Shown here: positions 1 to 64,000 of the stretch, one piece after another | How the letters are laid out: the number at the start of each line of letters is the position of its first letter | Position numbering within the stretch: the first letter of the stretch is position 1 | DNA from: Candidatus Portnoybacteria bacterium | GTDB lineage: Bacteria > Patescibacteriota > Minisyncoccia > Portnoybacterales > GWB1-42-6 | Assembly (NCBI GenBank): GCA_028688325.1 | Contig: JAQTYI010000004.1 | Coordinates: forward strand, 8,638-72,637 | Direction of reading: 5' to 3' | Length of the DNA: 64,000 bases | The notes under the pieces: generated by a model | What the model saw: the letters and a program-made list of their open reading frames with translations, nothing else | Told to the model about the DNA's origin: nothing | Databases searched by the model: none | Made by a program: the position numbers and the translations under genes

Positions 1-300
1 TCGCTTGGCCGGAATGCCGTTTTTGATATCGATCAGCAGGTGGCGCAGGATATCATTTTCCAAGCCCAGGAATTTTTTCAATTCGTCCATCTTTTCCGGC
101 TCGGCCGAAAATTCGACCGCGACATAAAAGCCGCCGGATTGTTTATTGATAGGGTAGCTTAAGCGTTTCTTGTCGGTGATATATTCTTTTTTGACCGTGC
201 CGGCCATCTGGCCCGTGATGAAAGAGCGGACTTTCGCCGCCACTGCGTTGGTATCCGGTTCGCTTGAAGCCGGGCTGATGATGTAGGTTAATTCGTACAT
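1..300 (-). CDS. rpsF: 30S ribosomal protein S6, N-terminal part; gene continues beyond window start
   Basis: Own minus-strand translation from ATG at 298-300: MYELTYIISP...KRLSYPINKQSGGFYVAVEF, an S6-like motif. Not in the ORF track because the gene is cut at the window edge. Confidence 0.55.
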   Translation of the reverse strand, partial: MYELTYIISPASSEPDTNAVAAKVRSFITGQMAGTVKKEYITDKKRLSYPINKQSGGFYVAVEFSAEPEKMDELKKFLGLENDILRHLLIDIKNGIPAKR

Positions 301-318
301 AGCATCCAAATAGCGCAA

Positions 319-410
319 AGTCCTTCGCCCCGCTCAGGACATTATCCGAAAGCGCCCATCCGAATTCCATTAGGAGCATTCGGATGTGATTCGTAGATTC
401 GGATCGCTTT
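319..410. repeat. ATTCGGAT-family intergenic element (copy 1) plus a degenerate GTCAT-family right-end fragment
   Basis: catccgaat...attcggatg...attcggatcgctt shared with 9133-9232; tccttcgccccgctcaggac resembles the element right end. Confidence 0.4.
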
Positions 411-1482
411 AATTAGTTTTAAATTCTATCACATCCCCATCTTTGACCACATATTCTTTGCCCTCTGTCTTGAGAATGCCGGTTTCTCTAACTTTGGCCC
501 AAGAGCCGGCCTTGAGCAAATCCTCCCAAAAAACAACATCCGCCCGAATAAATCCTTTCTCAAAGTCGGAATGGATTTTGCCGGCGGCCTGGGGAGCTTT
601 GCATCCTGTGGGTATAGTCCAAGCGCGAGTTTCGTCCTCGCCCGTGGTTAGGAATGTTTCAAGTCCAAGTAGAGTATAGCAGGCGGAAATCAATTCGTCA
701 AGACAATTTTTAGGGTGGGGCAGGGCCGTCCGCATTTCCTCGGCTTCTTCGGCGTTAAGCTCGGAAAGCTCGTTTTCCAGCTTTATATCGATTTCCAGGG
801 CCGGTTTGGCTTTGGCCGGGTAATTTAGGATGGTTTTGTCGGAAGAGCAGTTTATGATGTATAAAACCGGCTTGGCACTGAGAAGGTTTAGGGCCTTTAA
901 AAACTCCGCTTCTTTGTCGTTAATTTCCAGGTCTTTGGCCGGTTTGCCTTCTTCCAAAAAGGGGATGAGGCGCAGCAACAGCGCGTGTTCCAGTGCGGCG
1001 TCTTTGTCGCCGCCTTTCATGTTTTTTTCCACTTTGGGCGCGTGTTTTTGCAAGGTGTCCAAGTCCTTTAATATCAATTCCAGAGAAATAACTTCGATGT
1101 CGTCGGCCGGTCTGGGCTTGGCCTCGACATGAACGATGTTGGAGTCCTCAAAAGCTCGCACAACTTGAATGATGGCATCCGCTTCGCGAATATTGGCCAA
1201 AAATTGATTGCCGAGCCCCTCGCCTTTGCTGGCTCCTTTGACGAGCCCGGCGATATCCGTGAACTGGATGGCCGTTGGCACGATTTTTTTGGAATCGGAC
1301 ATTTTGGCCAAAAGGTCCAGCCGTTTGTCGGGGACCTCAACAATGCCCACATTGGGTTCAATGGTGCAGAAGGGATAATTTTGGATATCAACAGCACGCT
1401 TTGTCAGTGCTTTAAAAAGAGTTGATTTTCCGACATTGGGAAGGCCCACAATTCCGACAGAAAGCAAAATAATATTACTCAT
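409..1482 (-). CDS. ychF: Ribosome-binding ATPase YchF (Obg-family GTPase)
   Basis: [12 protein letters not shown]-loop, full-length YchF-like sequence. Start moved to the ATG at 1480-1482 (MSNIILL) because the upstream ORF extension is repeat-derived. Confidence 0.88.
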
Positions 1483-1485
1483 GTT

Positions 1486-1620
1486 GTCATTCCGAGCCCC
1501 GCATCCAAAATCATAGATTTTTGGTGCGGGATAAACTCCGCGAGGAATCTCGCGGGAGCGTAGCGATCCGCGCAACAGATCTGGCATCCGCCAGAGATCC
1601 TTCGCTTCGCTCAGGATGAC
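1486..1620. repeat. GTCAT-family MITE-like element (TIR gtcattccgagc / gctcaggatgac)
   Basis: Near-identical copies at 14726, 16672, 25493; terminal inverted repeats seen directly. Confidence 0.7.
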
Positions 1621-1675
1621 AAATGGAGTGATTTTAATTGGTAAACTGTTTGTATGCTATAATAAAATTACCTTT

Positions 1676-3034
1676 ATGTCTAATATAAACTCATCAATAT
1701 TCAAGGCCTACGACATTCGCGGAGTGTATCCGGACGAAATAAACGAAGACGCGGCGTATAAAATCGGCCAAGCGTTTGTTAAATTCCTGGAGAACGAAGG
1801 CCGGGTCGGCAACAGGCAGATAGTGGTTGGCCGCGACGCCAGGGAGTCGTCGCAAGACCTCTTTGACGCGCTAACGCAAGGCCTATTGAGCCAGGGCGCG
1901 GATATCATTGATATTGGTGAAGTTTCCACGCCGCTTTTTTATTGGGCCATCATAAACCAGTCGGCGGCCGGCGGAATTATGATAACCGCTTCCCATAATC
2001 CCGCCCAATTCAACGGGTTTAAAATTTGCGCGAGCCAAGCCCGTTCCATTGGACTGGAGAATGGTCTATCTAAAATACGAGATCTGGCCGCAGGGTCTGA
2101 TTTTACGGTTGGGGCGGTCGTCGGCAAGGCAACGGAAAAAAACTCCTTGTCCGGTTATATTGATTTTGTTTTAGAAAATTTTGCCGTTAAAGAATTAGCT
2201 CCCACGAAGGTCGTTATCGATTGCGGCAACGGCATGGCGGGTCCGGAGATTTTGGAGATAATAAAAAAACTGCCCTGGCAAACGGAAGTTTTATACGCTG
2301 AGCCCGACGGCCGCTTTCCAAACCACGAAGCCAATCCCATAAAAGAAGAAACTCTGGCCGTCTTAAAAGAAAAAGTTTTATCCGGCAAGGCGGATCTGGG
2401 CGTGGCTTTTGACGGCGACGGCGACAGGGTGGCTTTTTTGGACGAAAAAGGGGGGCTGGTACGCGGCGATTTTATTACCGCTCTGATAGCAAGGGAGATT
2501 CTGAAAAAAGAACCGGGACAAAAGATATTTTATGAAGTCAGAACGAGTAAAATTGTGCCGGAAATCGTTAAGGCAAACGGGGGAGTCCCTGTTTTGGGCC
2601 GGCCGGGCCACGCGCCGATAAAAGAACAGATGCGCAAGGAGGACATATTGTTTGGCGGGGAGCTTTCCGGCCATTATTTTTACAAAAAATTCGGTTTTAT
2701 AGAAAATACGCTTTTTACCATGCTGGAGATGGCGCGCGTCATTTATATTGAACAAAAATCGTTATCGGAAATCATCGCGCCGCTCAAAAAATATTTCGTT
2801 TCGGGCGAAATAAATTTCAAGGTTGGGGAGCCCGATAAAATTTTGGCGGATATTGAACAAAAATACAGCGGCGCGGAAATCAAAAAGATAGGTGGTTTGA
2901 CTGTCATTTATCCTGATTGGTGGTTCAATCTGCGCAAGTCCAACACCGAACCCCTGGTGCGGCTGAATATGGAGGCGGATAGCGCAGAACTGCTGGAAGA
3001 GAAAAAAAGAGAAGTGGTTGATCTGATAAAATAA
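1676..3034 (+). CDS. Phosphoglucomutase/phosphomannomutase family (alpha-D-phosphohexomutase)
   Basis: FKAYDIRG N-terminal motif and TASHNP active-site loop; start set at MSNINSS (1676), since the track start at 1616 lies in the repeat. Confidence 0.82.
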   Translation: MSNINSSIFKAYDIRGVYPDEINEDAAYKIGQAFVKFLENEGRVGNRQIVVGRDARESSQDLFDALTQGLLSQGADIIDIGEVSTPLFYWAIINQSAAGGIMITASHNPAQFNGFKICASQARSIGLENGLSKIRDLAAGSDFTVGAVVGKATEKNSLSGYIDFVLENFAVKELAPTKVVIDCGNGMAGPEILEIIKKLPWQTEVLYAEPDGRFPNHEANPIKEETLAVLKEKVLSGKADLGVAFDGDGDRVAFLDEKGGLVRGDFITALIAREILKKEPGQKIFYEVRTSKIVPEIVKANGGVPVLGRPGHAPIKEQMRKEDILFGGELSGHYFYKKFGFIENTLFTMLEMARVIYIEQKSLSEIIAPLKKYFVSGEINFKVGEPDKILADIEQKYSGAEIKKIGGLTVIYPDWWFNLRKSNTEPLVRLNMEADSAELLEEKKREVVDLIK

Positions 3035-3040
3035 ATATTC

Positions 3041-3057
3041 GTGATATCTGATATCAC
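3041..3057. promoter_or_regulatory. Perfect palindrome gtgatatcTgatatcac (GATATC-N-GATATC variant of the GATGTC-N-GACATC motif)
   Basis: Seen in sequence; related sites at 16058-16076 and at the uvrA/groES loci. Confidence 0.3.
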
Positions 3058-3074
3058 AAATATTGCCAGAAATA

Positions 3075-3112
3075 AAAAAAGGCCTCGCGGATAATGCCGG
3101 GGCCTTTGTGTT
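3075..3112. terminator. Bidirectional hairpin terminator between convergent genes
   Basis: aaaggcc...ggccttt stem flanked by an A-run and a T-rich tail. Confidence 0.45.
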
Positions 3113-3127
3113 CATCTCAAGGAAGGG

Positions 3128-3310
3128 TTATTTTTCTGTCGGGGTGCGGTCGCTGGAGGTCGCTTTATTGATCAATAAAAAAACTAATATGAAAACAATG
3201 ACGAGAAAAACCACTACTGCCAAAAATTTACTGAATGTCAATATGGATATTCTTGTTTCTTCTACTCTGTAAATCGCGTCAATAATTTCCGCATAAACCG
3301 AATTAAACAT
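3128..3310 (-). CDS. Small membrane protein (hypothetical)
   Basis: Strong SD aaggaggtga 6 nt before the ATG; one hydrophobic helix. Confidence 0.45.
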   Translation of the reverse strand: MFNSVYAEIIDAIYRVEETRISILTFSKFLAVVVFLVIVFILVFLLINKATSSDRTPTEK

Positions 3311-3448
3311 AAAATCACCTCCTTGTGGTTTACAAAATTTTTTATGAAAAGAACGATTCTTTAAATCCGCATCTAAGCCCTGTATAAAAAATACGGGGCT
3401 GGAATTCGGGTTTAAATATAAATTACAAGGTCAAGTATAAACACAATT

Positions 3449-3531
3449 GTCATCCCGGGCTTGACCCGGGATCCAGGCCCCTGGATTCCCGCTTTCAGTT
3501 TACCCCGCACTTGATGCGGGGCGGGAATGAC
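3449..3531. repeat. GTCAT-family element, CCCGGG-hairpin variant (reverse orientation of the 58541 copy)
   Basis: gtcatcccgggcttgacccggg...gcgggaatgac; its reverse complement matches 58541-58629. Confidence 0.65.
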
Positions 3532-3650
3532 AGTTGAAAGTATTTATACTTCTATTAACACAGGCAGAACCACCCCGTAAAATTTCGCTGCGCGAAATCA
3601 CGGGGCGAGACGCGGTATTATAATGCTGGCAGGCGCGTCCGTGTTAGTTT

Positions 3651-5516
3651 TTATACCTCTATCAGTACTGGCAGAACCATAGGCCTTCGCTCGGTTTTAG
3701 TGTATAAGAATTGGCCTATTTTGTCACGCACCTGGTCTTTTATGTAGTCCTCATTGAGCGGGCCTTTGGCGCCGATCGAGTGGTGCACTATTTCTTTGAC
3801 TTTCTGGCGCACCTGGTAAAGTAATTCTTTGGACTCGCGCATATAAATAAATCCGCGGGAGATTATGTCGGGGCTGTTGCGCACTTGGCGAGTTTGCGTA
3901 TCTATCGTGACGATGACCACGAACATTCCGTCCTGTGCCATGGCCTGGCGGTCGCGCAAAACGACTTGGCCGATATCGCCAACACCCAATCCGTCAACGA
4001 ATACATAGCCCGTGGGCACTTTTTTGTTGTGGATCTTGGGCTCGCCGGTGCTGGCAAATTCCAAAACAGCTCCATTATCCAAAACGAAGATATTGGCCTT
4101 GTGCATGCCGACTTCCACGGCCAGCTTGGCCGCTTCTTTGAGCATGTAGTGATTTCCGTAGACCGGAATAAAAAAATCCGGTTTTATTTGCCCGATTATT
4201 TCTTTGATGTTCTGGGCGTTGCAGTGGCCGCTGGTATGCACATCCATAATGTCGGTGTGAATTACATTGTCGGATTGGCGGTAGAGATTATCTTTCAGAC
4301 GCTGGACCGTGCGCTCGTTTCCGGGAATTACGGAAGAGGAAAAAATAATGGTGTCTTGTTTGCGCACTTTGATGAAGCGGTGGTCGCCGGCAACAATGCG
4401 CGAAAGAACCGCGTTGCCTTCGCCCTGCGCGCCGGTGCAAATGATGATTATCTTATTGTCCGGATATTTGTGCAGGTCGTTGACCGTGATTAGGGTTTCC
4501 TTGTCAACTTTGATATAGCTCAGCTCCTTGGCGATTTCCACATTCATTTTCATACTGAAGCCGTCCAGCGCGACTTTTTTGCCGACTGTCTTGGCGTATT
4601 CCAGAATATGGCCCACGCGCCGGATCTGCGAAGCAAATGTGCCGATGATGACTTTGCCGGTCGCTTCGTTGATAAGTTTTTCCAAATTGGCATACATTTC
4701 TTTTTCGGTGACATGGCTTGTGCTCATATCGGTGGCGCCCAAGCTTTCAAGCATGAGGACTTTAGGGCCGGGCAGCGCGGCCAGGTGCGCATAAGAAAGC
4801 AATTTGCCGCTGATGGGATCTTTGTCCATGGTCCAGTCGCCGGGATGCACGACCGTGACCGAAGGGGTCTGCAATATTACGCCGACCGCGTCCATTATGG
4901 AATGTTCAACATCGAAAAAACTCAGATTGAAATTGCCCAGGTGTATTTTGTCTTGGATGGATTTGACGGGAATTATGTCCAGGCGCTTGGCGGAGCTTTT
5001 TTCATAGTCCTCCAGCCGTTTTTTTATCAAAGCGATGGTCAGGTCGCGCCCGATGATAGGCGGGTAATTCAGTTTTTGAAGCAATATGGGAGCTGCGCCG
5101 ATATGGTCCAAGTGGCCATGGCTGAAGATCACGGCTTGGATATCTTTTTCTCTGCCTTGCAGGTATGAAATGTTGGGAATGATGTAGTCGATTCCCGGCA
5201 TATCTTCTTCGGGGAATTGCACGCCCATATCCAAAATAACGATATCTTTGCCGTATTCAAAGATGGTCATGTTGCGGCCGACTTCTTCCTGGCCGCCCAA
5301 AGGAATTATTTTCAGGGTATTTTCGCCCTTGTTCTTATAGTCGTTTATACCGGCGTCGCTCGGGCCCGCTTGTCCGTGGCTGCCGGAATAACCGGTTCTT
5401 TTCTGACCCGGTTTCTTGCCGCGCGGGCGAAATCTGGCGGCCGCTCCGCTTCGATGAGTCGAAGGAGAAACGGGCCGGCTCGCTTGCGAGCGAGGTATGT
5501 TTGTTTGAGGTGTCAT
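3651..5516 (-). CDS. rnj: Ribonuclease J (metallo-beta-lactamase/beta-CASP) with ~65 aa basic low-complexity N-terminal extension
   Basis: SHGHLDHIGA motif; beta-CASP architecture; length typical apart from the extension. Confidence 0.82.
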   Translation of the reverse strand: MTPQTNIPRSQASRPVSPSTHRSGAAARFRPRGKKPGQKRTGYSGSHGQAGPSDAGINDYKNKGENTLKIIPLGGQEEVGRNMTIFEYGKDIVILDMGVQFPEEDMPGIDYIIPNISYLQGREKDIQAVIFSHGHLDHIGAAPILLQKLNYPPIIGRDLTIALIKKRLEDYEKSSAKRLDIIPVKSIQDKIHLGNFNLSFFDVEHSIMDAVGVILQTPSVTVVHPGDWTMDKDPISGKLLSYAHLAALPGPKVLMLESLGATDMSTSHVTEKEMYANLEKLINEATGKVIIGTFASQIRRVGHILEYAKTVGKKVALDGFSMKMNVEIAKELSYIKVDKETLITVNDLHKYPDNKIIIICTGAQGEGNAVLSRIVAGDHRFIKVRKQDTIIFSSSVIPGNERTVQRLKDNLYRQSDNVIHTDIMDVHTSGHCNAQNIKEIIGQIKPDFFIPVYGNHYMLKEAAKLAVEVGMHKANIFVLDNGAVLEFASTGEPKIHNKKVPTGYVFVDGLGVGDIGQVVLRDRQAMAQDGMFVVIVTIDTQTRQVRNSPDIISRGFIYMRESKELLYQVRQKVKEIVHHSIGAKGPLNEDYIKDQVRDKIGQFLYTKTERRPMVLPVLIEV

Positions 5517-5635
5517 AAATTTTATCGCTGCTTTTCTGTCAGGAGAAAAATAGCCAAAAGGCCTGCGCCCGCGGCAATCCTCAGAGAGAGGGTCCTTGGA
5601 CTTTTTTATTTAGATTAAAATTAAGATGATAGTTG

Positions 5636-5717
5636 TGGGGATGGAGAGATTTGAACTCTCACGCCTTGCGGTATACGCTCCTGAAGCGTACGCGTCTGCC
5701 AGTTCCGCCACATCCCC
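5636..5717 (-). tRNA. tRNA-Leu (anticodon CAG), long variable arm
   Basis: Manual fold of the reverse complement: acceptor GGGGATG/CATCCCC, anticodon loop TTCAGGA, T-loop TTCAAAT. Confidence 0.8.
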
Positions 5718-5998
5718 TCGATTTATTATGAGAATATACGAGTTCTAAATTATGCTTTCAGTCCATTATTTCAAATCTTTTAGTTTCGCCCGGATAACCA
5801 GTATCTTACAGGCCAAGAAATACAAATAGACAAATAAAGCATAATTCAAAACTCGTCTGCATAGACGAAAATATAAAACGATGATCAAGCCCGAGAGCGG
5901 GCTTTAAACCGAACATATATATGGCCTTGCGCCATGAGAGTTATTGACCGTCAGAGTGTATCACAGATTAAAACAAAAGTCAATAGCTGGCGCAAAAA

Positions 5999-7006
5999 TC
6001 ATTCTTTCAGCCGTTTTTTCATTTCTTCCACCATCGTCACAGGCGTCGGGTCGGTACCGTAAAAAAGAGCCAGATGATACGAAAGCCAATCGCTGAAACT
6101 GGAAGCCCAGAATATCTTTTCCGGAGGATTATCGCCGATGATATCAATGAATTCTACCGGCATATTCAGCGATCTCAAAAGGTCGGCCGTGACCTCTATC
6201 CGTTTTTTTATCCTTGGCAGGTCGTCTTTGTCGCGCAGGAAGATTATGGAAAAGGAGCCCAGGTTTTTCGTCCAGCCCGCCATCTCGTTATGGTTCATTT
6301 CCGGCAAGGAATTATAGAAGGCGGGAATTTTGGCGTTCTCGTTCAGTTTTATTTTCCAGAGGCGCGCCAGAACCCGGTTGTTCTGAGAGGCATAGATAAC
6401 GGGAATCTTGTGGTCGAGCTTGGCGGAAAGCATTTTTGCCTGGTTTTCCAGGTTCGCCGGTATCACTTTTTCGGGTAAAGACGCGATGGCATGATGGGCG
6501 TCGGAAGTTAGCAGGCCGTAGGCCATCAGGATTTTAACCATGGCGGCCAGCTGATAGCCCAGGGAAGTGCGGGGCGGAATATCATCTTGCGGGATTTTTA
6601 CCCAGGGTGTTTTGAATTTTTGAAAAAGCTCCCCGAGTTCTCCTCCGCAAGTGATGCCAGCGACTTCAAAATTCATTTCCCGGGCTTTATCGAAAGCGGA
6701 AAGCACTTCTTCCGTTTGGCCCGAATATGAAACGCAAAGCACCAGAGTTTTTTCATCGGTGTCGGCGGGCAAGCCGTAGGAGCGGTGCGTGAGAATGGGA
6801 ATTTTTGGCGATAAGGGCTTAAAGCCGGAGCTTAGAAAATACGAAAAGAAATCATCCATCAAGGCCGAGCCGCCCATGCCGCAGATAAGTATCTTGTCAA
6901 AGGGCCGGCGTATCAAGCGCAGTTCATTGAAAAAAATTAGAGGCGCGTTGATTTGCCGGACGGAATTTATGATCACTTCTCTTAAGTTTGATTTATCCAC
7001 CTCCAT
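5999..7006 (-). CDS. SIS-domain sugar isomerase, probable bifunctional phosphoglucose/phosphomannose isomerase (archaeal type)
   Basis: ILICGMGGSAL SIS motif; ~330 aa PGI/PMI-family size. Confidence 0.55.
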   Translation of the reverse strand: MEVDKSNLREVIINSVRQINAPLIFFNELRLIRRPFDKILICGMGGSALMDDFFSYFLSSGFKPLSPKIPILTHRSYGLPADTDEKTLVLCVSYSGQTEEVLSAFDKAREMNFEVAGITCGGELGELFQKFKTPWVKIPQDDIPPRTSLGYQLAAMVKILMAYGLLTSDAHHAIASLPEKVIPANLENQAKMLSAKLDHKIPVIYASQNNRVLARLWKIKLNENAKIPAFYNSLPEMNHNEMAGWTKNLGSFSIIFLRDKDDLPRIKKRIEVTADLLRSLNMPVEFIDIIGDNPPEKIFWASSFSDWLSYHLALFYGTDPTPVTMVEEMKKRLKE

Positions 7007-7095
7007 GATGCGGATTTAAATTTAAAGCGAATTTTGTCCCGCGGTGGCGGGACGCGCAAGTTGGCGCGAATAAATTCGTTTTATATCAGCTTGAA

Positions 7096-8670
7096 TTAGA
7101 GCTTAATCGTATTTTTAAATACCCTGTGCGTCTTCAGATACCACAGGTTCAGTTGCGATAAGCGCGAAGAGGGCGAGTCCAGATTTTGAAGATTTATTCC
7201 CAAGATTTTCTTTTTGGCGGTTACCAGGTAATCGGGGCTGAAAAGAAACACAGCCGGAAGATCGTTCACGATTAGATTGGCAATTTTTTGATTTTTTTGC
7301 GCCCGAGAGTTTTTGTCCAGGTCTTCCGCGGCGGAAGATAAAAGCTTGTCGGCTTCCGGGTTGCCGTAGAGCGCCAAGTTTAGGCCCGATTCCGTTTTCT
7401 GCGAGGAGTGCCAGAAATAGAACAAGTCCGGTTCTTTGCCCAGCACCTCGCCGAAGAGCAATGCCTGGTATTGGCGGGGCTTGATCGCATCATTTTGTAT
7501 CTTGGCCGTTTCTATTATTTTCAGAACGACGCTGACTCCGGCCTTGCCCCATTGCTCTTTCAAAATTTCCGCCACGCGGGAAAGTTCCGGCCAGTCAATG
7601 GTGGTCATCGTGATTTCCAGTTTCTCGTTCTTTTTGCCAAGCTCCAGGATGCCGTCGCCGTCCGCATCTTTCCAGCCGGCCGCGGCCAGGATGGTTTTGG
7701 CTTGTTCCAGTGAAAAGCCGAGTGATTTTATCTGGTCCGAATATCCGGTCATACCCGGGAGAAGCGGGGAATCGGCAATTTGACCGTAGCCGCCGAAAAC
7801 GGAGTCGATTATTGCTTTTTTGTCGGTGGCCAAGTCGAGCGCTTGGCGCACGGCCTTGTCGGCTAAAAATTTATTTTGGTTTTGATTGAAAAAAACAGCG
7901 AAATAACGCGGCAAACTCAAAGGATAGATATTAATATTGCTGTTAGCTTTGTTTTTCAGGTCGACGAAATTTTTAGCGGAAACAAAACCGAAAAGATCCG
8001 CGCCATCTTTTTTATAGGCGGTGAAAGCGTCATTTTCCGCGGGATAAAAATAAAAGGTCAATGAGTCGATGAACGCTTCACCCGCAAAATATTTGTCGAA
8101 CGCTTTAAGTTCGATGCTTTTAATCGTTCCATTCTTGTCTTTTTGTAATTTTTCGAAACGGTATGGCCCCGAACCGACCGGTTTCAGATTGAGCTCGCTG
8201 AGGGCGAATTGCGACGGCGCAACATTGCCCCAAAGGTGCTTGGGCAGAACACCGAAGGCCAAGTTATTAAGAAAGGATACATAAACATTTTTTAGGCGGA
8301 AACGGATGACGCGGTCGCTCGCTTTTTCTGCTTCAATGCCTTGCCACAAGCCGCGGATGGGGCTGCGGTAATCCAGGTTTTGGATTGTTTGGACGGTAAA
8401 CAGGACATCTTCGGCGGAAAGCGGCTGGCCGTCGTGCCATTTTACATTTTCCTTGAGAGTTATTTCATAAGTTTTGCCGTTGTCTCCGATGGAATATTTT
8501 TCAGCCAGATCGTTGACCAAATTTCCCTGGGAATCATACTTCATCAGGCCGGAAAAAATAAGCGCGGACAAGTCCTTATCGGCGTCGTTTATCTGATTTA
8601 GGACGGGATTCAAGAACCGGGGCGAGCCGACGATGCCGATGTTAATGGCGCCGCCATGATCGGGCCGCAC
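7096..8670 (-). CDS. ABC transporter substrate-binding protein, family 5 (peptide/nickel type); true N-terminus uncertain
   Basis: SBP_bac_5-like sequence; an in-frame signal-anchor helix continues upstream to 8874 with no canonical start. Confidence 0.75.
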   Translation of the reverse strand: MRPDHGGAINIGIVGSPRFLNPVLNQINDADKDLSALIFSGLMKYDSQGNLVNDLAEKYSIGDNGKTYEITLKENVKWHDGQPLSAEDVLFTVQTIQNLDYRSPIRGLWQGIEAEKASDRVIRFRLKNVYVSFLNNLAFGVLPKHLWGNVAPSQFALSELNLKPVGSGPYRFEKLQKDKNGTIKSIELKAFDKYFAGEAFIDSLTFYFYPAENDAFTAYKKDGADLFGFVSAKNFVDLKNKANSNINIYPLSLPRYFAVFFNQNQNKFLADKAVRQALDLATDKKAIIDSVFGGYGQIADSPLLPGMTGYSDQIKSLGFSLEQAKTILAAAGWKDADGDGILELGKKNEKLEITMTTIDWPELSRVAEILKEQWGKAGVSVVLKIIETAKIQNDAIKPRQYQALLFGEVLGKEPDLFYFWHSSQKTESGLNLALYGNPEADKLLSSAAEDLDKNSRAQKNQKIANLIVNDLPAVFLFSPDYLVTAKKKILGINLQNLDSPSSRLSQLNLWYLKTHRVFKNTIKL

Positions 8671-8874
8671 CTCGGTGGCGAATAAATAAAGCCGATAGCT
8701 TAAAATAAAAAATCCGATTAGCGCCAGGAGCGCGAATACGGCCAGCCAGTGCCGTTCTCGGCGATTGGAAATGGAAAAAAATTGCCGCCATTGGTTTGCA
8801 GCCGGCCACTGGAATTCCGCCCGCCAATTATTGAATTTTTCAAGAAGTGCGCGAATGGGAGTTAAATTGGAGAA

Positions 8875-9111
8875 TTAGTATTTTGCCGAAACGAGAATAG
8901 AGGCGACAGCCAAAGCGATAAAGGCGACCGCCAAAATAATAATGGCGGCAAACAGGACCTTTTCAAAGCCGCGCCTGGCGTAATATGCCGAGCCGCCTCC
9001 GCCGCCGGTGATGGCGGAAGATCCCGCGCCCCGCTGTTGCAGCAAGACGCCGATAATGAGTAAAACGGAAATTATAGCTTGAGCTATGGCGATAATTTTA
9101 GGTAAATTCAT
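8875..9111 (-). CDS. secG: Preprotein translocase subunit SecG
   Basis: VLLIIGVLLQQRGAGSS...GGGGGS...RRG...two TM helices, typical SecG; start at the ATG at 9109-9111, since the upstream 'M' is a TTG. Confidence 0.7.
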   Translation of the reverse strand: MNLPKIIAIAQAIISVLLIIGVLLQQRGAGSSAITGGGGGSAYYARRGFEKVLFAAIIILAVAFIALAVASILVSAKY

Positions 9112-9132
9112 GAATTTACGCGATCCCAATCT

Positions 9133-9232
9133 GCGAATAACATACGAATGCAGCGAATAAATTCATTTATGGTGAGTTTATCGAACCATTCGGATAATTC
9201 GGATGGGATTTAAGATTATTCGGATCGCTTCT
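9133..9232. repeat. ATTCGGAT-family intergenic element (copy 2)
   Basis: attcggataattcggatgggatt...attcggatcgctt matches copy 1 at 361-410; same position relative to a minus-strand gene start. Confidence 0.4.
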
Positions 9233-9605
9233 TTCTTATAAATAATTCAACGATCCAGTTAACGACGCTCACAATGACCGTTCCCCAAAAATAAGCCCAG
9301 AAACCAGCTATCATCAATTCCGGTATGAACTGCGACAAGAGCCAGAGCAACGCCATATTGATGACGATGGTAAAAAGCCCCAGCGTGAGAATGATGAAAG
9401 GAAAAGATACCAGCTTTAGGATCGGTTTTAAAATAGCATTGAATATCGCCAATATCAAGCCCGCGAGCAACAATAACTTCCAATCCTGCGCTTGATGCGG
9501 GAAGTCGAAACCGACAACAAAATAAGCGGCTAAATAAATAGCCAACGCATTGGCCAATATTCTGACTAAAAAACGCATCATACCGGGCAGTAGAAATTCG
9601 GCCAT
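9216..9605 (-). CDS. DUF360 / 4-TMS phage-holin family IV (YvlD-like) membrane protein
   Basis: GFDFPH motif and 4 TM helices. Confidence 0.65.
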   Translation of the reverse strand: MAEFLLPGMMRFLVRILANALAIYLAAYFVVGFDFPHQAQDWKLLLLAGLILAIFNAILKPILKLVSFPFIILTLGLFTIVINMALLWLLSQFIPELMIAGFWAYFWGTVIVSVVNWIVELFIRKKRSE

Positions 9606-9747
9606 ATGAAATTATTTTTTTGAGAACATAATTTATACGGTCAATTTTCTGATTTTATTAATTTGCCAAGCAATAAACGACAAAATAAATTGCCGAATTT
9701 TCACTGCCCGGCATATTTTATGATATTAGCATAACAGCGTTGCGCGG

Positions 9748-9906
9748 TCAATAAAAAGATGCCTTCTTTTTGATCATCCGTTTCAAATTCAAAACGCTTT
9801 TGCCCGAAACCGCCATTTTCGGGCGTTTCTTTTTCAGGCGGCGCTTAGCTTTTTGTTCCAGGATTTTTTGGAGTTGTTCGGAGTTTGCTTGCACGCTCAT
9901 AGTCAT
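9748..9906 (-). CDS. Small basic protein (hypothetical); start codon lies inside the repeat TIR
   Basis: ATGACTATG... on the minus strand is the complement of the gtcat TIR; K/R-rich 52 aa. Confidence 0.2.
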   Translation of the reverse strand: MTMSVQANSEQLQKILEQKAKRRLKKKRPKMAVSGKSVLNLKRMIKKKASFY

Positions 9907-9991
9907 TCCGAGCAAAGCGAGGAATCTCCCGCGTATGCGAGGTGAATCGCACATTCGTGCGAGATTCTTCGGTCTATGGCCTCAGAATGAC
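9902..9991. repeat. GTCAT-family element (short variant)
   Basis: gtcattccgagc...cctcagaatgac. Confidence 0.65.
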
Positions 9992-10016
9992 GAATAAGGT
10001 AAATCTCACTAAAAAA

Positions 10017-11198
10017 TCATTGTCGTAATTTTCTCCTATGCAATTTCCGATAATACGATATCGCAAATCTGTGCGCTTCATTGCGGATGGCCTGAAAAAG
10101 CAGGCGTAAGTCCACCGGAAGTTTGCTAAGGAGCAGGGTCTTATCGCTATATATAGTATACAATTCCTCTTCTTTTTTGGCTAACGAGATAATAGCAGGT
10201 CGCGTATCGCTCGGCACTAAGCGATTGGCGAATTGCGATACGGCCGCGTTCAGCTGCGTCTGGCCGCCATCTATAAGCATAATGTCGGGCAGGGGCCATT
10301 CTTTGTGGTTCAGCCGCCTGGATAAAACTTCTTTTAGCATAGCGACATCATTGGCGCCCCGGACCGTTTTGATGCGGAATTTGCGGTAGTCGGATTTTTT
10401 GGGTTTATAGCCGTCAAAGACAATCATTGAGCCGGTGGCGCTGGTTCCCTGAATGTTGGAAATATCATAGGCCTCGATTCTTATCGGTTCACCGGCGTAG
10501 AGCCGGAGGAATTGTTTTAGGGTGTTAAGCGATTCGTGGTATTTTTTTAACCCCTCCTGCACCGTTTTCTTACAAAAAACGGCGCTTCCCCCCTTTGCAA
10601 AAGGGGGGTTGGGGGTTTTTTTTGACGATTGACGATTTGCGATTGGCGATTGGCCGTGCGCCGGGCACAAACCAAGGTGCCACTGCAAGCATGGCTTATC
10701 ATACGCATTTTTACAGGTGCGATAAGGCAGAATCTTGCGCAGGGCGCGCAAAACCCGTTTGAGCTCTTTGCCGTTGGTGAAGGGACCGATGGGGTCAGCT
10801 GTTAGCTTGTAGCTTTTAGCTTTTAGGTTATGGACAATCAGCACTCTCGGCCATTCGTCATCTGTAAAATTAACTCGTAAATAACTTTTATCGTCCCGCC
10901 ATTGGATATTATATTTTGGCGCATATTTTTTTATCAGCTGATCTTCCAATATCAGCGCATCTTTTTCATCGGCGGTCTTGATGAAATCAATGTCGGAAAT
11001 CCCTCCCAACCTCCCTTTTGCAAAGGGGGGAGCAGGGGGGTTAAATTTGCTTTGGCTGCTTGGAATAAAGTGCGAGCGCACGCGATTGCGCAAATTAACC
11101 GCTTTGCCGATATACAAAATCCGCCCCTGGGCGTCTTTGAATAAATAGACGCCGGGTTTTTGGGGAAGGGCTTTTATTTGTTTTTTTATTGTTGACAT
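10017..11198 (-). CDS. uvrC: Excinuclease ABC subunit C, compact form (GIY-YIG + Cys-rich + RNase H-like endonuclease; no C-terminal HhH region)
   Basis: GVYLFKDAQGRILYIGKAVNLRNRV GIY-YIG; CLQWHLGLCPAHG; DISNIQG...LIDGGQTQL...IRNEAHRFAI. Start set at MSTIKKQ. Confidence 0.8.
   Translation of the reverse strand: MSTIKKQIKALPQKPGVYLFKDAQGRILYIGKAVNLRNRVRSHFIPSSQSKFNPPAPPFAKGRLGGISDIDFIKTADEKDALILEDQLIKKYAPKYNIQWRDDKSYLRVNFTDDEWPRVLIVHNLKAKSYKLTADPIGPFTNGKELKRVLRALRKILPYRTCKNAYDKPCLQWHLGLCPAHGQSPIANRQSSKKTPNPPFAKGGSAVFCKKTVQEGLKKYHESLNTLKQFLRLYAGEPIRIEAYDISNIQGTSATGSMIVFDGYKPKKSDYRKFRIKTVRGANDVAMLKEVLSRRLNHKEWPLPDIMLIDGGQTQLNAAVSQFANRLVPSDTRPAIISLAKKEEELYTIYSDKTLLLSKLPVDLRLLFQAIRNEAHRFAISYYRKLHRRKLRQ
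10586..10616. repeat. Poly-C/poly-G hairpin element, in frame in uvrC (encodes TPNPPFAKGG)
   Basis: cccccctttgcaaaaggggggttggggg. Confidence 0.7.
10797..10827. repeat. CTAAAAGC tandem-repeat element, in frame in uvrC (encodes NLKAKSYKLTA)
   Basis: cagctgttagcttgtagcttttagcttttag, the reverse complement of the ctaaaa[g/a]c family. Confidence 0.55.
11001..11042. repeat. Poly-C/poly-G hairpin element, in frame in uvrC (encodes NPPAPPFAKGRLGG)
   Basis: ccctcccaacctcccttttgcaaaggggggagcagggggg. Confidence 0.7.
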
Positions 11199-11278
11199 AA
11201 TCAAGGTGGTGATATATCTTATCCATAAGAAGAATCGTAGCAAGAAGTTCTCAATAGTTCAATAAAAAGGAGGAAAAA

Positions 11279-11479
11279 ATGAGTACAACACTGGAGGATT
11301 TGAATAAAGCCATAGAAAATCTTCGTGGAATGGCTAAATGGGATATTTGCATGGAAAATCCTGCCTTGCTGGACAGGATAGATATCGCCACCATGGAAGC
11401 CAGCATCATTCTTGGCCGTATAAGGAATGTTATCGTTGAGACCGATGTCGTAGACTTGATCCGGGTAAGCAAAGGATGA
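11279..11479 (+). CDS. Small hypothetical protein (66 aa)
   Basis: Strong SD aaaaggagg 7 nt upstream of the ATG; divergent from uvrC. Confidence 0.45.
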   Translation: MSTTLEDLNKAIENLRGMAKWDICMENPALLDRIDIATMEASIILGRIRNVIVETDVVDLIRVSKG

Positions 11480-11567
11480 TTCTGTCGAAAAAGAAGCAAG
11501 AGGATAAAAGTTTGTCTTCAAGGGCTCAAACAATTCATGTTTGGGCTCTTTTCTTTTGGGAAAAATT

Positions 11568-11577
11568 CGTGTATAAT
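11568..11577 (+). promoter_or_regulatory. Extended -10 promoter element (cgTGtATAAT) upstream of uvrA
   Basis: TGnTATAAT consensus seen directly. Confidence 0.4.
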
Positions 11578-11589
11578 GTTTGGGTTATT

Positions 11590-11722
11590 ATCAACATCCG
11601 ATGTCCCAAATATTTAGCATTTTGTATTCTGGACATCAGATGTCAAAATATTGGACTTAATCCAGCGATGTCCGACAACCTAAAATTCGAAATTCTTTAA
11701 TATTTGAGTTGTCGGACATCAA
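11590..11722. promoter_or_regulatory. Array of four GATGTC-N-GACATC / GACATC-N-GATGTC palindromic sites in the uvrA leader
   Basis: acatccgatgt, gacatcagatgtc, gatgtccgacaac, gttgtcggacatc. The last two form a 13-bp perfect inverted repeat ending 8 nt before the uvrA ATG. Confidence 0.5.
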
Positions 11723-11727
11723 AATAC

Positions 11728-14715
11728 ATGAAAGGTGAGTTTATAAAAATCAAAGGCGCCAGAGTCCACAATCTCAAAAATGTTTCCTTGGATATCCCCA
11801 AGGGCAAGTTGGTGGTGATAACCGGTCTTTCCGGTTCGGGAAAATCGTCTTTGGCGTTTGATACCATCTACGCCGAAGGCCAGCGCCGGTATGTTGAGAG
11901 TTTATCCGCCTATGCCAGGCAGTTTTTGGGCGTGATGGATAAGCCCGATGTCGATTCCATCGACGGCTTGTCGCCTGCCATTGCCATTGACCAGCGAAGT
12001 GTTTCCAAGAATCCGCGTTCTACCGTGGGCACAATAACGGAGATATACGATTATATGCGTTTGCTTTTTTCCCGCGTGGGCAAACCGTATTGCCCCGAAT
12101 GCGGCAAAATTATTTCCCGCCAGAGCCCCAGCGCCGTGGCGGAAGCTGTCTTAAAATATCCCGCGGGCGCGCAAATAACGATCTTGGGTCCGCTGGTGCG
12201 CGCCAAAAAAGGCGAACATCATGGAATTTTGGAGCAGGCGCAAAAAGCGGGATTCGTCAATGTGCGCGTTGATGGCATCGTGCACCGCCTGGAAGAGGCG
12301 ATGGGTTTGGAATTGGATAAGCAAAAAAAGCACAGCATCGAAGTTGTGGTTGACCGAGTGGAAGTGCCCAGTGCCGCGGACAAGGATGAGCGCGCCAGAA
12401 TAGTTGATTCCATAGAAACAGCTTTGAAAGTTGGTAAGGGAATGATGATAGTGAGCAAGAATCAGGATTCTGGGTCCCGGGTCAAGCCCGGGACGACATC
12501 ATTTTTAAAAAATGATGTCGTTTTTTCCGAGCTTTTTGCCTGCGAAAAATGCGGCATTTCTCTGCCGGAGATCGAGCCGCGCCTTTTTTCGTTCAACAGC
12601 CCTTTCGGCGCCTGCCCCGAATGCCAGGGACTGGGCAGTAAACTGGAAATCGATCCTAAATTGGTTATGCCAAACCCGCGCCTAACTTTGGCGGAAGGCG
12701 TGATCCGCCCTTGGGCCACGGCTTCGCACCGCGTGGGCCGGCAGGGATATTATTACTGGCTTATTAGCAAGTTGGCCGAGGCCAATGAATTTTCTTTGAA
12801 CACTCCCGCGGGGGAGTTGCCGAAAGATGTTGTTAAAAAAATCCTCTATGGCGATTCGAAAAATGACTACGAAGGCGTTATTCCGAATCTGGAGCGGCGC
12901 TGGAAAGAAACCGATTCTGATTTCGCGCGCGCGGAGATAGAAAAATATATGCAGGTGCGCCAATGCCCGTTGTGCCACGGCGCCAGGTTGAAACGCGAAG
13001 CGCTGGCGATACGAATAAATTCACTTAACCCCCCTGGGCCCCCCTTTAAAAGGGGGGTTGGGGGGTTAAATATCGCCGATGTTTCCGCGATGAGCATCGA
13101 GGCGGCCAAAAAATACTTTGAGGATCTGAAATTATCCGCCAACGACGCCGAAATTGCTAAGCCCGTTGTCAAAGAAATCCTAAAGCGGTTGAAATTCTTG
13201 CTCGATGTGGGGCTTGACTATCTGACCATCGGCCGTGAATCGACCACTCTTTCGGGCGGAGAAGCGCAAAGAATTCGCCTGGCCACGCAGATCGGTTCCG
13301 GGCTTTCCGGCGTGGTTTATATTTTGGACGAGCCGTCCATCGGCTTGCACCAGCGGGACCTCGCGCGCCTCATCGCCACGCTTTTCCAGTTGCGGGACCT
13401 GGGCAACACTGTGATAGTGGTTGAGCACGACGAGCAGACCATCCTGGCGGCGGATTGGATTGTTGATGTGGGGCCGGGAGCGGGAATTCATGGCGGAAAA
13501 ATAATTTTTGCCGGCACCCCCGCGCAGCTTTTAAAATCCGATTGTTTGACCGGGCAATATTTGTCAGGGAAAAAATCCGTGTCATCAGGTGGTCATCCTG
13601 ACCCCGCAGCGGCGGGGTCAGGATCTAAAAAAGATTCTTCGGCCTCCGGCCTCAGAATGACAGATAAAAATAAGGAACACTTATGGGGAGAACCTGGATC
13701 CCGGGTCAAGCCCGGGATGACAAAGTCATCGGGTTCTTTGCAGATAATCGGCGCCACGGAGCACAACCTGAAAAATATCGATGTAAAAATACCATTGCAG
13801 AAATTTGTGGCCGTGACGGGCGTTTCCGGCTCAGGCAAAAGCACGCTGGTTAATGATATTCTGGGCAAATCTTTAAGCCGCGATTTTCACGGCGCTCATC
13901 AACAACCAGGCGCGCATAAGGAAATTTTTGGCACGGATAATCTGGATAAAGTCATAATCGTGGACCAGTCGCCCATCGGCCGCACGCCCCGTTCCAACCC
14001 CGCCACTTATACTGGCATATTTACGCCCATTCGCGATATTTTTTCCCAAACGCAAGAGGCCAAAATTCGCGGCTACAGCGCGGGGCGCTTCAGTTTTAAT
14101 GTTAAAGGCGGCCGGTGTGAAAATTGCGAAGGCGACGGCGTCAAAAAGATAGAAATGTATTTTTTGCCCGATGTTTATATCGAGTGCGAGGTCTGCCATG
14201 GCCAGCGATATAATAAAGAAACACTGGAGATAGAGTATAAAGGCAAGAATATCGCGCAGATATTGGCGATGCCGGTTGAAGAGGGCTATGATTTTTTCAA
14301 GAATCTTCCGGCGTTGGAGCAAAAATTGCGCACACTCAAAGAAGTCGGTTTGGGGTATATGAAATTGGGGCAATCTTCAACAACTCTTTCGGGCGGCGAA
14401 GCGCAACGCATAAAACTGGCCACGGAACTGGCGCGGCGCGACACCGGCAACACATTATATATATTGGATGAGCCCACAACCGGCCTGCATTTTGACGATA
14501 TCCGGCGATTACTCACAGTTTTGCGCGAACTTGTCAAGAGAGGCAATTCCGTGTTAGTAATTGAGCATAATTTGGATGTCATCGCGAGCACCGACTGGGT
14601 GATAGACCTGGGGCCGGAAGGCGGGGAAAAGGGCGGTTATGTTGTGGCGCAGGGAACGGTTGAAGAGATTATCAAGAGCAAGAAGAGCTATACGGGAAAA
14701 TATTTGAAGGAATAA
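11728..14715 (+). CDS. uvrA: Excinuclease ABC subunit A, with three in-frame repeat-derived insertions
   Basis: Two ABC ATPase halves, [10 protein letters not shown], zinc-finger CxxC motifs. Start set at [16 protein letters not shown]; ~1000 aa against a typical ~940-950. Confidence 0.9.
12464..12528. repeat. GTCAT-family module (cccgggtcaagcccggg hairpin plus gacgacatcattttt/aaaaatgatgtcgt palindrome), in frame in uvrA
   Basis: Encodes [19 protein letters not shown]; the same module occurs at 3449 and 13694. Confidence 0.6.
13027..13067. repeat. Poly-C/poly-G hairpin element, in frame in uvrA (encodes [14 protein letters not shown])
   Basis: aacccccctgggcccccctttaaaaggggggttggggggtt. Confidence 0.7.
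13580..13735. repeat. Composite GTCAT-family insertion (~55 codons), in frame in the uvrA inter-domain linker
   Basis: gtcatcctgaccccgcagcggcggggtcagg...cctcagaatgac plus ctggatcccgggtcaagcccgggatgac; encodes [13 protein letters not shown]...[11 protein letters not shown]. Confidence 0.65.
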
Positions 14716-14725
14716 ACCAAAAATT

Positions 14726-14790
14726 GTCATTTCGAGCCCCGCATCCAAAATCATAGATTTTTGGTGCGGGATAAACTCCGCGAGGAATCT
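14726..14790. repeat. GTCAT-family half element (left module only)
   Basis: Identical to the left module at 1486 and 25493. Confidence 0.6.
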
Positions 14791-14797
14791 GTTCCAA

Positions 14798-14912
14798 AGA
14801 ATTTCTAATTGCTCTAATTTCTAATTGACCTAATCAATGACCAATGCCTAAATTTAGAAATTAGGATTTGGGATTTGATTAGGAATTAGGTTAATTAGGT
14901 AATTAGAAATTA
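14798..14912. repeat. Long AT-rich imperfect palindrome, CAATGACCAATG family (copy 1)
   Basis: tcaatgaccaatgcc...ggatttgggatttg; related copies at 45897-46008 and 62836-62950. Confidence 0.5.
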
Positions 14913-15021
14913 ACGCAGCTCCTTCCTACCTCGACTCGCCGTCAAGGCGAGGCCGGGCACTTCGTTCAGGACGACAATTTCATCGCCGGTTTTTTAACAA
15001 CTTTACAAAAGGAGGCGCGAG

Positions 15022-15342
15022 ATGGACTGCAAGAATGTTTTATGCCGGACAGGGGATTTTTCCGTAAAGATCGCGATGAATGTTCTTTTTTTAGCTTGCG
15101 CGATATTCTGGTTGGCGCTTTTTTTCTGCGTAAGTTTTTACGGGCTGGGTTTTGTTGCTGCCACGGCGATGTTGTCGCTTGGAATATCGAGCGAGATAAT
15201 CGTGCATTCGATTTGGTGGGCGATCTTGCTGTTGAGCGTTATTTTCAGCATCTGGGCATATATCGACGGATGGGATGAAAAGGCGATAAATTGGATTGTC
15301 GGAAAACTTATACGCATTATCGATAAAAAACTCAGGAGGTGA
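15022..15342 (+). CDS. Small membrane protein (hypothetical)
   Basis: SD aaaggagg upstream; 3 hydrophobic helices. Confidence 0.45.
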   Translation: MDCKNVLCRTGDFSVKIAMNVLFLACAIFWLALFFCVSFYGLGFVAATAMLSLGISSEIIVHSIWWAILLLSVIFSIWAYIDGWDEKAINWIVGKLIRIIDKKLRR

Positions 15343-15346
15343 AAAA

Positions 15347-15598
15347 ATGGCGCCAAATATCGGATACGCAATAAAGCGGTTGCGCAGGATTGTAGCCGAC
15401 GGTCGGGCCAGAATGGATAAGAATCTCATTTCGGCCCTCAGCGGCTTTCTCCCAAAAAGCCAGGTGAGGGAGCTGAAAGAAATCGCCGATGAAATGCATA
15501 AAACTCATAAGGCGATGATGCGTTTGGCGTCGGCCAGGGATTCTGCGAATTTCAGGCCCGGTAAAAAATACCGCGTCAATTCCGATACCATCGATTAG
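15347..15598 (+). CDS. Small hypothetical protein
   Basis: Strong SD ggaggtga 6 nt before the ATG (MAPNIGYAIKRL); start shortened from the track ORF. Confidence 0.4.
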   Translation: MAPNIGYAIKRLRRIVADGRARMDKNLISALSGFLPKSQVRELKEIADEMHKTHKAMMRLASARDSANFRPGKKYRVNSDTID

Positions 15599-15620
15599 CG
15601 CGTTTAACAAAGGAGGATTT

Positions 15621-15986
15621 ATGAAATTCAGGAATGTTAGCAAACGGCGGCCGTGGAAAACAAAAGCGCAGAAAAAAGAAAAGAACAGGCGAGAAGCGGC
15701 AATCCTGGAAAAAGAAAGAAGCGAGGCCCTGAGCCGCGAGGTGAAAGAGGCCATAGAAAATAGATGGCCGGCTGGAGCGGCCAGATCCATAATCGAAAGA
15801 TATCATCTTGATGATTTTCCTCCAACTGCCGTTTCGCCGCGGCAAAAGATTCCGGTTTCACCGGGCGCGAAGGAATCCTGGATTGATTATTTTGCTCTTC
15901 GGCTTTATCGTCTGCGCAGATTCGTTCTTTGGCTCTGGGCTATGGCGCGGTTTCAACGCGTTGGCGCCTGGCTGCCGGAGCGGTAG
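15621..15986 (+). CDS. Hypothetical basic protein
   Basis: Strong SD aaaggagg 6 nt before the ATG. Confidence 0.4.
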   Translation: MKFRNVSKRRPWKTKAQKKEKNRREAAILEKERSEALSREVKEAIENRWPAGAARSIIERYHLDDFPPTAVSPRQKIPVSPGAKESWIDYFALRLYRLRRFVLWLWAMARFQRVGAWLPER

Positions 15987-16057
15987 GGATAAGGTAATGA
16001 GTCAAGGGGTTCGGTAAAAAACCGGGCCCTTTTTTATTTGATCGGGGGTCAAATCTT

Positions 16058-16148
16058 ATGATATCAGATATCATAAGATTTGAATTAATATTTTGATGTC
16101 CGACATCCTGAGATTCGGGTGCATTAATATCTGGGATGTCGGACATCA
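16058..16148. promoter_or_regulatory. Operator-like sites upstream of groESL: GATATC-A-GATATC, GATGTC-C-GACATC, GATGTC-G-GACATC
   Basis: Same motif family as the uvrA leader; each site is preceded by ttaatat. Confidence 0.5.
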
Positions 16149-16160
16149 GGAAGGCATCCT

Positions 16161-16188
16161 TGACTTTACTGTTAATTTGTATAGAATA
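16161..16188 (+). promoter_or_regulatory. Sigma-70-like promoter for groESL (TTGACT-N16-TAGAAT)
   Basis: Hexamers seen directly; a second TATAAT at 16191-16196 overlaps the spurious ATG of the track ORF. Confidence 0.45.
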
Positions 16189-16253
16189 CTATAATGAATA
16201 CGAATTGGCAGTCCCGATTAACGACTGCTAAAAAGAAGCTTATTATTTATGGT

Positions 16254-16313
16254 GTCATTCTGAGGGCGCAGCCCGAGAATCTGTTAAAGATCCTTCGCTT
16301 CGCTCAGGATGAC
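16254..16313. repeat. GTCAT-family element (short) in the groES 5' leader
   Basis: gtcattctgagggcgcagcccgagaatct...gatccttcgcttcgctcaggatgac. Confidence 0.65.
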
Positions 16314-16325
16314 GAAAAGTCTGTT

Positions 16326-16625
16326 ATGAAAATAAAACCATTGGGCGACAGGGTTTTGATCGAACCGGTTTCCGCCGAAGAGATAAAAAAAATAGGCAAG
16401 ATAAATCTGATGGTGCCGCAGACCGCGGATAAGGAACGGCCCGAACAGGGCAAAGTTGTTGCTGTGGGCGCGGGCAGAATCGGTAAAGACGGAAAAAATA
16501 TTCCGATGAGCGTCAAAAAAGGCGATACGGTTTTGTTCACCAAATACGGCCCGAACGAAATAAAAATAGACGGCAAGGAATATCTGATTGCGGAGGAGAA
16601 AGATATATTAGCTATTTTAGAATAG
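16326..16625 (+). CDS. groES: Co-chaperonin GroES
   Basis: [15 protein letters not shown]...; start reset to the conserved N-terminus. Confidence 0.9.
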
Positions 16626-16671
16626 GTTCTAAAATGAATTTTCAGTTTACAATTATCAATTTTCAAAAATT

Positions 16672-18483
<1,812 letters not shown>

Positions 18484-18536
18484 TACCGCTGAACTACGCG
18501 GAACTGATACGCAAAACAACGCGGATGAAGATATTT

Positions 18537-18570
18537 AAAAAGCGCCCGGGTCTCCTTGGGCGCTTTTTGG
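18537..18570 (+). terminator. Rho-independent terminator after groEL
   Basis: aaaagcgcccggg...cttgggcgctttttgg. Confidence 0.5.
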
Positions 18571-18626
18571 TTTGCCAAATAAGGGATTTATAGTATGATA
18601 AAAAGGTAAAAAATAAGCTTAAGTTA

Positions 18627-18968
18627 ATGGAAATAATTATAGAAAGCATTGCGGTTGAAAGATTAAAAGAAATGTCCGAAAAGATGTTCGGCAACATCGT
18701 TAAGGCGGTGGTTGATATTGAGCGTGGCATTATGGCGATAGACGGCGAGTTGCATGCCGATTTGGAGGTGCTTTTATCGGATAATGGATCGGAAAGAAAA
18801 AATGTATGGGGGATAAATTTTCATCCCGATGCAACGGGAGGCGATTTTGTAGAGTTTGATTCCATGATCAATTTAAAGCCGCAATTTGGCAACCGGACGC
18901 GCGGGGTGGACAACGAAGAAATAAGAAAAAAAATAATGGAAGTGGTAAATAAATCAGTAAAAAAATAA
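18627..18968 (+). CDS. Hypothetical protein (113 aa), first gene of a coupled pair
   Basis: AT-rich island; stop overlaps the next ATG (TAATG). Confidence 0.4.
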   Translation: MEIIIESIAVERLKEMSEKMFGNIVKAVVDIERGIMAIDGELHADLEVLLSDNGSERKNVWGINFHPDATGGDFVEFDSMINLKPQFGNRTRGVDNEEIRKKIMEVVNKSVKK

Positions 18969-19303
18969 TGGCATATCAGCATCAAGAATTAGCCCAAGGC
19001 CGCTGGCAGAAATTCTCTTTTTTTGAACAGATGGCGAATGTGGGCAGCGAAGTGGGCCGAGCGATAAATTGGCGGAGTAAGAATGAGGTAAATTCTCGCT
19101 TAGCTTTTGAGCGGGCGCTGGAATTGCTGGATTTGACGATAGATGATAAAAGGAATAAGGCGCGGCGGGGAGAATTAACGCGGGCACGCGAGGTTTTGGT
19201 TGATTATTTTGCGGGAAATAACGATTATCGGTCTTCGGACGCAAGCTGGCAGAATTATTTTTACGCGTTCAACTATGCCGCCAGATTACAAGCGGGTGTG
19301 TAG
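18968..19303 (+). CDS. Hypothetical protein (111 aa), translationally coupled to the upstream gene
   Basis: ATG overlaps the upstream stop; no recognisable domain. Confidence 0.4.
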   Translation: MAYQHQELAQGRWQKFSFFEQMANVGSEVGRAINWRSKNEVNSRLAFERALELLDLTIDDKRNKARRGELTRAREVLVDYFAGNNDYRSSDASWQNYFYAFNYAARLQAGV

Positions 19304-19437
19304 TTGGCAGTTTTTTAAGGGAAGAGAGATTTTTAAAAACAGGGCAGGGTAGAGAAAGAATAAAATGTATACACGGAGAGGTCGTCCGCTCAGGCATAAT
19401 GAGCGGATCCGCTCGCTTCGCCGAGCGGACATACAAT

Positions 19438-19698
19438 ATGTTTTATGTCTATGTGTTAAAAAGTGAAAAAGACGGGAACTGTTATACCGGTTTTAGCATT
19501 GACTTAAAGAAAAGAGTAGAAGAACATAATAAGGGGAGAGTAGAAATAACAAAAAATCGCAGGCCCTTGTTGTTGGTTTATTATGAAGCATTTTTGGACG
19601 AGAAGGCTGCGAGGCGGCAAGAATTATTTTATAAGACCGGTCAAGGAAGAAGAATTTTAAAAAAGAGATTAAGCTTTATACACGGAGAGGTCGCATAG
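19438..19698 (+). CDS. Small GIY-YIG nuclease-family protein (copy 1)
   Basis: FYVYVLKSEKDGNCYTGFSIDLKKRVEEHN GIY-YIG motif; 3' end overlaps the tRNA-Ser 5' end. Confidence 0.65.
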   Translation: MFYVYVLKSEKDGNCYTGFSIDLKKRVEEHNKGRVEITKNRRPLLLVYYEAFLDEKAARRQELFYKTGQGRRILKKRLSFIHGEVA

Positions 19699-19768
19699 AG
19701 GCCGAGTGCGCTCGCTTGGAAAGCGAGTGGTCCGCAAGGACTCGAGGGTTCGAATCCCTCCCTCTCCG
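19684..19768 (+). tRNA. tRNA-Ser (anticodon GGA), type II with long variable arm
   Basis: Manual fold: acceptor GGAGAGG/CCTCTCC, 3-bp D-stem, anticodon loop TTGGAAA, T-loop TTCGAAT. Confidence 0.7.
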
Positions 19769-19796
19769 CAATCCTTCGCTAAAGCTACGGAATTGC

Positions 19797-20096
19797 ATGC
19801 ACTATACTTATATTTTATTAAGCTCAAAATCCCATATTTTTTATTTCGGATCAACGAACGATTTGAAGAAAAGATTAATTTTACATAATTCTGGCAAGGT
19901 ACCATCCACTAAACCGCATATTCCTTGGATTCTGGTATGGTACGGTGCTTTTCAGGCAGAAAAACAAGCAAGGGATTTTGAGCTTTACTTGAAAAATGGA
20001 TCGGGGAAGGCCTTTGCTTATAAAAGATTAGTTTCGGTAGCTTTGGCGAAGGATTTTGAATCCGGGAGAAAAGGTAGTCCGAAGCTAAAAGCGTAG
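19797..20096 (+). CDS. Small GIY-YIG nuclease-family protein (copy 2)
   Basis: YTYILLSSKSHIFYFGSTNDLKKRLILHNSGK; start reset downstream of the tRNA. Confidence 0.6.
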   Translation: MHYTYILLSSKSHIFYFGSTNDLKKRLILHNSGKVPSTKPHIPWILVWYGAFQAEKQARDFELYLKNGSGKAFAYKRLVSVALAKDFESGRKGSPKLKA

Positions 20097-20100
20097 GATA

Positions 20101-20114
20101 CCCTCCCTCTCCGC
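20101..20114. repeat. 14-bp direct repeat of the tRNA-Ser 3' end (ccctccctctccgc), att-like
   Basis: Identical to 19756-19769. Confidence 0.55.
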
Positions 20115-20240
20115 CAGATGTCCAAGTTATAACCGAGGTAAAATAAGGGATTTTGACGATTGAAAAGCTGGTATCCGTAAAGATGTCGGTTTTTCAATAA
20201 TACTTATCAATAGCAAAGAAAATTGGTATAATAGAGTCAT

Positions 20241-21413
20241 ATGAATGGAAGTCAAAAACATCTAAATCATATAGACGCCATTAATCTTGGGTCATATTAT
20301 ACCCCAGGTATTATTGTTGATTTGGCTTATTCTATTTTGCAAAAAAATATCAAAGATATTAAAGATTTTTCAATATTAGATTCTTCTTGTGGTTACGGTT
20401 CTTTTTTGATAAGAAACAACATTGTGAAAAGATTGATTGGAGCCGATATCGATCAAAAAGCCATTTCTGAAGCAAAAAAAATAATTAGCGGAGTTGATTT
20501 TATCTGTCAAAATTCTCTTTTGAATGTTAGTCGTTCAAGTTTAATGATTAAGAATGATGAAAAAATTATAACCATAGGAAATCCTCCATATAACGATACA
20601 ACATCTATAATTCGTAATTCCATTAAAGATACTTCCATTCAGGATAAAATCGATGCCGACATAAAAACTAGGGATTTAGGCATGTCATTTTTATTGTCTT
20701 ACGACAAACTAAAAGCGGATTATGTTTGTGTTTTGCATCCTTTATCATATTTAATCAAAAAAGCCAATTTTGCCCTGCTTTCAAAATTCGCTAAAAATTA
20801 TAAATTAATTGACGGAATAATCATAAGCAGTCACGAATTTTCTGATACTTCTCGCGGAATGGCTTTTCCGATCTTGATCGCCCTTTATGAGAGGGATGAA
20901 AAAGGAATGGACTATAATTATATTCAAAATTATCAGTTCAAGGTGAAGGACGATGGTATTTTCCGTCTAAAGGATTTTGATACTATAGTCAACTATGTTC
21001 AAAAATATCCAAATAAAAAATTTTTAAATAAAAATGACAAGCCAGTAGCAAGGTTTTGGACTTTGAGAGATATAAATGCACTTAAACGAAACAGGACTTT
21101 TATTGATGAAGATACTTATAATACCGTTTATGTGTTAATGGAAAAATTGCCCTATTATTGCTACATCGATATTTTCAAACAATATACAGATAGAATGCCT
21201 TATTTCATTGGCAATTGTGATGTGATAATTGATAATGAAAAATTCGGAAAAATAAAGGAGTGCTTTATTGCCCAAAGCGTTCACACAAATCCGGTATTAA
21301 GAAATAAGTTTAGGTTTAGAGAAATTCCGGATGCAAAATTTAAAATAGATAACTATTTTAAAGAGTTGTTAGAAAATAAATTTGGAAAAAAACATGCCGC
21401 AAATTTTAATTAA
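20241..21413 (+). CDS. N6-adenine DNA methyltransferase, gamma class (YTP...FxGxG...NPPY), with C-terminal target-recognition region
   Basis: LGSYYTPGIIVDL; ILDSSCGYGSFL (motif I); GNPPY (motif IV); very AT-rich. Confidence 0.7.
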   Translation: MNGSQKHLNHIDAINLGSYYTPGIIVDLAYSILQKNIKDIKDFSILDSSCGYGSFLIRNNIVKRLIGADIDQKAISEAKKIISGVDFICQNSLLNVSRSSLMIKNDEKIITIGNPPYNDTTSIIRNSIKDTSIQDKIDADIKTRDLGMSFLLSYDKLKADYVCVLHPLSYLIKKANFALLSKFAKNYKLIDGIIISSHEFSDTSRGMAFPILIALYERDEKGMDYNYIQNYQFKVKDDGIFRLKDFDTIVNYVQKYPNKKFLNKNDKPVARFWTLRDINALKRNRTFIDEDTYNTVYVLMEKLPYYCYIDIFKQYTDRMPYFIGNCDVIIDNEKFGKIKECFIAQSVHTNPVLRNKFRFREIPDAKFKIDNYFKELLENKFGKKHAANFN

Positions 21414-22155
21414 AAAAGACGAACATAAAATAAAAATACCAATTTTATTAACTGCTGTTAGTGGAAAAATTCGCATTAAAAACCGATCAATTTTGAATGA
21501 ATACGGAACGCCAGTTGCAGTTAAAAGAGATGGTTTCTTATTAAGCAATTATGTCGAGTGGCAAATTGGCTACGATGTGGTTAAAAAGGAAACAGAAAAG
21601 CTCGCAGAGTCATCACTACCCGAAACTGAATTTATTGGGGCAAATGGAAAGGTCAAGGCGCTTTATGAATTGTCAGAGTATATCTGGTATTTTTATAAAT
21701 GGAACATTATCACCAGAGAAGAATTAGAGAGCGTTATCGCTTATCTTGATTCGATACAAGACCAGAATTTAATTGATAATAATTCCGAGTTGCAAATTGA
21801 CCGCAGTCATCCAATTGAGAAAAATATAAATGGATTTGATTTTGAATATACTCAAGTTAAATACCCTCTATTGATTTACAAATTTAATGGATACGAAATT
21901 ATTACCGAAATAAAAATTACCGAAAAGCAATATGCGGTTGGCACACAGCCAATGTTGTATTTATGTTTTCCAATCACAGAGTTAAAATCAGAAGTTAATT
22001 TAATTGGACGATGCGCCGAAATAAAAGAAATTGCCTATTTTGAAATTTCGGAAAGTAATATTAAAGTATTTTTGGAAATGCTAAAAATGTTTGGCATTTT
22101 ATCTAAAAACCACAAACACGATATTCTACAGATTATTAATACGATTTTAGAATAA
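21382..22155 (+). CDS. Hypothetical protein overlapping the methyltransferase by 32 nt; candidate restriction endonuclease or partner
   Basis: Operon overlap; AT-rich; possible D...EIK nuclease-like motif (weak). Confidence 0.4.
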   Translation: MEKNMPQILIKKDEHKIKIPILLTAVSGKIRIKNRSILNEYGTPVAVKRDGFLLSNYVEWQIGYDVVKKETEKLAESSLPETEFIGANGKVKALYELSEYIWYFYKWNIITREELESVIAYLDSIQDQNLIDNNSELQIDRSHPIEKNINGFDFEYTQVKYPLLIYKFNGYEIITEIKITEKQYAVGTQPMLYLCFPITELKSEVNLIGRCAEIKEIAYFEISESNIKVFLEMLKMFGILSKNHKHDILQIINTILE

Positions 22156-22306
22156 TCCCAACAAGGAGTTTAATCGCTCTTTTTTGTTTACACAATAATA
22201 TTTTATTTACCCCGTATAAATAAGGCCTTTGGCGAGGATAGAAAATAATTACTAAGTCGCAGTAGGTAATTTAACGCAACCGGCAGGCGATACTATTTAA
22301 CGGGGT

Positions 22307-22510
22307 TTACTTTTTATATTCCAAAATATCTCCGGGCTGGCATTCAAGCGCCTTGCAAATCGCTTCCAGCGTTGATAACCGGATCGCTTTTGCTTTGCTG
22401 TTTTTCAAGACGGAAATGTTGGCCAGCGTGATGCCGACTTTATCGGCGAGCTCGGTGACGCTCATTTTGCGCTTGGCCAGCATCACATCGATGTTGATGA
22501 TAATTGCCAT
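22307..22510 (-). CDS. XRE-family HTH transcriptional regulator (YozG-like)
   Basis: MSVTELADKVGITLANISVLKN helix-turn-helix. Confidence 0.75.
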   Translation of the reverse strand: MAIIINIDVMLAKRKMSVTELADKVGITLANISVLKNSKAKAIRLSTLEAICKALECQPGDILEYKK

Positions 22511-22514
22511 ATGT

Positions 22515-23030
22515 TTAAACAGTTAAGTCGTTCTCTGATTTGATATCCACGGCGCCTTGCAGGGTTTTTTCAAACACAGCCGTCGCGGTGGCAATGACGA
22601 TAGAAATAAAAGTTGCCACAATGCACATGGCAATAAAACCCGCCGGGTCGTCATTTTCAGTAGGAGATATCCCATAGGATATCCTTATGTATAGCCCCGC
22701 CATTACAATTGAGGCGCTTAATACGATCGCGCAATATTTTATGGTCCGTAAAGCGTTCACGGCCGCCTGCGAGAACACTTTATTTTGCCCGATGTATCGG
22801 AGCAATTTAAACGCCTGATATAGCGCGATAAAAAACGGGATAGATGCCGCGTACCCGTACATAATGAACGGATCAGAGTAAATACTGAACAGGTCTAAGT
22901 TTACGGCTCTCCCCTCGGTCAAGGGAAATCGGATCATAATGGCTATTGCCACGATGCCGATGAGCACGATGACTGCCTGAAGAAATATTGTGGTTCGACT
23001 ACGCTCATCATAAATTGAGCTTTTTTTCAT
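22515..23030 (-). CDS. DUF2975-like membrane protein (usual partner of YozG-type regulator)
   Basis: 4 TM helices; conserved pairing with the small XRE gene. Confidence 0.55.
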   Translation of the reverse strand: MKKSSIYDERSRTTIFLQAVIVLIGIVAIAIMIRFPLTEGRAVNLDLFSIYSDPFIMYGYAASIPFFIALYQAFKLLRYIGQNKVFSQAAVNALRTIKYCAIVLSASIVMAGLYIRISYGISPTENDDPAGFIAMCIVATFISIVIATATAVFEKTLQGAVDIKSENDLTV

Positions 23031-23251
23031 AGTTGATTTCGGTTAGTAATAAATACAGCATAGCCCGTCGCTTATCGTTTGTCAATATATATTTATCGTT
23101 ATCTGTGGATAACCGCAATGCCAAAATAGACCGATTTTTCTTGTAAATACTTTATAGTTCGTGTATAATTTTATATATACAATTAAAATCAAACTTCGAG
23201 ACATCGCAGGCACCCGCGTTAAAAGTCATTAAATAATCAATAATTCATACT

Positions 23252-23425
23252 ATGAAAAAATTTCTGCAGTATTTTGTTATAGAATTCATAATTATTTTCG
23301 CAGTCGGTTCAACAGGATATTGGATATTGGGGGCGCCTTTTGATGTCAATCAAATCCTTTTTGTATCTTTGGTTTCCGGCGCAATCATAGCTTATGCCAT
23401 GCTTGCGTTGCAGAAGCATAATTGA
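23252..23425 (+). CDS. Small membrane protein (57 aa, not in ORF track)
   Basis: Own translation MKKFLQYFVIEFIIIFAVGSTGYWILG... Confidence 0.3.
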   Translation: MKKFLQYFVIEFIIIFAVGSTGYWILGAPFDVNQILFVSLVSGAIIAYAMLALQKHN

Positions 23426-23444
23426 CGGGGAATTAGTAAGGAGT

Positions 23445-23741
23445 ATGAGAATATTGCTCAAAAAACCTGGCGCCTGGCTGCCGATAGCAATGTCGCTGGC
23501 CATGCTGGCGTATATTCTAATTTACATCGCGATGTTTGGCGTTTCCGCGCCCGATCCGAACGCTGATGAAGGCGCACCCGCGCGTGTTTTTCAGATATGG
23601 ATGGCCTTGGAGGCGCTGGCGGTGATATTTTTTGCGATAAAATGGCTGCCGCAAAAACCAAAACAAGCGTTGGCGGTGCTGGCGCTGCAGATAGCAGCTG
23701 CGCTTGCGCCTATAGCCATTATTTTCTTTTTGGAGTTATAA
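23445..23741 (+). CDS. Small membrane protein (hypothetical)
   Basis: SD taaggag before the ATG (MRILLKKPGAW); 3 TM helices. Confidence 0.45.
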   Translation: MRILLKKPGAWLPIAMSLAMLAYILIYIAMFGVSAPDPNADEGAPARVFQIWMALEALAVIFFAIKWLPQKPKQALAVLALQIAAALAPIAIIFFLEL

Positions 23742-23748
23742 TAAAGAT

Positions 23749-23901
23749 ATGAAATATCCTAAATTCACCAACCTGGCGGTATTTGTAATATTTTTCGGCA
23801 TCGCTTTGATAGAAGCCGTGCAGAAAAATAATTGGCTGGAAGCCGCACTGTTTTTGGCGCTGGGAGCATTGTCGCTTTGGGCCGATTTTAAGAAAAATTA
23901 A
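23749..23901 (+). CDS. Small membrane protein (50 aa, not in ORF track)
   Basis: Own translation MKYPKFTNLAVFVIFFGIALIE... Confidence 0.3.
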   Translation: MKYPKFTNLAVFVIFFGIALIEAVQKNNWLEAALFLALGALSLWADFKKN

Positions 23902-23905
23902 TATT

Positions 23906-24106
23906 ATGGCTGTAATCTTATTCGGCAAACCTTTGGCTTTTTGGCTGGGGTTTATAACTCTGGCGGTTTTTTGCTTGCAGCTTTATTCGGGCATCCGGAT
24001 GGCCAAGGGGCGTATTGAGCTCTTAAAATATCATAAAATAAACGCAGTCATACTTTCTTTGCTGGTTTTGACGCATATGTTTTTTGCCATAAGTTTGCAT
24101 CTATAA
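23906..24106 (+). CDS. Small membrane protein (66 aa)
   Basis: Two hydrophobic helices. Confidence 0.35.
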   Translation: MAVILFGKPLAFWLGFITLAVFCLQLYSGIRMAKGRIELLKYHKINAVILSLLVLTHMFFAISLHL

Positions 24107-24176
24107 TAATTAAATTCACCCGGTTAGATAATCGCTTTGCGATTCCTGCGTAGCAGGATTTAACGGGGTAAAAAAT

Positions 24177-24395
24177 ATGACTGATGAAACAAGTTCGTCT
24201 TCGTGCAAGTGCGGCAGCCACAAAAAGGTGAAATGCGGCGCCGGAGGCGGTGTTTACGGCCTGGCCTTTATCGGCGCGGCGGTCTATTATATCCAGCACG
24301 CGGACACATTTTGGATGGGAGCGCTGGGGATTCTGAAAGCCATTATTTGGCCGGCAATGGTTATTTATAAGGTTTTGGAATTTTTCGGGATGTAG
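24177..24395 (+). CDS. Small Cys/Gly-rich membrane protein (72 aa)
   Basis: CKCGSHKKVKCGAGGG followed by a TM helix. Confidence 0.35.
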   Translation: MTDETSSSSCKCGSHKKVKCGAGGGVYGLAFIGAAVYYIQHADTFWMGALGILKAIIWPAMVIYKVLEFFGM

Positions 24396-24508
24396 TTTCA
24401 AGGCAATTTAAGGCCATTTTAGGGCTCTGGCGCCGGTTTTTCCTTGTAAAACTGGCGCTGTTAGAGTATAATCGCAATGTCTGACATGCGTAATAATCTC
24501 ATAAAGAC

Positions 24509-24993
24509 ATGAATAAATCATTGCATCGTTCCCAAACCGACAAAATTCTGGCCGGTGTTTGCGGGGGGTCGCCGAGTATTTCGGTGTGGACTCAACCGTT
24601 GTGCGCCTGCTTTTTATTTTAGTCGTGGCGATAGGCGGTTCGGGCGTGCTTTTATATGCCCTGATGTGGCTTTTGATGCCAGCCGGTCCGAAAGAAGAGG
24701 CCTTGATAACAGAAGAAAAGATAAAAGAGTTCGCCGGCGAGCTAAAAGACAAAGCGCAGGAATTCAAAGAGGAAATAGCCAAGCGCCATAACGACGCCGA
24801 CGGTCATCGCCACAACGGTCACGGGGCTTGCCGCCATAATTTTTTCGGCTGGTTTTTGCTGATCCTGGGCATTGCTTTTTTGCTAAATAATTTTGTGCCC
24901 TCTTGGATGCGTTTGCAGATGTTGAAATTCTGGCCCCTGATACTGATAGCGGCCGCGGTCGTGCTTATCGCGAGGCCGGGAAAAGAAAAATAA
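24509..24993 (+). pseudogene. PspC-domain membrane protein interrupted by a -1 frameshift in a G6 tract (24563-24568)
   Basis: The N-terminal ...KILAGVCGG is in a different frame from VAEYFGVDSTVVRLLFILV...LLYALMWLLMP; restoring 7 G joins them. Confidence 0.5.
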
Positions 24994-25005
24994 TATTTTG
25001 TGCCT

Positions 25006-25062
25006 GTCATTCTAAGGCCGTAGGGCGAAGATTCTAAGATCCTTCGCTTCGCTCAGGATGAC
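25006..25062. repeat. GTCAT-family element (short)
   Basis: tgtcattctaaggccgtagggcgaagattct...gatccttcgcttcgctcaggatgac. Confidence 0.65.
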
Positions 25063-25074
25063 AATTGATAAATT

Positions 25075-25482
25075 ATGAAAAAACTCATTGTTCTGATAAT
25101 CATTGTTCTGGCCGGTGGCTGGGCTTTGCAAAATTACACCAGCTTCAGGGCGATGGACTACGCCAAAGATTATTGGCAGAAAGTTGACTGGTCAAAAATA
25201 AATGTTTTTTCCAGAGACAAGGCGGTTCCCGATGCCAGCAAACAGCTCAATATTTTTATCAAAGAAAGCAAATTTACTCCTAATTTCAGCGCTGCCGAAT
25301 CGGGCATAAAAGCAACCTGGTTCAACGAGGATGATGAAAAACATACCGTAACGGGCGACAGCTGGGGCAGCGGCGAAATCGCGCCGGGCAAGGCATATAG
25401 CAAAATATTCAATGAAGCGGGAACCTATAAATACCATTGTTCTATACACCCAAGCATGACGGGGGAAATTATAGTTAAATAA
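25075..25482 (+). CDS. Cupredoxin (type-1 blue copper protein, plastocyanin/azurin family) with signal peptide
   Basis: YKYHCSIHPSMTGEIIV C-terminal Cu-ligand motif. Confidence 0.7.
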   Translation: MKKLIVLIIIVLAGGWALQNYTSFRAMDYAKDYWQKVDWSKINVFSRDKAVPDASKQLNIFIKESKFTPNFSAAESGIKATWFNEDDEKHTVTGDSWGSGEIAPGKAYSKIFNEAGTYKYHCSIHPSMTGEIIVK

Positions 25483-25492
25483 AAAGATAATT

Positions 25493-25650
25493 GTCATTCC
25501 GAGCCCCGCATCCAAAATCATAGATTTTTGGTGCGGGATAAACTCCGCGAGGAATCTCGCGGGAGCGTAGCGACCCGCGCAACGGTCTCGCATACGCGAG
25601 AGATCCTTCACGGAGTTTATACTGAACGAAGTGAATGTGTTCAGGATGAC
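25493..25650. repeat. GTCAT-family element (full length); its right TIR contains the dnaG start codon
   Basis: Left end identical to 1486; right end ...gtgttcaggATGACc. Confidence 0.7.
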
Positions 25651-27505
25651 CAAAGCATTGGACGGAGTGATTGATCAAATAAAACAAAAACTCGATATTT
25701 TAGAAGTGTTGGGGGAATATATCAAACTCACCAAGGCCGGCCGGAACCATAAGGCGAAGTGCCCCTTTCATGCCGAGCGCTCGGCTTCCTTTATGGTTTC
25801 GCCAGAGCGCCAGATTTGGCATTGTTTTGGGTGCGGCCTGGGCGGGGATATTTTCGGATTCGTGATGAAAATAGAGGGCGTGGAATTTGGCGACGCGCTG
25901 CGTCTTTTGGCGCGGCGAGCCGGCGTGACATTGAAAAAACAGGATCCGCAGGTCCAATCGCAAAAAAAGCGGCTATACGATATTTGCGAGCTGGCCGCCA
26001 AATTTTTTGAAACGCAATTGCATAAAACCGCAGCGGGTAAAAAAGCGTATGAATATCTTGCCGAACGGGGAATGAAGGCACAAACAATAAAGGACTGGCG
26101 GCTGGGTTGGGCACACGATGATTGGCGCGCGTTGGGAGATTTTTTGAAAAGCAGGGGATACAAGGAGGATGAGATAGAAACAGTCGGGTTGATAATCAAA
26201 AAAGATTATAACTCCCCCCAACCCCCCATTAATTTAAGAGGGGGTGAGCGGAGCGGGGGGGCGTTAGGCCATTATTATGATAGATTCAGGAGTAGAATAA
26301 TTTTTCCGATTGCAGACAGCCAGGGCCAGGTGATAGCGTTCGGCGGCAGGATATTCGGCGAGGCGGCCAAAAAAGAAGATGTGGCCAAATATCTCAATTC
26401 GCCCCAGACCCCGCTTTATGATAAAAGCAGCGTTCTTTACGGATTGAACAAGGCCAAAAACGATATCCGCGTCAAAGACCAATGTGTTATAGTCGAAGGG
26501 TATATGGATTTGATAATGTCGCACCAGGCCGGCATTGCCAACGCGGTGGCGTCTTCCGGCACGGCCTTGACCGAAAACCATCTGGCAATTATTGGTCGCT
26601 ATGCTAAAACCCTGGCTATGGCGTTCGATTCGGACGAGGCCGGCGGTATGGCCACGCGCCGCAGCATCGATCTGGCGCTGAGGCGGGATTTCAATGTCAA
26701 AGTCATATTGATGGATGAAAAAGATCCGGCCGATATCGTCAAAAAGGATCCGGCGGAATGGCCGAAATTGATAGAAAACGCCCAGAGCATAATGGATTTT
26801 TATTTCACTTACGCTTTTGCCAAGCGCGACGCCAAATCGGTTGAAGGCAAGCGCGAGATAAGAAAAATCTTATTGACAGCCATAAAATCCATCGCCAGCA
26901 AGACCGAGCAGGGCGAATGGATAAACGAATTGGCGCGCCGTTTGCGCGCGGACGAGCGGGACCTTTTGGCCGATATGAAGAAAATAAAATTGGAAACGCC
27001 GGAGGATTATGGCGGCGCGCCAAACAGCGAACCCGCGCAGATTATCGCCAAATCCCGGCTTGAGGGGCTCGAAGAAAGATTTCTGGGGTTGTGTCTGAGC
27101 CATCCGAAACATTTTTCCGAGATCACCGCTGACGAAAGCGACTTTCATAATGACGATTTGGCGCAAATTTTTAAAGGGTTAAAGAAGCTGTCGGGTAAAA
27201 AAGAAGGCAATGAGCTGCTGGTGTCGCTCCGTAAAGAATTAAAGCCGGAATTGCAGATAAAGATCGACTACCTCATATTCCAGATTGAGCAGCACGAGAG
27301 GGACGAAAAAGACATCATCGCGGAAATCGCTTCTTGCATCCTGGAACTTAAGCTTTTGCGGTTAAGGAATAAATTGACGGCCTTGAGCTTTGACATCAAA
27401 GACGCCCAGCAAGGCAAAGATAAAAATAAACTGGGAAAACTTTTAAAACAATTCGATCAGACATCTTCCGATTTAAACAGCATAACAAACACAGATGCCA
27501 GGTAG
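25646..27505 (+). CDS. dnaG: DNA primase DnaG with an in-frame poly-C element insertion
   Basis: CPFHAERSASFMVSPERQIWHCFGCGLGGD zinc-binding; TOPRIM EGYMDLI...DSDEAG. Confidence 0.85.
   Translation: MTKALDGVIDQIKQKLDILEVLGEYIKLTKAGRNHKAKCPFHAERSASFMVSPERQIWHCFGCGLGGDIFGFVMKIEGVEFGDALRLLARRAGVTLKKQDPQVQSQKKRLYDICELAAKFFETQLHKTAAGKKAYEYLAERGMKAQTIKDWRLGWAHDDWRALGDFLKSRGYKEDEIETVGLIIKKDYNSPQPPINLRGGERSGGALGHYYDRFRSRIIFPIADSQGQVIAFGGRIFGEAAKKEDVAKYLNSPQTPLYDKSSVLYGLNKAKNDIRVKDQCVIVEGYMDLIMSHQAGIANAVASSGTALTENHLAIIGRYAKTLAMAFDSDEAGGMATRRSIDLALRRDFNVKVILMDEKDPADIVKKDPAEWPKLIENAQSIMDFYFTYAFAKRDAKSVEGKREIRKILLTAIKSIASKTEQGEWINELARRLRADERDLLADMKKIKLETPEDYGGAPNSEPAQIIAKSRLEGLEERFLGLCLSHPKHFSEITADESDFHNDDLAQIFKGLKKLSGKKEGNELLVSLRKELKPELQIKIDYLIFQIEQHERDEKDIIAEIASCILELKLLRLRNKLTALSFDIKDAQQGKDKNKLGKLLKQFDQTSSDLNSITNTDAR
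26212..26261. repeat. Poly-C/poly-G hairpin element, in frame in dnaG (encodes SPQPPINLRGGERSGGAL)
   Basis: ctccccccaaccccccattaatttaagagggggtgagcggagcggggggg. Confidence 0.7.
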
Positions 27506-27624
27506 TGAAAATTCGACTGTTTATGCAAGAACTGAGAATTTTAATTACTTGGTAAAAAATAGAAAATTGAGATAGTAATTAATCATAAGAATGATTAATT
27601 ACTTGTTGAATTTCTACTACCTGG

Positions 27625-28845
27625 ATGTCAAAAAATAAAAAACGGCTCGGAAAAAAGAAAAAAATTAAAAAAGTGGCCAAAAAGAGTGCGAGAAAAACTA
27701 AGAAAAAAAAGGCCGCCAAAAAAGGCAAAATAAAAAGAACCAAACGGGCTCAAAAAGCGCTGTTTTCCGATGAGCGGGTGAATCTTTTCATCAACCGAGG
27801 CCGTCAAAGAAGTTTTGTCACTGAAACCGAGCTCATTCATTTTTTCCCCCATATTGAATTTGACATCGAGGGGCTGGAAGAATTATACCGCAAGTTGGAG
27901 TCCGCTAATATCAAGGTTGTTGAAGCGGGTCAATTAATAGAAAAACCGTCTTCGCCGGATGATAAGCCGGTAAAAACGGCGAAAGACAGGGACTCGCTGC
28001 GCGGCTCGGAGCATACAGTTTTGGATTCGGTGCAGATGTATCTGCGCGAGATAGGGCGGGTGCCGCTGTTGAAATCCGAAGAAGAAATAGAATTGGCCAA
28101 GCAAAATGAAAAGGGCAATGAGGCGGCCAAGCAGCGCTTGACCAGCGCCAATTTGCGCCTGGTGGTTTCTATCGCTAAAAGATATGTGGGCCGCAGCCCG
28201 AATCTGACTTTATTGGATCTGATACAAGAGGGGAATATCGGGCTTTTTAAGGCCGTGGAAAAATATGATTGGCGCCGGGGATATAAATTCTCAACTTATG
28301 CCACCTGGTGGATTCGTCAAGCCATAACGCGCGCGCTGGCGGACCAGTCGCGCACCATCCGCATTCCCGTGCATATGGTGGAGACAATTTCCAAATACAC
28401 GCAGGTCAAGCGCCGTCTCTTGCAAGATCTGGGACGCGAGCCCTTGCCGGAAGAGGTGGCGATGGAAATGGGCATCGAAGTTGAAAAAGTCCGCCAGATA
28501 ATGAAAATTTCGCAAGAGACGGTTTCTCTGGAAGCGCCGGTGGGCGGAGACGAAGAGGATTCAACGCTGGGAGAATTCATTGAAGATGAAAAAACCATTT
28601 TACCGCATCACTCGGCCGCGCGCCGCTTGCTGAAAGAGCAACTGGATAATATTTTAGTTGACCTGGCGCCGCGCGAGCAAAAAATTCTAAAAATGCGCTT
28701 CGGCCTGGAAGACGGAGTAACGCACACCCTGGAAGAAGTGGGCAAAGAATTTGGTGTTACTCGCGAGCGCATCCGACAGATCGAAGCCAAAGCGCTCGAT
28801 AAGATTCGCATGCACGGCAGCTCTAAAAAATTAAAGGGATATTAA
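27625..28845 (+). CDS. rpoD: RNA polymerase sigma-70 factor RpoD with lysine-rich N-terminal extension
   Basis: Regions 1.2-4 conserved ([18 protein letters not shown]; [17 protein letters not shown]). Confidence 0.88.
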
Positions 28846-28870
28846 CAGTTTTTAGTTTGTAGTTTTTAGA
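28846..28870. repeat. CTAAAAAC-family repeat (direct copy with 29373-29404)
   Basis: acagtttttagtttgtagtttttag. Confidence 0.55.
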
Positions 28871-28874
28871 AATT

Positions 28875-29369
28875 ATGATAGTTAATATCTTATTAATTTG
28901 CATAATCGTGATTTTGTTGACGGCGGCTTTTTTGTTTACAATTTTGCCATTGGTCGTTCCGGGAATTATTTTTACGATCGCAGCCGCCCTGATACTGGTT
29001 TTCTGGAAAGGAATGGCGGCGCTCGGCATTTGGAATTTAGCCGTGATCTTATTGATGGGCGTCCTTTATTTTTCTTTTGACTGGCTCGGTGGAGCGCTGG
29101 GCGCCAAGAAATTCGGCGGTTCAAAATATGGGGTCTGGGGCGCGATTATTGGTGGAATTCTGGGAATTCCCCTGGGCGGATTACCGGGAGTTATCTTGGG
29201 CACAGTGATTGGCGCGGCGGTTTTCGAACTTCTGTTCAATAAAGAAAAATTCGGCCAGTCGTTGAAGATCGGTTTTGGAGCGGGCCTTGGTTTTGTTTTA
29301 GGCACCTTTGGCAAAGTAATTTTGGTGATAATAGCGACAATCTCATTCGTTTCAGGCGTTTGGAAATAA
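28875..29369 (+). CDS. DUF456-family membrane protein
   Basis: Gly-rich 4-TM pattern GAIIGGILGIPLGGLPGVILGTVIGAAV. Confidence 0.55.
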   Translation: MIVNILLICIIVILLTAAFLFTILPLVVPGIIFTIAAALILVFWKGMAALGIWNLAVILLMGVLYFSFDWLGGALGAKKFGGSKYGVWGAIIGGILGIPLGGLPGVILGTVIGAAVFELLFNKEKFGQSLKIGFGAGLGFVLGTFGKVILVIIATISFVSGVWK

Positions 29370-29372
29370 ATA

Positions 29373-29404
29373 ACAGTTTTTAGTTTGTAGTTTTTAGTTT
29401 TTAG
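29373..29404. repeat. CTAAAAAC-family repeat
   Basis: acagtttttagtttgtagtttttagtttttag; inverted partner at 29779-29808. Confidence 0.55.
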
Positions 29405-29407
29405 ACG

Positions 29408-29773
29408 ATGCAATTGAATTCTTATAAAGATCTAAAAGTTTGGCAAAAAGGGTTGGATTTGGTGATTGGGGTTTATGCGTTGACTGAAAAGTTTCCCCAA
29501 TCGGAAATTTATGGTTTGACCTCACAAATGAGAAGGGCGTCTGTTGCCATCCCGTCAAACATTGCTGAAGGTCAGAAAAGAGGCCACTATAAAGAATTTC
29601 TGCAGTTTTTATTCATAGCTTATGGGTCGGGAGCCGAGCTTAAAACGCAGATAGAAATATGTAAAAAGCTTCCCAAAATAAAAAATTTGGATTATAATAA
29701 TTTGGAGTTAGTTTTAGCGGAAGTGATGAAAATGTTAAACGGCCTGATTACTATATTAAAAAAGCGTTTATAG
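29408..29773 (+). CDS. Four-helix-bundle protein (23S rRNA intervening-sequence protein family)
   Basis: LKVWQKGLDLVIGVYALTEKFPQSEIYGLTSQMRRASVAIPSNIAEG family signature. Confidence 0.7.
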   Translation: MQLNSYKDLKVWQKGLDLVIGVYALTEKFPQSEIYGLTSQMRRASVAIPSNIAEGQKRGHYKEFLQFLFIAYGSGAELKTQIEICKKLPKIKNLDYNNLELVLAEVMKMLNGLITILKKRL

Positions 29774-29778
29774 CTTTA

Positions 29779-29808
29779 CTAAAAACTACTTACTACAAAC
29801 TAAAAACT
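29779..29808. repeat. CTAAAAAC-family repeat, inverted relative to 29373-29404
   Basis: ctaaaaactacttactacaaactaaaaact. Confidence 0.55.
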
Positions 29809-29816
29809 ATATATAT

Positions 29817-29888
29817 TCCGCGGTAGCTCAGTGGTAGAGCGAGCGACTGTTAATCGCTTGGTCGCAGGTTCGAATCCTGCCCGCGGAG
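29817..29888 (+). tRNA. tRNA-Asn (anticodon GTT)
   Basis: Manual fold: acceptor TCCGCGG/CCGCGGA, D-arm GCTCAGTGGTAGAGC, anticodon loop CTGTTAA, T-loop TTCGAAT. Confidence 0.85.
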
Positions 29889-30008
29889 CACGAACAAAGT
29901 GAGTGCGTAGCGGCTTGCGCCCATCCGTAGTTTTAACGAAGGAGGGCCCGCGGAGCTATTAATAAAGGTCGATGAAAATTTAATCAGTTTTTTTAAATTA
30001 TCATTTTT

Positions 30009-30152
30009 ATGAAGAGAGAAAATTGGGCATTAGGATTTCTCGGATTAATGGGGCTCCAGGGTGTATTAGGTCTTTTAAAAGGAGATTATGTAGAAGCTAT
30101 TTCGATGGTTTGGTTTGTCTGGTTTATTTTTTTTATACCCAAGAAGTCATAA
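30009..30152 (+). CDS. Small membrane protein (47 aa, not in ORF track)
   Basis: Own translation MKRENWALGFLGLMGLQGVLGLLKGDYVEAISMVWFVWFIFFIPKKS. Confidence 0.25.
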   Translation: MKRENWALGFLGLMGLQGVLGLLKGDYVEAISMVWFVWFIFFIPKKS

Positions 30153-30189
30153 AGCGGAGTGGACTCCAATAATCGAAAGTCGGCCAGTT

Positions 30190-30240
30190 AAAAAGTGTCA
30201 GGTACTTTGAGTTTAGAGTACCTGACACTTTTTTATTTTT
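30190..30240. terminator. Perfect hairpin terminator (aaaagtgtcaggtactt...agagtacctgacactttttt)
   Basis: 15-bp stem plus a T-run on both strands. Confidence 0.6.
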
Positions 30241-30274
30241 GTTGTATAATTAACGCAGAGTAAAAAATTATGAT

Positions 30275-30448
30275 ATGAAAAAATATTATAAAATAATATT
30301 ATATTTTCTTTTAGTGTTGTTTGGCGCTTTTATGTTTGTTTATGGCGGATATGACGACAGCCCCGGCGCGCAGTTGCTGGGAGTTCTTGCGGTTGTTGGC
30401 GGCATTATCGGCGTTATAAAGAGCAGAAGAAAATCGAATGATATATGA
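30275..30448 (+). CDS. Small membrane protein (57 aa, not in ORF track)
   Basis: Own translation MKKYYKIILYFLLVLFGAFMFVYGGYDDSPGAQLLGVLAVVGGIIGVIKSRRKSNDI. Confidence 0.25.
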   Translation: MKKYYKIILYFLLVLFGAFMFVYGGYDDSPGAQLLGVLAVVGGIIGVIKSRRKSNDI

Positions 30449-30534
30449 ACAATTTTAATTCCTTGCGGATATTCTAAACAATATGTTCGGGAAATAAGCG
30501 GCGCCTAATCTTTAATAATTAATTCAAAAATCTT

Positions 30535-30936
30535 ATGCTAAAAGAATTCAAGCAGTTTTTACTTCGGGGAAATGTCGTTGACCTGGCGGTTGGCGTGATT
30601 ATCGGCGCGGCTTTCGGTTCCGTCGTTACCGCTTTGGTTTCGGATCTATTGACTCCGTTTATCGCCGCCATTGCTAAAGTTCCGGATTTTTCCGGTTTTG
30701 CTTTCACGGTTAATGGCAGCAAATTCATGATAGGGCATTTTATAAACGCTCTAATATCGTTCATATTGGTCGCGGCCGCCATTTTCTTTTTTGTGGTGAA
30801 GCCCATGAATATGCTGATTGCCCGCTCTAAAAAAGGAGCGCCGGTGGATCCGACCACCAAAAAATGCAAAGAATGCTTGAGTGAAATTCCCATTGACGCC
30901 AGACGCTGCTCGCATTGCACTCAGCTTGCGGATTAA
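30535..30936 (+). CDS. mscL: Large-conductance mechanosensitive channel MscL with C-terminal CxxC...CxxC zinc-ribbon-like tail
   Basis: MLKEFKQFLLRGNVVDLAVGVIIGAAFG; tail KKCKECLSEIPIDARRCSHCT. Confidence 0.85.
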   Translation: MLKEFKQFLLRGNVVDLAVGVIIGAAFGSVVTALVSDLLTPFIAAIAKVPDFSGFAFTVNGSKFMIGHFINALISFILVAAAIFFFVVKPMNMLIARSKKGAPVDPTTKKCKECLSEIPIDARRCSHCTQLAD

Positions 30937-30945
30937 TTATTTTGT

Positions 30946-31680
30946 ATGAAGGACAACGCTGTCAAAAAAATTGTAAAGGATAAATATGCCCAGATAGCCA
31001 AAAGCGGCTCCGGTTGCGGTTGCAGTTGCAACAGCGCCGGCGCTATTTCCAGGGATATCGGTTATTCCGACGAAGAATTAGCGATTGTCGGCGCGGCTAA
31101 TCTTGGTTTGGGTTGCGGCAATCCTTTGGCATTCGGGAAAATAAAAGAAGGCGATATTGTGCTGGACTTGGGGTCGGGAGCGGGGATAGACGCTATTTTG
31201 GCGGCAAAAAAAGTCGGCAGCAGAGGAAAAGTTATCGGCGTCGATATGACCGAAGAGATGGTGGCTAAAGCGAAGACCAATGCAGCAAAACAAAATATAA
31301 CCAACGCGGAATTCTATTTGGGCGAAATCGAAAATTTGCCGCTTAATGATAATTCCGTTGATACGATAATCACCAATTGCGTGATAAATTTGACTCCCGA
31401 CAAAGCCAAAACATTCAAGGAGGCCTACAGGGTTTTAAAGCCGGGAGGAAAAATATATCTTTCCGATATTGTTTTATTGGAAGAGCTTATAAAAGAGCAG
31501 AGAAGCGATAAGGACTTGATAGCCGGCTGCGTGGCGGGCGCGTTATTGAGGGATGACTATCTGGATAAGATAAAGAGCGCCGGTTTTAAGGTTAAAATTT
31601 TGCACGAAAATAAAGAAATAAGCAAAACCCAATATAATGGCATTCCCTTGGAAAGCATTATGGTGGAGTTGGAAAAATAA
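30946..31680 (+). CDS. arsM: Arsenite S-adenosylmethionine methyltransferase ArsM-like
   Basis: Cys pairs in the N-terminus, [34 protein letters not shown]. Confidence 0.75.
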
Positions 31681-31792
31681 AATTTCTATAAGATTTCTTT
31701 TATATATATTCCGATGTAGCACATCGGAATATATATAAATGCATATAGAGTCCTTTCAATGCGGAGAGCTTGACAGGATTTTTATTTATGAT

Positions 31793-31818
31793 AACATTCA
31801 AATATATATTTGAATGTT
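31793..31818. promoter_or_regulatory. Perfect 12-2-12 palindrome aacattcaaatatatatttgaatgtt immediately upstream of arsR (probable ArsR operator)
   Basis: Seen directly; TTGACA at 31770-31775 just upstream. Confidence 0.45.
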
Positions 31819-31826
31819 ATTTTATG

Positions 31827-32120
31827 TCCGGAAAAATGAAAGCAAAAAAAGAATTTGTCCGTTTTGCGGATTTTTTGAAAACCATCGGCCATCCCAACCG
31901 CCTGAAGATAATCTGCCTGCTTTTGGGGCATAAAAAAATATGCGTTTCCGAAGTCGCTTTGCGTTCTGGTCTTTCCGTGGCCGACGCTTCCCATCATTTG
32001 AGGGTTATGGCACGCCGCGGCATCTTGAGGCCTCAAAGGCGCGGAAAAGAGATATGTTATGCGATAGGAAGCGGAGAATTTGTTTCGGATATCAAGCGGC
32101 TTATATGTAAATATAAATAA
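31827..32120 (+). CDS. arsR: ArsR/SmtB-family metalloregulator
   Basis: HPNRLKIICLL...CVSEVALRSGLSVADASHHLRVM HTH; start reset to MSGKMKAKK. Confidence 0.7.
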   Translation, partial: SGKMKAKKEFVRFADFLKTIGHPNRLKIICLLLGHKKICVSEVALRSGLSVADASHHLRVMARRGILRPQRRGKEICYAIGSGEFVSDIKRLICKYK

Positions 32121-32137
32121 ACATTAATCATAAAAAA

Positions 32138-32380
32138 ATGAGCAAAAACACGATCACGGTTTACTCAACCCCGACTTGCCATTACTGCGTTATGGCTAAA
32201 GAGTATTTTAAGAAAAATAATCTGGAATTCAAGGATGTGGATGTCAGCGTCAGTGAGGCCGCCGCGCGCGAGATGATAGATAAAAGCGGCCAGATGGGTG
32301 TGCCGGTTATAGAGGTGAATGGAAAGTTAGTTGTCGGTTTCCGGCCGGATGTCATCGAAAAGCTTCTCATAAAAGATTGA
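32138..32380 (+). CDS. Glutaredoxin-like protein (CHYC active site)
   Basis: TVYSTPTCHYC...GVPVIEVNGKLVVGF thioredoxin fold; paralog at 62999. Confidence 0.7.
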   Translation: MSKNTITVYSTPTCHYCVMAKEYFKKNNLEFKDVDVSVSEAAAREMIDKSGQMGVPVIEVNGKLVVGFRPDVIEKLLIKD

Positions 32381-32483
32381 TCTCGTTTTAACCGCATTTT
32401 TATCTTTTTGGAGTAAATTGGCGGTAAACGGATAAGTTGGTCGGCTTTTCGTTTATAATCTTTAAGAATAAAAAATTAAAAAT

Positions 32484-32741
32484 ATGTATGGATATTTGAA
32501 CAATTGCATGACAGGTTTTGGTTATGGCGGATTCGGTATGGTTCTGGCCGTTATTTGGTGGGTGATCATCATCGCGCTAATAATTTTGTTGGCGCGTTGG
32601 CTTTTGGGGGACTCGCGCCATCGGAAGATATGGCGGCCGGGAGAAAAAAATGCCATAGAAATTTTAGAAGAACGCTACGCCAAAGGAGAAATAGACAAAG
32701 AGGAATTTGAGACAAAGAAAAAAAACCTGGATAAACAATAG
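32484..32741 (+). CDS. SHOCT-domain membrane protein
   Basis: TM helix plus AIEILEERYAKGEIDKEEFETKKKNL. Confidence 0.55.
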   Translation: MYGYLNNCMTGFGYGGFGMVLAVIWWVIIIALIILLARWLLGDSRHRKIWRPGEKNAIEILEERYAKGEIDKEEFETKKKNLDKQ

Positions 32742-32908
32742 CCGTCATTGAGGGATGCATCGCCAGCGGCTGTTTAAAATAACCCGTGTTTAACGGGTTA
32801 TTTTTTTAGTCGGCGCAACCGATTTTTACCTTGCGCGTTATATGTATATTCAGGGGCGAGGTCGAGCCCCGGTCAAATTAAAAAACAATAATCATTAAAT
32901 CATAATTT

Positions 32909-33865
32909 ATGAAAAATTTAACTAAAATAGCGATTGCGGGTTTTTTAATTTCCGTAATAGCGCCGTTGGCATCGTTGTTTGTGGCAACCGCCGACGCGGC
33001 CACTGCCGCGGATGTGGCGACGCACAACTCGCAAACCAACTGCTGGGTGATAGCGAACAACAGGGTTTATAATATAACAGCTTATCTGCCAAATCATCCG
33101 GGCGGCATCAACGCCATTCTGCCTTATTGCGGCCACGACATCACAAGCGCATTTTCGGGGCATTCGCAAAACGCCAATACGATATTGGCCAATTATTATG
33201 TGAGTGATTTGATTATACCGGATACCACCAGGCCGGTCATCACCCGCTTGGGCGTTTCTCCGGTTAATGTGATCGTCGGCAATGTTTATACTGATGCCGG
33301 CGCCACCGCTCTGGATAATGTGGACGGCAACATCACAAGTAGGATTGTCACCGTAAACCCCGTTAGCACGACGACCCTCGGAACCTATACGGTTACATAT
33401 AATGTTTCCGATACGGCCGGCAACGCGGCTTTACAGGTGATAAGGACTGTCAATGTTGTGGCTACGACGACTCCTTCGCCTACGCCGAGTCCGACGGCTC
33501 CGCCATCGCCAAGCCGGCAGATCAATATTTCAGGAAGAGTCACAGCCATCTCTAGTAGCAGCTTGACGATTTTAACCGAAGAGCGCGGCAGCTGGATAGC
33601 CGATTTGGCCACATCGACTGCTATAGTGAAAAGAGGAAAGCCGTCGTTGTTCTCCGGCATAATTGTCGGCACAAAGGTTAAGATCAAAGGCATCCTGGAT
33701 TCCGCCGGTAACCGCATCATAGCCGTAAAAATAATAATTACCGGAAAGAAGGACCATCTGGAGGACAACCACTCGCTGAATGGAGAGGATAAAGGCAAAA
33801 AAAACGGATGGCATCAGCTTGGTAGGGACGATGACGACGAGAACGAGTCCGAGCAAGATGACTAA
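32909..33865 (+). CDS. Secreted cytochrome b5-like heme-binding domain protein with Ig-like (DUF5011-type) domain and Pro/Thr/Ser linker
   Basis: Signal peptide; HNSQTNCWVIANNRVYNITAYLPNHPGG cyt-b5 motif. Confidence 0.55.
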   Translation: MKNLTKIAIAGFLISVIAPLASLFVATADAATAADVATHNSQTNCWVIANNRVYNITAYLPNHPGGINAILPYCGHDITSAFSGHSQNANTILANYYVSDLIIPDTTRPVITRLGVSPVNVIVGNVYTDAGATALDNVDGNITSRIVTVNPVSTTTLGTYTVTYNVSDTAGNAALQVIRTVNVVATTTPSPTPSPTAPPSPSRQINISGRVTAISSSSLTILTEERGSWIADLATSTAIVKRGKPSLFSGIIVGTKVKIKGILDSAGNRIIAVKIIITGKKDHLEDNHSLNGEDKGKKNGWHQLGRDDDDENESEQDD

Positions 33866-33971
33866 AAAAATATTCGGATAGCTCTTTCCAGCCAGGTCAT
33901 GGTATCGCAAAAACCTCTTGATATTTTTCGGGGGTTTTTGCTTTTTTGGGAGAAAATGATAAGGTAGGATT

Positions 33972-35231
33972 ATGGAAAAAGAACAAGAAATCTACGATGT
34001 GGCCGTTATCGGCGGAGGTCCCGCCGGAATGATGGCGGCTTGTCGCTCGGCGGAACTCGGCGCCAAGGTTGTTTTGCTTGAGAGAAACAAGGCCTTAGGC
34101 AGGAAGCTGTTGTTGACCGGCAACGAAAGGTGCAATATCACCCAGGCCAATTTCAACGACAAGGAATTCATAAAAAAACTGGGCAAGAACGGCTCTTGGC
34201 TTTTTTCGGTTTTGGCGGCGTTCGGACCCAGGGATATGATGGAGTTTCTGGCCAAGCGCGGCCTCAAAACCAAAACAGAGAAAGACGGCCGGGTCTTTCC
34301 GGTTTCCGACCGCGCCCAGGATGTATTGACTATATTTTTAAAGTACTTGGAAGAGAAAAGTGTTAAGGTCATGTGCCAAGAAAAGATATCGGGTTTAAAT
34401 ATCAAAAATAAATCGGTTGAAAGCGCGCAACTGGCAAATGACAGGAAAATTTATGCCAAGGCGTTTATTTTATGCTCGGGCGGAGCAACTTATCCTTTAA
34501 CCGGCTCCAGCGGCGACGGATATGAGTTTGCAAAAAAAATGGGGCACAACATAGTCGCTCCGCGGCCGGCGCTCGCTCCCGTCGAGATAGCGGAGGACTG
34601 GGCCAAGGCAATGCCGGGACTGGGTTTAAAAAATGTCGGAATGAGAATATTTTTGGACGGCAAAAAGCAGGAATCTAAAACAGGGGATATGATATTCACG
34701 CATTATGGCATCAGCGGGCCGATGGTGCTTGATATGAGTAAAAAAATAGCGGAGCTGGCGCTTGCCGGCAAAGTTGCCGTTGAAGTAGATTTGAAACCCG
34801 AGATGGATCTACAGGAAGCGGATAAATGGCTACAGACGGAATTTGCCGCCAACGCCAACCGCGACCTGAAAAATTATTTGCCCGGGATAATGCCACAGCG
34901 CTTGGCCGATCTTTTTATGGAGTTATCCAAGATCAGTCCCAAAAAGAAAATAAACCTGATAACGCGCGAGGAACGGAAAAAACTGCTGGTGCTTCTCAAG
35001 GGGCTGAAAATGACGGCGCGCGGCTCGATGGGTTTTGAGCAGGCCAATATAACCAGCGGCGGAGTGGACTTGGCGGAAATTGACTCAAGAACAATGATGT
35101 CCAAAAAAATAAAAAATCTCTTTTTTGCGGGCGAGATAATAGATCTGGACGGCCCGACCGGCGGCTATAATTTGCAGATTTGCTGGTCTACAGGTTTTGC
35201 CGCGGGCAGCAATACGGGGCTGGGAAAATAA
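33972..35231 (+). CDS. HI0933-family NAD(P)/FAD-dependent oxidoreductase (aminoacetone oxidase family)
   Basis: YDVAVIGGGPAGMMAA Rossmann motif; family-typical length and C-terminus. Confidence 0.78.
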   Translation: MEKEQEIYDVAVIGGGPAGMMAACRSAELGAKVVLLERNKALGRKLLLTGNERCNITQANFNDKEFIKKLGKNGSWLFSVLAAFGPRDMMEFLAKRGLKTKTEKDGRVFPVSDRAQDVLTIFLKYLEEKSVKVMCQEKISGLNIKNKSVESAQLANDRKIYAKAFILCSGGATYPLTGSSGDGYEFAKKMGHNIVAPRPALAPVEIAEDWAKAMPGLGLKNVGMRIFLDGKKQESKTGDMIFTHYGISGPMVLDMSKKIAELALAGKVAVEVDLKPEMDLQEADKWLQTEFAANANRDLKNYLPGIMPQRLADLFMELSKISPKKKINLITREERKKLLVLLKGLKMTARGSMGFEQANITSGGVDLAEIDSRTMMSKKIKNLFFAGEIIDLDGPTGGYNLQICWSTGFAAGSNTGLGK

Positions 35232-35276
35232 TGCCGAACGCGGAAAATATTATTTTGAATACGCTATTTTATATTT

Positions 35277-36242
35277 ATGCTAATAGACGATGTAACAATA
35301 AAAGTTAAAGCGGGCAACGGCGGGAACGGCTCGGTGGCTTTTAATAAGACCAAAATGAGCTTGGGCCCGACGGGCGCGGATGGCGGCCACGGCGGAAGCG
35401 TCTACCTTGAAGTTGTGTCGGACCTTGCCGCGCTTGTCCAGTTCCGTTATAAAAAAGAAATAATCGCCAAAAACGGCGAGCGCGGAAAGACGCAATTAAA
35501 TGACGGCTCGAACGGGCCGGATATCGTTTTAAGAGTGCCTGTGGGTACCGTGATCCATAATCTGACAACCGGCGAAGACCTGGAAATCGTGGCCATCGGC
35601 CAGAAAGTTTTGATTGCCAAAGGCGGCCGGGGCGGCCGGGGAAACTATAAATTCCGTTCCGCCATAAATACCAGCCCCGAAGAATTCGAAGAAGGAACGC
35701 CGGGCCAGGAACGCGAACTGCGCTTGGAATTGAAGATGATAGCAGATGTGGGATTTGTGGGGCTTCCCAATGTGGGCAAATCGAGCTTGCTTAACGAAGT
35801 AACCCGCGCCAAAAGCAAAGTAGCCAATTATCATTTCACGACCCTGGATCCGAATCTCGGCGCATATTACGAATTAATCCTGGCGGACTTGCCCGGCCTC
35901 ATAGAGGGCGCGGCGGAAGGCAAAGGGCTAGGCATAAAATTTTTGCGCCATACAGAGCGCACCAAGGCCCTTTTTCATTTTGTTTCCGCGGAATCAGCCG
36001 ATCCCGTTAAGGATTACAATATCATCCGCCGGGAACTTGGCGCGCATAATAAAGCATTACTGGATAAGCCGGAATATGTTTTTTTAAGCAAAGAGGATAT
36101 GCTTTCAAAAGAAGAGGTTGCAAAAAAGTTAGACGCGTTGAAGACCGTCAATAAAGATGCTTTGCCGATATCCATTCACGATATGGATTCCATTAAGCGC
36201 GTTAAAAAAATTTTACGGGAAATAATTAAATTAAAATACTGA
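35277..36242 (+). CDS. obg: GTPase Obg/CgtA (short form)
   Basis: Gly-rich Obg fold at the N-terminus; [19 protein letters not shown]1 motif. Confidence 0.85.
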   Translation: MLIDDVTIKVKAGNGGNGSVAFNKTKMSLGPTGADGGHGGSVYLEVVSDLAALVQFRYKKEIIAKNGERGKTQLNDGSNGPDIVLRVPVGTVIHNLTTGEDLEIVAIGQKVLIAKGGRGGRGNYKFRSAINTSPEEFEEGTPGQERELRLELKMIADVGFVGLPNVGKSSLLNEVTRAKSKVANYHFTTLDPNLGAYYELILADLPGLIEGAAEGKGLGIKFLRHTERTKALFHFVSAESADPVKDYNIIRRELGAHNKALLDKPEYVFLSKEDMLSKEEVAKKLDALKTVNKDALPISIHDMDSIKRVKKILREIIKLKY

Positions 36243-36247
36243 TTTTT

Positions 36248-36520
36248 ATGGTCGTATTCCTGGGTCTGCTGGACATTCACGCCACAATTTTATTGTTAGC
36301 CCTGGCCTTAAGCGTTAAAATTCCGGTTGTTGTTCTGGCCGCAACCATACTTTTGCTTTTCGCCAAGGCCTGCATTTCCATTACGGATATCGGCGCCCTG
36401 CAGGACATTGCAGTGATAATAATTCTGCTGGTGAGCATTTTTACGGCCGTTCCGGCCGCGTTTTTATGCATTGCGGCGGTAATTATCGGGATTAAGGGGT
36501 TGAGCAGCTTAGCGGCCTGA
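36248..36520 (+). CDS. Small hydrophobic protein (hypothetical)
   Basis: ORF with 3 predicted TM segments; weak support. Confidence 0.25.
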   Translation: MVVFLGLLDIHATILLLALALSVKIPVVVLAATILLLFAKACISITDIGALQDIAVIIILLVSIFTAVPAAFLCIAAVIIGIKGLSSLAA

Positions 36521-36674
36521 AGCCAAAAGCGCAAACCCACCTGTTTTTTACAAGGCCCAACGGTTAAAATCAAATAATGATAAAAGTGGATAAGTATTTT
36601 TGAGAATATGCTATAATATAAAAAATGTCCTTTTGGGTTCTTGATAAAAATTAAGATAAGAAAGGAGGGGGGAG

Positions 36675-36929
36675 ATGCCTGACGCTGTTTTTATCGTTTG
36701 TGACGGCCCGAGGTGCGTAAATAAAGAAAATGTCATCGGATGCATCAAAAGAAGATGCGAGACAGATTGCACCATTTGCGAAATTAAATATAGGAAACAA
36801 TTTGAATCCTGCCCGTTTACCGGTTACGGCGGCAAAAAGAGACAAGAGTTAGACGGCAACAAATGTATAAACAGGCATTGTTATTACTGTAAAACATTTG
36901 GCGGAATTCCAGCCAAGGCGGTTCATTGA
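36675..36929 (+). CDS. Cysteine-rich small protein (13 Cys in 84 aa), hypothetical metal-binding
   Basis: SD aaggagggggg before the ATG; strong terminator hairpin follows at 36930-36965. Confidence 0.45.
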   Translation: MPDAVFIVCDGPRCVNKENVIGCIKRRCETDCTICEIKYRKQFESCPFTGYGGKKRQELDGNKCINRHCYYCKTFGGIPAKAVH

Positions 36930-37027
36930 AGGGGGGGGCGAAAATAAAAATTCGCCCTCTTTTGTTTTTTAAGATAATTTGCTATAATGACACCTGTCGT
37001 TCAGCAGATAAATAAAAAATAAAATCT

Positions 37028-38176
37028 ATGTCCAAACAAAATCCCATCGCGAAGAAGGCCATTGCCGTGCACAAAAAATTAAACGGCAAGATATCCGTTG
37101 TCAGCAAGGTGCCGGTAAAAAACGCCAAGGAGCTGGCTATCTATTACACGCCGGGCGTCGGCGCGGTTTCTTCTTATTTGGCGCAAAATAAGGATCAAGT
37201 GCGCAATTTTACGATAAAAAGAAACACTGTAGCCGTGGTCTCTGACGGTTCGGCTGTTTTGGGGCTGGGCAATATCGGGCCGGAGGGAGCGATGCCCGTC
37301 ATGGAAGGCAAATGCCAGCTGTTTAAATCATTCGCCGATGTGGACGCTTTTCCCATAATTTTAGACACGCAAAATACCGACGAGATAGTGGAGACGGTGA
37401 AACACATTGCGCTTATTTTCGGCGGCATAAACCTGGAGGATATCTCCGCGCCCCGCTGTTTTGAGATAGAAAGACGGCTTATCAACGAACTTGATATTCC
37501 GGTTATGCATGATGACCAGCATGGCACGGCCGTGGTGGCTGTGGCGGCGCTGATGAACGCCCTTAAGGTGGTTAAAAAATCTTTGCAAAAAAGCAAAGTG
37601 GTGATAGTCGGAGCCGGCGCGGCCGGAACCGCGGTAACAAAATTACTGCTGGCCGAAGGCGCGGGAGACATTATCATGGTTGATAGCAAAGCTATAATTT
37701 CAAAAGACCGCAAAGATACGAACGGCTTCAAAAAGGAAATGGCCGAAATCACCAACAAAAACAATATTTCCGGCCCGATGGAAGAAGCAATAAAGGGCGC
37801 GGATATTCTGATGGGCCTTTCCGTGGCCGGGCTTTTCAAACCGGAGCACATCAAAAGCATGGCGGAACGCCCCATCGTTTTTGCCATGGCCAATCCCGTG
37901 CCGGAAATTATGCCGGATGTTGCCAAAAAAGCCGGTGCGATGGTGGTGGCCACCGGACGATCGGATTTTCCCAATCAGATAAATAATGTTTTGGGTTTTC
38001 CCGGAATCTTCCGCGGCGCGCTGGACAATAATGTCAAAAAGATAACCCAAGAAATGAAATTGCGCGTGGCCAGGAATCTGGCCGGCTTGATAAAAAAGCC
38101 GACGCCGACTTTAATCATTCCTTCTCCTTTTGACAAGCGAGTCGTCAAAGCCGTGGCCAAAGCCATCAAGGACTAA
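37028..38176 (+). CDS. NAD(P)-dependent malic enzyme (short bacterial type)
   Basis: LAIYYTPGVG, VSDGSAVLGLGNIGP, VVGAGAAGTA. Confidence 0.85.
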   Translation: MSKQNPIAKKAIAVHKKLNGKISVVSKVPVKNAKELAIYYTPGVGAVSSYLAQNKDQVRNFTIKRNTVAVVSDGSAVLGLGNIGPEGAMPVMEGKCQLFKSFADVDAFPIILDTQNTDEIVETVKHIALIFGGINLEDISAPRCFEIERRLINELDIPVMHDDQHGTAVVAVAALMNALKVVKKSLQKSKVVIVGAGAAGTAVTKLLLAEGAGDIIMVDSKAIISKDRKDTNGFKKEMAEITNKNNISGPMEEAIKGADILMGLSVAGLFKPEHIKSMAERPIVFAMANPVPEIMPDVAKKAGAMVVATGRSDFPNQINNVLGFPGIFRGALDNNVKKITQEMKLRVARNLAGLIKKPTPTLIIPSPFDKRVVKAVAKAIKD

Positions 38177-38184
38177 TAAAATCA

Positions 38185-38982
38185 ATGGATTTTTCATATG
38201 CAATCATTTTGGGCGTCGTTGAGGGAATAACGGAGTTTTTGCCGATCTCTTCAACAGGGCACCTGATGCTGACGGCGCGTCTTTTGGATCTGGGCCAAAG
38301 CGAATTCTTGAAAAGTTTTGAGATCATCATCCAGCTGGGCGCGATCTTATCGGTGGTAGCTTTATACTGGCGGGAGCTTTTGGTCAAATGGGAGACAATG
38401 AAGCGCGTAGTCGTTGCTTTTGTTCCAACGGGGATTATCGGCTTGGTGCTGTATAAAATCGTTAAAGCTTATTTGCTGGGCAGTGAAACGGTGGTTTTGT
38501 GGAGTATGTTTTTGGGCGGATTATTTTTATTAGCGTTTGAATATTGGTACGGAAAAAAATCCCCCCTAACCCCCCTTTTACAAAGTGGGGAAAATAATAA
38601 ATTGGAAAATATCTCCTACGGCCAGGCCGCGGCGCTGGGTTTGTTTCAATCAATTGCGATAATTCCCGGCGTTTCGCGCTCGGCCGCCACAATTCTGGGG
38701 GGCTTATTCATGGGAATTTCTCGCAAAACAATCGTTGAATTTTCTTTTTTGCTGGCTGTGCCGACAATGCTGGCGGCCACCCTCCTCGATCTTTTTAAAA
38801 GCGCCGGTCAGTTTTCTTTGTCTCAGTGGGATTTTTTGGCTGTAGGTTTTTTTGTTTCTTTCGTTACGGCTTTGACTTCCATCAAGTTTCTGCTCAATTT
38901 TATCAAGAAGCATTCCTTTATCGCCTTTGGCGCTTATCGCATGGCGATTGCCTTGATTTTTTGGTTTTTTATTGTAAGATGA
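38185..38982 (+). CDS. uppP: Undecaprenyl-diphosphatase UppP/BacA with in-frame poly-C half-element
   Basis: VVEGITEFLPISSTGHLML. Confidence 0.85.
   Translation: MDFSYAIILGVVEGITEFLPISSTGHLMLTARLLDLGQSEFLKSFEIIIQLGAILSVVALYWRELLVKWETMKRVVVAFVPTGIIGLVLYKIVKAYLLGSETVVLWSMFLGGLFLLAFEYWYGKKSPLTPLLQSGENNKLENISYGQAAALGLFQSIAIIPGVSRSAATILGGLFMGISRKTIVEFSFLLAVPTMLAATLLDLFKSAGQFSLSQWDFLAVGFFVSFVTALTSIKFLLNFIKKHSFIAFGAYRMAIALIFWFFIVR
38560..38590. repeat. Poly-C element (left half plus degenerate right), in frame in uppP (encodes SPLTPLLQSGEN)
   Basis: tcccccctaaccccccttttacaaagtgggg. Confidence 0.55.
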
Positions 38983-39025
38983 AAAGAAGGGAGATGCTAA
39001 TTTAAGATAAGGCAGCCGTCAAAAA

Positions 39026-40642
39026 ATGATAAACAAAATATTAGATTTCATAAAAGCCCGTCTTTATACCGTTTTAATCCTGGCGGCGATTTTTGCGGCA
39101 GCCGGTTTTTGGTATTATTCCAGCGTTTCCAAAAAATCATCTTATGAATTTGTTCGGGTGACGCGCGGCGATGTTTTGCAAATAGTGAGCGTGACCGGCA
39201 AAGTCAAACCGGCCGACAGCGTAGATTTGGCTTTTGAAAAAAGCGGGAAGGTGGCGTCAATCGCCGTGAGAGTGGGAGACAAAGTGGCAGCCGGACAGCG
39301 TCTGGCGACTTTGAGCAATTCCGATCTGGTCGCGCAACTGGCCCAAGCGCAGGCGTCCCTGGAGAAGGAAATTGTTAAACTGGCGGAATTAAAATCCGGC
39401 ACCAGGCCGGAAGAGCTGCAGATCGCCCAAACCACAGTAGCCAACGCCACTAAAACCTTGGCTGATGTCAAAAACAAAGCGGAGGTGGACCTGAACAACT
39501 ATTATGACGATGTCAAGGACATTTTGAGCGATGCATATGTAAAAGCCGATGATGCGGTGAACAAACAAACCGACGAGCTGTTCATCAACGATAACTCCAG
39601 CAATCCGAAATTGTCGTTTTATTCCAGCGAAGAAGCCACCTCAAACGCCGTATGGAAACGGCGCCAGGCCGGAACAGAGCTGGAGCAATTCAAGCAGGAG
39701 CTGGACGCCCTGGGGAGCGACCGCGCTGTCCTGGATTTGGCTTTGATCAAAAGCAAAGCGCATTTGGATAAAATTATGGATTTTCTAAACAGCGCCGCCA
39801 CGGCGGTCAACGAATCATCGGGGCTCACGGCAACCAATCTGACCAACTACAAATATTATGTGAACACCGGCCGCACGAATGTGAACACGGCGCTAACCGC
39901 CATTAGCACTCAAGGCCAATATATCGCGACGCAAAAAGCCGCCAACCAAAGCGATATCTCCGCCGCGCAAAATACGCTGGCCGCGGCCCAAGACCAATTG
40001 GCCTTGAAACAAGCCGGTTCAACAGCCGATGAAATTGCCGCTCAGGAAGCACAAATAAAATACGCCCGGGCCAATATGCAAAATTATGAAGCCGCTTTGT
40101 CAAAAACCGTCATTTTTTCTCCGCTTAACGGCATTGTCACGAAGCAAGAAATTGAGATAGGAGAAATTGTGGCGGCCAATGCTACGGTGATTTCGGTGTT
40201 GAGCGCGACTAAATTCGAGATTGAAGCCAATGTTTCGGAAAACGAAATAGCCAAAATCGTTTTAGGCGATACGGCGGCTATGACCCTGGACGCGCTGGGC
40301 CCGGCGGAAAAATTTACCGGCACCATCAGCGCCATTGATCCGGCTGAAACCGTGGTGTCGGGCGTCATTTATTATAAAGTCACATCGGTTTTTGACGCAG
40401 ATGACGCCAGAATAAAATCCGGCATGACGGTAAATATGGATATTCGGACGGATAAAAAGGAAAATGTTTTGACTTTGCCATACTACGCGGTTATGAGCCG
40501 GAACAGCGAAAAATTCGTTCAGGTTTTGACCGACGGCCGGTCTTCCGAAAAAACCGTGCAAACCGGGCTGGAAGGGGAAACAATGATTGAAATTACCGGC
40601 GGCTTGCAAGAAGGGGAAAACATCATCGTTTCAAAACAATAA
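39026..40642 (+). CDS. HlyD/MacA-family periplasmic adaptor (membrane fusion protein) with long coiled coil
   Basis: N-terminal TM, central coiled coil, C-terminal beta-barrel motifs. Confidence 0.72.
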   Translation: MINKILDFIKARLYTVLILAAIFAAAGFWYYSSVSKKSSYEFVRVTRGDVLQIVSVTGKVKPADSVDLAFEKSGKVASIAVRVGDKVAAGQRLATLSNSDLVAQLAQAQASLEKEIVKLAELKSGTRPEELQIAQTTVANATKTLADVKNKAEVDLNNYYDDVKDILSDAYVKADDAVNKQTDELFINDNSSNPKLSFYSSEEATSNAVWKRRQAGTELEQFKQELDALGSDRAVLDLALIKSKAHLDKIMDFLNSAATAVNESSGLTATNLTNYKYYVNTGRTNVNTALTAISTQGQYIATQKAANQSDISAAQNTLAAAQDQLALKQAGSTADEIAAQEAQIKYARANMQNYEAALSKTVIFSPLNGIVTKQEIEIGEIVAANATVISVLSATKFEIEANVSENEIAKIVLGDTAAMTLDALGPAEKFTGTISAIDPAETVVSGVIYYKVTSVFDADDARIKSGMTVNMDIRTDKKENVLTLPYYAVMSRNSEKFVQVLTDGRSSEKTVQTGLEGETMIEITGGLQEGENIIVSKQ

Positions 40643-40653
40643 TTCTTTCCGGT

Positions 40654-41370
40654 ATGCTCATCAAACTGGAAAACATAGCCAAAGATTACACCGACGAAGG
40701 CGTGCGCACGACCGCCTTGCGCGGCATAACGCTAACGGTTGAAGAAAGTGAATTTGTCGCCATTATGGGAGCTTCGGGGTCCGGCAAATCAACGCTGATG
40801 CACATTATCGGCTTTTTGGATAAAAAAACATCCGGCCGATATTTTTTTGACGGAGAAAACGAAAATGATTTTGACGACGCCAAGCTCGCCCAAATACGCA
40901 ATCAAAAAATCGGCTTCGTGTTCCAGGCCTACAATCTTTTGACCAGAACTTCGGTGTTGGACAATGTTTTGTTGCCAACCATCTATACGCCCCATTTAGA
41001 CGCCAAAGCCGCAGACAAAAAAGCGCGCCAGATTCTGGAAAAATTGCGCCTGTCCCATCGCGTTGACCATCAGCCCAACCAGCTTTCCGGCGGCGAGCAG
41101 CAGCGAGCCGCCATTGCGCGGGCGCTGATAAACGACCCTCGCCTGATTCTGGCGGACGAACCTACCGGCAACCTGGACAGCCGCTCCGGCCAGGAAGTGA
41201 TGGAAACGCTGCAGGACTTGAACGAAGAGGGCCATACTATCGTTATGGTCACGCATGAAAAATATGTGGCTGAGTGCGCTCGCCGCATCATCACTTTAAA
41301 AGACGGGGAAATGATTTCCGATCAAAAAGTGCTGGTTCGCCATGTCGCCAAAGACGGGCTCATAAAATAA
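40654..41370 (+). CDS. ABC transporter ATP-binding protein, MacB/LolD family
   Basis: [36 protein letters not shown]. Confidence 0.88.
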   Translation: MLIKLENIAKDYTDEGVRTTALRGITLTVEESEFVAIMGASGSGKSTLMHIIGFLDKKTSGRYFFDGENENDFDDAKLAQIRNQKIGFVFQAYNLLTRTSVLDNVLLPTIYTPHLDAKAADKKARQILEKLRLSHRVDHQPNQLSGGEQQRAAIARALINDPRLILADEPTGNLDSRSGQEVMETLQDLNEEGHTIVMVTHEKYVAECARRIITLKDGEMISDQKVLVRHVAKDGLIK

Positions 41371-41373
41371 TTT

Positions 41374-42606
41374 ATGCGTTTTTTTCAGATTATAAAAAAT
41401 ACTAAAAATAACCTGTCGCTGAACAAAACCCGGACATTTTTGACGATGCTGGGCATTATTATCGGCGTAGCGGCGGTTATTGCCATTGTTTCGGTGGGCG
41501 CCGGCGCCCAAGAATTATTGTTGGCGCAAGTTAAGGCCATGGGGTCCAATCTTATAGGCATTTTGCCGGGGGCGTCGGACGATAAGGGTCCGCCAGCGGC
41601 TGTTTTCGGGATAGAAGTGACCACTTTAAAATACGACGATGCTTTGGAAATCAGAAAGTTGCCCGATATCGTGGCAATTTGCGCCTATGTCACCGGCCGG
41701 GGAACGGTCGGTTATTTTAATCAAAACAAAGAGCTGAATTACACCGGCGTGCTGCCGGAATATCTGACCGTGGAAGACACGGCCGTCGCCAAAGGCCGCT
41801 TTATCAAACAAGAAGACAACGACAACATGGCGCGAAACGCGGTGTTGGGCAGCAAAGCGGCCAGCGATATTTTTGGCCAAGAAAACCCACTGGAAAAACA
41901 AATTAAAATAAATCAGATAACCTTCAAGGTTGTGGGAGTAATGACCGAACGCGGGGCCTCGGGGCTGCAAAATCAAGACGAACAAGTTTTTATTCCTCTA
42001 AAAATCGCTCAAAAAATAATGCTGGGGATAGACCATGTCGCTTTTATCCGCGCCAAGGTGGACAAGGAAGCAAATATAGAACCGTCTATCGGCCGAGTGA
42101 AAGATCTTCTTCGCTTCCGCCACCGCATCAAAGATGCAAGTAAAGATGATTTTTCCGTCCGCTCGACCGCCCAGGCCTTGGATATTTTGGGCTCCATCAC
42201 CCAAGCGTTAAAAATGTTTCTGGCGGCAGTGGCGGCAATCTCTCTCGTCGTAGGCGGCATAGGCATTATGAATATAATGTTTGTGACCGTTTCGGAGCGC
42301 ACAGGGGAAATCGGCTTGCGCAAGGCCGTCGGCGCCAAAAGAAAAGATATCCTTTTGCAATTTCTGGTTGAAAGCGCGGTGATGACTTCTTTCGGCGGGC
42401 TGATCGGCGTGGCGCTGGGGTTGCTGATCTCAGCGGCTATCGCTTTGGGAGTGAATTATTTCGGCTACGACTGGAAGCTGATAGTTGCCCCGCTTTCCAT
42501 TTTTTGGGCGGTTTTTATGGCGGCCGGAGTGGGCTTGGTTTTCGGCCTTTGGCCGGCCAACCGCGCTTCCTTGATGAGCCCTATGGAAGCGCTGCGGAAA
42601 CAATAA
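41374..42606 (+). CDS. ABC transporter permease, FtsX/MacB family
   Basis: MacB periplasmic domain plus FtsX C-terminal 3 TM. Confidence 0.8.
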   Translation: MRFFQIIKNTKNNLSLNKTRTFLTMLGIIIGVAAVIAIVSVGAGAQELLLAQVKAMGSNLIGILPGASDDKGPPAAVFGIEVTTLKYDDALEIRKLPDIVAICAYVTGRGTVGYFNQNKELNYTGVLPEYLTVEDTAVAKGRFIKQEDNDNMARNAVLGSKAASDIFGQENPLEKQIKINQITFKVVGVMTERGASGLQNQDEQVFIPLKIAQKIMLGIDHVAFIRAKVDKEANIEPSIGRVKDLLRFRHRIKDASKDDFSVRSTAQALDILGSITQALKMFLAAVAAISLVVGGIGIMNIMFVTVSERTGEIGLRKAVGAKRKDILLQFLVESAVMTSFGGLIGVALGLLISAAIALGVNYFGYDWKLIVAPLSIFWAVFMAAGVGLVFGLWPANRASLMSPMEALRKQ

Positions 42607-42651
42607 AAATTCTCCCTCTTAATATCTTAATATAAGAGGGAGAGAAAAGGT

Positions 42652-43917
42652 ATGAAATTTTTAACCATCGCCAAGCAATCAATTATCGCTTTGAGAGCCA
42701 ATAAACTGCGCTCGTTTTTTTCCATTCTGGGAATTGTTATCGGCGTGGCGGCGGTGGTGATAATTTTGTCCATGGGACAGGGGTTAAAGGGGCTGGTGAC
42801 CAACGAAATGAACGCTTTTGGGCCAAATCTTTTGGATGTGGCCGTAAAAATTCCGGGGGTCAGCCAAACTCAATCGGTCGCGTCCATGGTGCAGGGAATA
42901 AAAATCACGACTCTCAAAACCAAGGATATCAAAGACCTTAAAGACCCGAAGGCGTTTCCTTATATCGCGGCGGTTAATGGCCAGGCCATAGGTCAGGACT
43001 GGGTGGTCTACGGGAATAAAGAAAGAAGGGTTCTGGTCTATGGCTGCAGCCCGGATTATCCGAAGATTGTTAAAACCGCCAAATTGGCTTCCGGCCGGTT
43101 TTTTAACGATGAAGAAAACGACAGCTTGGCCAAGGTCGTCGTGTTGGGCAGTAATTTGGCAAACAAACTTTTTGACCAAGAAAATCCGCTGGGAAAAAAT
43201 GTCCGGCTGAAAGGAATAAATTTTAAAGTAGTCGGTGTTTTAAAGCCCCAGGGCGGCATGATGAGCTCGGCCGTAATGGATATGAACGAGTTCGTTTATG
43301 TGCCCCTGGAAGCCACCCTGAAAGAGCTTTTGGGCATTGATTATTTGATGGAGATGCACATAGATGTAAATGATGAAAAATATATCGGCCGCGCTTTGTC
43401 CGATGTCAGCCGTTTATTGCGGCGCAATCATAACATCACCGATCCGGATAAGGACGATTTTGAAATATTCACCATGGCGGAGATTTTAAAACGCGTTGAC
43501 CAGGTGAGCGCTATTTTGAATTTATTGCTGGGCTTTTTGGCGGCGATTTCCTTGCTGGTGGGCGGCATAGGCATTATGAACATTATGCTTGTTTCGGTGA
43601 GCGAGCGCACGCGCGAGATCGGCTTGCGAAAATCATTAGGCGCGACCGCCAACAATATTCTTTGGCAATTTTTAATAGAAAGCGTGGTTATCACGGGCAC
43701 GGGAGGAATTGTCGGCATAATTTTCGGCATTGCCGTTTCCACGCTCGTCGGCCTTGTTGTGCGCACACAGGGTCTGCCTGATTGGCCGCTGACCGTTTCT
43801 TGGCTGGCGGTCTTTGGCGCGTTTTTCCTGTCCGCCGTTATCGGGCTGGCATTTGGCGTTTATCCGGCTAAAAAGGCCGCTCAAAAATCTCCCATGGAAG
43901 CGCTGAGATACGAATAA
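42652..43917 (+). CDS. ABC transporter permease, FtsX/MacB family (second copy)
   Basis: Paralogous to 41374-42606. Confidence 0.8.
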   Translation: MKFLTIAKQSIIALRANKLRSFFSILGIVIGVAAVVIILSMGQGLKGLVTNEMNAFGPNLLDVAVKIPGVSQTQSVASMVQGIKITTLKTKDIKDLKDPKAFPYIAAVNGQAIGQDWVVYGNKERRVLVYGCSPDYPKIVKTAKLASGRFFNDEENDSLAKVVVLGSNLANKLFDQENPLGKNVRLKGINFKVVGVLKPQGGMMSSAVMDMNEFVYVPLEATLKELLGIDYLMEMHIDVNDEKYIGRALSDVSRLLRRNHNITDPDKDDFEIFTMAEILKRVDQVSAILNLLLGFLAAISLLVGGIGIMNIMLVSVSERTREIGLRKSLGATANNILWQFLIESVVITGTGGIVGIIFGIAVSTLVGLVVRTQGLPDWPLTVSWLAVFGAFFLSAVIGLAFGVYPAKKAAQKSPMEALRYE

Positions 43918-44026
43918 TTTTATCCCCCGCGCACTTCTTGACGGCGTTAACCTAAAGCAACATAATAAAGATAAAGGAGCGATTCTTTCCAAACGCGCCA
44001 AGCTTAAATATAAATATCGTAAAATT

Positions 44027-44671
44027 ATGAAAAAAATGAAAATCAGCGTATTGTCAATGGCCTTTTTAGCGGTTGTTTTTACCCTTTCTTTTTCTCCGGT
44101 TTTTGCCAAATCGGAAAATGCCGGCGGAAAGGTATTGTCGGCCAATGAAAGAGTCGGGGCCAACGCTTCTTCAACACCGGATCTGGAAAATGATAATAAC
44201 GGCCAAGAAAACGAAGATAGCAAAACAGACGCGGAGGATAAAGACGAGCTCACCTCCGAGACCCATCGTAGCGCCGTGGCCGATTTTGTGCAAACTCTTT
44301 TAAAGGCCGCCGACAGAGAAAAGGGGATAGGCGAAAAAGTGAGAGAGATTGCCAGGCAGCAGGAGGGGGATGAAGCGACGACAACCGACGCCATTAAAAA
44401 AGTTGCGAACAGAAGCAAGATAAAAACATTTCTGATTGGATCCGACTATAAGAATCTCGGCGCGTTAAGAAGCGAGATAGTTAAAACCCGCAACAGGATA
44501 AAACAATTAGAGAGCGTGCTGGGCAAGGCAAAAAACATCGCCAACGCGGAGGAGATAAAAAGCCAAATCGAGACGCTGAACCAAGAGCAGACGAAAATCG
44601 AAGCTTTCATCAAAACTCAGGAAGGTAAATTTAGTTTATTCGGCTGGCTGGTAAGAATTTTCAACAAATAA
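44027..44671 (+). CDS. Secreted coiled-coil protein (hypothetical)
   Basis: Signal peptide; acidic region; C-terminal coiled coil. Confidence 0.4.
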   Translation: MKKMKISVLSMAFLAVVFTLSFSPVFAKSENAGGKVLSANERVGANASSTPDLENDNNGQENEDSKTDAEDKDELTSETHRSAVADFVQTLLKAADREKGIGEKVREIARQQEGDEATTTDAIKKVANRSKIKTFLIGSDYKNLGALRSEIVKTRNRIKQLESVLGKAKNIANAEEIKSQIETLNQEQTKIEAFIKTQEGKFSLFGWLVRIFNK

Positions 44672-44747
44672 AAATCAAAATGCCAATTAAAAAACGCCCC
44701 GCTCATCGGGTGTTTTTTAATTTATCGACTCGCTTCTCTTTGCCAAT

Positions 44748-44776
44748 TTGACACGACTTTACTTTGCTGGTATAAT
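44748..44776 (+). promoter_or_regulatory. Consensus sigma-70 promoter TTGACA-N17-TATAAT giving a near-leaderless transcript
   Basis: Perfect hexamers; the -10 ends 7 nt before the ATG at 44784. Confidence 0.5.
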
Positions 44777-44783
44777 TGTATAT

Positions 44784-45857
44784 ATGGTAAAAATCGCTCA
44801 AATAAAGCAAAAAATCGTTGAATATTCGGCCAAAACCAAGATAATTTTCTTGGAGGTTTTCGTGCCGCAAAAAGGGAATAATTTTTTGCCCAAGGCGCTC
44901 AAATCAAAATATCTATTTTTATACAGCGCGTCTCTTTTAGCCGTTAAAATCGCGCTGATATCTTTGGTGCTGATATTGCCTGCAACCGATTTTTTTTCCA
45001 GCATCACGGCCAGCCGTTTGGTGTCTTTGATAAACCAAGAACGCCAAAGCAGGAACCTGCCGGCGCTGGCTTTAAATGACAGCTTAAATTCCGCGGCGGG
45101 CCTGAAGGTCAACGATATGGCAACGCAGGGTTATTTTGAGCACACCAGCCCCGCGGGCATCACGCCCTGGTTTTGGTTCAAGCAGATAGGGTATAATTAT
45201 GTTTTTGCCGGTGAAAATCTGGCCATGGGCTTTACCGAAACCGATGAGGTTTTTGCCGCCTGGATGAATTCGCCTACTCATCGCGCCAATATTTTAAATC
45301 CTAATTTTCGGGAGATGGGTTTGGCCGTGGGAACGGGCAATATCCAGAACCGGCAGGAAACATTGGCGGTGCTGGAATTTGGCAAGCAGGCGGCCCAGCA
45401 GCCGGCAAAAACACGGATTGCGCAACCTGTTCCGGCAAAAAATACGCCTGCGCCATCTGCTCCAAAATCCTCTCCGGCCGCTTCCCCAAAGCCGGCAATT
45501 TCTTCGCCGTCCGTTTCTGTTGCGCCCGCCGCTTCGCCGGCGACTGTTGCGGCGGTTGAAAAAACTTCGACCGAGCAGATTGATCTTAAAACTATCTTGG
45601 GCGCGGAGCCGCAAGCTCCCAAAGGCATCGCCAGGGCTGTCAGCCCGTCGGTTAACGCGGCCTACGCTCCGCGGGTTCTTGGCGCGTTCGTTTCCCGCTC
45701 CGACGAGATATTCAAAAGTTTATATCTGTATTTCACTTTGTTTTTAGCCATTGCTTTGTTGGTCAATATTTTCGTGAAAATGGAGATACAATATTGGACA
45801 ACCATCGGCGCCACGACATTTGTTATTTTGCTATCCGCGGTTTTGATATTTATATAA
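44784..45857 (+). CDS. CAP/SCP/PR1-like domain protein with Pro/Ala/Ser-rich linker and C-terminal TM anchor
   Basis: GYFEHTSPAG...GENLAMG...WMNSPTHRANIL CAP motifs. Confidence 0.62.
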   Translation: MVKIAQIKQKIVEYSAKTKIIFLEVFVPQKGNNFLPKALKSKYLFLYSASLLAVKIALISLVLILPATDFFSSITASRLVSLINQERQSRNLPALALNDSLNSAAGLKVNDMATQGYFEHTSPAGITPWFWFKQIGYNYVFAGENLAMGFTETDEVFAAWMNSPTHRANILNPNFREMGLAVGTGNIQNRQETLAVLEFGKQAAQQPAKTRIAQPVPAKNTPAPSAPKSSPAASPKPAISSPSVSVAPAASPATVAAVEKTSTEQIDLKTILGAEPQAPKGIARAVSPSVNAAYAPRVLGAFVSRSDEIFKSLYLYFTLFLAIALLVNIFVKMEIQYWTTIGATTFVILLSAVLIFI

Positions 45858-45896
45858 ATATTATTAGGATAAGCTCAGAGAAAAATCCGCATTTAT

Positions 45897-46008
45897 AATG
45901 TCAAATGACCAATGTCTAATGACAAATCCATGACAAAGTTCCAAATCCAAATTTTTGACATTTGATATTGGGATTTTATTTGTCATTGGAAATTTGTCAT
46001 TTTAAGCA
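45897..46008. repeat. Long AT-rich palindrome, CAATGACCAATG family (copy 2)
   Basis: tgtcaaatgaccaatgtctaatgacaaat...tccaaatccaaattt. Confidence 0.5.
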
Positions 46009-46044
46009 GCTTCTTTTATCCGCATCTTTAGAATAACAACAAAA

Positions 46045-47163
46045 ATGGCTAATCAACCACTAAAAAATTTATTGGGCTGCCTTCCAAGGGCCGCCTTCCG
46101 CAATCTGCTCATCGGCGCGGCGGCTTTAATATTGGGCATATTACTGGGCGGGCCCAAGATTTATATCTCGCTGGCTTCGGCGATAATCGTCTTCTGCTTG
46201 ATGCTCATCCCTTATATCGCCATCACCTGGTGGAGCGTCTGGGCTCTGGCAAAAGACAAGGCCAAAGGAACATTGGTAACCGACGGGCCCTACGCTTATT
46301 CGCGCAACCCGATGTACGCGGCGATAATTTTTTTACTGAATCCCTCTCTGGGAATACTGTTCCGCTCCTGGATTTTACTGCTGGCCTGCGCGCCGATATA
46401 TTTTTCCTGGCGCAGCTATGTGCGCGGCGAGGAAAGGGGCGCGCTGGCGGCCAAGTTCGGCGCGGCTCATAATGAATATATGAAAAATACGGCGCGCTTT
46501 TTCCCGAACCTGCGCAAGATAAGTCCGGTATTATTTTACAGCGCAACGGGCTTTTTAATATTTTTGATAAGTTTTATTTTTTTGAATTTCAGCGCGCTTT
46601 ATTTGCGCTGGGTGGTTTTTGAAACAAAGGGCGAGATAGTTTATGATACGCCTTCTCCGCAAGCATCAGCTCCGAGCCAAAGCTTCCCGGAAAGTCCCGG
46701 ACAAATTTTTCCGCCTTCCGCCAATCAAGCCGATTATAACGCCGCGGACAATTCGATTTTTATAGAGAAGTTGGGCATCCGCGCTCCTTTGATACAGGTC
46801 TCCGGCACGACTCAGAAAGAACTTAACGACGGCCTGAACCAAGGCGTAATCCTGTATCCGGGCAGCGCTCTGCCGGAGCAAAGCGGCGAAGTAGTGCTTT
46901 CGGGCCACAGTTCGGTGTTTCCCTGGGTTAAGACCCGATACGGCCAAGTTTTTACTTTACTGGACAACCTGAAAGCGGGGGATATCGTTTCTTTGGTGTA
47001 TAACCACCGGCAATACGATTATAAAATAACGGACCAAGAAATTTTAACTCCCGATAAAGTAAAAATTTCCGATACGAACCGGCAAACTCTGAAATTGGTA
47101 ACCTGCTGGCCCATCGGCGCGGCCTTGAAGCGCCTCGTGGTTTATGGCGAGTTGATAAAATAG
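46045..47163 (+). CDS. Fusion protein: N-terminal isoprenylcysteine carboxyl methyltransferase-like membrane domain plus C-terminal sortase domain
   Basis: LVTDGPYAYSRNPMYAAII (ICMT/PEMT motif); C-terminus VVLSGHSS...LKLVTCWP (sortase TLxTC-like). Confidence 0.55.
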   Translation: MANQPLKNLLGCLPRAAFRNLLIGAAALILGILLGGPKIYISLASAIIVFCLMLIPYIAITWWSVWALAKDKAKGTLVTDGPYAYSRNPMYAAIIFLLNPSLGILFRSWILLLACAPIYFSWRSYVRGEERGALAAKFGAAHNEYMKNTARFFPNLRKISPVLFYSATGFLIFLISFIFLNFSALYLRWVVFETKGEIVYDTPSPQASAPSQSFPESPGQIFPPSANQADYNAADNSIFIEKLGIRAPLIQVSGTTQKELNDGLNQGVILYPGSALPEQSGEVVLSGHSSVFPWVKTRYGQVFTLLDNLKAGDIVSLVYNHRQYDYKITDQEILTPDKVKISDTNRQTLKLVTCWPIGAALKRLVVYGELIK

Positions 47164-47408
47164 GCCGCAAATCCAGACGAGATGCCGGTTGTCTTCGGCG
47201 CCGCTTTCAATAAAACTGAAAATCTTCCGGCGGGACGCCTCCTTGTTTTTTATGAATCAACGGGAAAATTATGATTTAAAACGAGAATATTCATAATCGG
47301 GCTAAGGTCTTGACAAGATTAAGGCAAATCCATTATAATACAAAATCCTCTCAAGGATGGTCAGCTGTTCTTTTATATCAAAATATACAGAAAGAAAGGG
47401 GGCGCACT

Positions 47409-47753
47409 ATGAAAAAGACCGCTATTTTGGTGTTTTTGGCAATTTTATTGTTGGGTGGCTGTCCGGCTCTGGCTTGCCAGAGATGCGAACGCATACTTGC
47501 CAAAGGATATGCCGCCGGCTTCACGCGCGAAGAAATCGTGCGAATAATCAGCGACGGCAACCCCAAGGCCCAAGTTTATCTTGGCCAAATGGAAACGCGG
47601 TTGGAGCAGGCGATTGCGAATAAAGGCGTTCGCTTTCGCGGCGAGTCGCGGGTACAGAACAATCCGTATTTCGTTGTCGGCAACGACAAAAACTTTAGAT
47701 ACAGCAACGAGGTGATAAAAGTTCCGCCAGACATTGAAGATGAAAGGAGGTGA
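47409..47753 (+). CDS. Lipoprotein (hypothetical)
   Basis: SD aaaggggg; lipobox LLGGC. Confidence 0.45.
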   Translation: MKKTAILVFLAILLLGGCPALACQRCERILAKGYAAGFTREEIVRIISDGNPKAQVYLGQMETRLEQAIANKGVRFRGESRVQNNPYFVVGNDKNFRYSNEVIKVPPDIEDERR

Positions 47754-47757
47754 GGGT

Positions 47758-48409
47758 CGTGGAAAAAACAAGAAGAGAATTTTTATCTTTTATTTTTGCC
47801 TGCGCCCTTACTTCGTCTTACGGGTGCGGAAAGAACTTTCTGGTGAAAAAGGATGAAAAACCGACGATAACCAGAGAGAAAACAAAGGATGCAAAGGTTT
47901 TATTTTTACATCGCTTTCCTCCGACTCAAGAATATAAAGAATTGGGTTTGAGCAAGGGCTACACTTTCTACTCCGCCCAGAAAAGAATCAAAAAAGAAGT
48001 CGGGGAATGGAAAGCGTTCGTTAACACTGAAAATGTGGTGCTCCGGAACTACGGAGCCAAGAACGGCAAGCGCAAGCTTTACGGTCCCGGCCATCTGAAA
48101 CCCGGGCATATCTTCTTTGCCAAATTTGTCAACGAAGACGCGGATGGCAACAGAATATATCGAGCCAGGTTCATCGGCCAGTGCGGCAACGAAATCCCCG
48201 ATGACGACTTGATGATTTTGGAGACGCCGGTGGTCATCACAGAAAAGATCGTCCACTTGGACACGGATTACAAACCGGCTTTGTGGGCCGGGCTGGGCGG
48301 GCTCTTGCTGGGGCTTGGCCTGGGGTATCTGTTCTGGTTCGGCACGACAAAAACAGTGATCGCTTCCGCCGGAAGCGCTTGCTCAACTGGCGGACCAGTC
48401 CCTCGCTGA
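47758..48409 (+). CDS. Hypothetical lipoprotein with C-terminal TM segment (GTG start)
   Basis: SD aaaggaggtga 8 nt before GTG; FIFACALTSSYGC. Confidence 0.4.
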
Positions 48410-48557
48410 TTTGTTTGTCCTCCCGCCTGTTTACCGCCCTTTCTGTATTAATTCAACTTTGGGGGAAGAAGATTTTTCTTCCCTCCTATCTTGAAAATTT
48501 CAATTCTTTGGAGTTCTCAAGATAGGAAGAATATAAAAATGCTTTCGGAGGGAAGCA

Positions 48558-50732
48558 ATGAATATGAAGCCGACTAATATAAAAACATATTTTAATATCA
48601 TTCAAAACAAACCGGCGTTGGTTGTTTTGGCCGTTATTGCCGTTTTGATCGGGCAATTGGCCTTGCCGCTCGGCGCGATGGCCGCGGATCCGGCCTTCAA
48701 CGCCTACACGCCCTACACCCACACGGAGCAAGCGGGCCGGGATTATTTTTTGCTGGATGTCAAAAACAACACCAAGGGCACTTCCTGGGGCTTCCCGGTC
48801 AACGCGGACGCAGGCGATGTTTTGACCTTTTATTTTTACTATCATAATTCAACGCCGGATACCGTCGCCTATAACACCGTATTGCAGATTGCGGCGCCCG
48901 GCAGCCAGAATTCTTATCAGACGGTTTCCGCCAATCTTTGGGCCGACAACACCACCAACGCTTCCCGGGTGAGCCCGATGAGCCAAAGCGTGGGAATAAA
49001 CCTGAGCACCGCGCAAACCTTGCAATATGTACCCGGCACGGCCCGATGGTATCCAAACCAGGCCGATTGGCGTATCGCCGCCTCAACGCCGTTTCCCAAC
49101 GGGCAAACAGAGTCCCAGCTTTTTGGCGGGGGAATAAATATCGGCTCTATCCAGGGTTGCTGGCCTTATTCGGGCGCAATCGTTTTTCAAATGGCTGTCG
49201 GCTCCACCGCCGGCTCGCCGAATTTGGCGCTTTCCAAAATGGTCCGTAATCAAACTCAAAGCCAAAGCGGTTATTCAAACAGCGCCAACGCTTATTCGGG
49301 CGACCGTTTGACCTTTCAAATTCAAGTTTCAAATTCGGGCAATGTCGCCGCCAACAATGTCATCGTTCGGGACGCGCTGCCCTCCCAATTGAATTATGTT
49401 TTCGGTTCAACCTACAATAACAATTTTTCTGCGGCCGACGGCATTGTCGGCGGGGGAATAAATATCGGCTCTGTCGGTCCCGGCGCCACCGCTACCGTTT
49501 CGTTTGACGCCACGGTTAATTCTTCGTATTCCGCACAGACCATAACCAACACGGCCTATGTTAGCGCCGATCAAATGAGCGAACGCAACTCTTCCGCTTC
49601 GGTTTATTTGCAACCAACTTCCGCTTCCTCCGGTTCCTTAACCATCAACAAGACCGTGCGCAATTACACATACGGCTACGGCAATTTCGCCGAAAGCGTC
49701 AATGCCACCAACAACGACCGGGTAACTTTCCAGATACAGATAAGCAACAATAGCAATTTTAACGCTTACAATGTTATCGTTTCGGATTCGCTGCCTTCGG
49801 GACTGTCTTTTGTGCCCGGCACGGCGCGTTTGGATAACGGCTATATTTCCGACAGCATTATAACTTCCGGCGGAGTGAACATCGGTTCAATGTATCCCGG
49901 CGCCACTCGCACCATTTCGTTTGACGCGACAGTCGGTTATTTGGGCACGGGCTATAACAATCAAACCTATACCAATTATGCCTATGTTCGCGCCGACCAG
50001 ATCAACGAACGCAACGATTCAGCCACGGTCTATGCTTCCCAGTCGGCTCCTTACACTCCTTATTATTCTTCCCCGACTTATTATTCCAATATGGTGTTAA
50101 CCAAAACGGTGCGCAATTTAAGCGCCGATCAAACCGGTTTGGCGAGTGTTGCCAATGCACAGATCGGCGACCGGCTGCTGTTCGCCATCCAGCTGGTTAC
50201 TTCGCCAAGCGGCGCCAACCAATACAACCAAGTCAATAATGTCCGCGTTTGGGATATTTTGCCGTCGGGCCTGACCTACACGCCCAGCACAGCGCGCATG
50301 GACGGCGGCCTGGTCAGCGATTCTTTGGTTTCGGGAAACGGCATAAGCGTCGGCACGCTTTTTTCCAATCAAACCAAAACCATCACCTTTGAGGCCACGG
50401 TCAATTCCTACGGCGGAAACCAAACGATAACCAACTATGGCTACGCTTCGGGCGACGGCATCGCCCAGCAATCCGCATTCGCGCAGGTGCTGACGGGGAA
50501 TACTGTTTATGTCGCGCCGGCAGCAGTTTATCCAACCCAGGTTGTTAAGGGCGCTTCGGTTCAAGCCGTCACCGGCGGCAACGACCTGGCACGCAATATT
50601 GCCTTGTCGCTTATCATATCCATATGGGGAATCTTCGCGTTATACCTCTATATGGAGCACGAAAACTTCTGGAAGGACTTGCGCTTTAAATTCATTCTCT
50701 GGAAGATTCGACTCAAAGAAAAAGCGATGTAA
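48558..50732 (+). CDS. Cell-surface protein with repeated DUF11-type conserved-repeat domains, signal peptide and C-terminal TM anchor
   Basis: At least four GDRLTFQIQVSNSGN...NVIVRDALPSGL... repeats. Confidence 0.55.
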   Translation: MNMKPTNIKTYFNIIQNKPALVVLAVIAVLIGQLALPLGAMAADPAFNAYTPYTHTEQAGRDYFLLDVKNNTKGTSWGFPVNADAGDVLTFYFYYHNSTPDTVAYNTVLQIAAPGSQNSYQTVSANLWADNTTNASRVSPMSQSVGINLSTAQTLQYVPGTARWYPNQADWRIAASTPFPNGQTESQLFGGGINIGSIQGCWPYSGAIVFQMAVGSTAGSPNLALSKMVRNQTQSQSGYSNSANAYSGDRLTFQIQVSNSGNVAANNVIVRDALPSQLNYVFGSTYNNNFSAADGIVGGGINIGSVGPGATATVSFDATVNSSYSAQTITNTAYVSADQMSERNSSASVYLQPTSASSGSLTINKTVRNYTYGYGNFAESVNATNNDRVTFQIQISNNSNFNAYNVIVSDSLPSGLSFVPGTARLDNGYISDSIITSGGVNIGSMYPGATRTISFDATVGYLGTGYNNQTYTNYAYVRADQINERNDSATVYASQSAPYTPYYSSPTYYSNMVLTKTVRNLSADQTGLASVANAQIGDRLLFAIQLVTSPSGANQYNQVNNVRVWDILPSGLTYTPSTARMDGGLVSDSLVSGNGISVGTLFSNQTKTITFEATVNSYGGNQTITNYGYASGDGIAQQSAFAQVLTGNTVYVAPAAVYPTQVVKGASVQAVTGGNDLARNIALSLIISIWGIFALYLYMEHENFWKDLRFKFILWKIRLKEKAM

Positions 50733-50815
50733 TTCGGCTCGCCGCCCTGCGTTTTGCGGGGCGGTTTTTTGTTTGCCGGAATATGAATAAAGCTTGACAC
50801 GGTATGTTATAATGA

Positions 50816-51220
50816 ATGCATAGAAAACCTATGACTATTAGCCGATTCTCACAAAAAAATGCCTTGTTTTTGACAGCCATCGTAACGGTTAGTTTGCTGT
50901 CCGGCTATTTTTGTTTTCCTCCGCAAACGGCGCGAGCCGTAAATGCGCCCGGCTGCCAAGACGCAAATCAAGACGGACGCGCTATTATTTCCGGCGCCGC
51001 TGATTCCGGCGCTGTTGCACCTTGCTGCCTGCAAAAAAAAGACAATAACCACTCCGGCGCGCCAACTTTCAATAATCTCTCTTCAAAATTAGCCATCCAA
51101 CAAAATGTTTGCGCCGGATCGATCGATACCAACGCTTTCAGCGGCCAATCAACCTTTCAAGAGGTTTACACCCCTCCTCCGCAAGCCGACTTGCTTGCTT
51201 CAGTCATAAAAATAGAATAG
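50816..51220 (+). CDS. Secreted Cys-containing hypothetical protein
   Basis: Signal peptide; no recognised domain. Confidence 0.3.
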   Translation: MHRKPMTISRFSQKNALFLTAIVTVSLLSGYFCFPPQTARAVNAPGCQDANQDGRAIISGAADSGAVAPCCLQKKDNNHSGAPTFNNLSSKLAIQQNVCAGSIDTNAFSGQSTFQEVYTPPPQADLLASVIKIE

Positions 51221-51370
51221 CCCGCTTGCCCCGTAGAGGCATCGCCTTTTACGGGGCGCGCAAAAAACTGCTTTTTAGCTGCTGATTTTATCTTGTATAA
51301 ATTTTGGCTGCGCTACTTGGCGGTTTTTTGATTGATTGATATCTGTCATAACAAAATCAACTCTTATTGC

Positions 51371-51472
51371 GTCATCCTGAGCACATTCGCTTCGCTCAGC
51401 ATAAACTCTGCGAAGGATCTAAAAATAGATTCTTCGCTGCGCCCCGCAGCCGCGGGCTTCGCTCAGAATGAC
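51371..51472. repeat. GTCAT-family element; right TIR supplies the upstream ATG of the next ORF
   Basis: gtcatcctgagc...cttcgctcagaATGACc. Confidence 0.65.
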
Positions 51473-51482
51473 CGAAATCATT

Positions 51483-52853
51483 ATGTCTCTGCAAAAATTA
51501 ACGATTCAGATCAAAGGAATGCATTGCCGCTCCTGCGAAATACTGCTGGAGCAAAGCATCTCCAAAATACCGCGCGTGGAAAAATGCGAGGCGGACTGGC
51601 AAGCGGGAACGCTGCTCGTTTATTTTTCCGCCGGACAAAAACCGTCCGAAAATGAAATCGCCGAAATAATACGCGAAGCCGGATACGAAATCGGCATAAC
51701 TGAAAAGCCGTCTCTTTTCAGTAAAAACCCCAAAGATTATAAAGATCTGCTGATAGCGTTCCTTTTCCTGATAGGCGCCTACTTTATTTTCAGGGGCCTC
51801 AACTTGCCGGGCATAAATCTGCCCGCTCTTTCCGATGGGATAAGCTTTCCGATAGTTTTGCTCGTCGGCTTGGCCGCGGGATTTTCAACTTGCCTGGCGC
51901 TTGTTGGCGGGCTGGTTTTGGGCGCGGCGGCCAAATATGCCAAAGACAACCCCGATGCCGCGCCGGGCGAAAAATTCCGCGTGCATATCTTGTTCAACCT
52001 GGGCCGTATCGCCGGTTATATGTTTTTTGGCGCCTTGCTGGGAGCATTGGGCTCCGTTTTCCAATTATCTTCCTTTGTAACCGGATTCATAACGGTTCTG
52101 GTCGGCGCGGTAATGCTGATAATGGGCCTACAGCTTACCAATATCATTCCCCGCATCAGCCATTGGAAGCTGACGCTGCCCAAGGGCATCAGCCGGGCGT
52201 TGAGAATCCATAATGATCCCGGCAAATACAGCGATAACAATGCTATGGCGCTTGGCGCGATGACTTTTTTCCTGCCTTGCGGATTCACTCAGGCAATGCA
52301 GCTTTACGCCATAAGTTCCGGAAATTTTGCGGCTGGCGCACTCATTATGGGGCTTTTCGCCCTGGGCACAGCCCCGGGACTTTTAAGCATCGGGGGTCTC
52401 GTGTCATCGTTCAAAAAAAACGCGGCAGGCAAATTTTTCAAGTTTGCCGGCGTGGTGGTTGTGGCCTTGGCTTTGTTTAATATCGGCAACGGTTTTAATC
52501 TGACGGGGTGGTCCGGGAGTTTATCGGCCTTAACCAATCCTCCAAGCACGACTGCGGCGGTAAATACGGACTTTGCGCCGATCGAGAACGGCAAACAGGT
52601 CGTCAGAATGGTTGAGAGCAATTCCGGCTACAGCCCTAATCAATTCACCATCAAAAAAGGCGTGCCGGTGCGTTGGATAATAGACGCTCAGGCGCCATAT
52701 TCGTGCGCTTCCAGTATCGCAATGTCCAAGTTTAACATACGCAAAACTTTGGCGGCAGGGGAGAATATCATTGAATTCACTCCGGCTGCCACCGGCCGGA
52801 TAGATTTTTCCTGCGCCATGGGAATGTATCGTGGAGCTTTTAATGTGAAATAA
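51483..52853 (+). CDS. HMA (MxCxxC) domain fused to a DsbD/CcdA-like transmembrane region and a C-terminal cupredoxin-like domain; putative copper-handling membrane protein
   Basis: IQIKGMHCRSCE; multi-TM region with a CGF motif; start could alternatively be 51468. Confidence 0.55.
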   Translation: MSLQKLTIQIKGMHCRSCEILLEQSISKIPRVEKCEADWQAGTLLVYFSAGQKPSENEIAEIIREAGYEIGITEKPSLFSKNPKDYKDLLIAFLFLIGAYFIFRGLNLPGINLPALSDGISFPIVLLVGLAAGFSTCLALVGGLVLGAAAKYAKDNPDAAPGEKFRVHILFNLGRIAGYMFFGALLGALGSVFQLSSFVTGFITVLVGAVMLIMGLQLTNIIPRISHWKLTLPKGISRALRIHNDPGKYSDNNAMALGAMTFFLPCGFTQAMQLYAISSGNFAAGALIMGLFALGTAPGLLSIGGLVSSFKKNAAGKFFKFAGVVVVALALFNIGNGFNLTGWSGSLSALTNPPSTTAAVNTDFAPIENGKQVVRMVESNSGYSPNQFTIKKGVPVRWIIDAQAPYSCASSIAMSKFNIRKTLAAGENIIEFTPAATGRIDFSCAMGMYRGAFNVK

Positions 52854-52877
52854 AACATAATTTACTAAGCTTCTAAA

Positions 52878-55259
52878 ATGAAAAAAACAATAGAACTGAA
52901 AATTTCCGGCATGCATTGCGCCTCCTGCGTAACGCTTAACGAGCGCGCCTTGAAAGCCGTTGCGGGCGTGGAAAAAGCGAGCGTCAATCTGGCGGCCGAA
53001 AAGGCCTTCGTCGTCTTTGACGACGCCAAGACCGATGTCGGCGCGCTGATAGAAACAATAAACAAAACCGGCTACGACGCCCGGGTGGCGCCGGAAAACG
53101 ATTCTGATGGCGAAACGGCGCGGCAAAGAAAAGCGATCGATTCACTGCGCAATAAATTCATCTTGAGCTCGGCCTTGAGTGCACCGATGCTTTATTTTAT
53201 GCTCTTTGATTTCATCAAGAGCTTGCCTGGAAGCAGCGTATTGGCGCCATATATCGGTATTATTTCTCTCGTTTTAACAACGCCCATGCAATTTATAATC
53301 GGCGCCAGATTCTATAAGGGCCTGTGGTCGTCGCTGAGGATGAGGACCTTCAATATGGATTCGCTTATTGCCATTGGCACAACCACGGCTTATGCCTACA
53401 GCGTAATAAATTATGCTATTTACGCTATAGGCAATAATTCTCTTATCGGCCTAACAGGAAAAATTCCCGATCTGTATTTTGAGACCGCGGCATTCCTTAT
53501 AACTTTTGTGATTCTCGGTAAATGGCTGGAAATGAAAACTACGGGCAAGACATCGGACGCCATAAAAAAACTGATGGGCCTGCAAGTCAAAACCGCCAGA
53601 GTCGTGCGCAACGGCCAAACAATGGATATCGCCATTGAGGAAGTGAAGCGCGGCGATATCGTGGTGGTGCGCCCCGGAGAAAAGATCCCGGTTGACGGCA
53701 TCATCACCAAAGGTTCTTCGGCGATAGACGAATCGCTGGTCACGGGCGAAAGTTTGCCCGTAGAAAAAAAGCTCGGCGACAGCGTTATCGGCTCAACGCT
53801 CAATAAAGTTGGCAGTTTTGAGTTTGAAGCCAAGCGCGTGGGCAGCGAAACCACGCTGGCGCAGATTATCCGCCTGATAGAGGAGGCACAGGGCTCAAAA
53901 GCGCCCATCCAGGGCTTTGCCGACCGCATCTCGGCCTATTTTGTGCCGACAGTCATCGGACTCGCCATTGTAACCTTCCTGGCTTGGTTTTTTGTCTTTG
54001 GCGCGCCGCTGAGCTTTGCCCTGATGGCCTTTACCGCCGTTATCGTCATTGCCTGCCCTTGCGCTCTGGGACTGGCCACGCCGACTTCTTTGATGGTCGG
54101 CACAGGCAAAGGAGCTGAATACGGCATCCTGATAAAAGGCGGCGAACCCCTGGAGGCGGCCTGCAATATTAACACCATAATCTTTGACAAGACAGGCACG
54201 CTGACCAAAGGCAAACCAACCGTTACCGATATTATATCGGTAACGGAATTTTCAATTTCCAATTTCCAATTTCCAAAAAATTACGGAAACGAAGAAAAAA
54301 TATTGCAAGTGGCCGCATCCATTGAAAAAAACTCGGAGCACCCTTTAGCCGAGGCCATAGTCAAGCATGCGCAAGACAAAAAGCTGGAGCTGTCTTCAAT
54401 AGAAAAATTTATGGCCATACCGGGCAAGGGAATCCAAGCGACGATCAATAATGAAAAATTCATTTTGGGCACCAGAAAATTAATTATTGAGAATCGATTG
54501 AATATCTCAAAAATCGAAACCAAGCTTAACGAATTGGAACGGCAGGGAAAAACCGCGATGATACTGACAACCAAAGAAAATATCCTTGGCGCCATCGCCG
54601 TGGCCGACACGGTCAAAGAAACATCCAAAGAAGCCGTGGCCAAGCTCAAGGAGATGCATATAGCAGTTTATATGATAACCGGCGACAACGAACGCACGGC
54701 CCGCGCCATCGCCGAGCAAGTGGGTATTGCCAATGTTTTAGCCGAAGTTCTGCCGCAAGATAAAGCCAATGAAGTCAAAAAATTGCAAAATTCAGGCAAG
54801 AAAGTGGCAATGGCGGGAGACGGCATCAATGACGCGCCGGCATTGGCGCAAGCCGACCTGGGTATCGCCATGGGTTCGGGCACGGATGTGGCCATGGAAA
54901 CGGGCGGCATCGTTTTAATGAAAAGCGACTTGAATGATGTGGTGGCGGCCTTTGAGCTGGCGCGCCAGACAATGAGCAAGATAAAGCAGAATATGTTTTT
55001 CGCGCTGTTTTACAATGTTATCGGCATTCCCATCGCCGCACGCGTTTTCGCTTTTGCCGGACTCATCTTAAAACCGGAATTGGCGGGGCTCGCCATGGCC
55101 CTAAGCTCCATTTCGGTCGTTAGCAATTCTCTTTTGCTGCGCTATTTCCGCCCCGGCAAAAAAAACTACGCCTCGATGTTTGCGCCGGTAGTTATGGTTT
55201 TGATTTTCACCTTCCTATTTGTGGAATTTGCGCGCCTGAGCTCGCAAATGGGAAATTAA
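52878..55259 (+). CDS. copA: Copper-translocating P-type ATPase
   Basis: [28 protein letters not shown]. Confidence 0.9.
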
Positions 55260-55307
55260 ACAGCTTATCCACTTTTTCATTCCGCTTTTTTTTGATATAC
55301 TTCCATT

Positions 55308-56411
55308 GTGAACCGATCACAACTAAACAAATTTATAACCTACCTGCAAAAAAGCGACTGGTCGGTATTTGGACCGGTTTTTACGACCGAGAAAGTCGAG
55401 GAGCTTTCACCGTTTTTGTCGGCACATATGCCTTCGGCTGTAAAAAAGACCGGCCAGATATTGATAAAGGGGATATCAAATCCCGACGAACTGAACCTGG
55501 ACGGGCAATTGCCTTTTTATTCCTTCAAACGGTTTTTTGTGCCGGAAAAAGAGGGGCTTTTTGATTACCAAAACAATAAATTAAGAGATAAAAAATCAGT
55601 TTACCCTGAGCGCAGTCAAAGGGCGCTGGTCGGCATGAATATTTTGGACATGAAAGCCGTGAATCTTTACGACCAGGTTTTTGAGAAAGACCCGTATTAC
55701 CAGGCCAGGCGGCGCAATATCCTCATCGTCGGCTATTCGTTGACGCCAGAAATAGAAAATAATATTTTTGAACACAAGTATGAAGAGGATATTCTGGAAC
55801 ATTTGCCTTTTGACATTTTTTTGGCAGATTATAACGCCCCCTCGTCCCGCGAACTGCGGAACTCGCCCCCTCTTAAATTAAGAGGGGGGTCGGGGGGGTT
55901 ATATAAAGTTTTTACTGGAAGCATAAAAGGCCAACGGATTCTGGAGCACTTTGGCTATAAGGACTATGAGCACATCCAGTTCAGCGGACCGATCAAGGAG
56001 GGGGAGGCGGACAAAAGGATGGAGCGCTTGCGCGACCGGTTAAAAAATCACCATAATTTAAAAATCTGGGAGGAATTGGGCCAGCGCTGCATCGAATGCG
56101 GCAAGTGCACCCTGGCCTGCCCAACCTGCTTTTGCTTTCGCATAGACGATGCTCCCGCGATCAAAGAAAACTTGGGCGAGCGTTCGCGCTGCTGGGATTC
56201 CTGCTATTATCAGGAATTTTCGGAAGTCGTCGGCGGGCATAAATTTCTGGACAACACCGCCAAACGCATCCATTTTTGGTATTTCCATAAATTCGCCAGG
56301 ATTCCCGATGAATTTAATTTCATGGGCTGCGTGGGCTGCCATCGCTGCGCCGCGGTCTGCCCGGTGGGAATAGATATAAATAAAGTGTTGGAGGACATAG
56401 AAAATTCTTAG
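55308..56411 (+). CDS. hydB: Sulfhydrogenase beta-like subunit (HydB/AsrA-like) with two 4Fe-4S motifs and an in-frame poly-C element
   Basis: CIECGKCTLACPTCFC and CVGCHRCAAVCP; ~367 aa like archaeal HydB. Confidence 0.55.
   Translation: MNRSQLNKFITYLQKSDWSVFGPVFTTEKVEELSPFLSAHMPSAVKKTGQILIKGISNPDELNLDGQLPFYSFKRFFVPEKEGLFDYQNNKLRDKKSVYPERSQRALVGMNILDMKAVNLYDQVFEKDPYYQARRRNILIVGYSLTPEIENNIFEHKYEEDILEHLPFDIFLADYNAPSSRELRNSPPLKLRGGSGGLYKVFTGSIKGQRILEHFGYKDYEHIQFSGPIKEGEADKRMERLRDRLKNHHNLKIWEELGQRCIECGKCTLACPTCFCFRIDDAPAIKENLGERSRCWDSCYYQEFSEVVGGHKFLDNTAKRIHFWYFHKFARIPDEFNFMGCVGCHRCAAVCPVGIDINKVLEDIENS
55862..55900. repeat. Poly-C/poly-G hairpin element, in frame in hydB (encodes SPPLKLRGGSGGL)
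   Basis: ctcgccccctcttaaattaagaggggggtcgggggggtt. Confidence 0.65.
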
Positions 56412-56415
56412 AATC

Positions 56416-57246
56416 ATGCATAATCCCTACCAGCCGGAACCGGCAAAAATAGTTTCTATCAGCCGCCAGACAAGCAGCGTCAAGCTGTTCCGTTTTGAAT
56501 TCGCGCAAAATATCCCCGGCTGGAAATTTTCGTATCAACCCGGCCAATTCGTAGAATTATCCTTGCCCGGCTTTGGCGAAGCGCCTTTTGCGCCCTGCGG
56601 CGGCATTAAAGAGAAATATATAGAGCTTTGCGTCCGAAATGTCGGTAAGTTGACCGCCCGGCTTCACGCCATGAAGGTGGGAGATAGGGTTGCCGTTCGC
56701 GGACCCTACGGCAACGGCGCTTGGCCGGCCGGCAAATATGATTTTAAGGTGCAAAAAAATCTTTTTATCGCGGTTGGCGGGCTGGGCTTGGCGCCGTTGC
56801 GCTCGCTCCTACTTGGCAAAAACTATTTTTTGGGTAAAGATACAAAGGTGCAGATATTCTACGGCGCCAGAAATCCGCAGGAAATGCTTTTCCGCCACGA
56901 ATATGAAAATTGGAAAAAACTTAAAATAAAAATGGAGCTGACAATAGACAAAGAGCATGCCGGCTGGAAGGGCCATACCGGGCTGGTCACAACCCTATTT
57001 GATAAATGCGATGTTTTGCAGAATTCAGTGGCGTTTTTAGTCGGCCCGCCTGTGATGTATAAGCCGGTATTGGAAAGATTGAAAAAACTCGGATTTGCGG
57101 ATGAAGATATTTATTTGTCGCTGGAAAGGAGAATGCATTGCGCCGTCGGCGCTTGCCAGCATTGCGCGGTCGGGTCATATTACACCTGCAAAGACGGGCC
57201 GGTTTTTTCTTGGGCGCAAATAAAGAATATTCCCGACGCCATATAA
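56416..57246 (+). CDS. hydG: Sulfhydrogenase gamma-like subunit (FAD/NAD-binding, C-terminal 2Fe-2S; HydG/AsrB/PyrK-like)
   Basis: Ferredoxin-reductase fold; C-terminal CAVGACQHCAVGSYYTCKDGPVF. Confidence 0.6.
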   Translation: MHNPYQPEPAKIVSISRQTSSVKLFRFEFAQNIPGWKFSYQPGQFVELSLPGFGEAPFAPCGGIKEKYIELCVRNVGKLTARLHAMKVGDRVAVRGPYGNGAWPAGKYDFKVQKNLFIAVGGLGLAPLRSLLLGKNYFLGKDTKVQIFYGARNPQEMLFRHEYENWKKLKIKMELTIDKEHAGWKGHTGLVTTLFDKCDVLQNSVAFLVGPPVMYKPVLERLKKLGFADEDIYLSLERRMHCAVGACQHCAVGSYYTCKDGPVFSWAQIKNIPDAI

Positions 57247-57490
57247 TCATTAAAAAATAATTATTAAAAATAACGGATGCGCCGATAACGAAACTATCCG
57301 TTCACAATCGGCGGCCCTTCGTAATTTACAGGAAATATGCGAAAATTCAAATTGATGCTGGGCGACGATCTTATGGATCTATTGCCGCCAATGCTAACCT
57401 CTCTTTTTCTTATCGGCGGAGTTATCTCGTTAATCATTAAGAATTTTTAGCGCTCATTCCTATGATTTTTGAATTTGAGCGCAGCGAATT

Positions 57491-57685
57491 ATGTGCCTGA
57501 CGATTCCCAAACAAGTCGTTTCCGCCGGAAATAATTCCGTCCGCATCCGGGCCGGCAAAAAAACCGAATCAGTCGGCACCATTTTGGCGGTCAAAAAAGG
57601 GGATTGGGTGCTCACGCAAAACAGCATCATCATCAAAAAGATCACCGCCAAGCAGGCAAAAGAGATAAATAATTTCCTTAAATAA
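57491..57685 (+). CDS. hypC: Hydrogenase maturation factor HypC
   Basis: MCLTIP N-terminus, ~64 aa. Confidence 0.72.
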   Translation: MCLTIPKQVVSAGNNSVRIRAGKKTESVGTILAVKKGDWVLTQNSIIIKKITAKQAKEINNFLK

Positions 57686-57692
57686 AATTACT

Positions 57693-58628
57693 ATGCAAAA
57701 CAAAGGATTATTATTGGTTTTTTCCACCGCCATCATTTCCGGCGTTTCGGTTTTCATCAATAAATTCGGCGTGGGAATGAATAACCCGGATATTTTCACT
57801 TTCGCCAAAAATACGGCGGTAGCTGTTTTGTTTACGGCTGTTATCTTCTTTTTAAAAGACAGGAAGGCCTTATTTCAATTAAACAAAAACCAGTGGTTGC
57901 AATTGCTGGCGCTGGGTTTGATCGGCGGCTCGATTCCGTTCCTGCTTTTTTTCAAGGGCTTGGCCTTAACAAGCGCGGCTCAGGGCGCTTTTATCCATAA
58001 GACAATGTTCATTTTTGTGGTAATTCTGGCGGCCTTCATCTTAAAAGAGAAGATCAACAAAAATTTTATTATCGGCGGCTTGCTTTTGCTTCTCGGCAAT
58101 CTAATATTGCTTAAGGGCCTTCATTTTTCGTTCGGCTTGGGCGACGCGCTGGTTCTTGTCGCGGTCTTGTTCTGGGCGATGGAAAATGTCTTGGCTAAAT
58201 ATGTCCTGCGAGAAATGCCGGGCAATATCGCGGCCTGGGGGCGGATGTTTTTCGGCTCGATATTCATCCTGGCTTATTTATCCTTTACGGGACAGGCATC
58301 GCAAGTTTTGAATCTCAACTCGGCGCAAATCGGATGGATTGCCATAACTTCCGCCTTGCTTTTCGGCTACACGATAACCTGGTATAACGGATTAAAGACC
58401 GTTTCCGTTTCGATCGCCACCACGATCTTGCTCTTTGGCCTACCCATAACAACGGCGCTGTCGGCGATCTATGCTGGAAAAATAACCCCGCAAGACGCCT
58501 GGTCTATGATATTATTACTACTTGGCGTATTTATTATTGTGTCATTCCCGCCCCGCATCAAGCGCGGGGTAAACTGGAAGCGGGAATCCAGGATCCTGGA
58601 TTCCCCCGCAACTGCGGGGCGGAAATAA
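57693..58628 (+). CDS. EamA/DMT-family transporter; last ~28 codons encoded by a GTCAT-family element
   Basis: 10 TM helices; C-terminus VSFPPRIKRGVNWKRESRILDSPATAGRK is repeat-derived. Confidence 0.65.
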   Translation: MQNKGLLLVFSTAIISGVSVFINKFGVGMNNPDIFTFAKNTAVAVLFTAVIFFLKDRKALFQLNKNQWLQLLALGLIGGSIPFLLFFKGLALTSAAQGAFIHKTMFIFVVILAAFILKEKINKNFIIGGLLLLLGNLILLKGLHFSFGLGDALVLVAVLFWAMENVLAKYVLREMPGNIAAWGRMFFGSIFILAYLSFTGQASQVLNLNSAQIGWIAITSALLFGYTITWYNGLKTVSVSIATTILLFGLPITTALSAIYAGKITPQDAWSMILLLLGVFIIVSFPPRIKRGVNWKRESRILDSPATAGRK

Positions 58629-58629
58629 C
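58541..58629. repeat. GTCAT-family element (CCCGC-hairpin variant) forming the 3' end of the EamA gene
   Basis: Reverse-orientation match to 3449-3531. Confidence 0.65.
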
Positions 58630-58635
58630 AAAAAA

Positions 58636-59376
58636 ATGGCTTCGGGACCAAAAATAGCGGCCTTATACGGCCTGATTCCCAACCGTCTCGGTTTTTGCGG
58701 GCCGCAGCAGGAACTGCTTAAAAAATTCATCGTCGGCAAGTTGTCCATTCCGGAAATAATCCCGACATTGGAAAAGTTCGAAGCCGCCTACGAATATTAC
58801 CAGCTTATCGCGCGTAAAAATAAAATGCCAAGTCCCTTCAATAAAAAAGTGATTGAGGCCTACTGGCTGGGGAACAATCTTTTGGATAAAATTACCGCCA
58901 ATGACCTGCGGGCGCTAATAATGGAAAGATTTTGCAAACCAGGTCTTTTATCGAAAAAAGAAGCAAAAAAGCGGGCCGATATGATACCTGCTGATTCAAA
59001 ACCGCACCATAGTTTCCATGTATTGGTTCTGGGTTCAATAACGGGCAGCGTGGATTTTACCGGCAACACCAAACTAAAAGACACTTGCCGCGTGGGTTGG
59101 GGAAGGGCAATCAAACTAAAAACTAAAAACGAAAAACTAAAAACAGAAACCATTGTTGTCAAATACGACCCGTTGATTGGCAAAAATAATATAAAGTTTG
59201 GGCGACCAATTGAAAAAGAGCTCACTTGGGACAGAGAAATATTGCCATCGGTAGAAATCGGGGACCGGGTCTCATTCCACTGGAACCACGCAATGCAAAA
59301 GCTGAATGAAGAAAATATCATAAATTTGCACAAATATACGCAAAATACATTAGACACGCTTTATGCCAAAAACTAA
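58636..59376 (+). CDS. Hypothetical protein inside the hydrogenase cluster with in-frame CTAAAAAC-type repeat (KLKTKNEKLKTE)
   Basis: No recognised domain; repeat at 59113-59150. Confidence 0.4.
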   Translation: MASGPKIAALYGLIPNRLGFCGPQQELLKKFIVGKLSIPEIIPTLEKFEAAYEYYQLIARKNKMPSPFNKKVIEAYWLGNNLLDKITANDLRALIMERFCKPGLLSKKEAKKRADMIPADSKPHHSFHVLVLGSITGSVDFTGNTKLKDTCRVGWGRAIKLKTKNEKLKTETIVVKYDPLIGKNNIKFGRPIEKELTWDREILPSVEIGDRVSFHWNHAMQKLNEENIINLHKYTQNTLDTLYAKN

Positions 59377-60130
59377 ACCCACTATTGCCATAACTTCTTT
59401 AACCTGCTGCGAGGGTTGCCAGGTGGCCATTTTGGATCTGGGCGCCCGCTTCCTGGAGGTTGCCGAGCATGTTAAAGTTGGCGATTTTGCGCTGCTGGAA
59501 GACGCGCCGGACGCGCCAAATTACGATATTGTTTTTGTTGAAGGCGCGCCGATAACTGAAGAGAATATAGAGTGGCTGAAAAGATTGCGAGAGAAATCAA
59601 AAGTTCTGATAGCGCTTGGCGCCTGCGCGGCGCTGGGCGGCATCGCGGAAATAAAAAACTACCAGGATAAATTCGAGCGCATGCGCTATGTGTATAAGAA
59701 TTTTGAAGGCATCAATAATCCCGATATTAAGCCCATAAGCTATTATGTTAAAGTTGATTTTGAAATACCGGGCTGCCCCATAAATAAGGAAGAATTTCTG
59801 GCGGTTGTTAAACAGGTGCTGGCCGGGGTTCCGCCAAAAATTGCGCTCCGGCCGGTGTGTTATGAATGCCAGATGAAACAGAACAAGTGCCTTCTGCAGG
59901 AAGGCGAGCCATGCCTTGGTCCGTTAATGCTGGGAGGTTGCGGCGCGACATGTCCTTCAAGCGCTTACCCTTGCGACGGCTGCCGCGGGCCGATTCCCGG
60001 CGCCAATCCCGATAAACTAGAAAAACAATTATTGGCGCAGAATTACAGCCAGGAAGAAGTGGACCTGATATTGCAAAGATTCGGACTGGTGGATAGAGTG
60101 TATCCGGAGACACCGGCATCAACTAATTAA
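59363..60130 (+). CDS. hydD: [NiFe] hydrogenase small subunit (group 3b delta-like)
   Basis: Cys clusters typical of a small subunit (TCCEGCQ..., GCP, Cys-rich C-terminus). Confidence 0.72.
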   Translation: MPKTKPTIAITSLTCCEGCQVAILDLGARFLEVAEHVKVGDFALLEDAPDAPNYDIVFVEGAPITEENIEWLKRLREKSKVLIALGACAALGGIAEIKNYQDKFERMRYVYKNFEGINNPDIKPISYYVKVDFEIPGCPINKEEFLAVVKQVLAGVPPKIALRPVCYECQMKQNKCLLQEGEPCLGPLMLGGCGATCPSSAYPCDGCRGPIPGANPDKLEKQLLAQNYSQEEVDLILQRFGLVDRVYPETPASTN

Positions 60131-60239
60131 AATTAAAATTGCAAGTCAAAATTTAAAGGTCTTAATTCACTTCCCCGAAGCGGGAATACCGAACTTTTGA
60201 CTTTTGCATTTTGAGTTTTGACTTTGAGCGAAGCGAAAT

Positions 60240-61562
60240 ATGCATATTAAAATTGACCATGTTGCCAAAATAGAAGGTCATGCCAGTTTTACCGCCGATA
60301 TCGTGGACGGCAATGTCCAGAAAGCGCGATTTGATGTTATGGAAGGCGCGCGCTTGCTGGAAGGAATTTTGTGTTCCCGCAGCATTTTTGAGGTTTCGCA
60401 AATTTCCGCCCGGATTTGCGGCGTCTGCCCGGTGGTGCACACATTAACCAGTATCAAAGCGCTGGAAAAGGCGTTGGATATAGAAATTTCGGAGCAAACA
60501 TTATTGCTGCGCAAACTTATGATGATGGGCCAGATCTTGAACAGCCACGCTTTGCATCTTTTCTTTTTTTCACTATCCGATTTTTTCGGCCTTGACAGCG
60601 ATCTGACGCTCATTAAAAAATATCCCGCCCGAGCCAACGATGCCTTGGCATTGCGGGAATTTGGCAATAACCTTATTGAAGTTATCGGCGGCCGCTCCAT
60701 CCACCCGCTAACGCCGACCATCGGCGGATTCCTGAAGGTTCCCGATAGGGCAAAATTGGGAAAACTGTTTGACCAATGCGATAATGCGCTGGAATCGGCA
60801 AAAAATCTGGCTAAATTATTTTCCGAGCTGAAATATCCCGATTTTATCCGCTCGGCGCCCTACGCCAGTTTGACCCATCCCAATGAATACGCTTTTTGCG
60901 AGGGCTTGGTCAAAACGCCCGTGGAAGAAAAAGCGGGCATAGATGAGTTTATGAATATCCTGAAAGAACACCAGCTGCAAAACAGCGCGGTCAAGGCATC
61001 ATATTACCAAGGCAAGCCCTTTATGGTTGGAGCTGCTTCCCGACTCAATAATAATTCCGGCCAGTTGAATCCGGAGGCAAAAAAAGCGTTGAATAAAACG
61101 AAAATAATTTTGCCCTCGTTCAATCCGTTCCACAATATTTTAGCGCAAGCCGTAGAAATGGTTCATTGCGTTGAAGAAGCGCAAAAACTGCTGCGCCAGA
61201 TCTTGCAAAAAGAATTAAAGAACGAAGATCGCTCTGAGCGAGATAAGCTCATCCAGACAAAATTGCAAGCCATCAAAGGCGCGGTCAAGGGCTATGGAGC
61301 CATTGAAGCGCCCCGCGGCACGCTTTATTATTTTTACGAGATAGACCGCAATGGCAAGGTGGTTAATTGCAACATTATCACGCCGACTTCCCAGAATCTG
61401 GCGCGCCTGGAAAAAGACCTGGAAGAATATCTGCCTAAACTTGCCGGTCAAGCGCCGCGCAATAAAAAAGACGCCAAAACGCCCATCCAAAAAGCCGTGG
61501 AAGACAAGATAAAAATGCTCATCAGAGCGTATGACCCGTGCTTAACTTGCGCCACTCATTAG
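60240..61562 (+). CDS. hydA: [NiFe] hydrogenase large subunit (group 3b alpha-like), ending exactly at the second Ni-binding motif
   Basis: RICGVCPVVH (L1) and DPCLTCATH-stop (L2). Confidence 0.85.
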   Translation: MHIKIDHVAKIEGHASFTADIVDGNVQKARFDVMEGARLLEGILCSRSIFEVSQISARICGVCPVVHTLTSIKALEKALDIEISEQTLLLRKLMMMGQILNSHALHLFFFSLSDFFGLDSDLTLIKKYPARANDALALREFGNNLIEVIGGRSIHPLTPTIGGFLKVPDRAKLGKLFDQCDNALESAKNLAKLFSELKYPDFIRSAPYASLTHPNEYAFCEGLVKTPVEEKAGIDEFMNILKEHQLQNSAVKASYYQGKPFMVGAASRLNNNSGQLNPEAKKALNKTKIILPSFNPFHNILAQAVEMVHCVEEAQKLLRQILQKELKNEDRSERDKLIQTKLQAIKGAVKGYGAIEAPRGTLYYFYEIDRNGKVVNCNIITPTSQNLARLEKDLEEYLPKLAGQAPRNKKDAKTPIQKAVEDKIKMLIRAYDPCLTCATH

Positions 61563-61631
61563 CCAATCGCTGATCGCCGGTCGCTAATCACTTGTACTCG
61601 ATTTGCGATAAGCGCTTTGCGATAAGCGATT

Positions 61632-61871
61632 ATGCATGATTTCCACCTCGCCAATCAAATAGTCCAAACCGCCAAGGACTACGCGGCCGCAAACAACCTT
61701 TCACAAATCAAAAAAATCGTGGTAGAATTGGGCGATATCGCCGAACATCAGGAAAACATCACGCTGGACAATCTGGCGTATAATATAAATTTGTTGATGC
61801 CAATAGAAAAAGTGGAAGTTAAAAAAGTTAAAGGAGATGAATGGAAATTAATAAGCATAGAAGGAAATTAA
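61632..61871 (+). CDS. HypA-like nickel-insertion protein N-terminal domain only (no zinc-finger Cys)
   Basis: MHD N-terminus and HypA-like fold length, but zero Cys in 79 aa. Confidence 0.4.
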   Translation: MHDFHLANQIVQTAKDYAAANNLSQIKKIVVELGDIAEHQENITLDNLAYNINLLMPIEKVEVKKVKGDEWKLISIEGN

Positions 61872-61875
61872 CATT

Positions 61876-62793
61876 ATGCACGATCTGATAATCATCGGCG
61901 CCGGGCCGGCCGGGCTTTCAGCGGCTATCTACGCGGCGCGAAAAAAAATGAATCTTTTGGTATTGGCCGATGACGACAGAGGACAGACCGCGGAGGCGCA
62001 CCAAGTCGAAAATTATCTCGGTATTCCGTCAATTTCCGGCAACGAACTTAACGATAAGTTCCGCGAGCACGCAAAAATCCTCGGCATTGAAATCGGCGAT
62101 GGGAATGATGTTGAAAAAATAACCGGCAACGGCAACTCTTTTGAAATTACCGCTGGCGGCAAAAGCTATTCCGCCAAATGCCTAATCGTTGCCACGGGTA
62201 AAAAATACAGGGAGCTTGATGTACCGGGCGCCAAGGAGTTTAAAGGAAAGGGCATAACCTATTGCGCCACCTGCGACGCGCCGATGTTTAAAAATAAGGC
62301 CGTGGCGGTGGTGGGCGCGGGCGACGCGGGACAAGACGCGGCCTGGCAATTGATCAAGTATGCCAATAAAATATATCTGTTGAACAAATACCCGGAATTG
62401 CGGGGCGATAATCGGCAAATGCAGGAGCAGCTGAAAACACATCCGCAAGTGGAAATATTCAATAATTGCGAGCCGATGGAAATTAAGGGAGAGGGTTTTG
62501 TCGAATCGCTAACAATCAAATGCAACGGCAACGGTCGCGAGCAAGAAATACCGGTTAACGGCATTTTTGTGGAAATCGGCTCGGTTCCGGCTTCAAAATT
62601 TCTGGCTGGCATGGTAGAATTGAACGACAAAGAAGAGATAGTTGTCGACCCGAAAACCAATATGTCTTCCCGCCCCGGCATTTTCGCCGCCGGCGATGTC
62701 ACAAATGTGCCGCACAAACAAATGATAATAGCAGCCGGGGAAGGAGCCAAAGCGGCATTGTCTGTATATGAATATCTTAAGCAATCTAAATAA
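61876..62793 (+). CDS. trxB: Thioredoxin-disulfide reductase
   Basis: IIGAGPAGLSAAIYAAR; CATCDAPMF redox CxxC. Confidence 0.85.
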   Translation: MHDLIIIGAGPAGLSAAIYAARKKMNLLVLADDDRGQTAEAHQVENYLGIPSISGNELNDKFREHAKILGIEIGDGNDVEKITGNGNSFEITAGGKSYSAKCLIVATGKKYRELDVPGAKEFKGKGITYCATCDAPMFKNKAVAVVGAGDAGQDAAWQLIKYANKIYLLNKYPELRGDNRQMQEQLKTHPQVEIFNNCEPMEIKGEGFVESLTIKCNGNGREQEIPVNGIFVEIGSVPASKFLAGMVELNDKEEIVVDPKTNMSSRPGIFAAGDVTNVPHKQMIIAAGEGAKAALSVYEYLKQSK

Positions 62794-62835
62794 TTATAAG
62801 CCGTCATTTTTATGCTGCGTGCCGAGAAATTTATT

Positions 62836-62950
62836 TTTGGTCAATGACAAATTTCCAATGACCAATGACAAATAAAATCTCAAATTTCAATTTCGTATAA
62901 TTTGGATTTGGGGCTTGGACATTTATTGGTCATTTGGATTTGGTAATTAA
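62836..62950. repeat. Long AT-rich palindrome, CAATGACCAATG family (copy 3)
   Basis: gtcaatgacaaatttccaatgaccaatgacaaat...ggatttgg. Confidence 0.5.
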
Positions 62951-62998
62951 CCATTAAAAGATTAAATTCCTTGCTCGACTTTGAATGACTAAAAACAA

Positions 62999-63232
62999 GT
63001 GGTAAAAGTTTACAGTACCCCCACCTGTGCCTATTGCGTCACCTTAAAAAAATTCCTGACCGAGAAGGGAATCCAATTTGAAGCCGTGGATGTTTCGCAA
63101 GACGAAGCGGCGCTGAAAGAAATGGTTGCCAAATCCGGCCAAATGGGCGTGCCGGTGATCAACATCGACGGGCAGATCGTCGTGGGCTTTAATCGCAATA
63201 AAATTGTGGAACTTTTAAATATCAAAGAGTAA
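62999..63232 (+). CDS. Glutaredoxin-like protein (CAYC active site), paralog of 32138
   Basis: KVYSTPTCAYC...GVPVINIDGQIVVGF. Confidence 0.7.
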   Translation: MVKVYSTPTCAYCVTLKKFLTEKGIQFEAVDVSQDEAALKEMVAKSGQMGVPVINIDGQIVVGFNRNKIVELLNIKE

Positions 63233-63274
63233 ATTAGCTACGAATACGGATTTTTTACGAATATACGGATATTT

Positions 63275-63380
63275 TTCCCCTCTTTCGTAAAGAGGGGTTA
63301 GGGGAGATTTAAAAGCGCTTTATTTATCAAATAAAGCATTCTTAAATCCCTCCCAACCTCCCTTTAAAAAGGGAGGGGTA
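63275..63380. repeat. Two poly-C/poly-G hairpin elements in a nested palindromic intergenic complex
   Basis: ccctctttcgtaaagaggggttagggg and tccctcccaacctccctttaaaaagggaggggta, flanked by atacggat/atccgtat. Confidence 0.6.
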
Positions 63381-63424
63381 TAAATCCGTATATCTGCAAA
63401 TAATCTATCATCCGTAGAGATAAT

Positions 63425-63979
63425 ATGAACAAAAGTTTAATTATCCTTTTAGTCGTTGTTCTGCTTGTCGGCGGGTATTTTTGGTCGTTTTATAACGGCC
63501 TGGTCCAGCAAAGCCAGGCGATAGACGGCCAATGGGCGCAAGTGGAAAACCAATTCCAGCGCCGTTTTGATTTAATACCCAATTTGGTCTCTTCCGTGCA
63601 GGGCGCAATGAAGCAGGAGCAAAAAGTTTTCGGCGATCTGGCCGACGCCCGCACCAAATACAGCGGCGCGCAGACAACCAGCGAGAAAGCGGCGGCAGCC
63701 GGACAAGTGGAAAGCGCGCTCTCGCGTCTTTTGGTCATAATGGAAAATTATCCGCAATTAAAATCGATCGAAGCGGTGCAAACCCTAATGGTTCAGCTGG
63801 AAGGCACGGAAAATCGCGTGGCGGTGGAACGCGGCCGGTTCAATGAATTAACCCTCGTTTACAATACCCGCGTGACCCAGCTTCCGGGCAAGTTCCTGGC
63901 ACCAATGTTTGGCTTCTCGGCCAAACCGTATTTTGAAGCGGCTGCCGGCTCGGAAACCGCGCCCAAAGTAAATTTCTAA
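63425..63979 (+). CDS. lemA: LemA-family protein
   Basis: N-terminal TM plus the LemA conserved core (GLVQQSQAIDGQWAQVENQFQRRFDLIPNLV). Confidence 0.78.
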   Translation: MNKSLIILLVVVLLVGGYFWSFYNGLVQQSQAIDGQWAQVENQFQRRFDLIPNLVSSVQGAMKQEQKVFGDLADARTKYSGAQTTSEKAAAAGQVESALSRLLVIMENYPQLKSIEAVQTLMVQLEGTENRVAVERGRFNELTLVYNTRVTQLPGKFLAPMFGFSAKPYFEAAAGSETAPKVNF

Positions 63980-63988
63980 AAATAAAAT

Positions 63989-64000
63989 TGTCATCCTGAG
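63989..64000. repeat. Start of another GTCAT-family element (tgtcatcctgag) cut by the window edge
   Basis: TIR sequence at the last 12 nt. Confidence 0.4.

Follow-up and report, generated by a model that had tools for sequence, protein, structure and literature searches.

What is the poly-C/poly-G hairpin that recurs across a 64-kb contig stretch of Candidatus Portnoybacteria (CPR; ~82% coding; hereafter the window), and how did most of its copies come to lie inside genes? The initial annotation had counted eight copies, and we found all of them, at the same positions or within a few bases; six are intragenic and two intergenic. In the window, CCCCNNNNCCCC matched 16 times against 2.2 expected, and CCCCC-N5-16-GGGGG seven times, at four loci, against 0.7 expected. 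The order was always C-run then G-run, the reverse polarity (GGGGG...CCCCC) giving no match in the window. A scan of the window for hairpins with homopyrimidine arms returned seven of the eight copies and no other match, while 20 shuffles gave 0–3 matches (about one). All eight are genuine, complete copies and not random occurrences. The notion of one repeated palindromic element holds, but the full four-block palindrome is present in only three copies (10997–11046, 13025–13069 and 26210–26261); the other five are three-block forms, that is, the hairpin with one extra C- or G-block.

Two copies lie in uvrC (10017–11243, minus strand), a short CPR form with Pfam GIY-YIG and RNaseH-type endonuclease domains. 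Copy 1 (10588–10615, three blocks) is a hairpin, CCCCCCTTT-GCA-AAAGGGGGG, followed by TT, GGGGG and then T8, and is translated as TPNPPFAKGG. Copy 2 (10997–11046, four blocks; AAAT-CCCTCCC-AA-CCTCCCTTTT-GC-AAAGGGGGG-AGCA-GGGGGG-TTAAAT) encodes FNPPAPPFAKGRLGG, and its inner block, CCTCCC, is the mirror of the outer CCCTCC. The best preserved is copy 3 (13025–13069, four blocks; TTAA-C6-TGGG-C6TTT-A-AAAG6-TT-G6-TTAA; −18.5 kcal/mol when folded as DNA), within uvrA (11704–14715, plus strand; Pfam UvrA), where at least three further repeat families are likewise present in-frame. Copy 4 (26210–26261, four blocks; C6-AA-C6-ATTAATTTAAGA-G5-TGAGCGGAGC-G7) combines a long loop with a spacer of 10 nt. 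It lies in the primase gene dnaG (25631–27505, plus strand; assigned by Pfam), between two stretches that match Pfam DNAG_N; its peptide is NSPQPPINLRGGERSGG, with the outer block read as SPQ. A spacer of this type (cgagcgtagcgg) is also present in copies from other phyla. Copy 5 (38557–38590, three blocks; AAAT-C6-TAA-C6TTT-TAC-AAAGTGGGG), within uppP/bacA (38185–38982, plus strand; Pfam BacA/UppP), is read in a frame different from that of the other window copies, as KKSPLTPLLQSGE (SPLTPLLQSGE). Copy 6 (55866–55902, three blocks; CCCCCTCTTAA-AT-TTAAGAGGGGG-(G)TC-G7-TTAT) encodes NSPPLKLRGGSGG within a 4Fe-4S dicluster gene (55308–56411, plus strand; Pfam Fer4_22 iron-sulfur protein).

The two intergenic copies are inverted relative to each other. 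Copy 7 (63277–63310, three blocks; CCCCTCTTT-CGT-AAAGAGGGG-TT-AGGGGAG-ATTT) has a third block, GGGGAG, that mirrors GAGGGG, and copy 8 (63344–63378, three blocks; AAAT-CCCTCCC-AA-CCTCCCTTT-AAAA-AGGGAGG) has the opposite orientation. This inverted doublet, a hairpin at its centre and the outer arms ATATACGGAT/ATCCGTATAT make up a composite 157-bp palindrome (63249–63405), inverted repeat I1, with 77-nt arms that are 73% complementary. Folding with ViennaRNA, which considers Watson–Crick hairpins only, gave a cloverleaf for 63260–63395 (−33.5 kcal/mol, z = −8.3). The z-scores of single copies were weak (−0.8 to −3.9, the last being the DNA fold of copy 6) and are uninformative as evidence, because shuffles of C- and G-runs still pair.

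The consensus is AAAT-C6-N2-4-C6TTT-loop-AAAG6(-N2-4-G6ATTT), frequently with three blocks only; a mirror fourth block (G6-ATTT) sometimes completes the palindrome around the unit [AAAT-C6]-N2-4-[C6TTT]-loop-[AAAG6]. In single-stranded form the unit should be able to fold into a hairpin and might also adopt a structure of three strands. We set aside a G-quadruplex or i-motif: there are at most 2–3 G-runs per strand and the complementary run is adjacent, so the hairpin is favoured. An integron attC site and a CRISPR repeat were rejected on sequence and polarity.

Repeats of the BoxC/PIT/TM class have been known for about 30 years; they have no accepted function or mode of spreading and are regarded as intergenic sequences of enterobacteria and cyanobacteria. 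BoxC and PIT elements were reportedly studied by Bachellier in the 1990s and by Hoyne and Maher in 2000. The element resembles BoxC, PIT and TM_ECO in being a dispersed G/C-block repeat of ~35–45 nt, in which a pyrimidine arm, a 3–6 nt loop, a purine arm, a 2–4 nt spacer and a mirror third purine block follow one another (with the complement on the other strand), in having palindromic four-block and inverted-pair forms in both orientations, and in being widespread, with patchy copy number between genomes and no transposase nearby. In the TM class a hairpin arm is joined by another homopurine or homopyrimidine block, the third, which is its mirror image, and the TM_ECO triplex has been seen on single strands in vitro, not in vivo (Holder et al. 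2015, PMC4666352). By direct reading, seven of the eight window copies fall within the limits of ITxF, the triplex-motif finder of Holder 2015 (three homopurine/homopyrimidine blocks, stems of 6–15 nt, loops of 1–6 nt), and the dnaG copy, whose loop is 12 nt and whose spacer is 10 nt, falls outside them. For interrupted hairpin arms, the third block proved to be the mirror of the arm in 17 cases (and two ambiguous ones) and a direct repeat in one; in the window, copies 2, 7 and 8 have such mirror blocks. The AAAT/ATTT termini match an optimal third strand only in part.

The blocks themselves differ. Those of the element are C6TTT, AAAG6 and G6ATTT, and the window, with C6/G6 or CCCTCC/CCTCCC blocks, did not match the TM_ECO consensus (CCCTCNCCC-N3-6-GGGNGAGGG-N3-GGGNGAGGG). 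Since a relative (L244) carries at the same uvrA site a CCTCACCC-TA-CCCCTCTCC...GGAGAGG form, we treat the element as a variant and not as TM_ECO itself. In architecture it is a homopolymer-run member of the BoxC/PIT/TM class, and homology with BoxC, as opposed to convergence, appears probable from the intermediate forms and the common layout. TM_ECO is reported to be always intergenic in E. coli K-12, in contrast to the six of eight window copies that are in-frame within genes; a BoxC-type query matched every one of the 5426 E. coli genomes, and the six matches listed coincide with no annotated feature. On balance, the eight sequences are probably copies of a short (~30–50 bp), non-coding, dispersed G/C-block repeat. 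The spread over many phyla, the many three-block copies and the fit to the BoxC/PIT/intrastrand-triplex class had no place in the initial annotation.

The element is not lineage-specific. Beyond the window it is present in CPR, Nitrospirota, Chloroflexota, Desulfobacterota and Mu-like phages, at no fewer than 120 genome loci from many phyla, which include cultured isolates and one complete genome, and at no fewer than 120 viral loci, largely in Mu-like phages, some of whose copies are in-frame. Luteimonas sp. R10 (NZ_CP141262.1) and Lysobacter Root916 are examples of genomes rich in the element. In Planktothrix a copy lies inside an annotated pglX coding sequence (RefSeq). A BLAST search with the consensus gave two Planktothrix matches only among plasmids and no match among GenBank phages. 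Among the matches listed from other phyla, copies are mostly intergenic, about one-third lying inside crude ORF calls, and the intergenic ones favour convergent over divergent gene ends (34 versus 12). Copies are singlets or inverted doublets 12–45 nt apart. We found no sequence-specific partner, and without one it is difficult to see how the sequence stayed conserved across phyla. Searching the literature for the C6 form by its literal DNA and peptide sequences gave irrelevant matches only, and a search on CPR/Patescibacteria repeats found no relevant work.

Comparison with orthologues bears out the initial suggestion that the intragenic copies are insertions. The inserts in uvrA, uvrC (two sites), dnaG and uppP are missing from orthologues at 63–86% identity, and are therefore derived, secondary insertions and not ancestral sequence. 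The 14-aa UvrA insert is found in the window sequence alone; 22 of 26 aligned orthologues lack any insert and three have other inserts at the same position. At the DNA level the uvrA site is empty in the syntenic loci of relatives L241 and L243. Copy 1 of uvrC is absent in L241, largely absent in L243 and present in a decayed form in L244. At the site of uvrC copy 2, L241, L243 and L244 have FYKGDL, L241 having no insert and L243 a short unrelated stretch only; the net gain in the window is ~9 codons. The dnaG genes of L241 and L243 lack the insert. So do most UppP orthologues (257 aa), and in relatives at 63–77% identity that loop holds variant forms. The copy in the Fer4_22 gene is, by analogy, probably a secondary insertion as well. 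The expectation of flexible loops was also supported: in an AlphaFold2 model of UvrA the insert region is a coil (pLDDT <50 at residues 436–444), a permissive disordered loop, and the visible copies are all stop-free and compatible in length. The copies probably persist as harmless Pro/Gly-rich linkers in surface loops of essential genes.

How the copies spread is a separate question. Pfam detected no transposase, no RAYT and no enriched family in 95 ORFs flanking copies at 120 of the listed genome loci, and neither transposase nor RAYT among the 10 of 56 window ORFs scanned. All-against-all clustering of 1889 ORFs from 240 of the listed loci recovered only structural families of Mu-like phages. 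The pairs of filled and empty sites that we compared had no target-site duplication; they showed partial replacement instead, and filled sites often overlap pre-existing similar sequence, with microhomology or partial replacement. The uvrA copy is flanked by TTAA...TTAA, whose spacing is 41 nt against a net insertion of 42 nt. Given the lack of a transposase and of target duplication, and the overlap of filled sites with similar sequence, we lean slightly towards spread by templated copying from another copy, at repair or fork restart on the structure, which may be how the element moves. A putative trans-acting HUH/RAYT-like nuclease ranks only a little below templated copying and could be responsible instead.

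In the most resilient rival explanation the element is non-autonomous and driven by a transposase, either as a MITE or as a REP/REPIN moved in trans by a RAYT or an IS200/IS605-type HUH enzyme whose gene lies elsewhere in each genome. REP/REPIN sequences are imperfect 20–40 bp palindromes that occur, as the element does, as singlets and inverted doublets with a bias for 3′ gene ends, so that both the 12–45 nt spacing and the excess of convergent gene ends recall their layout. In addition, the conserved AAAT tag beside the hairpin could serve recognition or cleavage, and the strong conservation from phylum to phylum speaks for a protein partner with sequence specificity. However, the GTAG or CGTC tag of REP sequences is absent, the conserved end being AAAT/ATTT, and REP sequences are species-specific, whereas the consensus of the element is common to many phyla. 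At the sites compared, copies have no target-site duplication and no consistent flank, and the flanking and window ORFs scanned contain no transposase. Copies occur in Mu-like phages and CPR genomes, in which, to our knowledge, no RAYTs have been described. TM_ECO likewise has no mobility genes nearby (Holder et al., PMC4666352). A transposase-driven origin is thus possible but rather doubtful. The dispersed structure-forming repeat that we favour can also be given a bolder form, to which we attach still less credence: the C6/G6 unit would be one form of a pan-bacterial, transposase-independent, structure-driven selfish DNA, which would spread by templated repair or fork restart at partly similar sites, be carried between phyla by (Mu-like) phages, and supply the essential proteins of the gene-dense, drift-prone CPR with a large part of their new Pro/Gly-rich loops.

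Alternatively, the element could be functional in cis, as a terminator or attenuator, an mRNA stabilizer or a protein-binding site (IHF/HU), with the intragenic copies incidental. The clustering of intergenic copies at gene 3′ ends (among the matches listed) and the T8 after copy 1 would agree with this, as would a precedent in Geobacter metallireducens, the 'class 4 predicted global regulator binding sites' (Aklujkar et al. 2009, PMC2700814, Fig. S6), which their authors read as putative IHF/HU sites. These sites also consist of an outer C-block, an optional GC mini-hairpin spacer, a C-block, a loop and a G-block, occur in inverted pairs, and have a mini-hairpin that recalls the spacer of the dnaG copy; they differ in their blocks (CCCTCACCC/CCCTCTCCC), and no in-frame coding copies were described. 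An intrinsic terminator was rejected: the T-run is on the loop side of the stem (C6TTT...AAAG6) and not after it, a trailing T8 follows copy 1 only, inside uvrC, and the reverse polarity is absent. Against a cis-acting role in general, only two of the eight copies in the window are intergenic, Rfam found only three tRNAs in the whole window and no family for the element at the gathering threshold, and PIT elements had neither promoter nor terminator activity according to earlier work cited in PMC4666352. We therefore consider such a role improbable.

The initial annotation had itself proposed that the element is selected for a single frame that gives Pro-Pro...Gly-Gly loops, chiefly in repair and replication genes, and that it might act through slippage or phase variation. 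Indeed, PP...GG is read from five of the six intragenic window copies, and four copies lie in uvrA, uvrC and dnaG; these are four copies in three genes, and not four of six host genes acting on DNA. The uppP copy, however, uses another frame, and for the copies in uvrA, dnaG, uppP and the Fe-S gene (four of six) no frame of the coding strand other than the host's is free of stops, so the identity of the frame was forced. Frame usage among 57 copies deep in ORFs of other genomes was 20:16:21 (ORFs of at least 300 aa, from crude ORF calls in partly GC-rich genomes), the even use of frames that had been named at the outset as contrary to the proposal; across these copies 113 of 171 frames are stop-free. 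Every copy is indeed free of stops, but this is automatic for copies within intact ORFs. The link to DNA repair and replication did not extend to other genomes, where hosts are unrelated to DNA metabolism (Mu-like phage portal, GemA and PglX, with many housekeeping neighbours), and the copies listed from other phyla are mostly intergenic. As for slippage, the G6/C6 tracts could slip in principle, but 6-nt tracts are short for phase variation and the host genes are essential. The frame claim is thus largely refuted, and selection for such loops is, in our view, very unlikely.

A dispersed repeat inserted without regard to frame would account for the same pattern. In a window that is ~82% coding, most insertions would fall in genes, and those that survive would be in surface loops, of a length that keeps the frame, and in a host frame without a stop. 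C-runs would give Pro, G-runs Gly, and TTT/AAA Phe, Leu or Lys, and any open frame would thus yield a flexible Pro/Gly-rich linker. The shared 'PP...GG' look may then be due to base composition and survivorship, not to frame selection. The intragenic share (six of eight) is near the coding fraction, which suggests little purifying selection against copies. Finally, the idea that no element exists is already refuted and has a negligible chance of being right, whether the sequences are taken for a low-complexity motif of ancestral proteins, for G/C runs arisen by chance or for poly-G artefacts of sequencing or assembly. Such artefacts do occur in two-colour Illumina data, and loops rich in Pro and Gly are frequent in proteins. 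The shuffle controls, the orthologues without inserts and the intergenic copies nevertheless contradict the idea, as does the presence of the same structured consensus in isolates, in a complete genome and in a coding sequence annotated in RefSeq.

The in-frame behaviour of the element resembles that of the Rickettsia palindromic elements (RPEs; Ogata et al. 2000, as summarized in PMC10969869). According to that summary, RPEs are palindromic selfish DNA found in-frame in unrelated housekeeping genes of a reduced genome, in surface regions that tolerate them; the element, too, is in-frame in unrelated protein-coding genes whose orthologues lack it. As summarized there, RPEs are ~100–150 bp long, AT-rich, limited to Rickettsia and encode a longer conserved peptide, whereas the element is 30–50 bp long, built of G/C blocks and present in many phyla. 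A sequence relationship is not evident, and it is by these descriptions that the two are set apart.

What is new, then, is a homopolymer-run variant with mirror-block architecture that is common to many phyla, CPR bacteria and Mu-like phages. Its in-frame insertions in the essential genes uvrA, uvrC, dnaG and uppP provide natural filled and empty alleles for insertion studies. For annotation, peptides such as 'PPFxKGG' and 'SPLTPLLQRGE' in CPR and phage proteins should be read as repeat-derived linkers and not as functional motifs. UvrA proteins of CPR relatives also carry several unrelated repeat families at several sites.

When read directly, each of the eight sites of the C-block/G-block element in the window proved to have one arm rich in C and one rich in G, always in that order, around a T-rich/A-rich loop region. 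Chance would give far fewer matches: 16 instances of CCCCNNNNCCCC were counted in the window versus 2.2 expected, and CCCCC-N5-16-GGGGG gives seven matches at four loci versus 0.7 expected. The same pattern scan of the window with reversed polarity (G-run before C-run) produced zero matches. An unbiased scan of the window for homopyrimidine-arm hairpins recovered seven of the eight copies and no other sites (shuffles gave 0-3), indicating that the list of copies in the initial annotation is complete. The eight-fold palindrome described there, however, holds only in part: all eight copies exist, but the full four-block palindrome is found in only three. The remaining five have three blocks, namely the hairpin and a single additional C- or G-run, often with AAAT before or ATTT after it. 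Pfam confirmed the host genes as those for UvrC (two copies), UvrA, DnaG, BacA/UppP and a Fer4_22 iron-sulfur protein. The two intergenic copies form an inverted doublet within a 157-bp palindrome, which folds as a cloverleaf (z = -8.3). An Rfam search of the window returned no family matching the element.

The element is a dispersed repeat. We searched IMG/VR with the inner hairpin CCCCCCTTT-N1-5-AAAGGGGGG, and a collection of species-representative genomes with the three-block pattern; each search gave at least 120 loci. The viral flanks yielded the consensus AAAT-C6/7-N2-3-C6TTT-N3-AAAG6-N2-3-G6/7-ATTT, very often with one outer block only. Among the genome matches listed are Desulfobacterota, other Deltaproteobacteria, Nitrospirota, Beta- and Gammaproteobacteria, Chloroflexota, Methylomirabilota, Acidobacteriota, Binatia, the Bacteroidota-related Kapaibacterium and a Trueperaceae MAG, as well as the cultured isolates Chromatium okenii, Lysobacter, Iodobacter arcticus and Thiorhodococcus and one complete Luteimonas genome. 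Units in these other genomes are frequently inverted doublets 12-45 nt apart. The majority of the matches listed are intergenic (about one-third lie within crude ORF calls), at convergent gene ends in 34 cases versus 12 divergent. The IMG/VR matches listed come mainly from related Mu-like phages, judged from recurring portal, MuF-like, GemA-like, terminase and transposase proteins; the portal, MuF-like, GemA-like and transposase families each occur in 10-29 of the listed loci (L001-L120). Several of these contigs carry multiple copies, some within structural genes. Two pairs of genomic loci from different phyla or classes (L161 and L183, L172 and L174) have similar sequence extending about 15-25 nt past the unit (for example, GGGGGATTTCGAGARGYTGSATAAAATCCCCCCCGACCCCCC...AGATTKGAYTMTTAAGTT), which hints at larger composite elements containing it.

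The initial annotation had proposed a single selected frame, read as PP...GG, and a preference for genes of DNA repair and replication. Six-frame translation of every copy in the window showed that the uppP copy is read as KKSPLTPLLQSGE, out of phase with the PP...GG copies. In uvrA, dnaG, uppP and the iron-sulfur gene the host frame is the sole stop-free frame of the coding strand, since the others run into stops in TTAA flanks or TAA-containing loops. We also sampled 57 non-redundant copies from other genomes, each set 30 residues or more into an ORF of 300 aa or longer. Their phases are used 20:16:21, 113 of 171 frames are stop-free, and the peptides are PPFxKGG, SPLxPLxQRG or PPLxKGG. Together with the forced host frames, this even usage shows that there is no privileged frame: the shared Pro/Gly look comes from base composition, and the frame is a matter of survivorship. 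Even use of the three frames is also what the initial annotation had itself named as evidence against its proposal. The preference for repair genes is unsupported, as hosts elsewhere are unrelated. They include the portal protein of a Mu-like phage (in-frame copy NPPQPPFAKGGE) and the RefSeq-annotated BREX methyltransferase gene pglX of a Planktothrix agardhii plasmid (NZ_LR882946.1, 22299-22335), where the three-block copy AACCCCCCCTAACCCCCCCTTATCAAAGGGGGG is read in frame as EPPLTPPYQRGE. A second Planktothrix plasmid has a copy within a 'putative restriction enzyme' gene. The original observation is real but over-read.

Comparison with insert-free orthologues showed that the copies in uvrA, uvrC, dnaG and uppP are secondary insertions rather than ancestral sequence; by analogy, the one in the iron-sulfur gene probably is too. 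The window's UvrA matches a protein of a Candidatus Portnoybacteria (Patescibacteria/CPR) MAG at 100% identity. When 27 UvrA orthologues were aligned, the 14-residue insert segment was exclusive to the window sequence; three relatives have other inserts there, and none is seen in the remaining 22. Neither L241 nor L243, syntenic loci from relatives, has the insert in uvrA, that in dnaG or the first of the two in uvrC. At the second uvrC insert, L241 is empty, L243 has a short unrelated stretch and L244, a further syntenic locus, has a decayed shared form. Most UppP orthologues lack the loop insert, and relatives at 63-77% identity show varying states. The copies in these four genes occupy permissive loops; for UvrA this placement is predicted from an AlphaFold2 model of moderate quality (mean pLDDT 64), in which this insert and the other repeat-derived inserts are coil with pLDDT below 50.

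How the element spreads may be suggested by its insertion sites. Cut-and-paste transposition fits them somewhat less well: we found no transposase and no recurrent family among the 95 ORFs adjoining copies at the 120 genome loci listed, and no target duplication was evident in filled/empty pairs or copy flanks. In several such pairs, similar earlier sequence is partly replaced by the element. At the first uvrC site FAKGRLGG has taken the place of ancestral FYKGDL, ancestral GDLY in a terminase-like phage protein lies beneath the element's ...GGGGATTTGTAC, and another 'empty' site keeps CCCC-TACA-GGGG. One site can also hold differing variants in related proteins. Partial replacement and site-sharing variants seem somewhat more consistent with templated copying, which could take place when a structure-forming site undergoes repair or restart. 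Alternatively, an unseen sequence-specific nuclease may spread the element, which would better account for sequence conservation across phyla. Once inserted in genes, the element would be tolerated, since C-, G-, T- and A-runs seldom give stop codons and would encode Pro/Gly-rich linkers. With about 82% of the window coding, the intragenic share of six in eight copies is what would be expected from near-random insertion with weak purifying selection.

The key feature of the element is its mirror-block rule, which exceeds what a plain hairpin requires. Where the arm is interrupted (for example, CCCCTC...GAGGGG), the additional block is its mirror (AAAT-CTCCCC or GGGGAG-ATTT) in 17 cases, with two more ambiguous, and a direct repeat in one. 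At the sequence level, an intramolecular triplex is marked by mirror-symmetric homopurine/homopyrimidine blocks adjoining a hairpin. The intrastrand triplex motif repeat of E. coli (TM_ECO, also BoxC or PIT) has the form CCCTCNCCC-N3-6-GGGNGAGGG-N3-GGGNGAGGG, and 3610 copies, palindromic forms included, were counted in 262 proteobacterial genomes (Holder et al. 2015, PMC4666352). In E. coli K-12 it is reported to be strictly intergenic. No mobility genes were found near the repeats; a triplex was seen on single strands in vitro, though not in vivo, neither promoter nor terminator activity was detected, the repeats were associated with local genomic instability, and cyanobacteria also have many G/C-rich motifs (PMC4666352). 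Our BoxC-type query matched all 5426 of 5426 complete E. coli genomes (median 17 places per genome), with no annotation beneath the six matches listed. A Portnoybacteria relative has a CCTCACCC/CCCCTCTCC form at the uvrA insert site, which links the element with the BoxC-type variant. The 'class 4' sites of Geobacter metallireducens (Aklujkar et al. 2009, PMC2700814, Fig. S6) have the element's layout, and their mini-hairpin spacer resembles that of the dnaG copy. The element belongs to this known, poorly understood BoxC/PIT/TM class as a new variant with homopolymer runs; its behaviour in this CPR genome resembles that of the Rickettsia palindromic elements.

Other repeats were noted in the same genes. 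C/G-block-type peptides occur in 8 of 120 UvrA homologues at four or more sites (including P0012, P0016, P0008 and P0041), and the orthologues P0002, P0005 and P0021 have lineage-specific C/G-block inserts in one loop (alignment columns 551-580); these sites have the appearance of hot spots for insertion, or of loops that are especially permissive. Another small palindromic repeat, TCCCGGGTCAAGCCCGGGA(T/C)GAC, lies within uvrA at 12475-12498 and 13699-13722 (reverse complement at 3452-3468). It reads GSRVKPG(T/M)T, and its two in-frame UvrA inserts are low-pLDDT coil lacking from most orthologues. Further repeat families are found at 13588-13662 (uvrA), 3503-3531 and 58540-58625: one is GTCATCCTGACCCCGC-AGCG-GCGGGGTCAGGAT, with a 12-residue reading, and another is GATTCTTCGGCCTCCGGCCTCAGAATGAC; ...GCGGGG units occur both around 3503 and in the EamA gene, at its 3' end, and relatives have related peptides (SHPELSEGS..., VIPAKAGIH...) in the same UvrA linker. 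Tandem-like short oligomers in uvrC, TGACGATTGACGATTTGCGATTGGCGATTGGC and AGCTGTTAGCTTGTAGCTTTTAGCTTTTAGG (10621-10655, 10797-10829), lie in frame within linkers and read ...SPIANRQSS..., shared with the relative L244, and ...NLKAKSYKLTAD.... Finally, GC content dips to 0.317 at 20001-22000, versus about 0.46 in the rest of the window; this region, which spans ORFs 20241-21413 and 21382-22155, may be foreign DNA.

Follow-up and report, generated by a model that had tools for sequence, protein, structure and literature searches.

The uvrA gene of this Candidatus Portnoybacteria lineage appears to carry four independent in-frame insertions of short, dispersed hairpin repeats that have recently multiplied in the lineage, a reading to which we assign a probability of about 0.78. 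The inserts come from two unrelated repeat families: F1, which supplies three of the four (Sites 1, 3a and 3b), and F2, which supplies one (Site 2). Here, the window denotes the whole 64,000-nt stretch of DNA that was analyzed. A first-pass annotation of this DNA had proposed that uvrA contains three in-frame repeat insertions. The presence of in-frame copies is borne out, as the ORF is open and the repeats are absent from close orthologs, but we count four events from two families.

The uvrA gene and its product

The uvrA coding sequence (11728-14715, + strand) was defined from the ORF list, NCBIfam and an identical NCBI protein. The frame is open from either TTG at 11704 or ATG at 11728 to 14715 through all of the repeat copies, and the ATG start, which agrees with the N-termini of orthologs, gives a 995-aa product. 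This product scores 1410 bits against the NCBIfam UvrA equivalog (curated cut-off 1147) and is 100% identical to an NCBI protein named UvrA from Candidatus Portnoybacteria, annotated there as intact. In an alignment of 50 UvrA orthologs (64-100% identity), all of the catalytic motifs are kept. As the first-pass annotation had expected, the product is longer than typical UvrA, with 995 aa compared with 947 aa in P0004, the closest insert-poor ortholog.

The proposed check against orthologs and structures was run, and it identified lineage-specific inserts that correspond to gaps in solved structures and to low-pLDDT loops. Comparison with solved UvrA structures by phmmer gave three query-only segments at about aa 246-259, 430-443 and 619-669. 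The AlphaFold model of UvrA is otherwise well folded, and its pLDDT falls below 50 only at 247-259 (Site 1), 434-443 (Site 2) and 622-666, a few native loops apart. In these structural alignments and the predicted model, the inserts are thus the segments with gaps in solved UvrA and with low-confidence loops, at positions predicted to be compatible with the fold. The same conserved gene continues in the same frame on both sides of every insert, and all four inserts are predicted to form strong hairpins as single-stranded DNA (z from -2.6 to -6.7).

Insertion sites in uvrA

Site 1 (12463-12498, - strand) is a degenerate single F1 unit encoding a 12-residue peptide, identified from the repeat match, ortholog gaps and pLDDT. 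It is the right half of a former doublet, having the head ACGAC in place of ATGAC, and it matches intergenic 3448-3483 at 86%. In the protein, the site falls at the C-terminal border of the UvrB-binding domain, ahead of the second CxxC of zinc module 1. It corresponds to a gap in solved UvrA structures and is short or absent in L001 and L002, while L123 contains a full doublet with an identical 3' junction. The end of the element and the native codons N-D-V-V together form a perfect junction palindrome, ACGACATCATTTTT/AAAAATGATGTCGT, at 12493-12521. The insertion was previously placed at 12464-12528; the insert itself stands, but 12493-12521 is the element end plus native codons. The single-stranded fold of 12460-12528 has an energy of -20.4 kcal/mol (z = -6.7), and the counterpart of the junction palindrome in L123, ATGACATCATTT/AAATGATGTCAT, differs in a compensatory manner.

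Site 2 (13025-13069) is an F2 poly-C/poly-G palindrome, TTAACCCCCCTGGGCCCCCCTTTAAAAGGGGGGTTGGGGGGTTAA, that encodes a 16-residue peptide directly after the second CxxC of zinc module 2. The ortholog alignment shows a net gain of 14 codons (42 nt) into an otherwise length-invariant site, which is unfilled in 46 of the 50 orthologs and clean and empty in the codon alignment with L001 and L002. Its single-stranded fold has an energy of -18.8 kcal/mol (z = -4.2).

The third region, in the linker between the two ABC halves, contains two elements. Site 3a (13592-13661, 70 nt), which was found by the detector, ortholog comparison and folding, is an inverted 'head-out' F1 doublet encoding a 24-residue peptide, with units at 13592-13625 (+) and 13633-13661 (-) and a fold energy of -22.3 kcal/mol (z = -5.7). 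L001 has no copy at this site; L002 has one at the same position with a compensatory stem change from GGCC/GGCC to GGGC/GCCC. Site 3b (13693-13723, - strand) is a single F1 unit that encodes a 10-residue peptide and matches the published SRM pattern; it is complementary to intergenic 3447-3477 at 31 of 31 positions and absent from L001, L002, L123 and L124. The two elements are separated by about 10 native linker codons (13662-13692, + strand), in which HLWGE is conserved in L001, which has neither insert. The earlier description of a composite of about 55 codons at 13580-13735 was therefore right about the two F1 elements and too large in extent: because about 10 native linker codons lie between them, the region exceeds that of L001 by about 29 codons.

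Intergenic relatives, which had been claimed for all of the inserts, were found at 3454-3470 for Site 1, within 63273-63378 for Site 2, and at 9962-9997 and 16796-16831 (86% and 81%) for the right half of Site 3a, the left half of which has only family-level relatives within the window. The shared core CCCGGGTCAAGCCCGGG occurs at 12476-12492, at 13700-13716 and at the intergenic position 3454-3470, three matches where 0.02 are expected. The window also contains near-identical repeat pairs, one matching over 31/31 nt and one at 99% over 93 nt.

Sites 1 and 3 are length-variable hotspots in the 50-ortholog alignment, short or empty in several close relatives, and recognizable repeat peptides are present in 20 of the 50 orthologs. 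Empty and filled sites can be compared at the DNA level in codon alignments of uvrA, uvrC and dnaG, as well as in protein alignments. L001, the closest syntenic relative, with a UvrA that is 82% identical, contains neither F1 nor F2 in 22.8 kb. L002, L123 and L124, independent assemblies from other samples, have elements of the same types at these uvrA sites.

F1 repeats and the NTS/SRM hairpin class

The F1 unit is 25-65 nt long and consists of a (T)GTCAT head, a palindrome starting at AT and a conserved C right after the palindrome. A relaxed detector, calibrated with Markov shuffles, found 20 units in the 64-kb window against 0.47 expected; we judged 19 to be real and the one at 20973 a likely false positive. 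Our first custom detector was too strict (6 units), and the published SRM regular expression returned 2 copies. All 19 real units start with GTCAT, in most cases preceded by T or TT, and eight convergent head-out doublets are formed among them. The trailing C was seen in every recognizable copy in a separate listing, the detector itself demanding this base.

Most F1 copies are located between genes. A doublet at 3447-3532, whose left unit is the twin of Site 3b, was found by the repeat search, the SRM expression and the detector. The doublet between ychF and pgm (1486-1620) holds the pgm start codon at 1616 in its terminal ATGAC, and that of dnaG, at 25646, probably comes from the terminal ATGAC of the doublet upstream of this gene (25493-25650, from the detector). 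Downstream of uvrC, the doublet at 9902-9991 has a right unit that is 86% identical to that of Site 3a. An F1-type element of repeat family D1 with the head GTCATTTCGAG (14724-14816, + strand) immediately follows the uvrA stop codon and is missing from the L001 spacer. Two doublets are associated with the chaperonin genes: a noncoding one upstream of groES (16254-16313; the Cpn10 domain begins at about 16326) and one in the groES-groEL spacer (16672-16825), a spacer that is shorter and without the repeat in L001, L123 and L124. The detector also found a single unit at 25038-25062, a doublet at 51371-51472 that is upstream of an HMA/DsbD_2 gene and overlaps its start, and an in-frame unit (58541-58588, + strand) that forms the C-terminal tail of an EamA transporter (VSFPPRIKRGVNWKRES...).

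Some apparent genic copies were rejected. Those near ychF and groES lie upstream of the true starts because the Pfam domains begin only at about aa 44-46. An ORF at 25192-25653 (- strand) that overlaps the repeats has no Pfam match, and the real gene there is the + strand cupredoxin gene at 25075-25482.

NTS, dRS3 and SRM are hairpin repeats that are targets of GIY-YIG Ssn nucleases, which bind and cut them as single-stranded DNA (Chenal et al. 2025, PMC11893778). An oriented (H)GTC(W)(Y) head directly 5' of the palindrome characterizes the class. They flank genes in Neisseria, where NTS/Ssn affects transformation, and SRMs have been reported across many phyla (PMC11893778). Judged by its architecture, and partly by exact sequence, F1 appears to belong to this NTS/SRM class, which is pan-bacterial; the GTCAT family is not an invention of the lineage. 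The published SRM pattern fits two of the 19 F1 units, those at 13694-13722 and 3448-3476, with 0.14 expected, while the remaining units share the architecture and have longer or nested stems outside that pattern. Sites 1 and 3b share an exact 22-mer that, with unrelated flanks, is found in over 120 genomes from many phyla (about 0.07 expected by our own estimate), and its conservation across phyla is sharply bounded, stopping exactly at ATGAC. No NTS within three substitutions was found in the 64-kb window; the Neisseria NTS consensus is present with one mismatch, in frame, in uvrA of L123 and L124. Three genes from other phyla, those for MutS2, LipB and an MtaB-like protein, also contain the 22-mer module in frame. 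These three were accepted after Pfam verification; most long ORFs that span the 22-mer in high-GC genomes are spurious.

F2 repeats

F2, a family confined to this lineage, is a palindrome some 40 nt long that is built as C6-N3-C6-loop-G6-N3-G6. The window contains eight copies. Two are in frame in uvrC, at 10586-10626 (- strand; SSKKTPNPPFAKGGS) and inside the GIY-YIG domain at 10992-11044 (- strand; FNPPAPPFAKGRLGGISD); uvrC of L001 has neither, and uvrC of L124 has an F2 copy at the place equivalent to the latter. The copy in dnaG (26207-26258, + strand; YNSPQPPINLRGGER) is absent from the 79%-identical DnaG of L001, and the Pfam DNAG_N match falls into two stretches there. An F2-type copy in uppP/bacA (38555-38594, + strand; KKSPLTPLLQSGEN) corresponds to an 8-residue query-only segment relative to E. 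coli UppP (5oon). A further in-frame copy, in a 4Fe-4S (Fer4_22) hydrogenase-associated protein (55862-55903, - strand; NSPPLKLRGGSGGLY), occupies a loop that varies across 30 orthologs, with several of them empty at this position. The repeat search also revealed two intergenic copies in inverted orientation (63273-63378), the relatives of Site 2 mentioned above.

Reading frame and distribution of genic copies

In total, the window contains 10 in-frame events in six genes: uvrA, uvrC, dnaG, uppP, the 4Fe-4S protein gene and the EamA tail. All 10 preserve the reading frame and are free of stop codons, which for the frame would have a probability of (1/3)^10 = 1.7e-5 without constraint. Stop-free frames make up 73 of 114 for F1 and 26 of 48 for F2; stops occur in one or two frames per family, and no genic copy is read in such a frame. 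F1 is strongly depleted in genes, with 4 of its 14 events genic compared with 11.3 expected (p = 3e-5). F2 is genic in six of eight events and in this small sample shows no depletion, which is not predicted by a pure model of selfish DNA plus purifying selection.

Proposed origin and alternative explanations

We suspect that F1 and F2 spread as selfish DNA through a hairpin-specific single-stranded DNA enzyme acting in trans, for which an Ssn-type nuclease would be the obvious candidate. Most insertions into genes would be lost, and the survivors would be those with a net length that is a multiple of three, a stop-free frame and a permissive place. In UvrA this would apply to the margin of the UvrB-binding domain, to a hairpin turn that follows zinc module 2 and to the linker joining the ABC halves. 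The surviving inserts would then be translated as extra disordered loops with presumably little effect on UvrA function. The pattern likely reflects repeats spreading in the ordinary way, after which selection retained those copies that keep the frame and sit in permissive loops. The first-pass suggestion of a dedicated mechanism for inserting mobile elements into proteins is not supported, as nothing shows it and F1 is depleted from genes.

A search of the window for a mobilizing enzyme gave no transposase, Y1_Tnp or RAYT domain in the ORFs scanned. Apart from UvrC, GIY-YIG motifs occur only in two small genes next to tRNA-Ser (19399-19698 and 19798-20096), which have no F1 copy within 1 kb; no such small gene was found in L001, L002, L123 or L124. 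We considered the family of the first of these genes as an ssnA-like partner and rejected it: it lacks the SRM-gene-SRM architecture because its 80 metagenome loci have no adjacent GTCAT hairpins, and the 4 F1 units in 295 kb of these loci correspond to background density.

It is conceivable, and in our view improbable, that the genic hairpins are kept for a function. They might act in DNA as sites for an Ssn-type nuclease or for recombination that modulate how repair and replication genes are transformed or recombined, much like the NTS repeats around Neisseria genes, or in the protein as lineage-specific loops, for example in the UvrB-binding domain. A specific form of this idea, to which we give equally little weight, is that the hairpins of uvrA, uvrC and dnaG are Ssn-type single-stranded DNA nuclease sites in coding sequence that turn repair and replication genes of CPR bacteria into controlled hot or cold spots of recombination or transformation and additionally provide lineage-specific disordered loops at functional interfaces such as the edge of the UvrB-binding domain. 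On this view, the junction palindrome of Site 1 and its compensatory change would be a trace of hairpin-templated insertion or repair. A functional role would be consistent with the concentration of 7 of the 10 genic events in uvrA, uvrC and dnaG, with the filling of the same loops in many orthologs (20 of 50 for UvrA, and a similar pattern in the 4Fe-4S family), with the lack of genic depletion of F2 and with the influence of NTS/Ssn on transformation in Neisseria (PMC11893778). The compensatory stem changes in Site 3a (relative to L002) and in the Site 1 junction palindrome (relative to L123) could also reflect selection on the hairpins, not neutrality. However, similar differences could come from exchange among family members or from templated palindrome repair, and stems decay in some lineages, such as TCAGG to GAAGG in L002. 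Moreover, the insert content at one site differs among close relatives, several orthologs are empty, L001 has no copy at all, the inserts are predicted to be disordered and the sample is a single 64-kb window.

Instead of being translated, the inserts might be skipped by programmed bypassing or excised from the mRNA like introns. Strong hairpins are also a feature of bypass elements, such as those of T4 gene 60 and the mitochondrial 'byp' elements. This seems very improbable, as the maintenance of frame and stop-freedom in all 10 genic events, (1/3)^10 by length alone, would be unneeded, the stop-containing frames available in each family are never used, and NCBI regards the 995-aa product as intact. 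Consistently, an Rfam scan of the window returned three tRNAs only, with no intron or ribozyme match. We attach just as little credence to an assembly artefact or a decaying pseudogene. The source is a metagenome-assembled genome, and short dispersed repeats can mislead assemblers into mis-joining them, but the continuity of gene and frame across every insert, the equivalent elements in the other-sample assemblies, the bit score well above the cut-off and the conserved catalytic motifs argue against it. The direction could also be reversed, with slippage or quasi-palindrome templated mutation having produced the inserts locally within uvrA, or with the inserts being old linker sequence, and the dispersed copies being unrelated or derived from the gene. 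The hypervariability of the linker and Site 1 in all orthologs and the native codons in the junction palindrome would fit such an origin. We nevertheless find it hardly credible, given the identical 22-31-nt module in intergenic DNA of the window and, with unrelated flanks, in the genomes of unrelated phyla, the clean 42-nt gain at Site 2 and the mostly intergenic location of F1 events.

Comparison with known repeat systems

REP elements have a GTAG-type head. The repeats described here resemble the REP/BIME/REPIN systems associated with RAYT (Y1) in being short, imperfect, non-autonomous palindromes with a conserved 5' head, inverted doublets and many copies, whereas the F1 head is GTCAT, REPs are extragenic by definition and no RAYT was found in the window. 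ERIC, Coxiella QMITE1 and the Anabaena MITEs are known intragenic MITEs (reviewed in PMC10969869) and are likewise small non-autonomous repeats able to make in-frame fusions with host ORFs. However, MITEs are larger and have classical terminal inverted repeats and target-site duplications, while here neither target-site duplications nor exact element boundaries were definable from the syntenic spacers, which are too diverged.

With the SRM/NTS class, F1 shares the (C/T)GTCAT head, the palindrome starting with ATTCC or ATYCY and the conserved C after it; the 22-mer module is common to many phyla, as reported for SRMs (PMC11893778). SsnA is a single-domain GIY-YIG protein (cd10448) whose gene is typically SRM-flanked (PMC11893778); the 64-kb window yielded no ssnA gene with SRM flanks. 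PMC11893778 describes the repeats as gene-flanking and mentions neither copies translated inside genes nor CPR, and our literature search returned nothing relevant on encoded peptides, CPR MITEs or in-frame palindromic elements in Patescibacteria. The link to NTS/SRM and the Ssn enzyme family would offer a specific candidate for their mode of movement, one that can be put to the test.

In behavior, a parallel is provided by the Rickettsia palindromic elements (RPEs), families of about 100-150 bp (Ogata et al. 2000, via PMC10969869). Rickettsia is listed among the genomes with more than 300 SRMs (PMC11893778), and therefore RPEs and SRMs may overlap. The likeness to RPEs had been proposed in the first-pass annotation, and the ortholog, codon and structure comparisons support it: the sites are empty in orthologs, correspond to structural gaps and have low pLDDT, and their behavior therefore resembles that of RPEs. 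Both are dispersed palindromes of small genomes that lie in frame in unrelated housekeeping genes and encode fold-compatible peptides. The resemblance is one of behavior and not of length, and the elements here are 25-70-nt hairpins or doublets of two other families in a CPR/Patescibacteria host. Most known cases of in-frame 'selfish DNA in proteins' come from Rickettsia, and the MutS2, LipB and MtaB-like copies suggest a general but overlooked phenomenon. For CPR annotation, this means that extra loops, odd 'MT...' N-termini and Pro/Gly-rich peptides may be repeat-derived and not functional novelties. The in-frame hairpin repeats in core repair and replication genes of this CPR genome represent RPE-like behavior at high density, with 10 genic events in 64 kb compared with 44 genic RPEs reported for the whole R. 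conorii genome.

The uvrA inserts and their place in the protein

The uvrA reading frame is uninterrupted (11704/11728-14715, plus strand), and its product scored 1410 bits against the NCBIfam UvrA equivalog (cut-off 1147) and is 100% identical to an NCBI-named UvrA from a Candidatus Portnoybacteria MAG. When solved UvrA structures were aligned to it by phmmer, the alignments were near-complete and left three query-only segments at approximately aa 246-259, 430-443 and 619-669, the same places that the first-pass annotation had flagged as repeat insertions. The structural check proposed there also holds for the predicted fold: in an AlphaFold2 model built from a 50-sequence alignment (mean pLDDT 76.9), pLDDT falls below 50 at the inserts (aa 247-259, 434-443 and 622-666) and elsewhere just in a few short native loops.

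Site 1 (12463-12498) is a degenerate singlet of F1, the GTCAT-headed hairpin family, and site 2 (13025-13069) is a poly-C/poly-G palindrome of family F2. The third insertion had been read as one composite; it is repeat-derived, but codon alignments resolve it into two events, a 70-nt inverted F1 doublet (3a, 13592-13661) and an F1 singlet of ~30 nt (3b, 13693-13723), with a native linker between them whose HLWGE is kept in the related locus L001. As ssDNA, each of the four inserts folds into a strong hairpin (z = -6.7, -4.2, -5.7 and -2.6). Site 1 lies at the C-terminal edge of the UvrB-binding domain, because the solved fragments of that domain, 3fpn and 4dfc, align to query residues 135-247 (phmmer), and it precedes CEKC of zinc module 1. 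Site 2 comes after CPLC of zinc module 2, and site 3 is the inter-ABC linker, as the annotation had placed it.

We also noticed a perfect 13-14 bp palindrome (12493-12521) made up of the last bases of the site 1 element and the native uvrA codons that come next. In the related locus L123 (~8056-8084) this palindrome reads ATGAC...GTCAT where the window has ACGAC...GTCGT, a compensatory pair of differences, and 3b is likewise followed by ATGAC-AAA-GTCAT (13717-13729). These palindromes could reflect a preferred target, repair templated inside the palindrome or truncation of a second unit.

F1 and F2 repeats in the window

The repeats in uvrA are real and non-random. CCCGGGTCAAGCCCGGG occurs three times in the window against 0.02 expected, the poly-C palindrome has seven relatives there, and site 3b is complementary at 31/31 positions to intergenic 3447-3477, in agreement with the earlier claim that the uvrA repeats also occur between genes. 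A detector based on the GTCAT head, an outer stem beginning at AT and the C after the palindrome found 20 F1 units in the window (19 judged real) against 0.47 expected, 16 of which form eight convergent head-out doublets (GTCAT> ... <ATGAC), uvrA 3a among them. F2 has the form C6-N3-C6-loop-G6-N3-G6 and is present in the window and in the uvrA-bearing loci L123 and L124. It is essentially missing from diverse genomes totalling 879 kb, where the detector gave one marginal hit, and other CPR-like loci (295 kb) have none. Neither F1 nor F2 is represented by an Rfam family.

Some F1 units (1486-1549, 16672-16735, 25493-25556, 3484-3531 and 58541-58588) contain a second hairpin (CCCCGCA-loop-TGCGGGG) nested in the main loop, with TAAACT after it, giving units of 48-64 nt. 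Because loop extensions are reported not to prevent cleavage by Ssn nucleases (PMC11893778), the nested forms may represent composite or 'loaded' units. For dnaG, the likely start codon (25646, MTKALDG..., aligning with the DnaG N-terminus of L001) is the ATG within the terminal ATGAC of an F1 unit, and such ATGs are also possible starts of pgm (1616, MTNG...) and of an HMA/DsbD_2 protein (51468, MTEI...); F1 repeats may therefore supply start codons.

A third motif, GATGTCCGACA, has 7 matches where 0.68 are expected. It forms 13-nt inverted pairs about an AT-rich spacer at 11667-11720, ending 8 nt before the uvrA ATG, and at 16095-16147, upstream of the groES region; both are strong hairpins, and the motif could be an operator common to stress genes or a further repeat family. 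Separately, identical 27-mers at 28843-28869 and 29371-29397 bracket a '23S rRNA-intervening sequence protein' gene (29408-29773), and a copy in inverted orientation (29771-29819) adjoins tRNA-Asn (29817-29889).

Empty and filled sites in orthologs

The ortholog alignment called for in the first-pass annotation, made with the top 50 UvrA orthologs (928-1059 aa, 64-100% identity), shows site 2 empty in 46/50, while sites 1 and 3 vary in length, down to short or empty in several close relatives, and carry repeat-like peptides that differ by lineage. Recognisable F1/F2 peptide signatures occur in about 20 of the 50, 19 of these in the linker, a count from ad hoc patterns that is a lower bound. 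Codon alignments used the DNA of four orthologous loci (L001, L002, L123 and L124). Site 2 is a clean gain: the syntenic L001, whose UvrA is 82% identical, reads ATA AAT AAA|ATA AAT ATT at the place of the window palindrome TTAACCCCCCTGGGCCCCCCTTTAAAAGGGGGGTTGGGGGGTTAA. L002 also has the 3a doublet in this position, where its stem differs in a compensatory way (GGCC/GGCC vs GGGC/GCCC). Site 1 is a full doublet in L123, and because the right half and 3' junction of this doublet (ATGACA TCA TTT) agree with the window, the window element is probably its remnant. Neither F1 nor true F2 was found in the 22.8 kb of L001, and the F1/F2 expansion is therefore recent and specific to the lineage.

Insertions in other genes

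In-frame copies outside uvrA were validated against orthologs or solved structures. F2 is inserted twice in uvrC, once within the GIY-YIG domain, and once each in dnaG, uppP and a 4Fe-4S protein, and one F1 copy lies in the C-terminal tail of an EamA protein; with uvrA, 10 in-frame events affect 6 of the ~55 genes in the window. Apparent in-ORF copies by ychF and groES were rejected as ORF-extension artefacts. At a coding fraction of 0.81, genic F1 events are fewer than expected (4/14, p = 3e-5), while F2 events are not depleted (6/8 genic). Stop-free frames number ~4/6 for F1 units and about half for F2. The frame is kept in 10/10 genic events, for which the probability were length unconstrained is (1/3)^10 = 1.7e-5.

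In the GIY-YIG domain region of the L124 uvrC (5555-6733, minus strand), an F2 copy at 6555-6587 roughly coincides in position with the window insert at 10992-11044, which suggests a second recurrent insertion hotspot. Two genes with repeat insertions belong to a NiFe-hydrogenase-like cluster (55308-61562; Fer4_22 protein, FAD/NAD-binding subunit, Oxidored_q6 small subunit and NiFeSe_Hases large subunit) that is interrupted by an EamA transporter and a DUF6390 protein.

F1 as an NTS/SRM repeat and its spread across phyla

It has been reported that the Neisseria repeat NTS, CGTCATTCCCGCGMAVGCGGGAATCYRG, generalised as the 'Ssn-related motif' (SRM), is a hairpin repeat that small GIY-YIG Ssn nucleases bind and cleave exclusively in its ssDNA form, that cleavage is influenced by the three bases upstream of the palindrome and binding by the C after it, and that the ssn gene often lies within an IS-like SRM-ssn-SRM arrangement (Chenal et al. 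2025, PMC11893778). The architecture of F1 is that of NTS/SRM. The published SRM pattern matches 13694-13722 (uvrA 3b) and 3448-3476, and the NTS consensus with one mismatch, the criterion of that paper itself, occurs in frame in uvrA of L123 ('VIPAQAGIQ') and L124 ('VIPAKAGIQ'), the linker of the latter also holding a 3-mismatch copy in another frame ('VSFPRKRES'). Judged from sequence, F1 is identical with NTS/SRM at the class level. The paper makes no mention of intragenic copies or of CPR, and our literature search found no later paper on either.

The exact 22-mer CCCGGGTCAAGCCCGGGATGAC, searched in one genome per GTDB species, is present in >120 stretches among the matches listed against ~0.07 expected (our own estimate, assuming uniform base composition). 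These matches include cultured isolates and cover Alpha-, Beta- and Gammaproteobacteria, Actinomycetota, Bacillota, Bacteroidota, Binatia, Zixibacteria, Cloacimonadota, Rickettsiales, Legionellales and CPR. Conservation is sharply bounded to (T)GGAT-CCCGGG-TCAAG-CCCGGG-ATGAC; the sequences on either side are unrelated, and a partner unit in inverted orientation is often found upstream. At least 3 of the 128 copies surveyed from the genome-scan loci are in frame within verified genes: a Bacteroidales MutS2 (L078), where the copy is N-terminal to the MSSS and Smr domains; a Rhodoferax LipB (L031), whose catalytic domain contains a doublet; and a Sphingomicrobium MtaB-like radical-SAM enzyme (L057), with a doublet in the linker between the UPF0004 and Radical SAM domains. 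The exact module is also on 14 IMG/VR viral or proviral contigs (L205-L218), one with three copies; such contigs are a possible route of horizontal spread, and proviral calls may hold host flank. Of the cross-phylum copies, 10/124 have a further ATGAC, often as GGATGAC, 10-19 nt beyond the head (L003-L122 flanks; ~1.2 expected by our estimate), against just one on the tail side; this may be a cleavage-site motif or a duplicate of the unit's end.

Candidate partner enzymes

The window contains no transposase, RAYT or integrase, and no mobilising partner enzyme for F1 or F2 was identified there. Two paralogous small GIY-YIG genes flank tRNA-Ser(GGA), but neither has an F1 copy within 1 kb, F1 density among relatives of gene #1 in eighty metagenome loci is at background, and the other Portnoybacteria fragments have no small GIY-YIG gene. 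Because of this, we infer Ssn-mediated mobility of F1 from the repeat class and do not present it as a result.

The two stand-alone genes (#1, 19399/19438-19698; #2, 19798-20096) are 47% identical, and #1 overlaps the 5' end of the tRNA (19684-19769), whose 3' end, CCCTCCCTCTCCGC, is repeated just past #2 (~20101-20114). A restriction-modification pair follows (N6_Mtase-like ORF, 20241-21413; R.Pab1 endonuclease, 21382-22155), and 19399-22155 looks like a small islet integrated at tRNA-Ser.

Discussion

We found dispersed near-identical hairpin repeats, empty orthologous sites, a kept frame, and placement in loops and linkers. The hairpin repeats would spread as selfish DNA, with selection keeping only those genic copies that have a net length that is a multiple of three, are stop-free and fall in permissive loops; surviving copies would be translated as disordered loops. 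Removal of the inserts by splicing or bypass is contradicted by the frame, which is preserved universally, and an assembly artefact by independent assemblies with the same features. A local origin is at odds with a module that is identical across phyla. A function of the repeats at the DNA or protein level is possible but unsupported.

What is new is the presence of RPE-like in-frame palindromic insertions, a kind already known, in a further phylum-level lineage, and of the NTS/SRM class inside coding sequences, for which the searchable literature holds no earlier report. The insertion density and the link to Ssn biology are worth following; so are three features that call for an explanation, namely that genic F2 copies are not depleted, that stems show compensatory changes, and that a palindrome spans the site 1 junction.

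As the first-pass annotation had proposed, the uvrA insertions resemble the Rickettsia palindromic elements (RPEs), sharing with them the behaviour of in-frame palindromic insertion (PMC10969869). By sequence class, F1 belongs with the NTS/SRM repeats. Its doublet organisation is like that of REPINs, but it has a different head, and the window contains no RAYT.

Follow-up and report, generated by a model that had tools for sequence, protein, structure and literature searches.

The stretch of DNA analysed here (the window) comprises 64,000 nt from Candidatus Portnoybacteria bacterium (GCA_028688325.1, contig JAQTYI010000004.1, positions 8,638-72,637 of the forward strand). It contains a tRNA-Ser(GGA) gene with a small GIY-YIG gene on either side. 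The neighbouring open reading frames encode GroEL, DUF5674, a methylase and an R.Pab1-like endonuclease, and a restriction-modification pair is located just 3' of the locus (20241-22155). The features of the locus are as follows.

19357-19384, + strand: orphan copy of the native tRNA 5' flank and tRNA-Ser nt 1-10, also found in L001; the exact 17-nt part is 19368-19384
19385-19429, + strand: two-hairpin module, with hairpins H1 TCCGCTCAggcataaTGAGCGGA and H2 TCCGCTCGcttcgcCGAGCGGA and the central palindrome GAGCGGATCCGCTC
19438-19698, + strand: GIY-YIG gene 1 (86 aa, Pfam GIY-YIG), with a TAG stop codon (19696-19698) inside the tRNA
19677-19693, + strand: copy 2 of the 17-nt repeat, in which the 3' end of ORF1 equals the native tRNA 5' flank, followed by tRNA nt 1-10
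19684-19769, + strand: intact tRNA-Ser(GGA) (ARAGORN, Rfam)
19756-19769, + strand: copy 1 of the 14-nt repeat, comprising the T-stem 3' strand, the acceptor 3' strand, the discriminator and 1 more nt
19770-19796, + strand: 27-nt leader at the left end of element 2, AATCCTTCGCTAAAGCTACGGAATTGC, conserved across copies
19770-19792, + strand: left arm of an inverted repeat, inside the leader
19797-20096, + strand: GIY-YIG gene 2 (99 aa, Pfam GIY-YIG, 638 homologues)
20033-20055, + strand: right arm of the inverted repeat, inside the 3' part of ORF2, forming a long-range stem (z = -4.6)
20101-20116, + strand: copy 2 of the 14-nt repeat (orphan tRNA 3' end), then CA, which equals the native CCA end

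The tRNA gene was recognised by ARAGORN and by the Rfam tRNA model (55.2 bits). It is contiguous, a search for the RNA fold of a group I intron within it matched no intron model, and it was the sole match in searches with Rfam, PHROGs and PADLOC. A preliminary description of this DNA had reported that gene 1 is flanked by a 17-bp and gene 2 by a 14-bp direct repeat, and both repeats proved to be exact and confined to two copies in the window. The first, TATACACGGAGAGGTCG, occurs at 19368-19384 and 19677-19693 and had no match in shuffled sequence, even at 2 mismatches; if mismatches are allowed it reaches 28 nt, with 86% identity (19357-19384 on the side of copy 1). As had been described, copy 2 spans the tRNA 5' end (7 nt of 5' flank plus nt 1-10 of the tRNA) and the stop codon of ORF1 lies inside the tRNA. 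The second repeat, CCCTCCCTCTCCGC, is found at 19756-19769 and 20101-20114 (chance expectation 0.02), and its first copy is indeed the tRNA 3' end, namely the final 14 nt. The CA directly after the downstream copy corresponds to the native CCA end of relatives with an empty site (in L184 the native end reads CTCTCCGCCA). In-silico removal of either 19770-20114 or 19385-19693 leaves a native-looking tRNA, with a CCA end and a native 5' flank.

A GIY-YIG ORF is the sole gene of each repeat-bounded segment, the first of which is 309 bp and the second 345 bp long. The start of gene 1 was set at the conserved MFYVYVL and not at the upstream ATG (19399), which leaves 48 nt between copy 1 of the 17-bp repeat and the start codon. 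These contain H1 (19385-19407) and H2 (19408-19429), which fold with -29.6 kcal/mol (z = -3.2). The module gave only 2 matches in the window (0 expected), and with compensatory variants it is present also in L001, L002/L003 and L006-L010. The combined orphan, hairpins and spacer of the window agree with those of L001 at 59 of 65 positions, compared with 58% identity at the third codon positions of the ORF. In a comparison bearing on an RNA versus a DNA role, stem mismatches counted with a crude hairpin finder comprised 25 G·T and 19 A·C pairs. Two-nt duplications beside the hairpins of L017, L018 and L057 were considered as traces of a staggered cut, but the terminal Gs of the hairpin arms account for them. 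Upstream of the orphan, tblastn detected weak similarity to the C-terminus of ORF1 (19318-19386, E = 8.6e-4). This region may be the remnant of an older ORF, but the signal comes largely from the exact repeat and the rest is possibly duplicated native spacer.

The segment of gene 2 is built differently. A 23-nt inverted repeat pairs the ORF2 leader with the interior of ORF2, and most of 63 unique copies retain it, with compensatory variants. In a comparison with the terminal inverted repeats of DNA transposons, its right arm was seen to lie within the ORF, 45 nt inward of the right end. The leader is identical at all 27 positions in 8 of 11 copies, the third codon positions of which are 48-62% identical. 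Judged by these comparisons, the leaders and the orphan are under selection and are not passive scars, since they are conserved far beyond synonymous sites. At the 3' end of the segment the orphan folds into a minihelix-like stem with a GCCA terminus. In the sequence past the right arm, covariation was weak: 7.3 of 15 positions were complementary to the local tRNA end and 6.5 to non-local ends; the copies are related, so the p value of 6e-6 is not a true probability.

Both proteins consist of a single minimal GIY-YIG domain (PF01541, 48.0 bits for gene 1 and 54.6 bits for gene 2, cut-off 22.6) of the stand-alone Slx1-like/UPF0213 type, and phmmer gave E = 1.9e-7 to 1ZG2 (BH0048) and E = 1.8e-5 to 1YWL. 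No further Pfam domains were found in them, and a C-terminal DNA-binding module is absent, as the proteins stop 8-21 aa past the catalytic domain. TIGR01453 (group I intron endonuclease) scored 18.1 with gene 1 (cut-off 56.05) and did not match gene 2, and no DDE, HUH, serine or tyrosine transposase was detected in the elements. The residues Y3, Y5, Y16, R26, H30 and E62 were invariant in an alignment of 15 sequences that included both window proteins, and we presume that the Tyr of GIY and of YIG, the Arg and the metal-binding Glu among them have the catalytic roles known from I-TevI and UvrC; gene 2 has Gly at the position of the subfamily YYE Glu (E50). The two proteins, which had been called paralogous, are 47% identical over 78 aa. 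Their genes represent two distinct element families of different anatomy. The 638 homologues of gene 2 are 75-92% identical over the full length. With dN/dS of 0.04 for gene 1 (versus L001) and 0.04-0.10 for gene 2, at dS of 0.9-2.2, the proteins are under strong purifying selection.

The order GroEL, DUF5674, a gene for a 111-aa protein and tRNA-Ser is conserved in relatives, and the state of the locus differs among them. As the preliminary description had suggested checking, relatives with an uninterrupted locus exist: L182, L184 and L185-L188 possess a bare tRNA-Ser(GGA) with the same flanking genes, and the native 5' flank of the empty site reads ..tacgcac|GGAGAGG. The site is filled in the window, in L001 and in L177-L180. 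In the last four the GIY-YIG gene is another one, which shows 39% identity to gene 1 and has an orphan tRNA 5' fragment of its own. L181 and L183 retain only an orphan 3' half devoid of an ORF. Empty, remnant and alternatively filled alleles thus contradict the view that the GIY-YIG ORFs are simply conserved syntenic neighbours of the tRNA. The tRNA itself is identical at 86 of 86 positions between the window and L001, and differences from the empty-site L184 are confined to the variable arm. In L177-L180 the orphan retains the resident acceptor strand GGAGAGG and the tRNA adjacent to the ORF differs in sequence; similarly, the tRNA is swapped in L003 relative to L002. Such patterns indicate co-conversion of the tRNA with the element. 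L001 might be taken for this element at another genomic location, but its synteny (GroEL ... PCC-desulfoferrodoxin-DUF333) identifies it as the orthologous locus, and for this reason it provides no argument for mobility.

The same design, a GIY-YIG gene combined with a duplicated tRNA end, recurs at many tRNA genes of Patescibacteria and other phyla. The 92 copies of the gene 2 family are situated 27-80 nt 3' of tRNAs of at least 9 species and share the almost invariant 27-nt leader and the internal inverted repeat. A copy of the last 14 nt of the local tRNA directly follows the ORF in 32 of 47 unique copies when up to 2 mismatches are allowed; in 23 of the 47 it is exact (14/14). The length is fixed at 14 nt, from the T-stem 3' strand to position 74, across 9 tRNA species. 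Targets switch, since a protein and its nearest neighbour share the tRNA anticodon in no more than 12 of 43 cases. The gene 1-like family is represented by 33 unique copies, which lie immediately 5' of tRNAs of at least 14 species. Nucleotides 1-10 of the tRNA that follows are repeated, with at most 1 mismatch, 43-123 nt 5' of the ATG in 26 of these copies, and the conserved GC-rich hairpin module interrupts or comes after the repeated stretch; in orphans of the Ser-GGA family it sits at tRNA position 34|35. The duplications of element 1 are between 10 and about 46 nt long. A mirror order (tRNA, ORF, hairpin, 3' orphan) occurs in L013, L016, L040 and L075, and tandem reiterations were seen in L009 and L048 and probably also in L006, whose contig begins within an upstream ORF copy. 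ORF-less remnants (L181, L094) and arrays (L002/L003) occur as well. The preliminary description had named a chance origin of the repeats as a refutation of its proposal; such an origin is contradicted by their recurrence in both families. In the literature we found no description of such an arrangement; our search reached few subscription journals, and absence is no proof.

The explanation for these observations probably lies in two invasions of the tRNA-Ser(GGA) gene by single-gene, tRNA-targeting mobile elements that resemble homing endonucleases and come closest to T4 SegB. Element 2 would comprise 19770-20100 and would have been inserted at the 3' end of the tRNA gene, where the upstream 14-nt copy would complete the functional tRNA and the downstream copy would be left as an orphan. 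The duplication was presumably made from the target upon insertion, because its length is fixed and it matches the local tRNA (Ser, Gln, Asn, Leu and Met tRNAs). The putative nuclease may recognise a universal T-arm motif, like T4 SegB, and make its cuts in the two strands at a distance of about 14 bp. Element 1 would consist of 19385-19676 plus the repeat, that is of the hairpin module, the ORF and a replacement tRNA 5' flank and 5' end, and the displaced resident 5' fragment would persist upstream as the orphan. We infer that it spreads by double-strand-break repair (homing), in which the orphan and the tRNA might serve as built-in homology arms, and the hairpin might either mark the cut site of the orphan or disrupt it. 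In both cases the word homing is used by analogy. The preliminary description had proposed two independent insertions of a homing-endonuclease-like element, each restoring the tRNA end that it displaced. Empty and filled alleles and target-matched repeats argue for this proposal, but it has to be modified: there are two element families, the one at the 5' end carries a hairpin module, and homing is an analogy.

Several points count against an invasion of this kind. The proteins have no DNA-binding domain by which they would recognise a target. Known GIY-YIG homing enzymes make no target duplication, and a nuclease alone cannot join DNA, so that the 14-bp duplication requires an extra joining step. 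In other phyla, roughly one in two gene 1-like loci lacks a tRNA within 2.5 kb. The functional tRNA retains the presumed target, so that self-cleavage is not obviously avoided. It is conceivable, though we would not expect it, that the elements represent an unrecognised class of bacterial mobile elements whose sole gene is a GIY-YIG nuclease of about 90 aa and in which targeting and insertion depend on conserved nucleic-acid structures and not on a DNA-binding domain of the protein. In one version the nuclease may cut cruciforms or hairpins of tRNA genes, leaving a staggered break of 14 bp that is filled in as the duplication. In another the hairpin module and the variable tRNA-derived fragment may act as scaffold and guide, by analogy with the omega RNAs derived from transposon ends.

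Rather unlikely is the view that the genes are resident, host-useful GIY-YIG enzymes co-transcribed with tRNAs, which act for example on tRNA or other RNA or repair tRNA loci, and that the tRNA-like fragments and hairpins are cis-regulatory elements or processing mimics in the mRNA. Saturated synonymous sites, very low dN/dS and leaders conserved far above the neutral level would also fit a long-resident gene of use to the host. Because the ORF reads into or abuts the tRNA, the two are probably on one transcript, and the orphan at the 3' end of element 2 lies in a minihelix-like stem with a GCCA end. Moreover, prokaryotic Slx1-like GIY-YIG proteins have been linked to tRNA methyltransferase homologues (PMC1564403). 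However, close relatives carry empty alleles, target-matched repeats are found at 9 to 14 tRNA species, close protein relatives reside at different tRNAs, ORF-less remnants and tandem arrays occur, and in L177 the site is held by a different family member. Residence and mobility are not mutually exclusive.

The tandem units of L009 and L048, and the weak similarity to the ORF1 C-terminus at 19318-19386, could be taken to mean that a unit of GIY-YIG gene and tRNA was duplicated locally, underwent unequal crossing-over and decayed, with no site-specific insertion. This is improbable, as it would explain neither the fixed 14-nt repeat at 9 tRNA species, nor the empty alleles, nor the hairpins that are cleanly inserted into orphans at defined tRNA positions; we regard unequal crossing-over between the repeats as a secondary effect instead. 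Very unlikely, finally, are attL/attR-type scars of larger integrase elements with the GIY-YIG genes as leftover cargo: direct repeats of a tRNA 3' end are a classical signature of integrative elements and the restriction-modification pair is close by, but the segments are merely 309 and 345 bp long with the GIY-YIG ORF as their only content, an integrase is found neither between the repeats nor next to them, this minimal unit occurs about 90 times, and a 5'-end duplication with hairpins is unlike the integrase pattern.

If invasion by tRNA-targeting elements is correct, a role would be found for the very large, uncharacterised family of stand-alone UPF0213/Slx1-like proteins, which routine annotation calls just 'GIY-YIG nuclease family protein', in the genome-reduced Patescibacteria and beyond. 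Essential RNA genes are known to be invaded without killing the host in two ways, by self-splicing introns and by integrase elements that bring a replacement end; duplication of the displaced end would be a third. In metagenome-assembled genomes it would also explain orphan fragments and swapped alleles of tRNAs as well as the breaks of assemblies at tRNA loci, and it would provide minimal nucleases with a predictable universal target (the tRNA T arm or 5' half).

Among known systems the closest parallel is T4 SegB, a free-standing GIY-YIG homing endonuclease in the tRNA gene cluster of T4, which recognises the T-arm sequence GGTTCRANTCC, cuts many tRNA genes at the 3' end with relaxed specificity and drives the inheritance of itself and of adjacent tRNA genes (PMC2330249). 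Element 2, too, occupies the 3' ends of genes for many tRNA species, and the duplicated stretch begins right after the T loop. SegB, however, is phage-borne, homologous to the multi-domain Seg/I-TevI enzymes, and generates 2-nt 3' overhangs with no target duplication. The proteins described here are chromosomal catalytic domains of 86-99 aa from the Slx1/UPF0213 branch, found in Patescibacteria and other phyla, and their genes lie between duplicated tRNA ends and come with conserved cis elements, either hairpins or an inverted repeat. As regards classical GIY-YIG homing endonucleases in general (I-TevI/Seg), the presence/absence polymorphism at a conserved target is shared, whereas the C-terminal DNA-binding module is theirs alone. 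Genes of this type insert by homologous repair, and the known enzymes produce 2-nt overhangs and no target duplication, in contrast to the 17-nt and 14-nt repeats at this locus, which recur in both families. The stand-alone Slx1-like/UPF0213 proteins (1ZG2, 1YWL) are of the same family and are also minimal single domains; a neighbourhood analysis of Slx1-like genes by Dunin-Horkawicz et al. (2006) reported neither adjacency to tRNA genes nor target duplications (PMC1564403).

Insertions, and introns with homing endonucleases, have been described in rRNA and tRNA genes of Patescibacteria (PMC11270868; PMC13011429). They have the same hosts and are likewise selfish insertions in highly conserved RNA genes, but they interrupt the RNA gene and need splicing or processing, whereas here the RNA gene is kept intact by duplication. 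Tyrosine-integrase islands and prophages insert into tRNA genes, bring a replacement tRNA 3' end and leave a direct repeat; they do not normally restore the 5' end. Element 2 resembles them in that the tRNA is kept functional and its 3' end is directly repeated, but the elements described here have no integrase, are only about 0.3 kb long, and one type restores the 5' end. Penelope-like retroelements of eukaryotes contain a GIY-YIG endonuclease domain, produce target-site duplications by staggered nicks and need reverse transcriptase. They share the nuclease and the target-site duplication with our elements, in which reverse transcriptase is absent. DNA transposons and IS elements, finally, are flanked by target duplications of fixed length, as is element 2 (14 nt), whereas the length varies in element 1.

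The tRNA-Ser(GGA) gene of the window, placed at 19684-19769 by both ARAGORN and Rfam, lies between two small open reading frames:

19438-19698: ORF1 (gene 1), 5' of the tRNA, GIY-YIG, above the Pfam cut-off
19797-20096: ORF2 (gene 2), 3' of the tRNA, GIY-YIG, above the Pfam cut-off

Both products pass the Pfam cut-off and share 47% identity, in agreement with the paralogy proposed in the preliminary description. The window belongs to a Candidatus Portnoybacteria genome (Patescibacteria), for which identical proteins are already recorded. The direct repeats it had placed around both genes (19368-20114) were confirmed. The 17-nt repeat TATACACGGAGAGGTCG occurs exactly twice in the 64 kb (starting at 19368 and 19677), and shuffled sequence contained no match to it with up to two mismatches tolerated. 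The 14-nt repeat CCCTCCCTCTCCGC likewise has exactly two copies in the window (starting at 19756 and 20101; 0.02 expected by chance), and a CA directly 3' of the downstream copy gives the native ..CTCTCCGCCA end. ORF1 ends with the codons GGA GAG GTC GCA TAG, reading 15 nt of the tRNA, so its stop codon does lie inside the tRNA gene. The stretch that separates the upstream 17-mer from the ATG contains two adjacent hairpins with the common stem TCCGCTCR..YGAGCGGA (19385-19429); this double pattern is found nowhere else in the window and its folding beats shuffles (z = -3.2). On the 3' side, the ORF2 leader (19770-19792) forms an inverted repeat with 20033-20055 within ORF2, which as RNA would fold into a long-range stem (z = -4.6). 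In a predicted RNA fold the orphan 14-mer (an orphan being an extra tRNA-end fragment outside the intact gene) and GGGAGAAAAGG form a minihelix-like stem with the terminus GCCA. Past the right arm of the inverted repeat (20056-20100), the window and 59 relatives showed slightly higher complementarity to the local tRNA 3' end than to the ends of other tRNAs (7.3 vs 6.5 of 15 positions).

Deletion of either 19385-19693 or 19770-20114 restores a native-looking tRNA gene, which bears out the view that two independent insertions, element 1 and element 2, took place. Orthologous loci in other genomes (L numbers) were reached through homologues of the upstream 111-aa gene. They share the gene order GroEL - DUF5674 - 111-aa gene - tRNA-Ser(GGA) - PCC - desulfoferrodoxin and fall into four states:

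L182, L184, L185-L188: bare tRNA, 5' flank ..tacgcac/GGAGAGG, 3' end CCGCCA
L181, L183: ORF-less remnant; tRNA, short linker, then orphan 3' half (position 36 to end)
L177-L180: a different GIY-YIG gene (39% identity to gene 1), orphan upstream, tRNA-Ser(GGA) downstream
L001: gene 1 present (90% identical), gene 2 absent; orphan and hairpins as in the window, tRNA identical

The comparison with uninterrupted relatives that had been proposed thus yielded loci with no GIY-YIG gene on either side of the tRNA (the bare group). In L177-L180 the orphan reads GGAGAGGTCGCATA, two hairpins, AGGCCGAGTGCGTTCGCTTGG, two hairpins, and the tRNA 3' of the ORF differs in acceptor stem, variable arm and T arm. 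Because the orphan retains the resident-type acceptor strand, the tRNA beside the ORF has been replaced.

Several features of the surroundings deserve mention. Adjoining GroEL is a conserved gene pair (18627-19303), DUF5674 and, overlapping it, the 111-aa gene, for which Pfam gave no match; homologues of the 111-aa product number over 2000 in Patescibacteria and other candidate phyla. Immediately 3' of the tRNA-Ser cluster, 20241-22155 encodes an N6-adenine DNA methylase and an R.Pab1-family restriction endonuclease. Since L181-L184 carry the PCC and desulfoferrodoxin genes in their place, this restriction-modification pair appears to have been inserted beside the same tRNA. Distantly related Patescibacteria have a common flank downstream of tRNA-Ser(GGA), ..gaattcggattttg.. 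and attttcactttttgtgaa (L177 3292-3330; L008 2856-2895; L185 3033-3050; L007 455-475), which may reflect exchange reaching beyond the tRNA or a conserved terminator.

Gene 2 has 638 homologues, 75-92% identical across all 99 residues, in many classes of Patescibacteria. Copies collected with their flanks (n = 92) lie 27-80 nt 3' of a same-strand tRNA, the hosts being Ser-GCT, Ser-GGA, Ser-CGA, Ser-TGA, Gln-TTG, Gln-CTG, Asn-GTT, Leu-GAG and Met-CAT. The ORF ends in ..GTAGGATA, after which the terminal 14 nt of its own host tRNA are repeated: the 3' strands of T-stem and acceptor, the discriminator and one further nucleotide. A tRNA was detected for 47 unique copies, of which 23 had the repeat exactly and 32 with at most two mismatches. 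The host tRNA of a copy and that of its nearest protein relative shared their anticodon in just 12 of 43 cases, and therefore targets often switch; a Gln-TTG and a Ser-GGA copy, for example, encode proteins of 90% identity. The 27-nt leader abutting the tRNA (19770-19796) was identical at 27/27 positions in 8 of 11 copies with just 48-62% identity at third codon positions, and its inverted partner within ORF2 is retained, with compensatory variants (TAAAG/CTTTA to CAAGG/CCTTG). The otherwise invariant leader carries a 42-nt palindromic insertion in L094 (1949-1990) and L097, ending in AGCTA and so duplicating the AGCTA just before it; small hairpin insertions therefore recur within these elements.

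A tRNA-Asn(GTT) gene in the window (29817-29889) is followed 57 nt on by an 11-nt duplicate of its own 3' end, GCCCGCGGAGC (29946-29956). Directly 5' of this duplicate, ATCCGTAGTTTTAACGAAGGAG resembles an arm of the element 2 inverted repeat (score 16 vs 11.9 ± 1.6 for shuffles, maximum 19). The similarity is no more than suggestive, and the arrangement at 29817-29956 may be what is left of a third element that lost its ORF. A PF05635 gene ('23S rRNA intervening sequence protein', bAvd-like) lies directly 5' of this tRNA (29408-29773), and a homologue occurs near the GIY-YIG/tRNA-Ser locus of L002 (356-700).

All close homologues of gene 1 (at least 63% identity) are directly 5' of tRNA-Ser(GGA), and several terminate in ..GEVA or ..GRVA because the ORF runs into the tRNA. 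When one genome per species was scanned with a profile, 80 loci from many phyla emerged; in about 30, counted by eye, a same-strand tRNA begins at or just past the ORF end. Scan loci, synteny and homologue loci and the window together amounted to 33 unique copies in which a tRNA follows the ORF, distributed over 14 tRNA species. In 26 of the 33, the initial 10 nt of the cognate tRNA (at most one mismatch) recur 43-123 nt 5' of the ATG, against a chance expectation below 0.01 per locus. With target-matched repeats in both families, the possibility that the repeats are chance matches can be set aside.

The gene 1-type orphan is the 5' part of the tRNA up to the D arm or anticodon arm, with a GC-rich hairpin cleanly inserted. 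In the Ser-GGA family (L006-L009) the two-hairpin module splits the anticodon precisely at the junction of nt 34 and 35, and GAAAGC and the ATG come next; with many other tRNAs a conserved hairpin, CCCGCCCGCAACGC..GCGTTGCGGGCGGG, is located in the D region. The orphans of the window and of L001 are trimmed back to nt 10. The mirror order tRNA - ORF - hairpin - 3' orphan was seen in L013, L016, L040 and L075, and tandem reiterations in L009, L048 and probably L006, whose contig begins within an ORF copy lying upstream. Between the strain variants L002 and L003 the tRNA is swapped, and both have arrays that combine hairpins with a tRNA 3' half: identical GIY-YIG proteins (L002 3255-3625, L003 3255-3670) adjoin different tRNA-Ser(GGA) sequences, and each downstream unit consists of a truncated 5' stub, two hairpins and a tRNA 3' half. 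Runs of N here in both assemblies suggest assembly breaks caused by the repeats. In L094, hairpin-bearing orphans occur without an ORF; these tRNA-Ser 5' halves (1735-1770, 2545-2680) end in ..CTTG before the hairpins and lie 5' of tRNA-Ser(GCT) and tRNA-Ser(TGA). Within the same 1.3 kb are two tRNA-Ser genes and two GIY-YIG genes that differ from one another.

For gene 1 compared with L001, dN/dS was 0.04, and gene 2 gave 0.04-0.10 in comparisons with eight relatives, at dS of 0.9-2.2, as would be expected of old, functional genes and not of decaying copies. Between the window and L001, identity is 58% at ORF third positions and 57% in the 60 nt 5' of the orphan. Orphan, hairpins and spacer agree at 59/65 positions, the differences being in loops or wobble-compatible. 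Conservation so far above third positions argues that these cis elements are functional. With synonymous sites saturated, an ancient event could not have left perfect 14-nt or 17-nt repeats behind as neutral relics; either they are under selection, or gene conversion or re-insertion renews them.

Repeat-bounded single-ORF insertions with target-matched repeats thus exist at tRNA genes as empty, filled, remnant and tandem alleles, and their proteins and cis elements are conserved. For element 2, the predicted nuclease would recognise the universal T-arm motif. The repeat always starts right after the T loop and always has the local tRNA's own sequence, from which we infer that the target itself supplies it, most simply through cuts in the two strands about 14 bp apart and fill-in. 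Element 1 would be a homing cassette (orphan 5' arm, hairpin, ORF, then replacement 5' flank and 5' end or a whole tRNA). A broken naive tRNA gene would be repaired from it, with orphan and tRNA as homology arms; repair would copy in hairpin and ORF, frequently converting the tRNA along with them, as in L177 and in L003 vs L002. The hairpin, at the would-be cut site, would protect the orphan copy from cleavage. If the repeats recombined, clean loss and tandem amplification would result, both of which are observed.

The elements match neither integrase islands nor introns nor known insertion sequences. Reading the locus as GIY-YIG mini-element insertions at tRNA ends was essentially right and a real finding, and the window shows one instance of a widespread and apparently undescribed family pair of tRNA-gene-invading mini GIY-YIG elements. 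No published description was found in a literature search of incomplete coverage. Both proteins fall in the stand-alone Slx1-like / UPF0213 branch (PDB 1ZG2, 1YWL). The 2006 survey of the GIY-YIG superfamily reports neighbours and fusions with tRNA methyltransferase homologues, and the tRNA-flanking, repeat-bounded arrangement is absent from it (PMC1564403). By analogy we rate the elements as homing-endonuclease-type elements targeting tRNA genes, for which T4 SegB is the closest functional precedent. This GIY-YIG homing endonuclease lies within a tRNA cluster, has GGTTCRANTCC of the T arm in its recognition site, and cuts the 3' end of nine tRNA genes, carrying neighbouring tRNA genes along (PMC2330249). 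Unlike SegB, the mini elements are chromosomal and their proteins lack a DNA-binding domain (TIGR01453 score 18 vs a cut-off of 56). They also show target duplications, and their hairpin or inverted-repeat modules are conserved. There is a real chance that their insertion mechanism is new.
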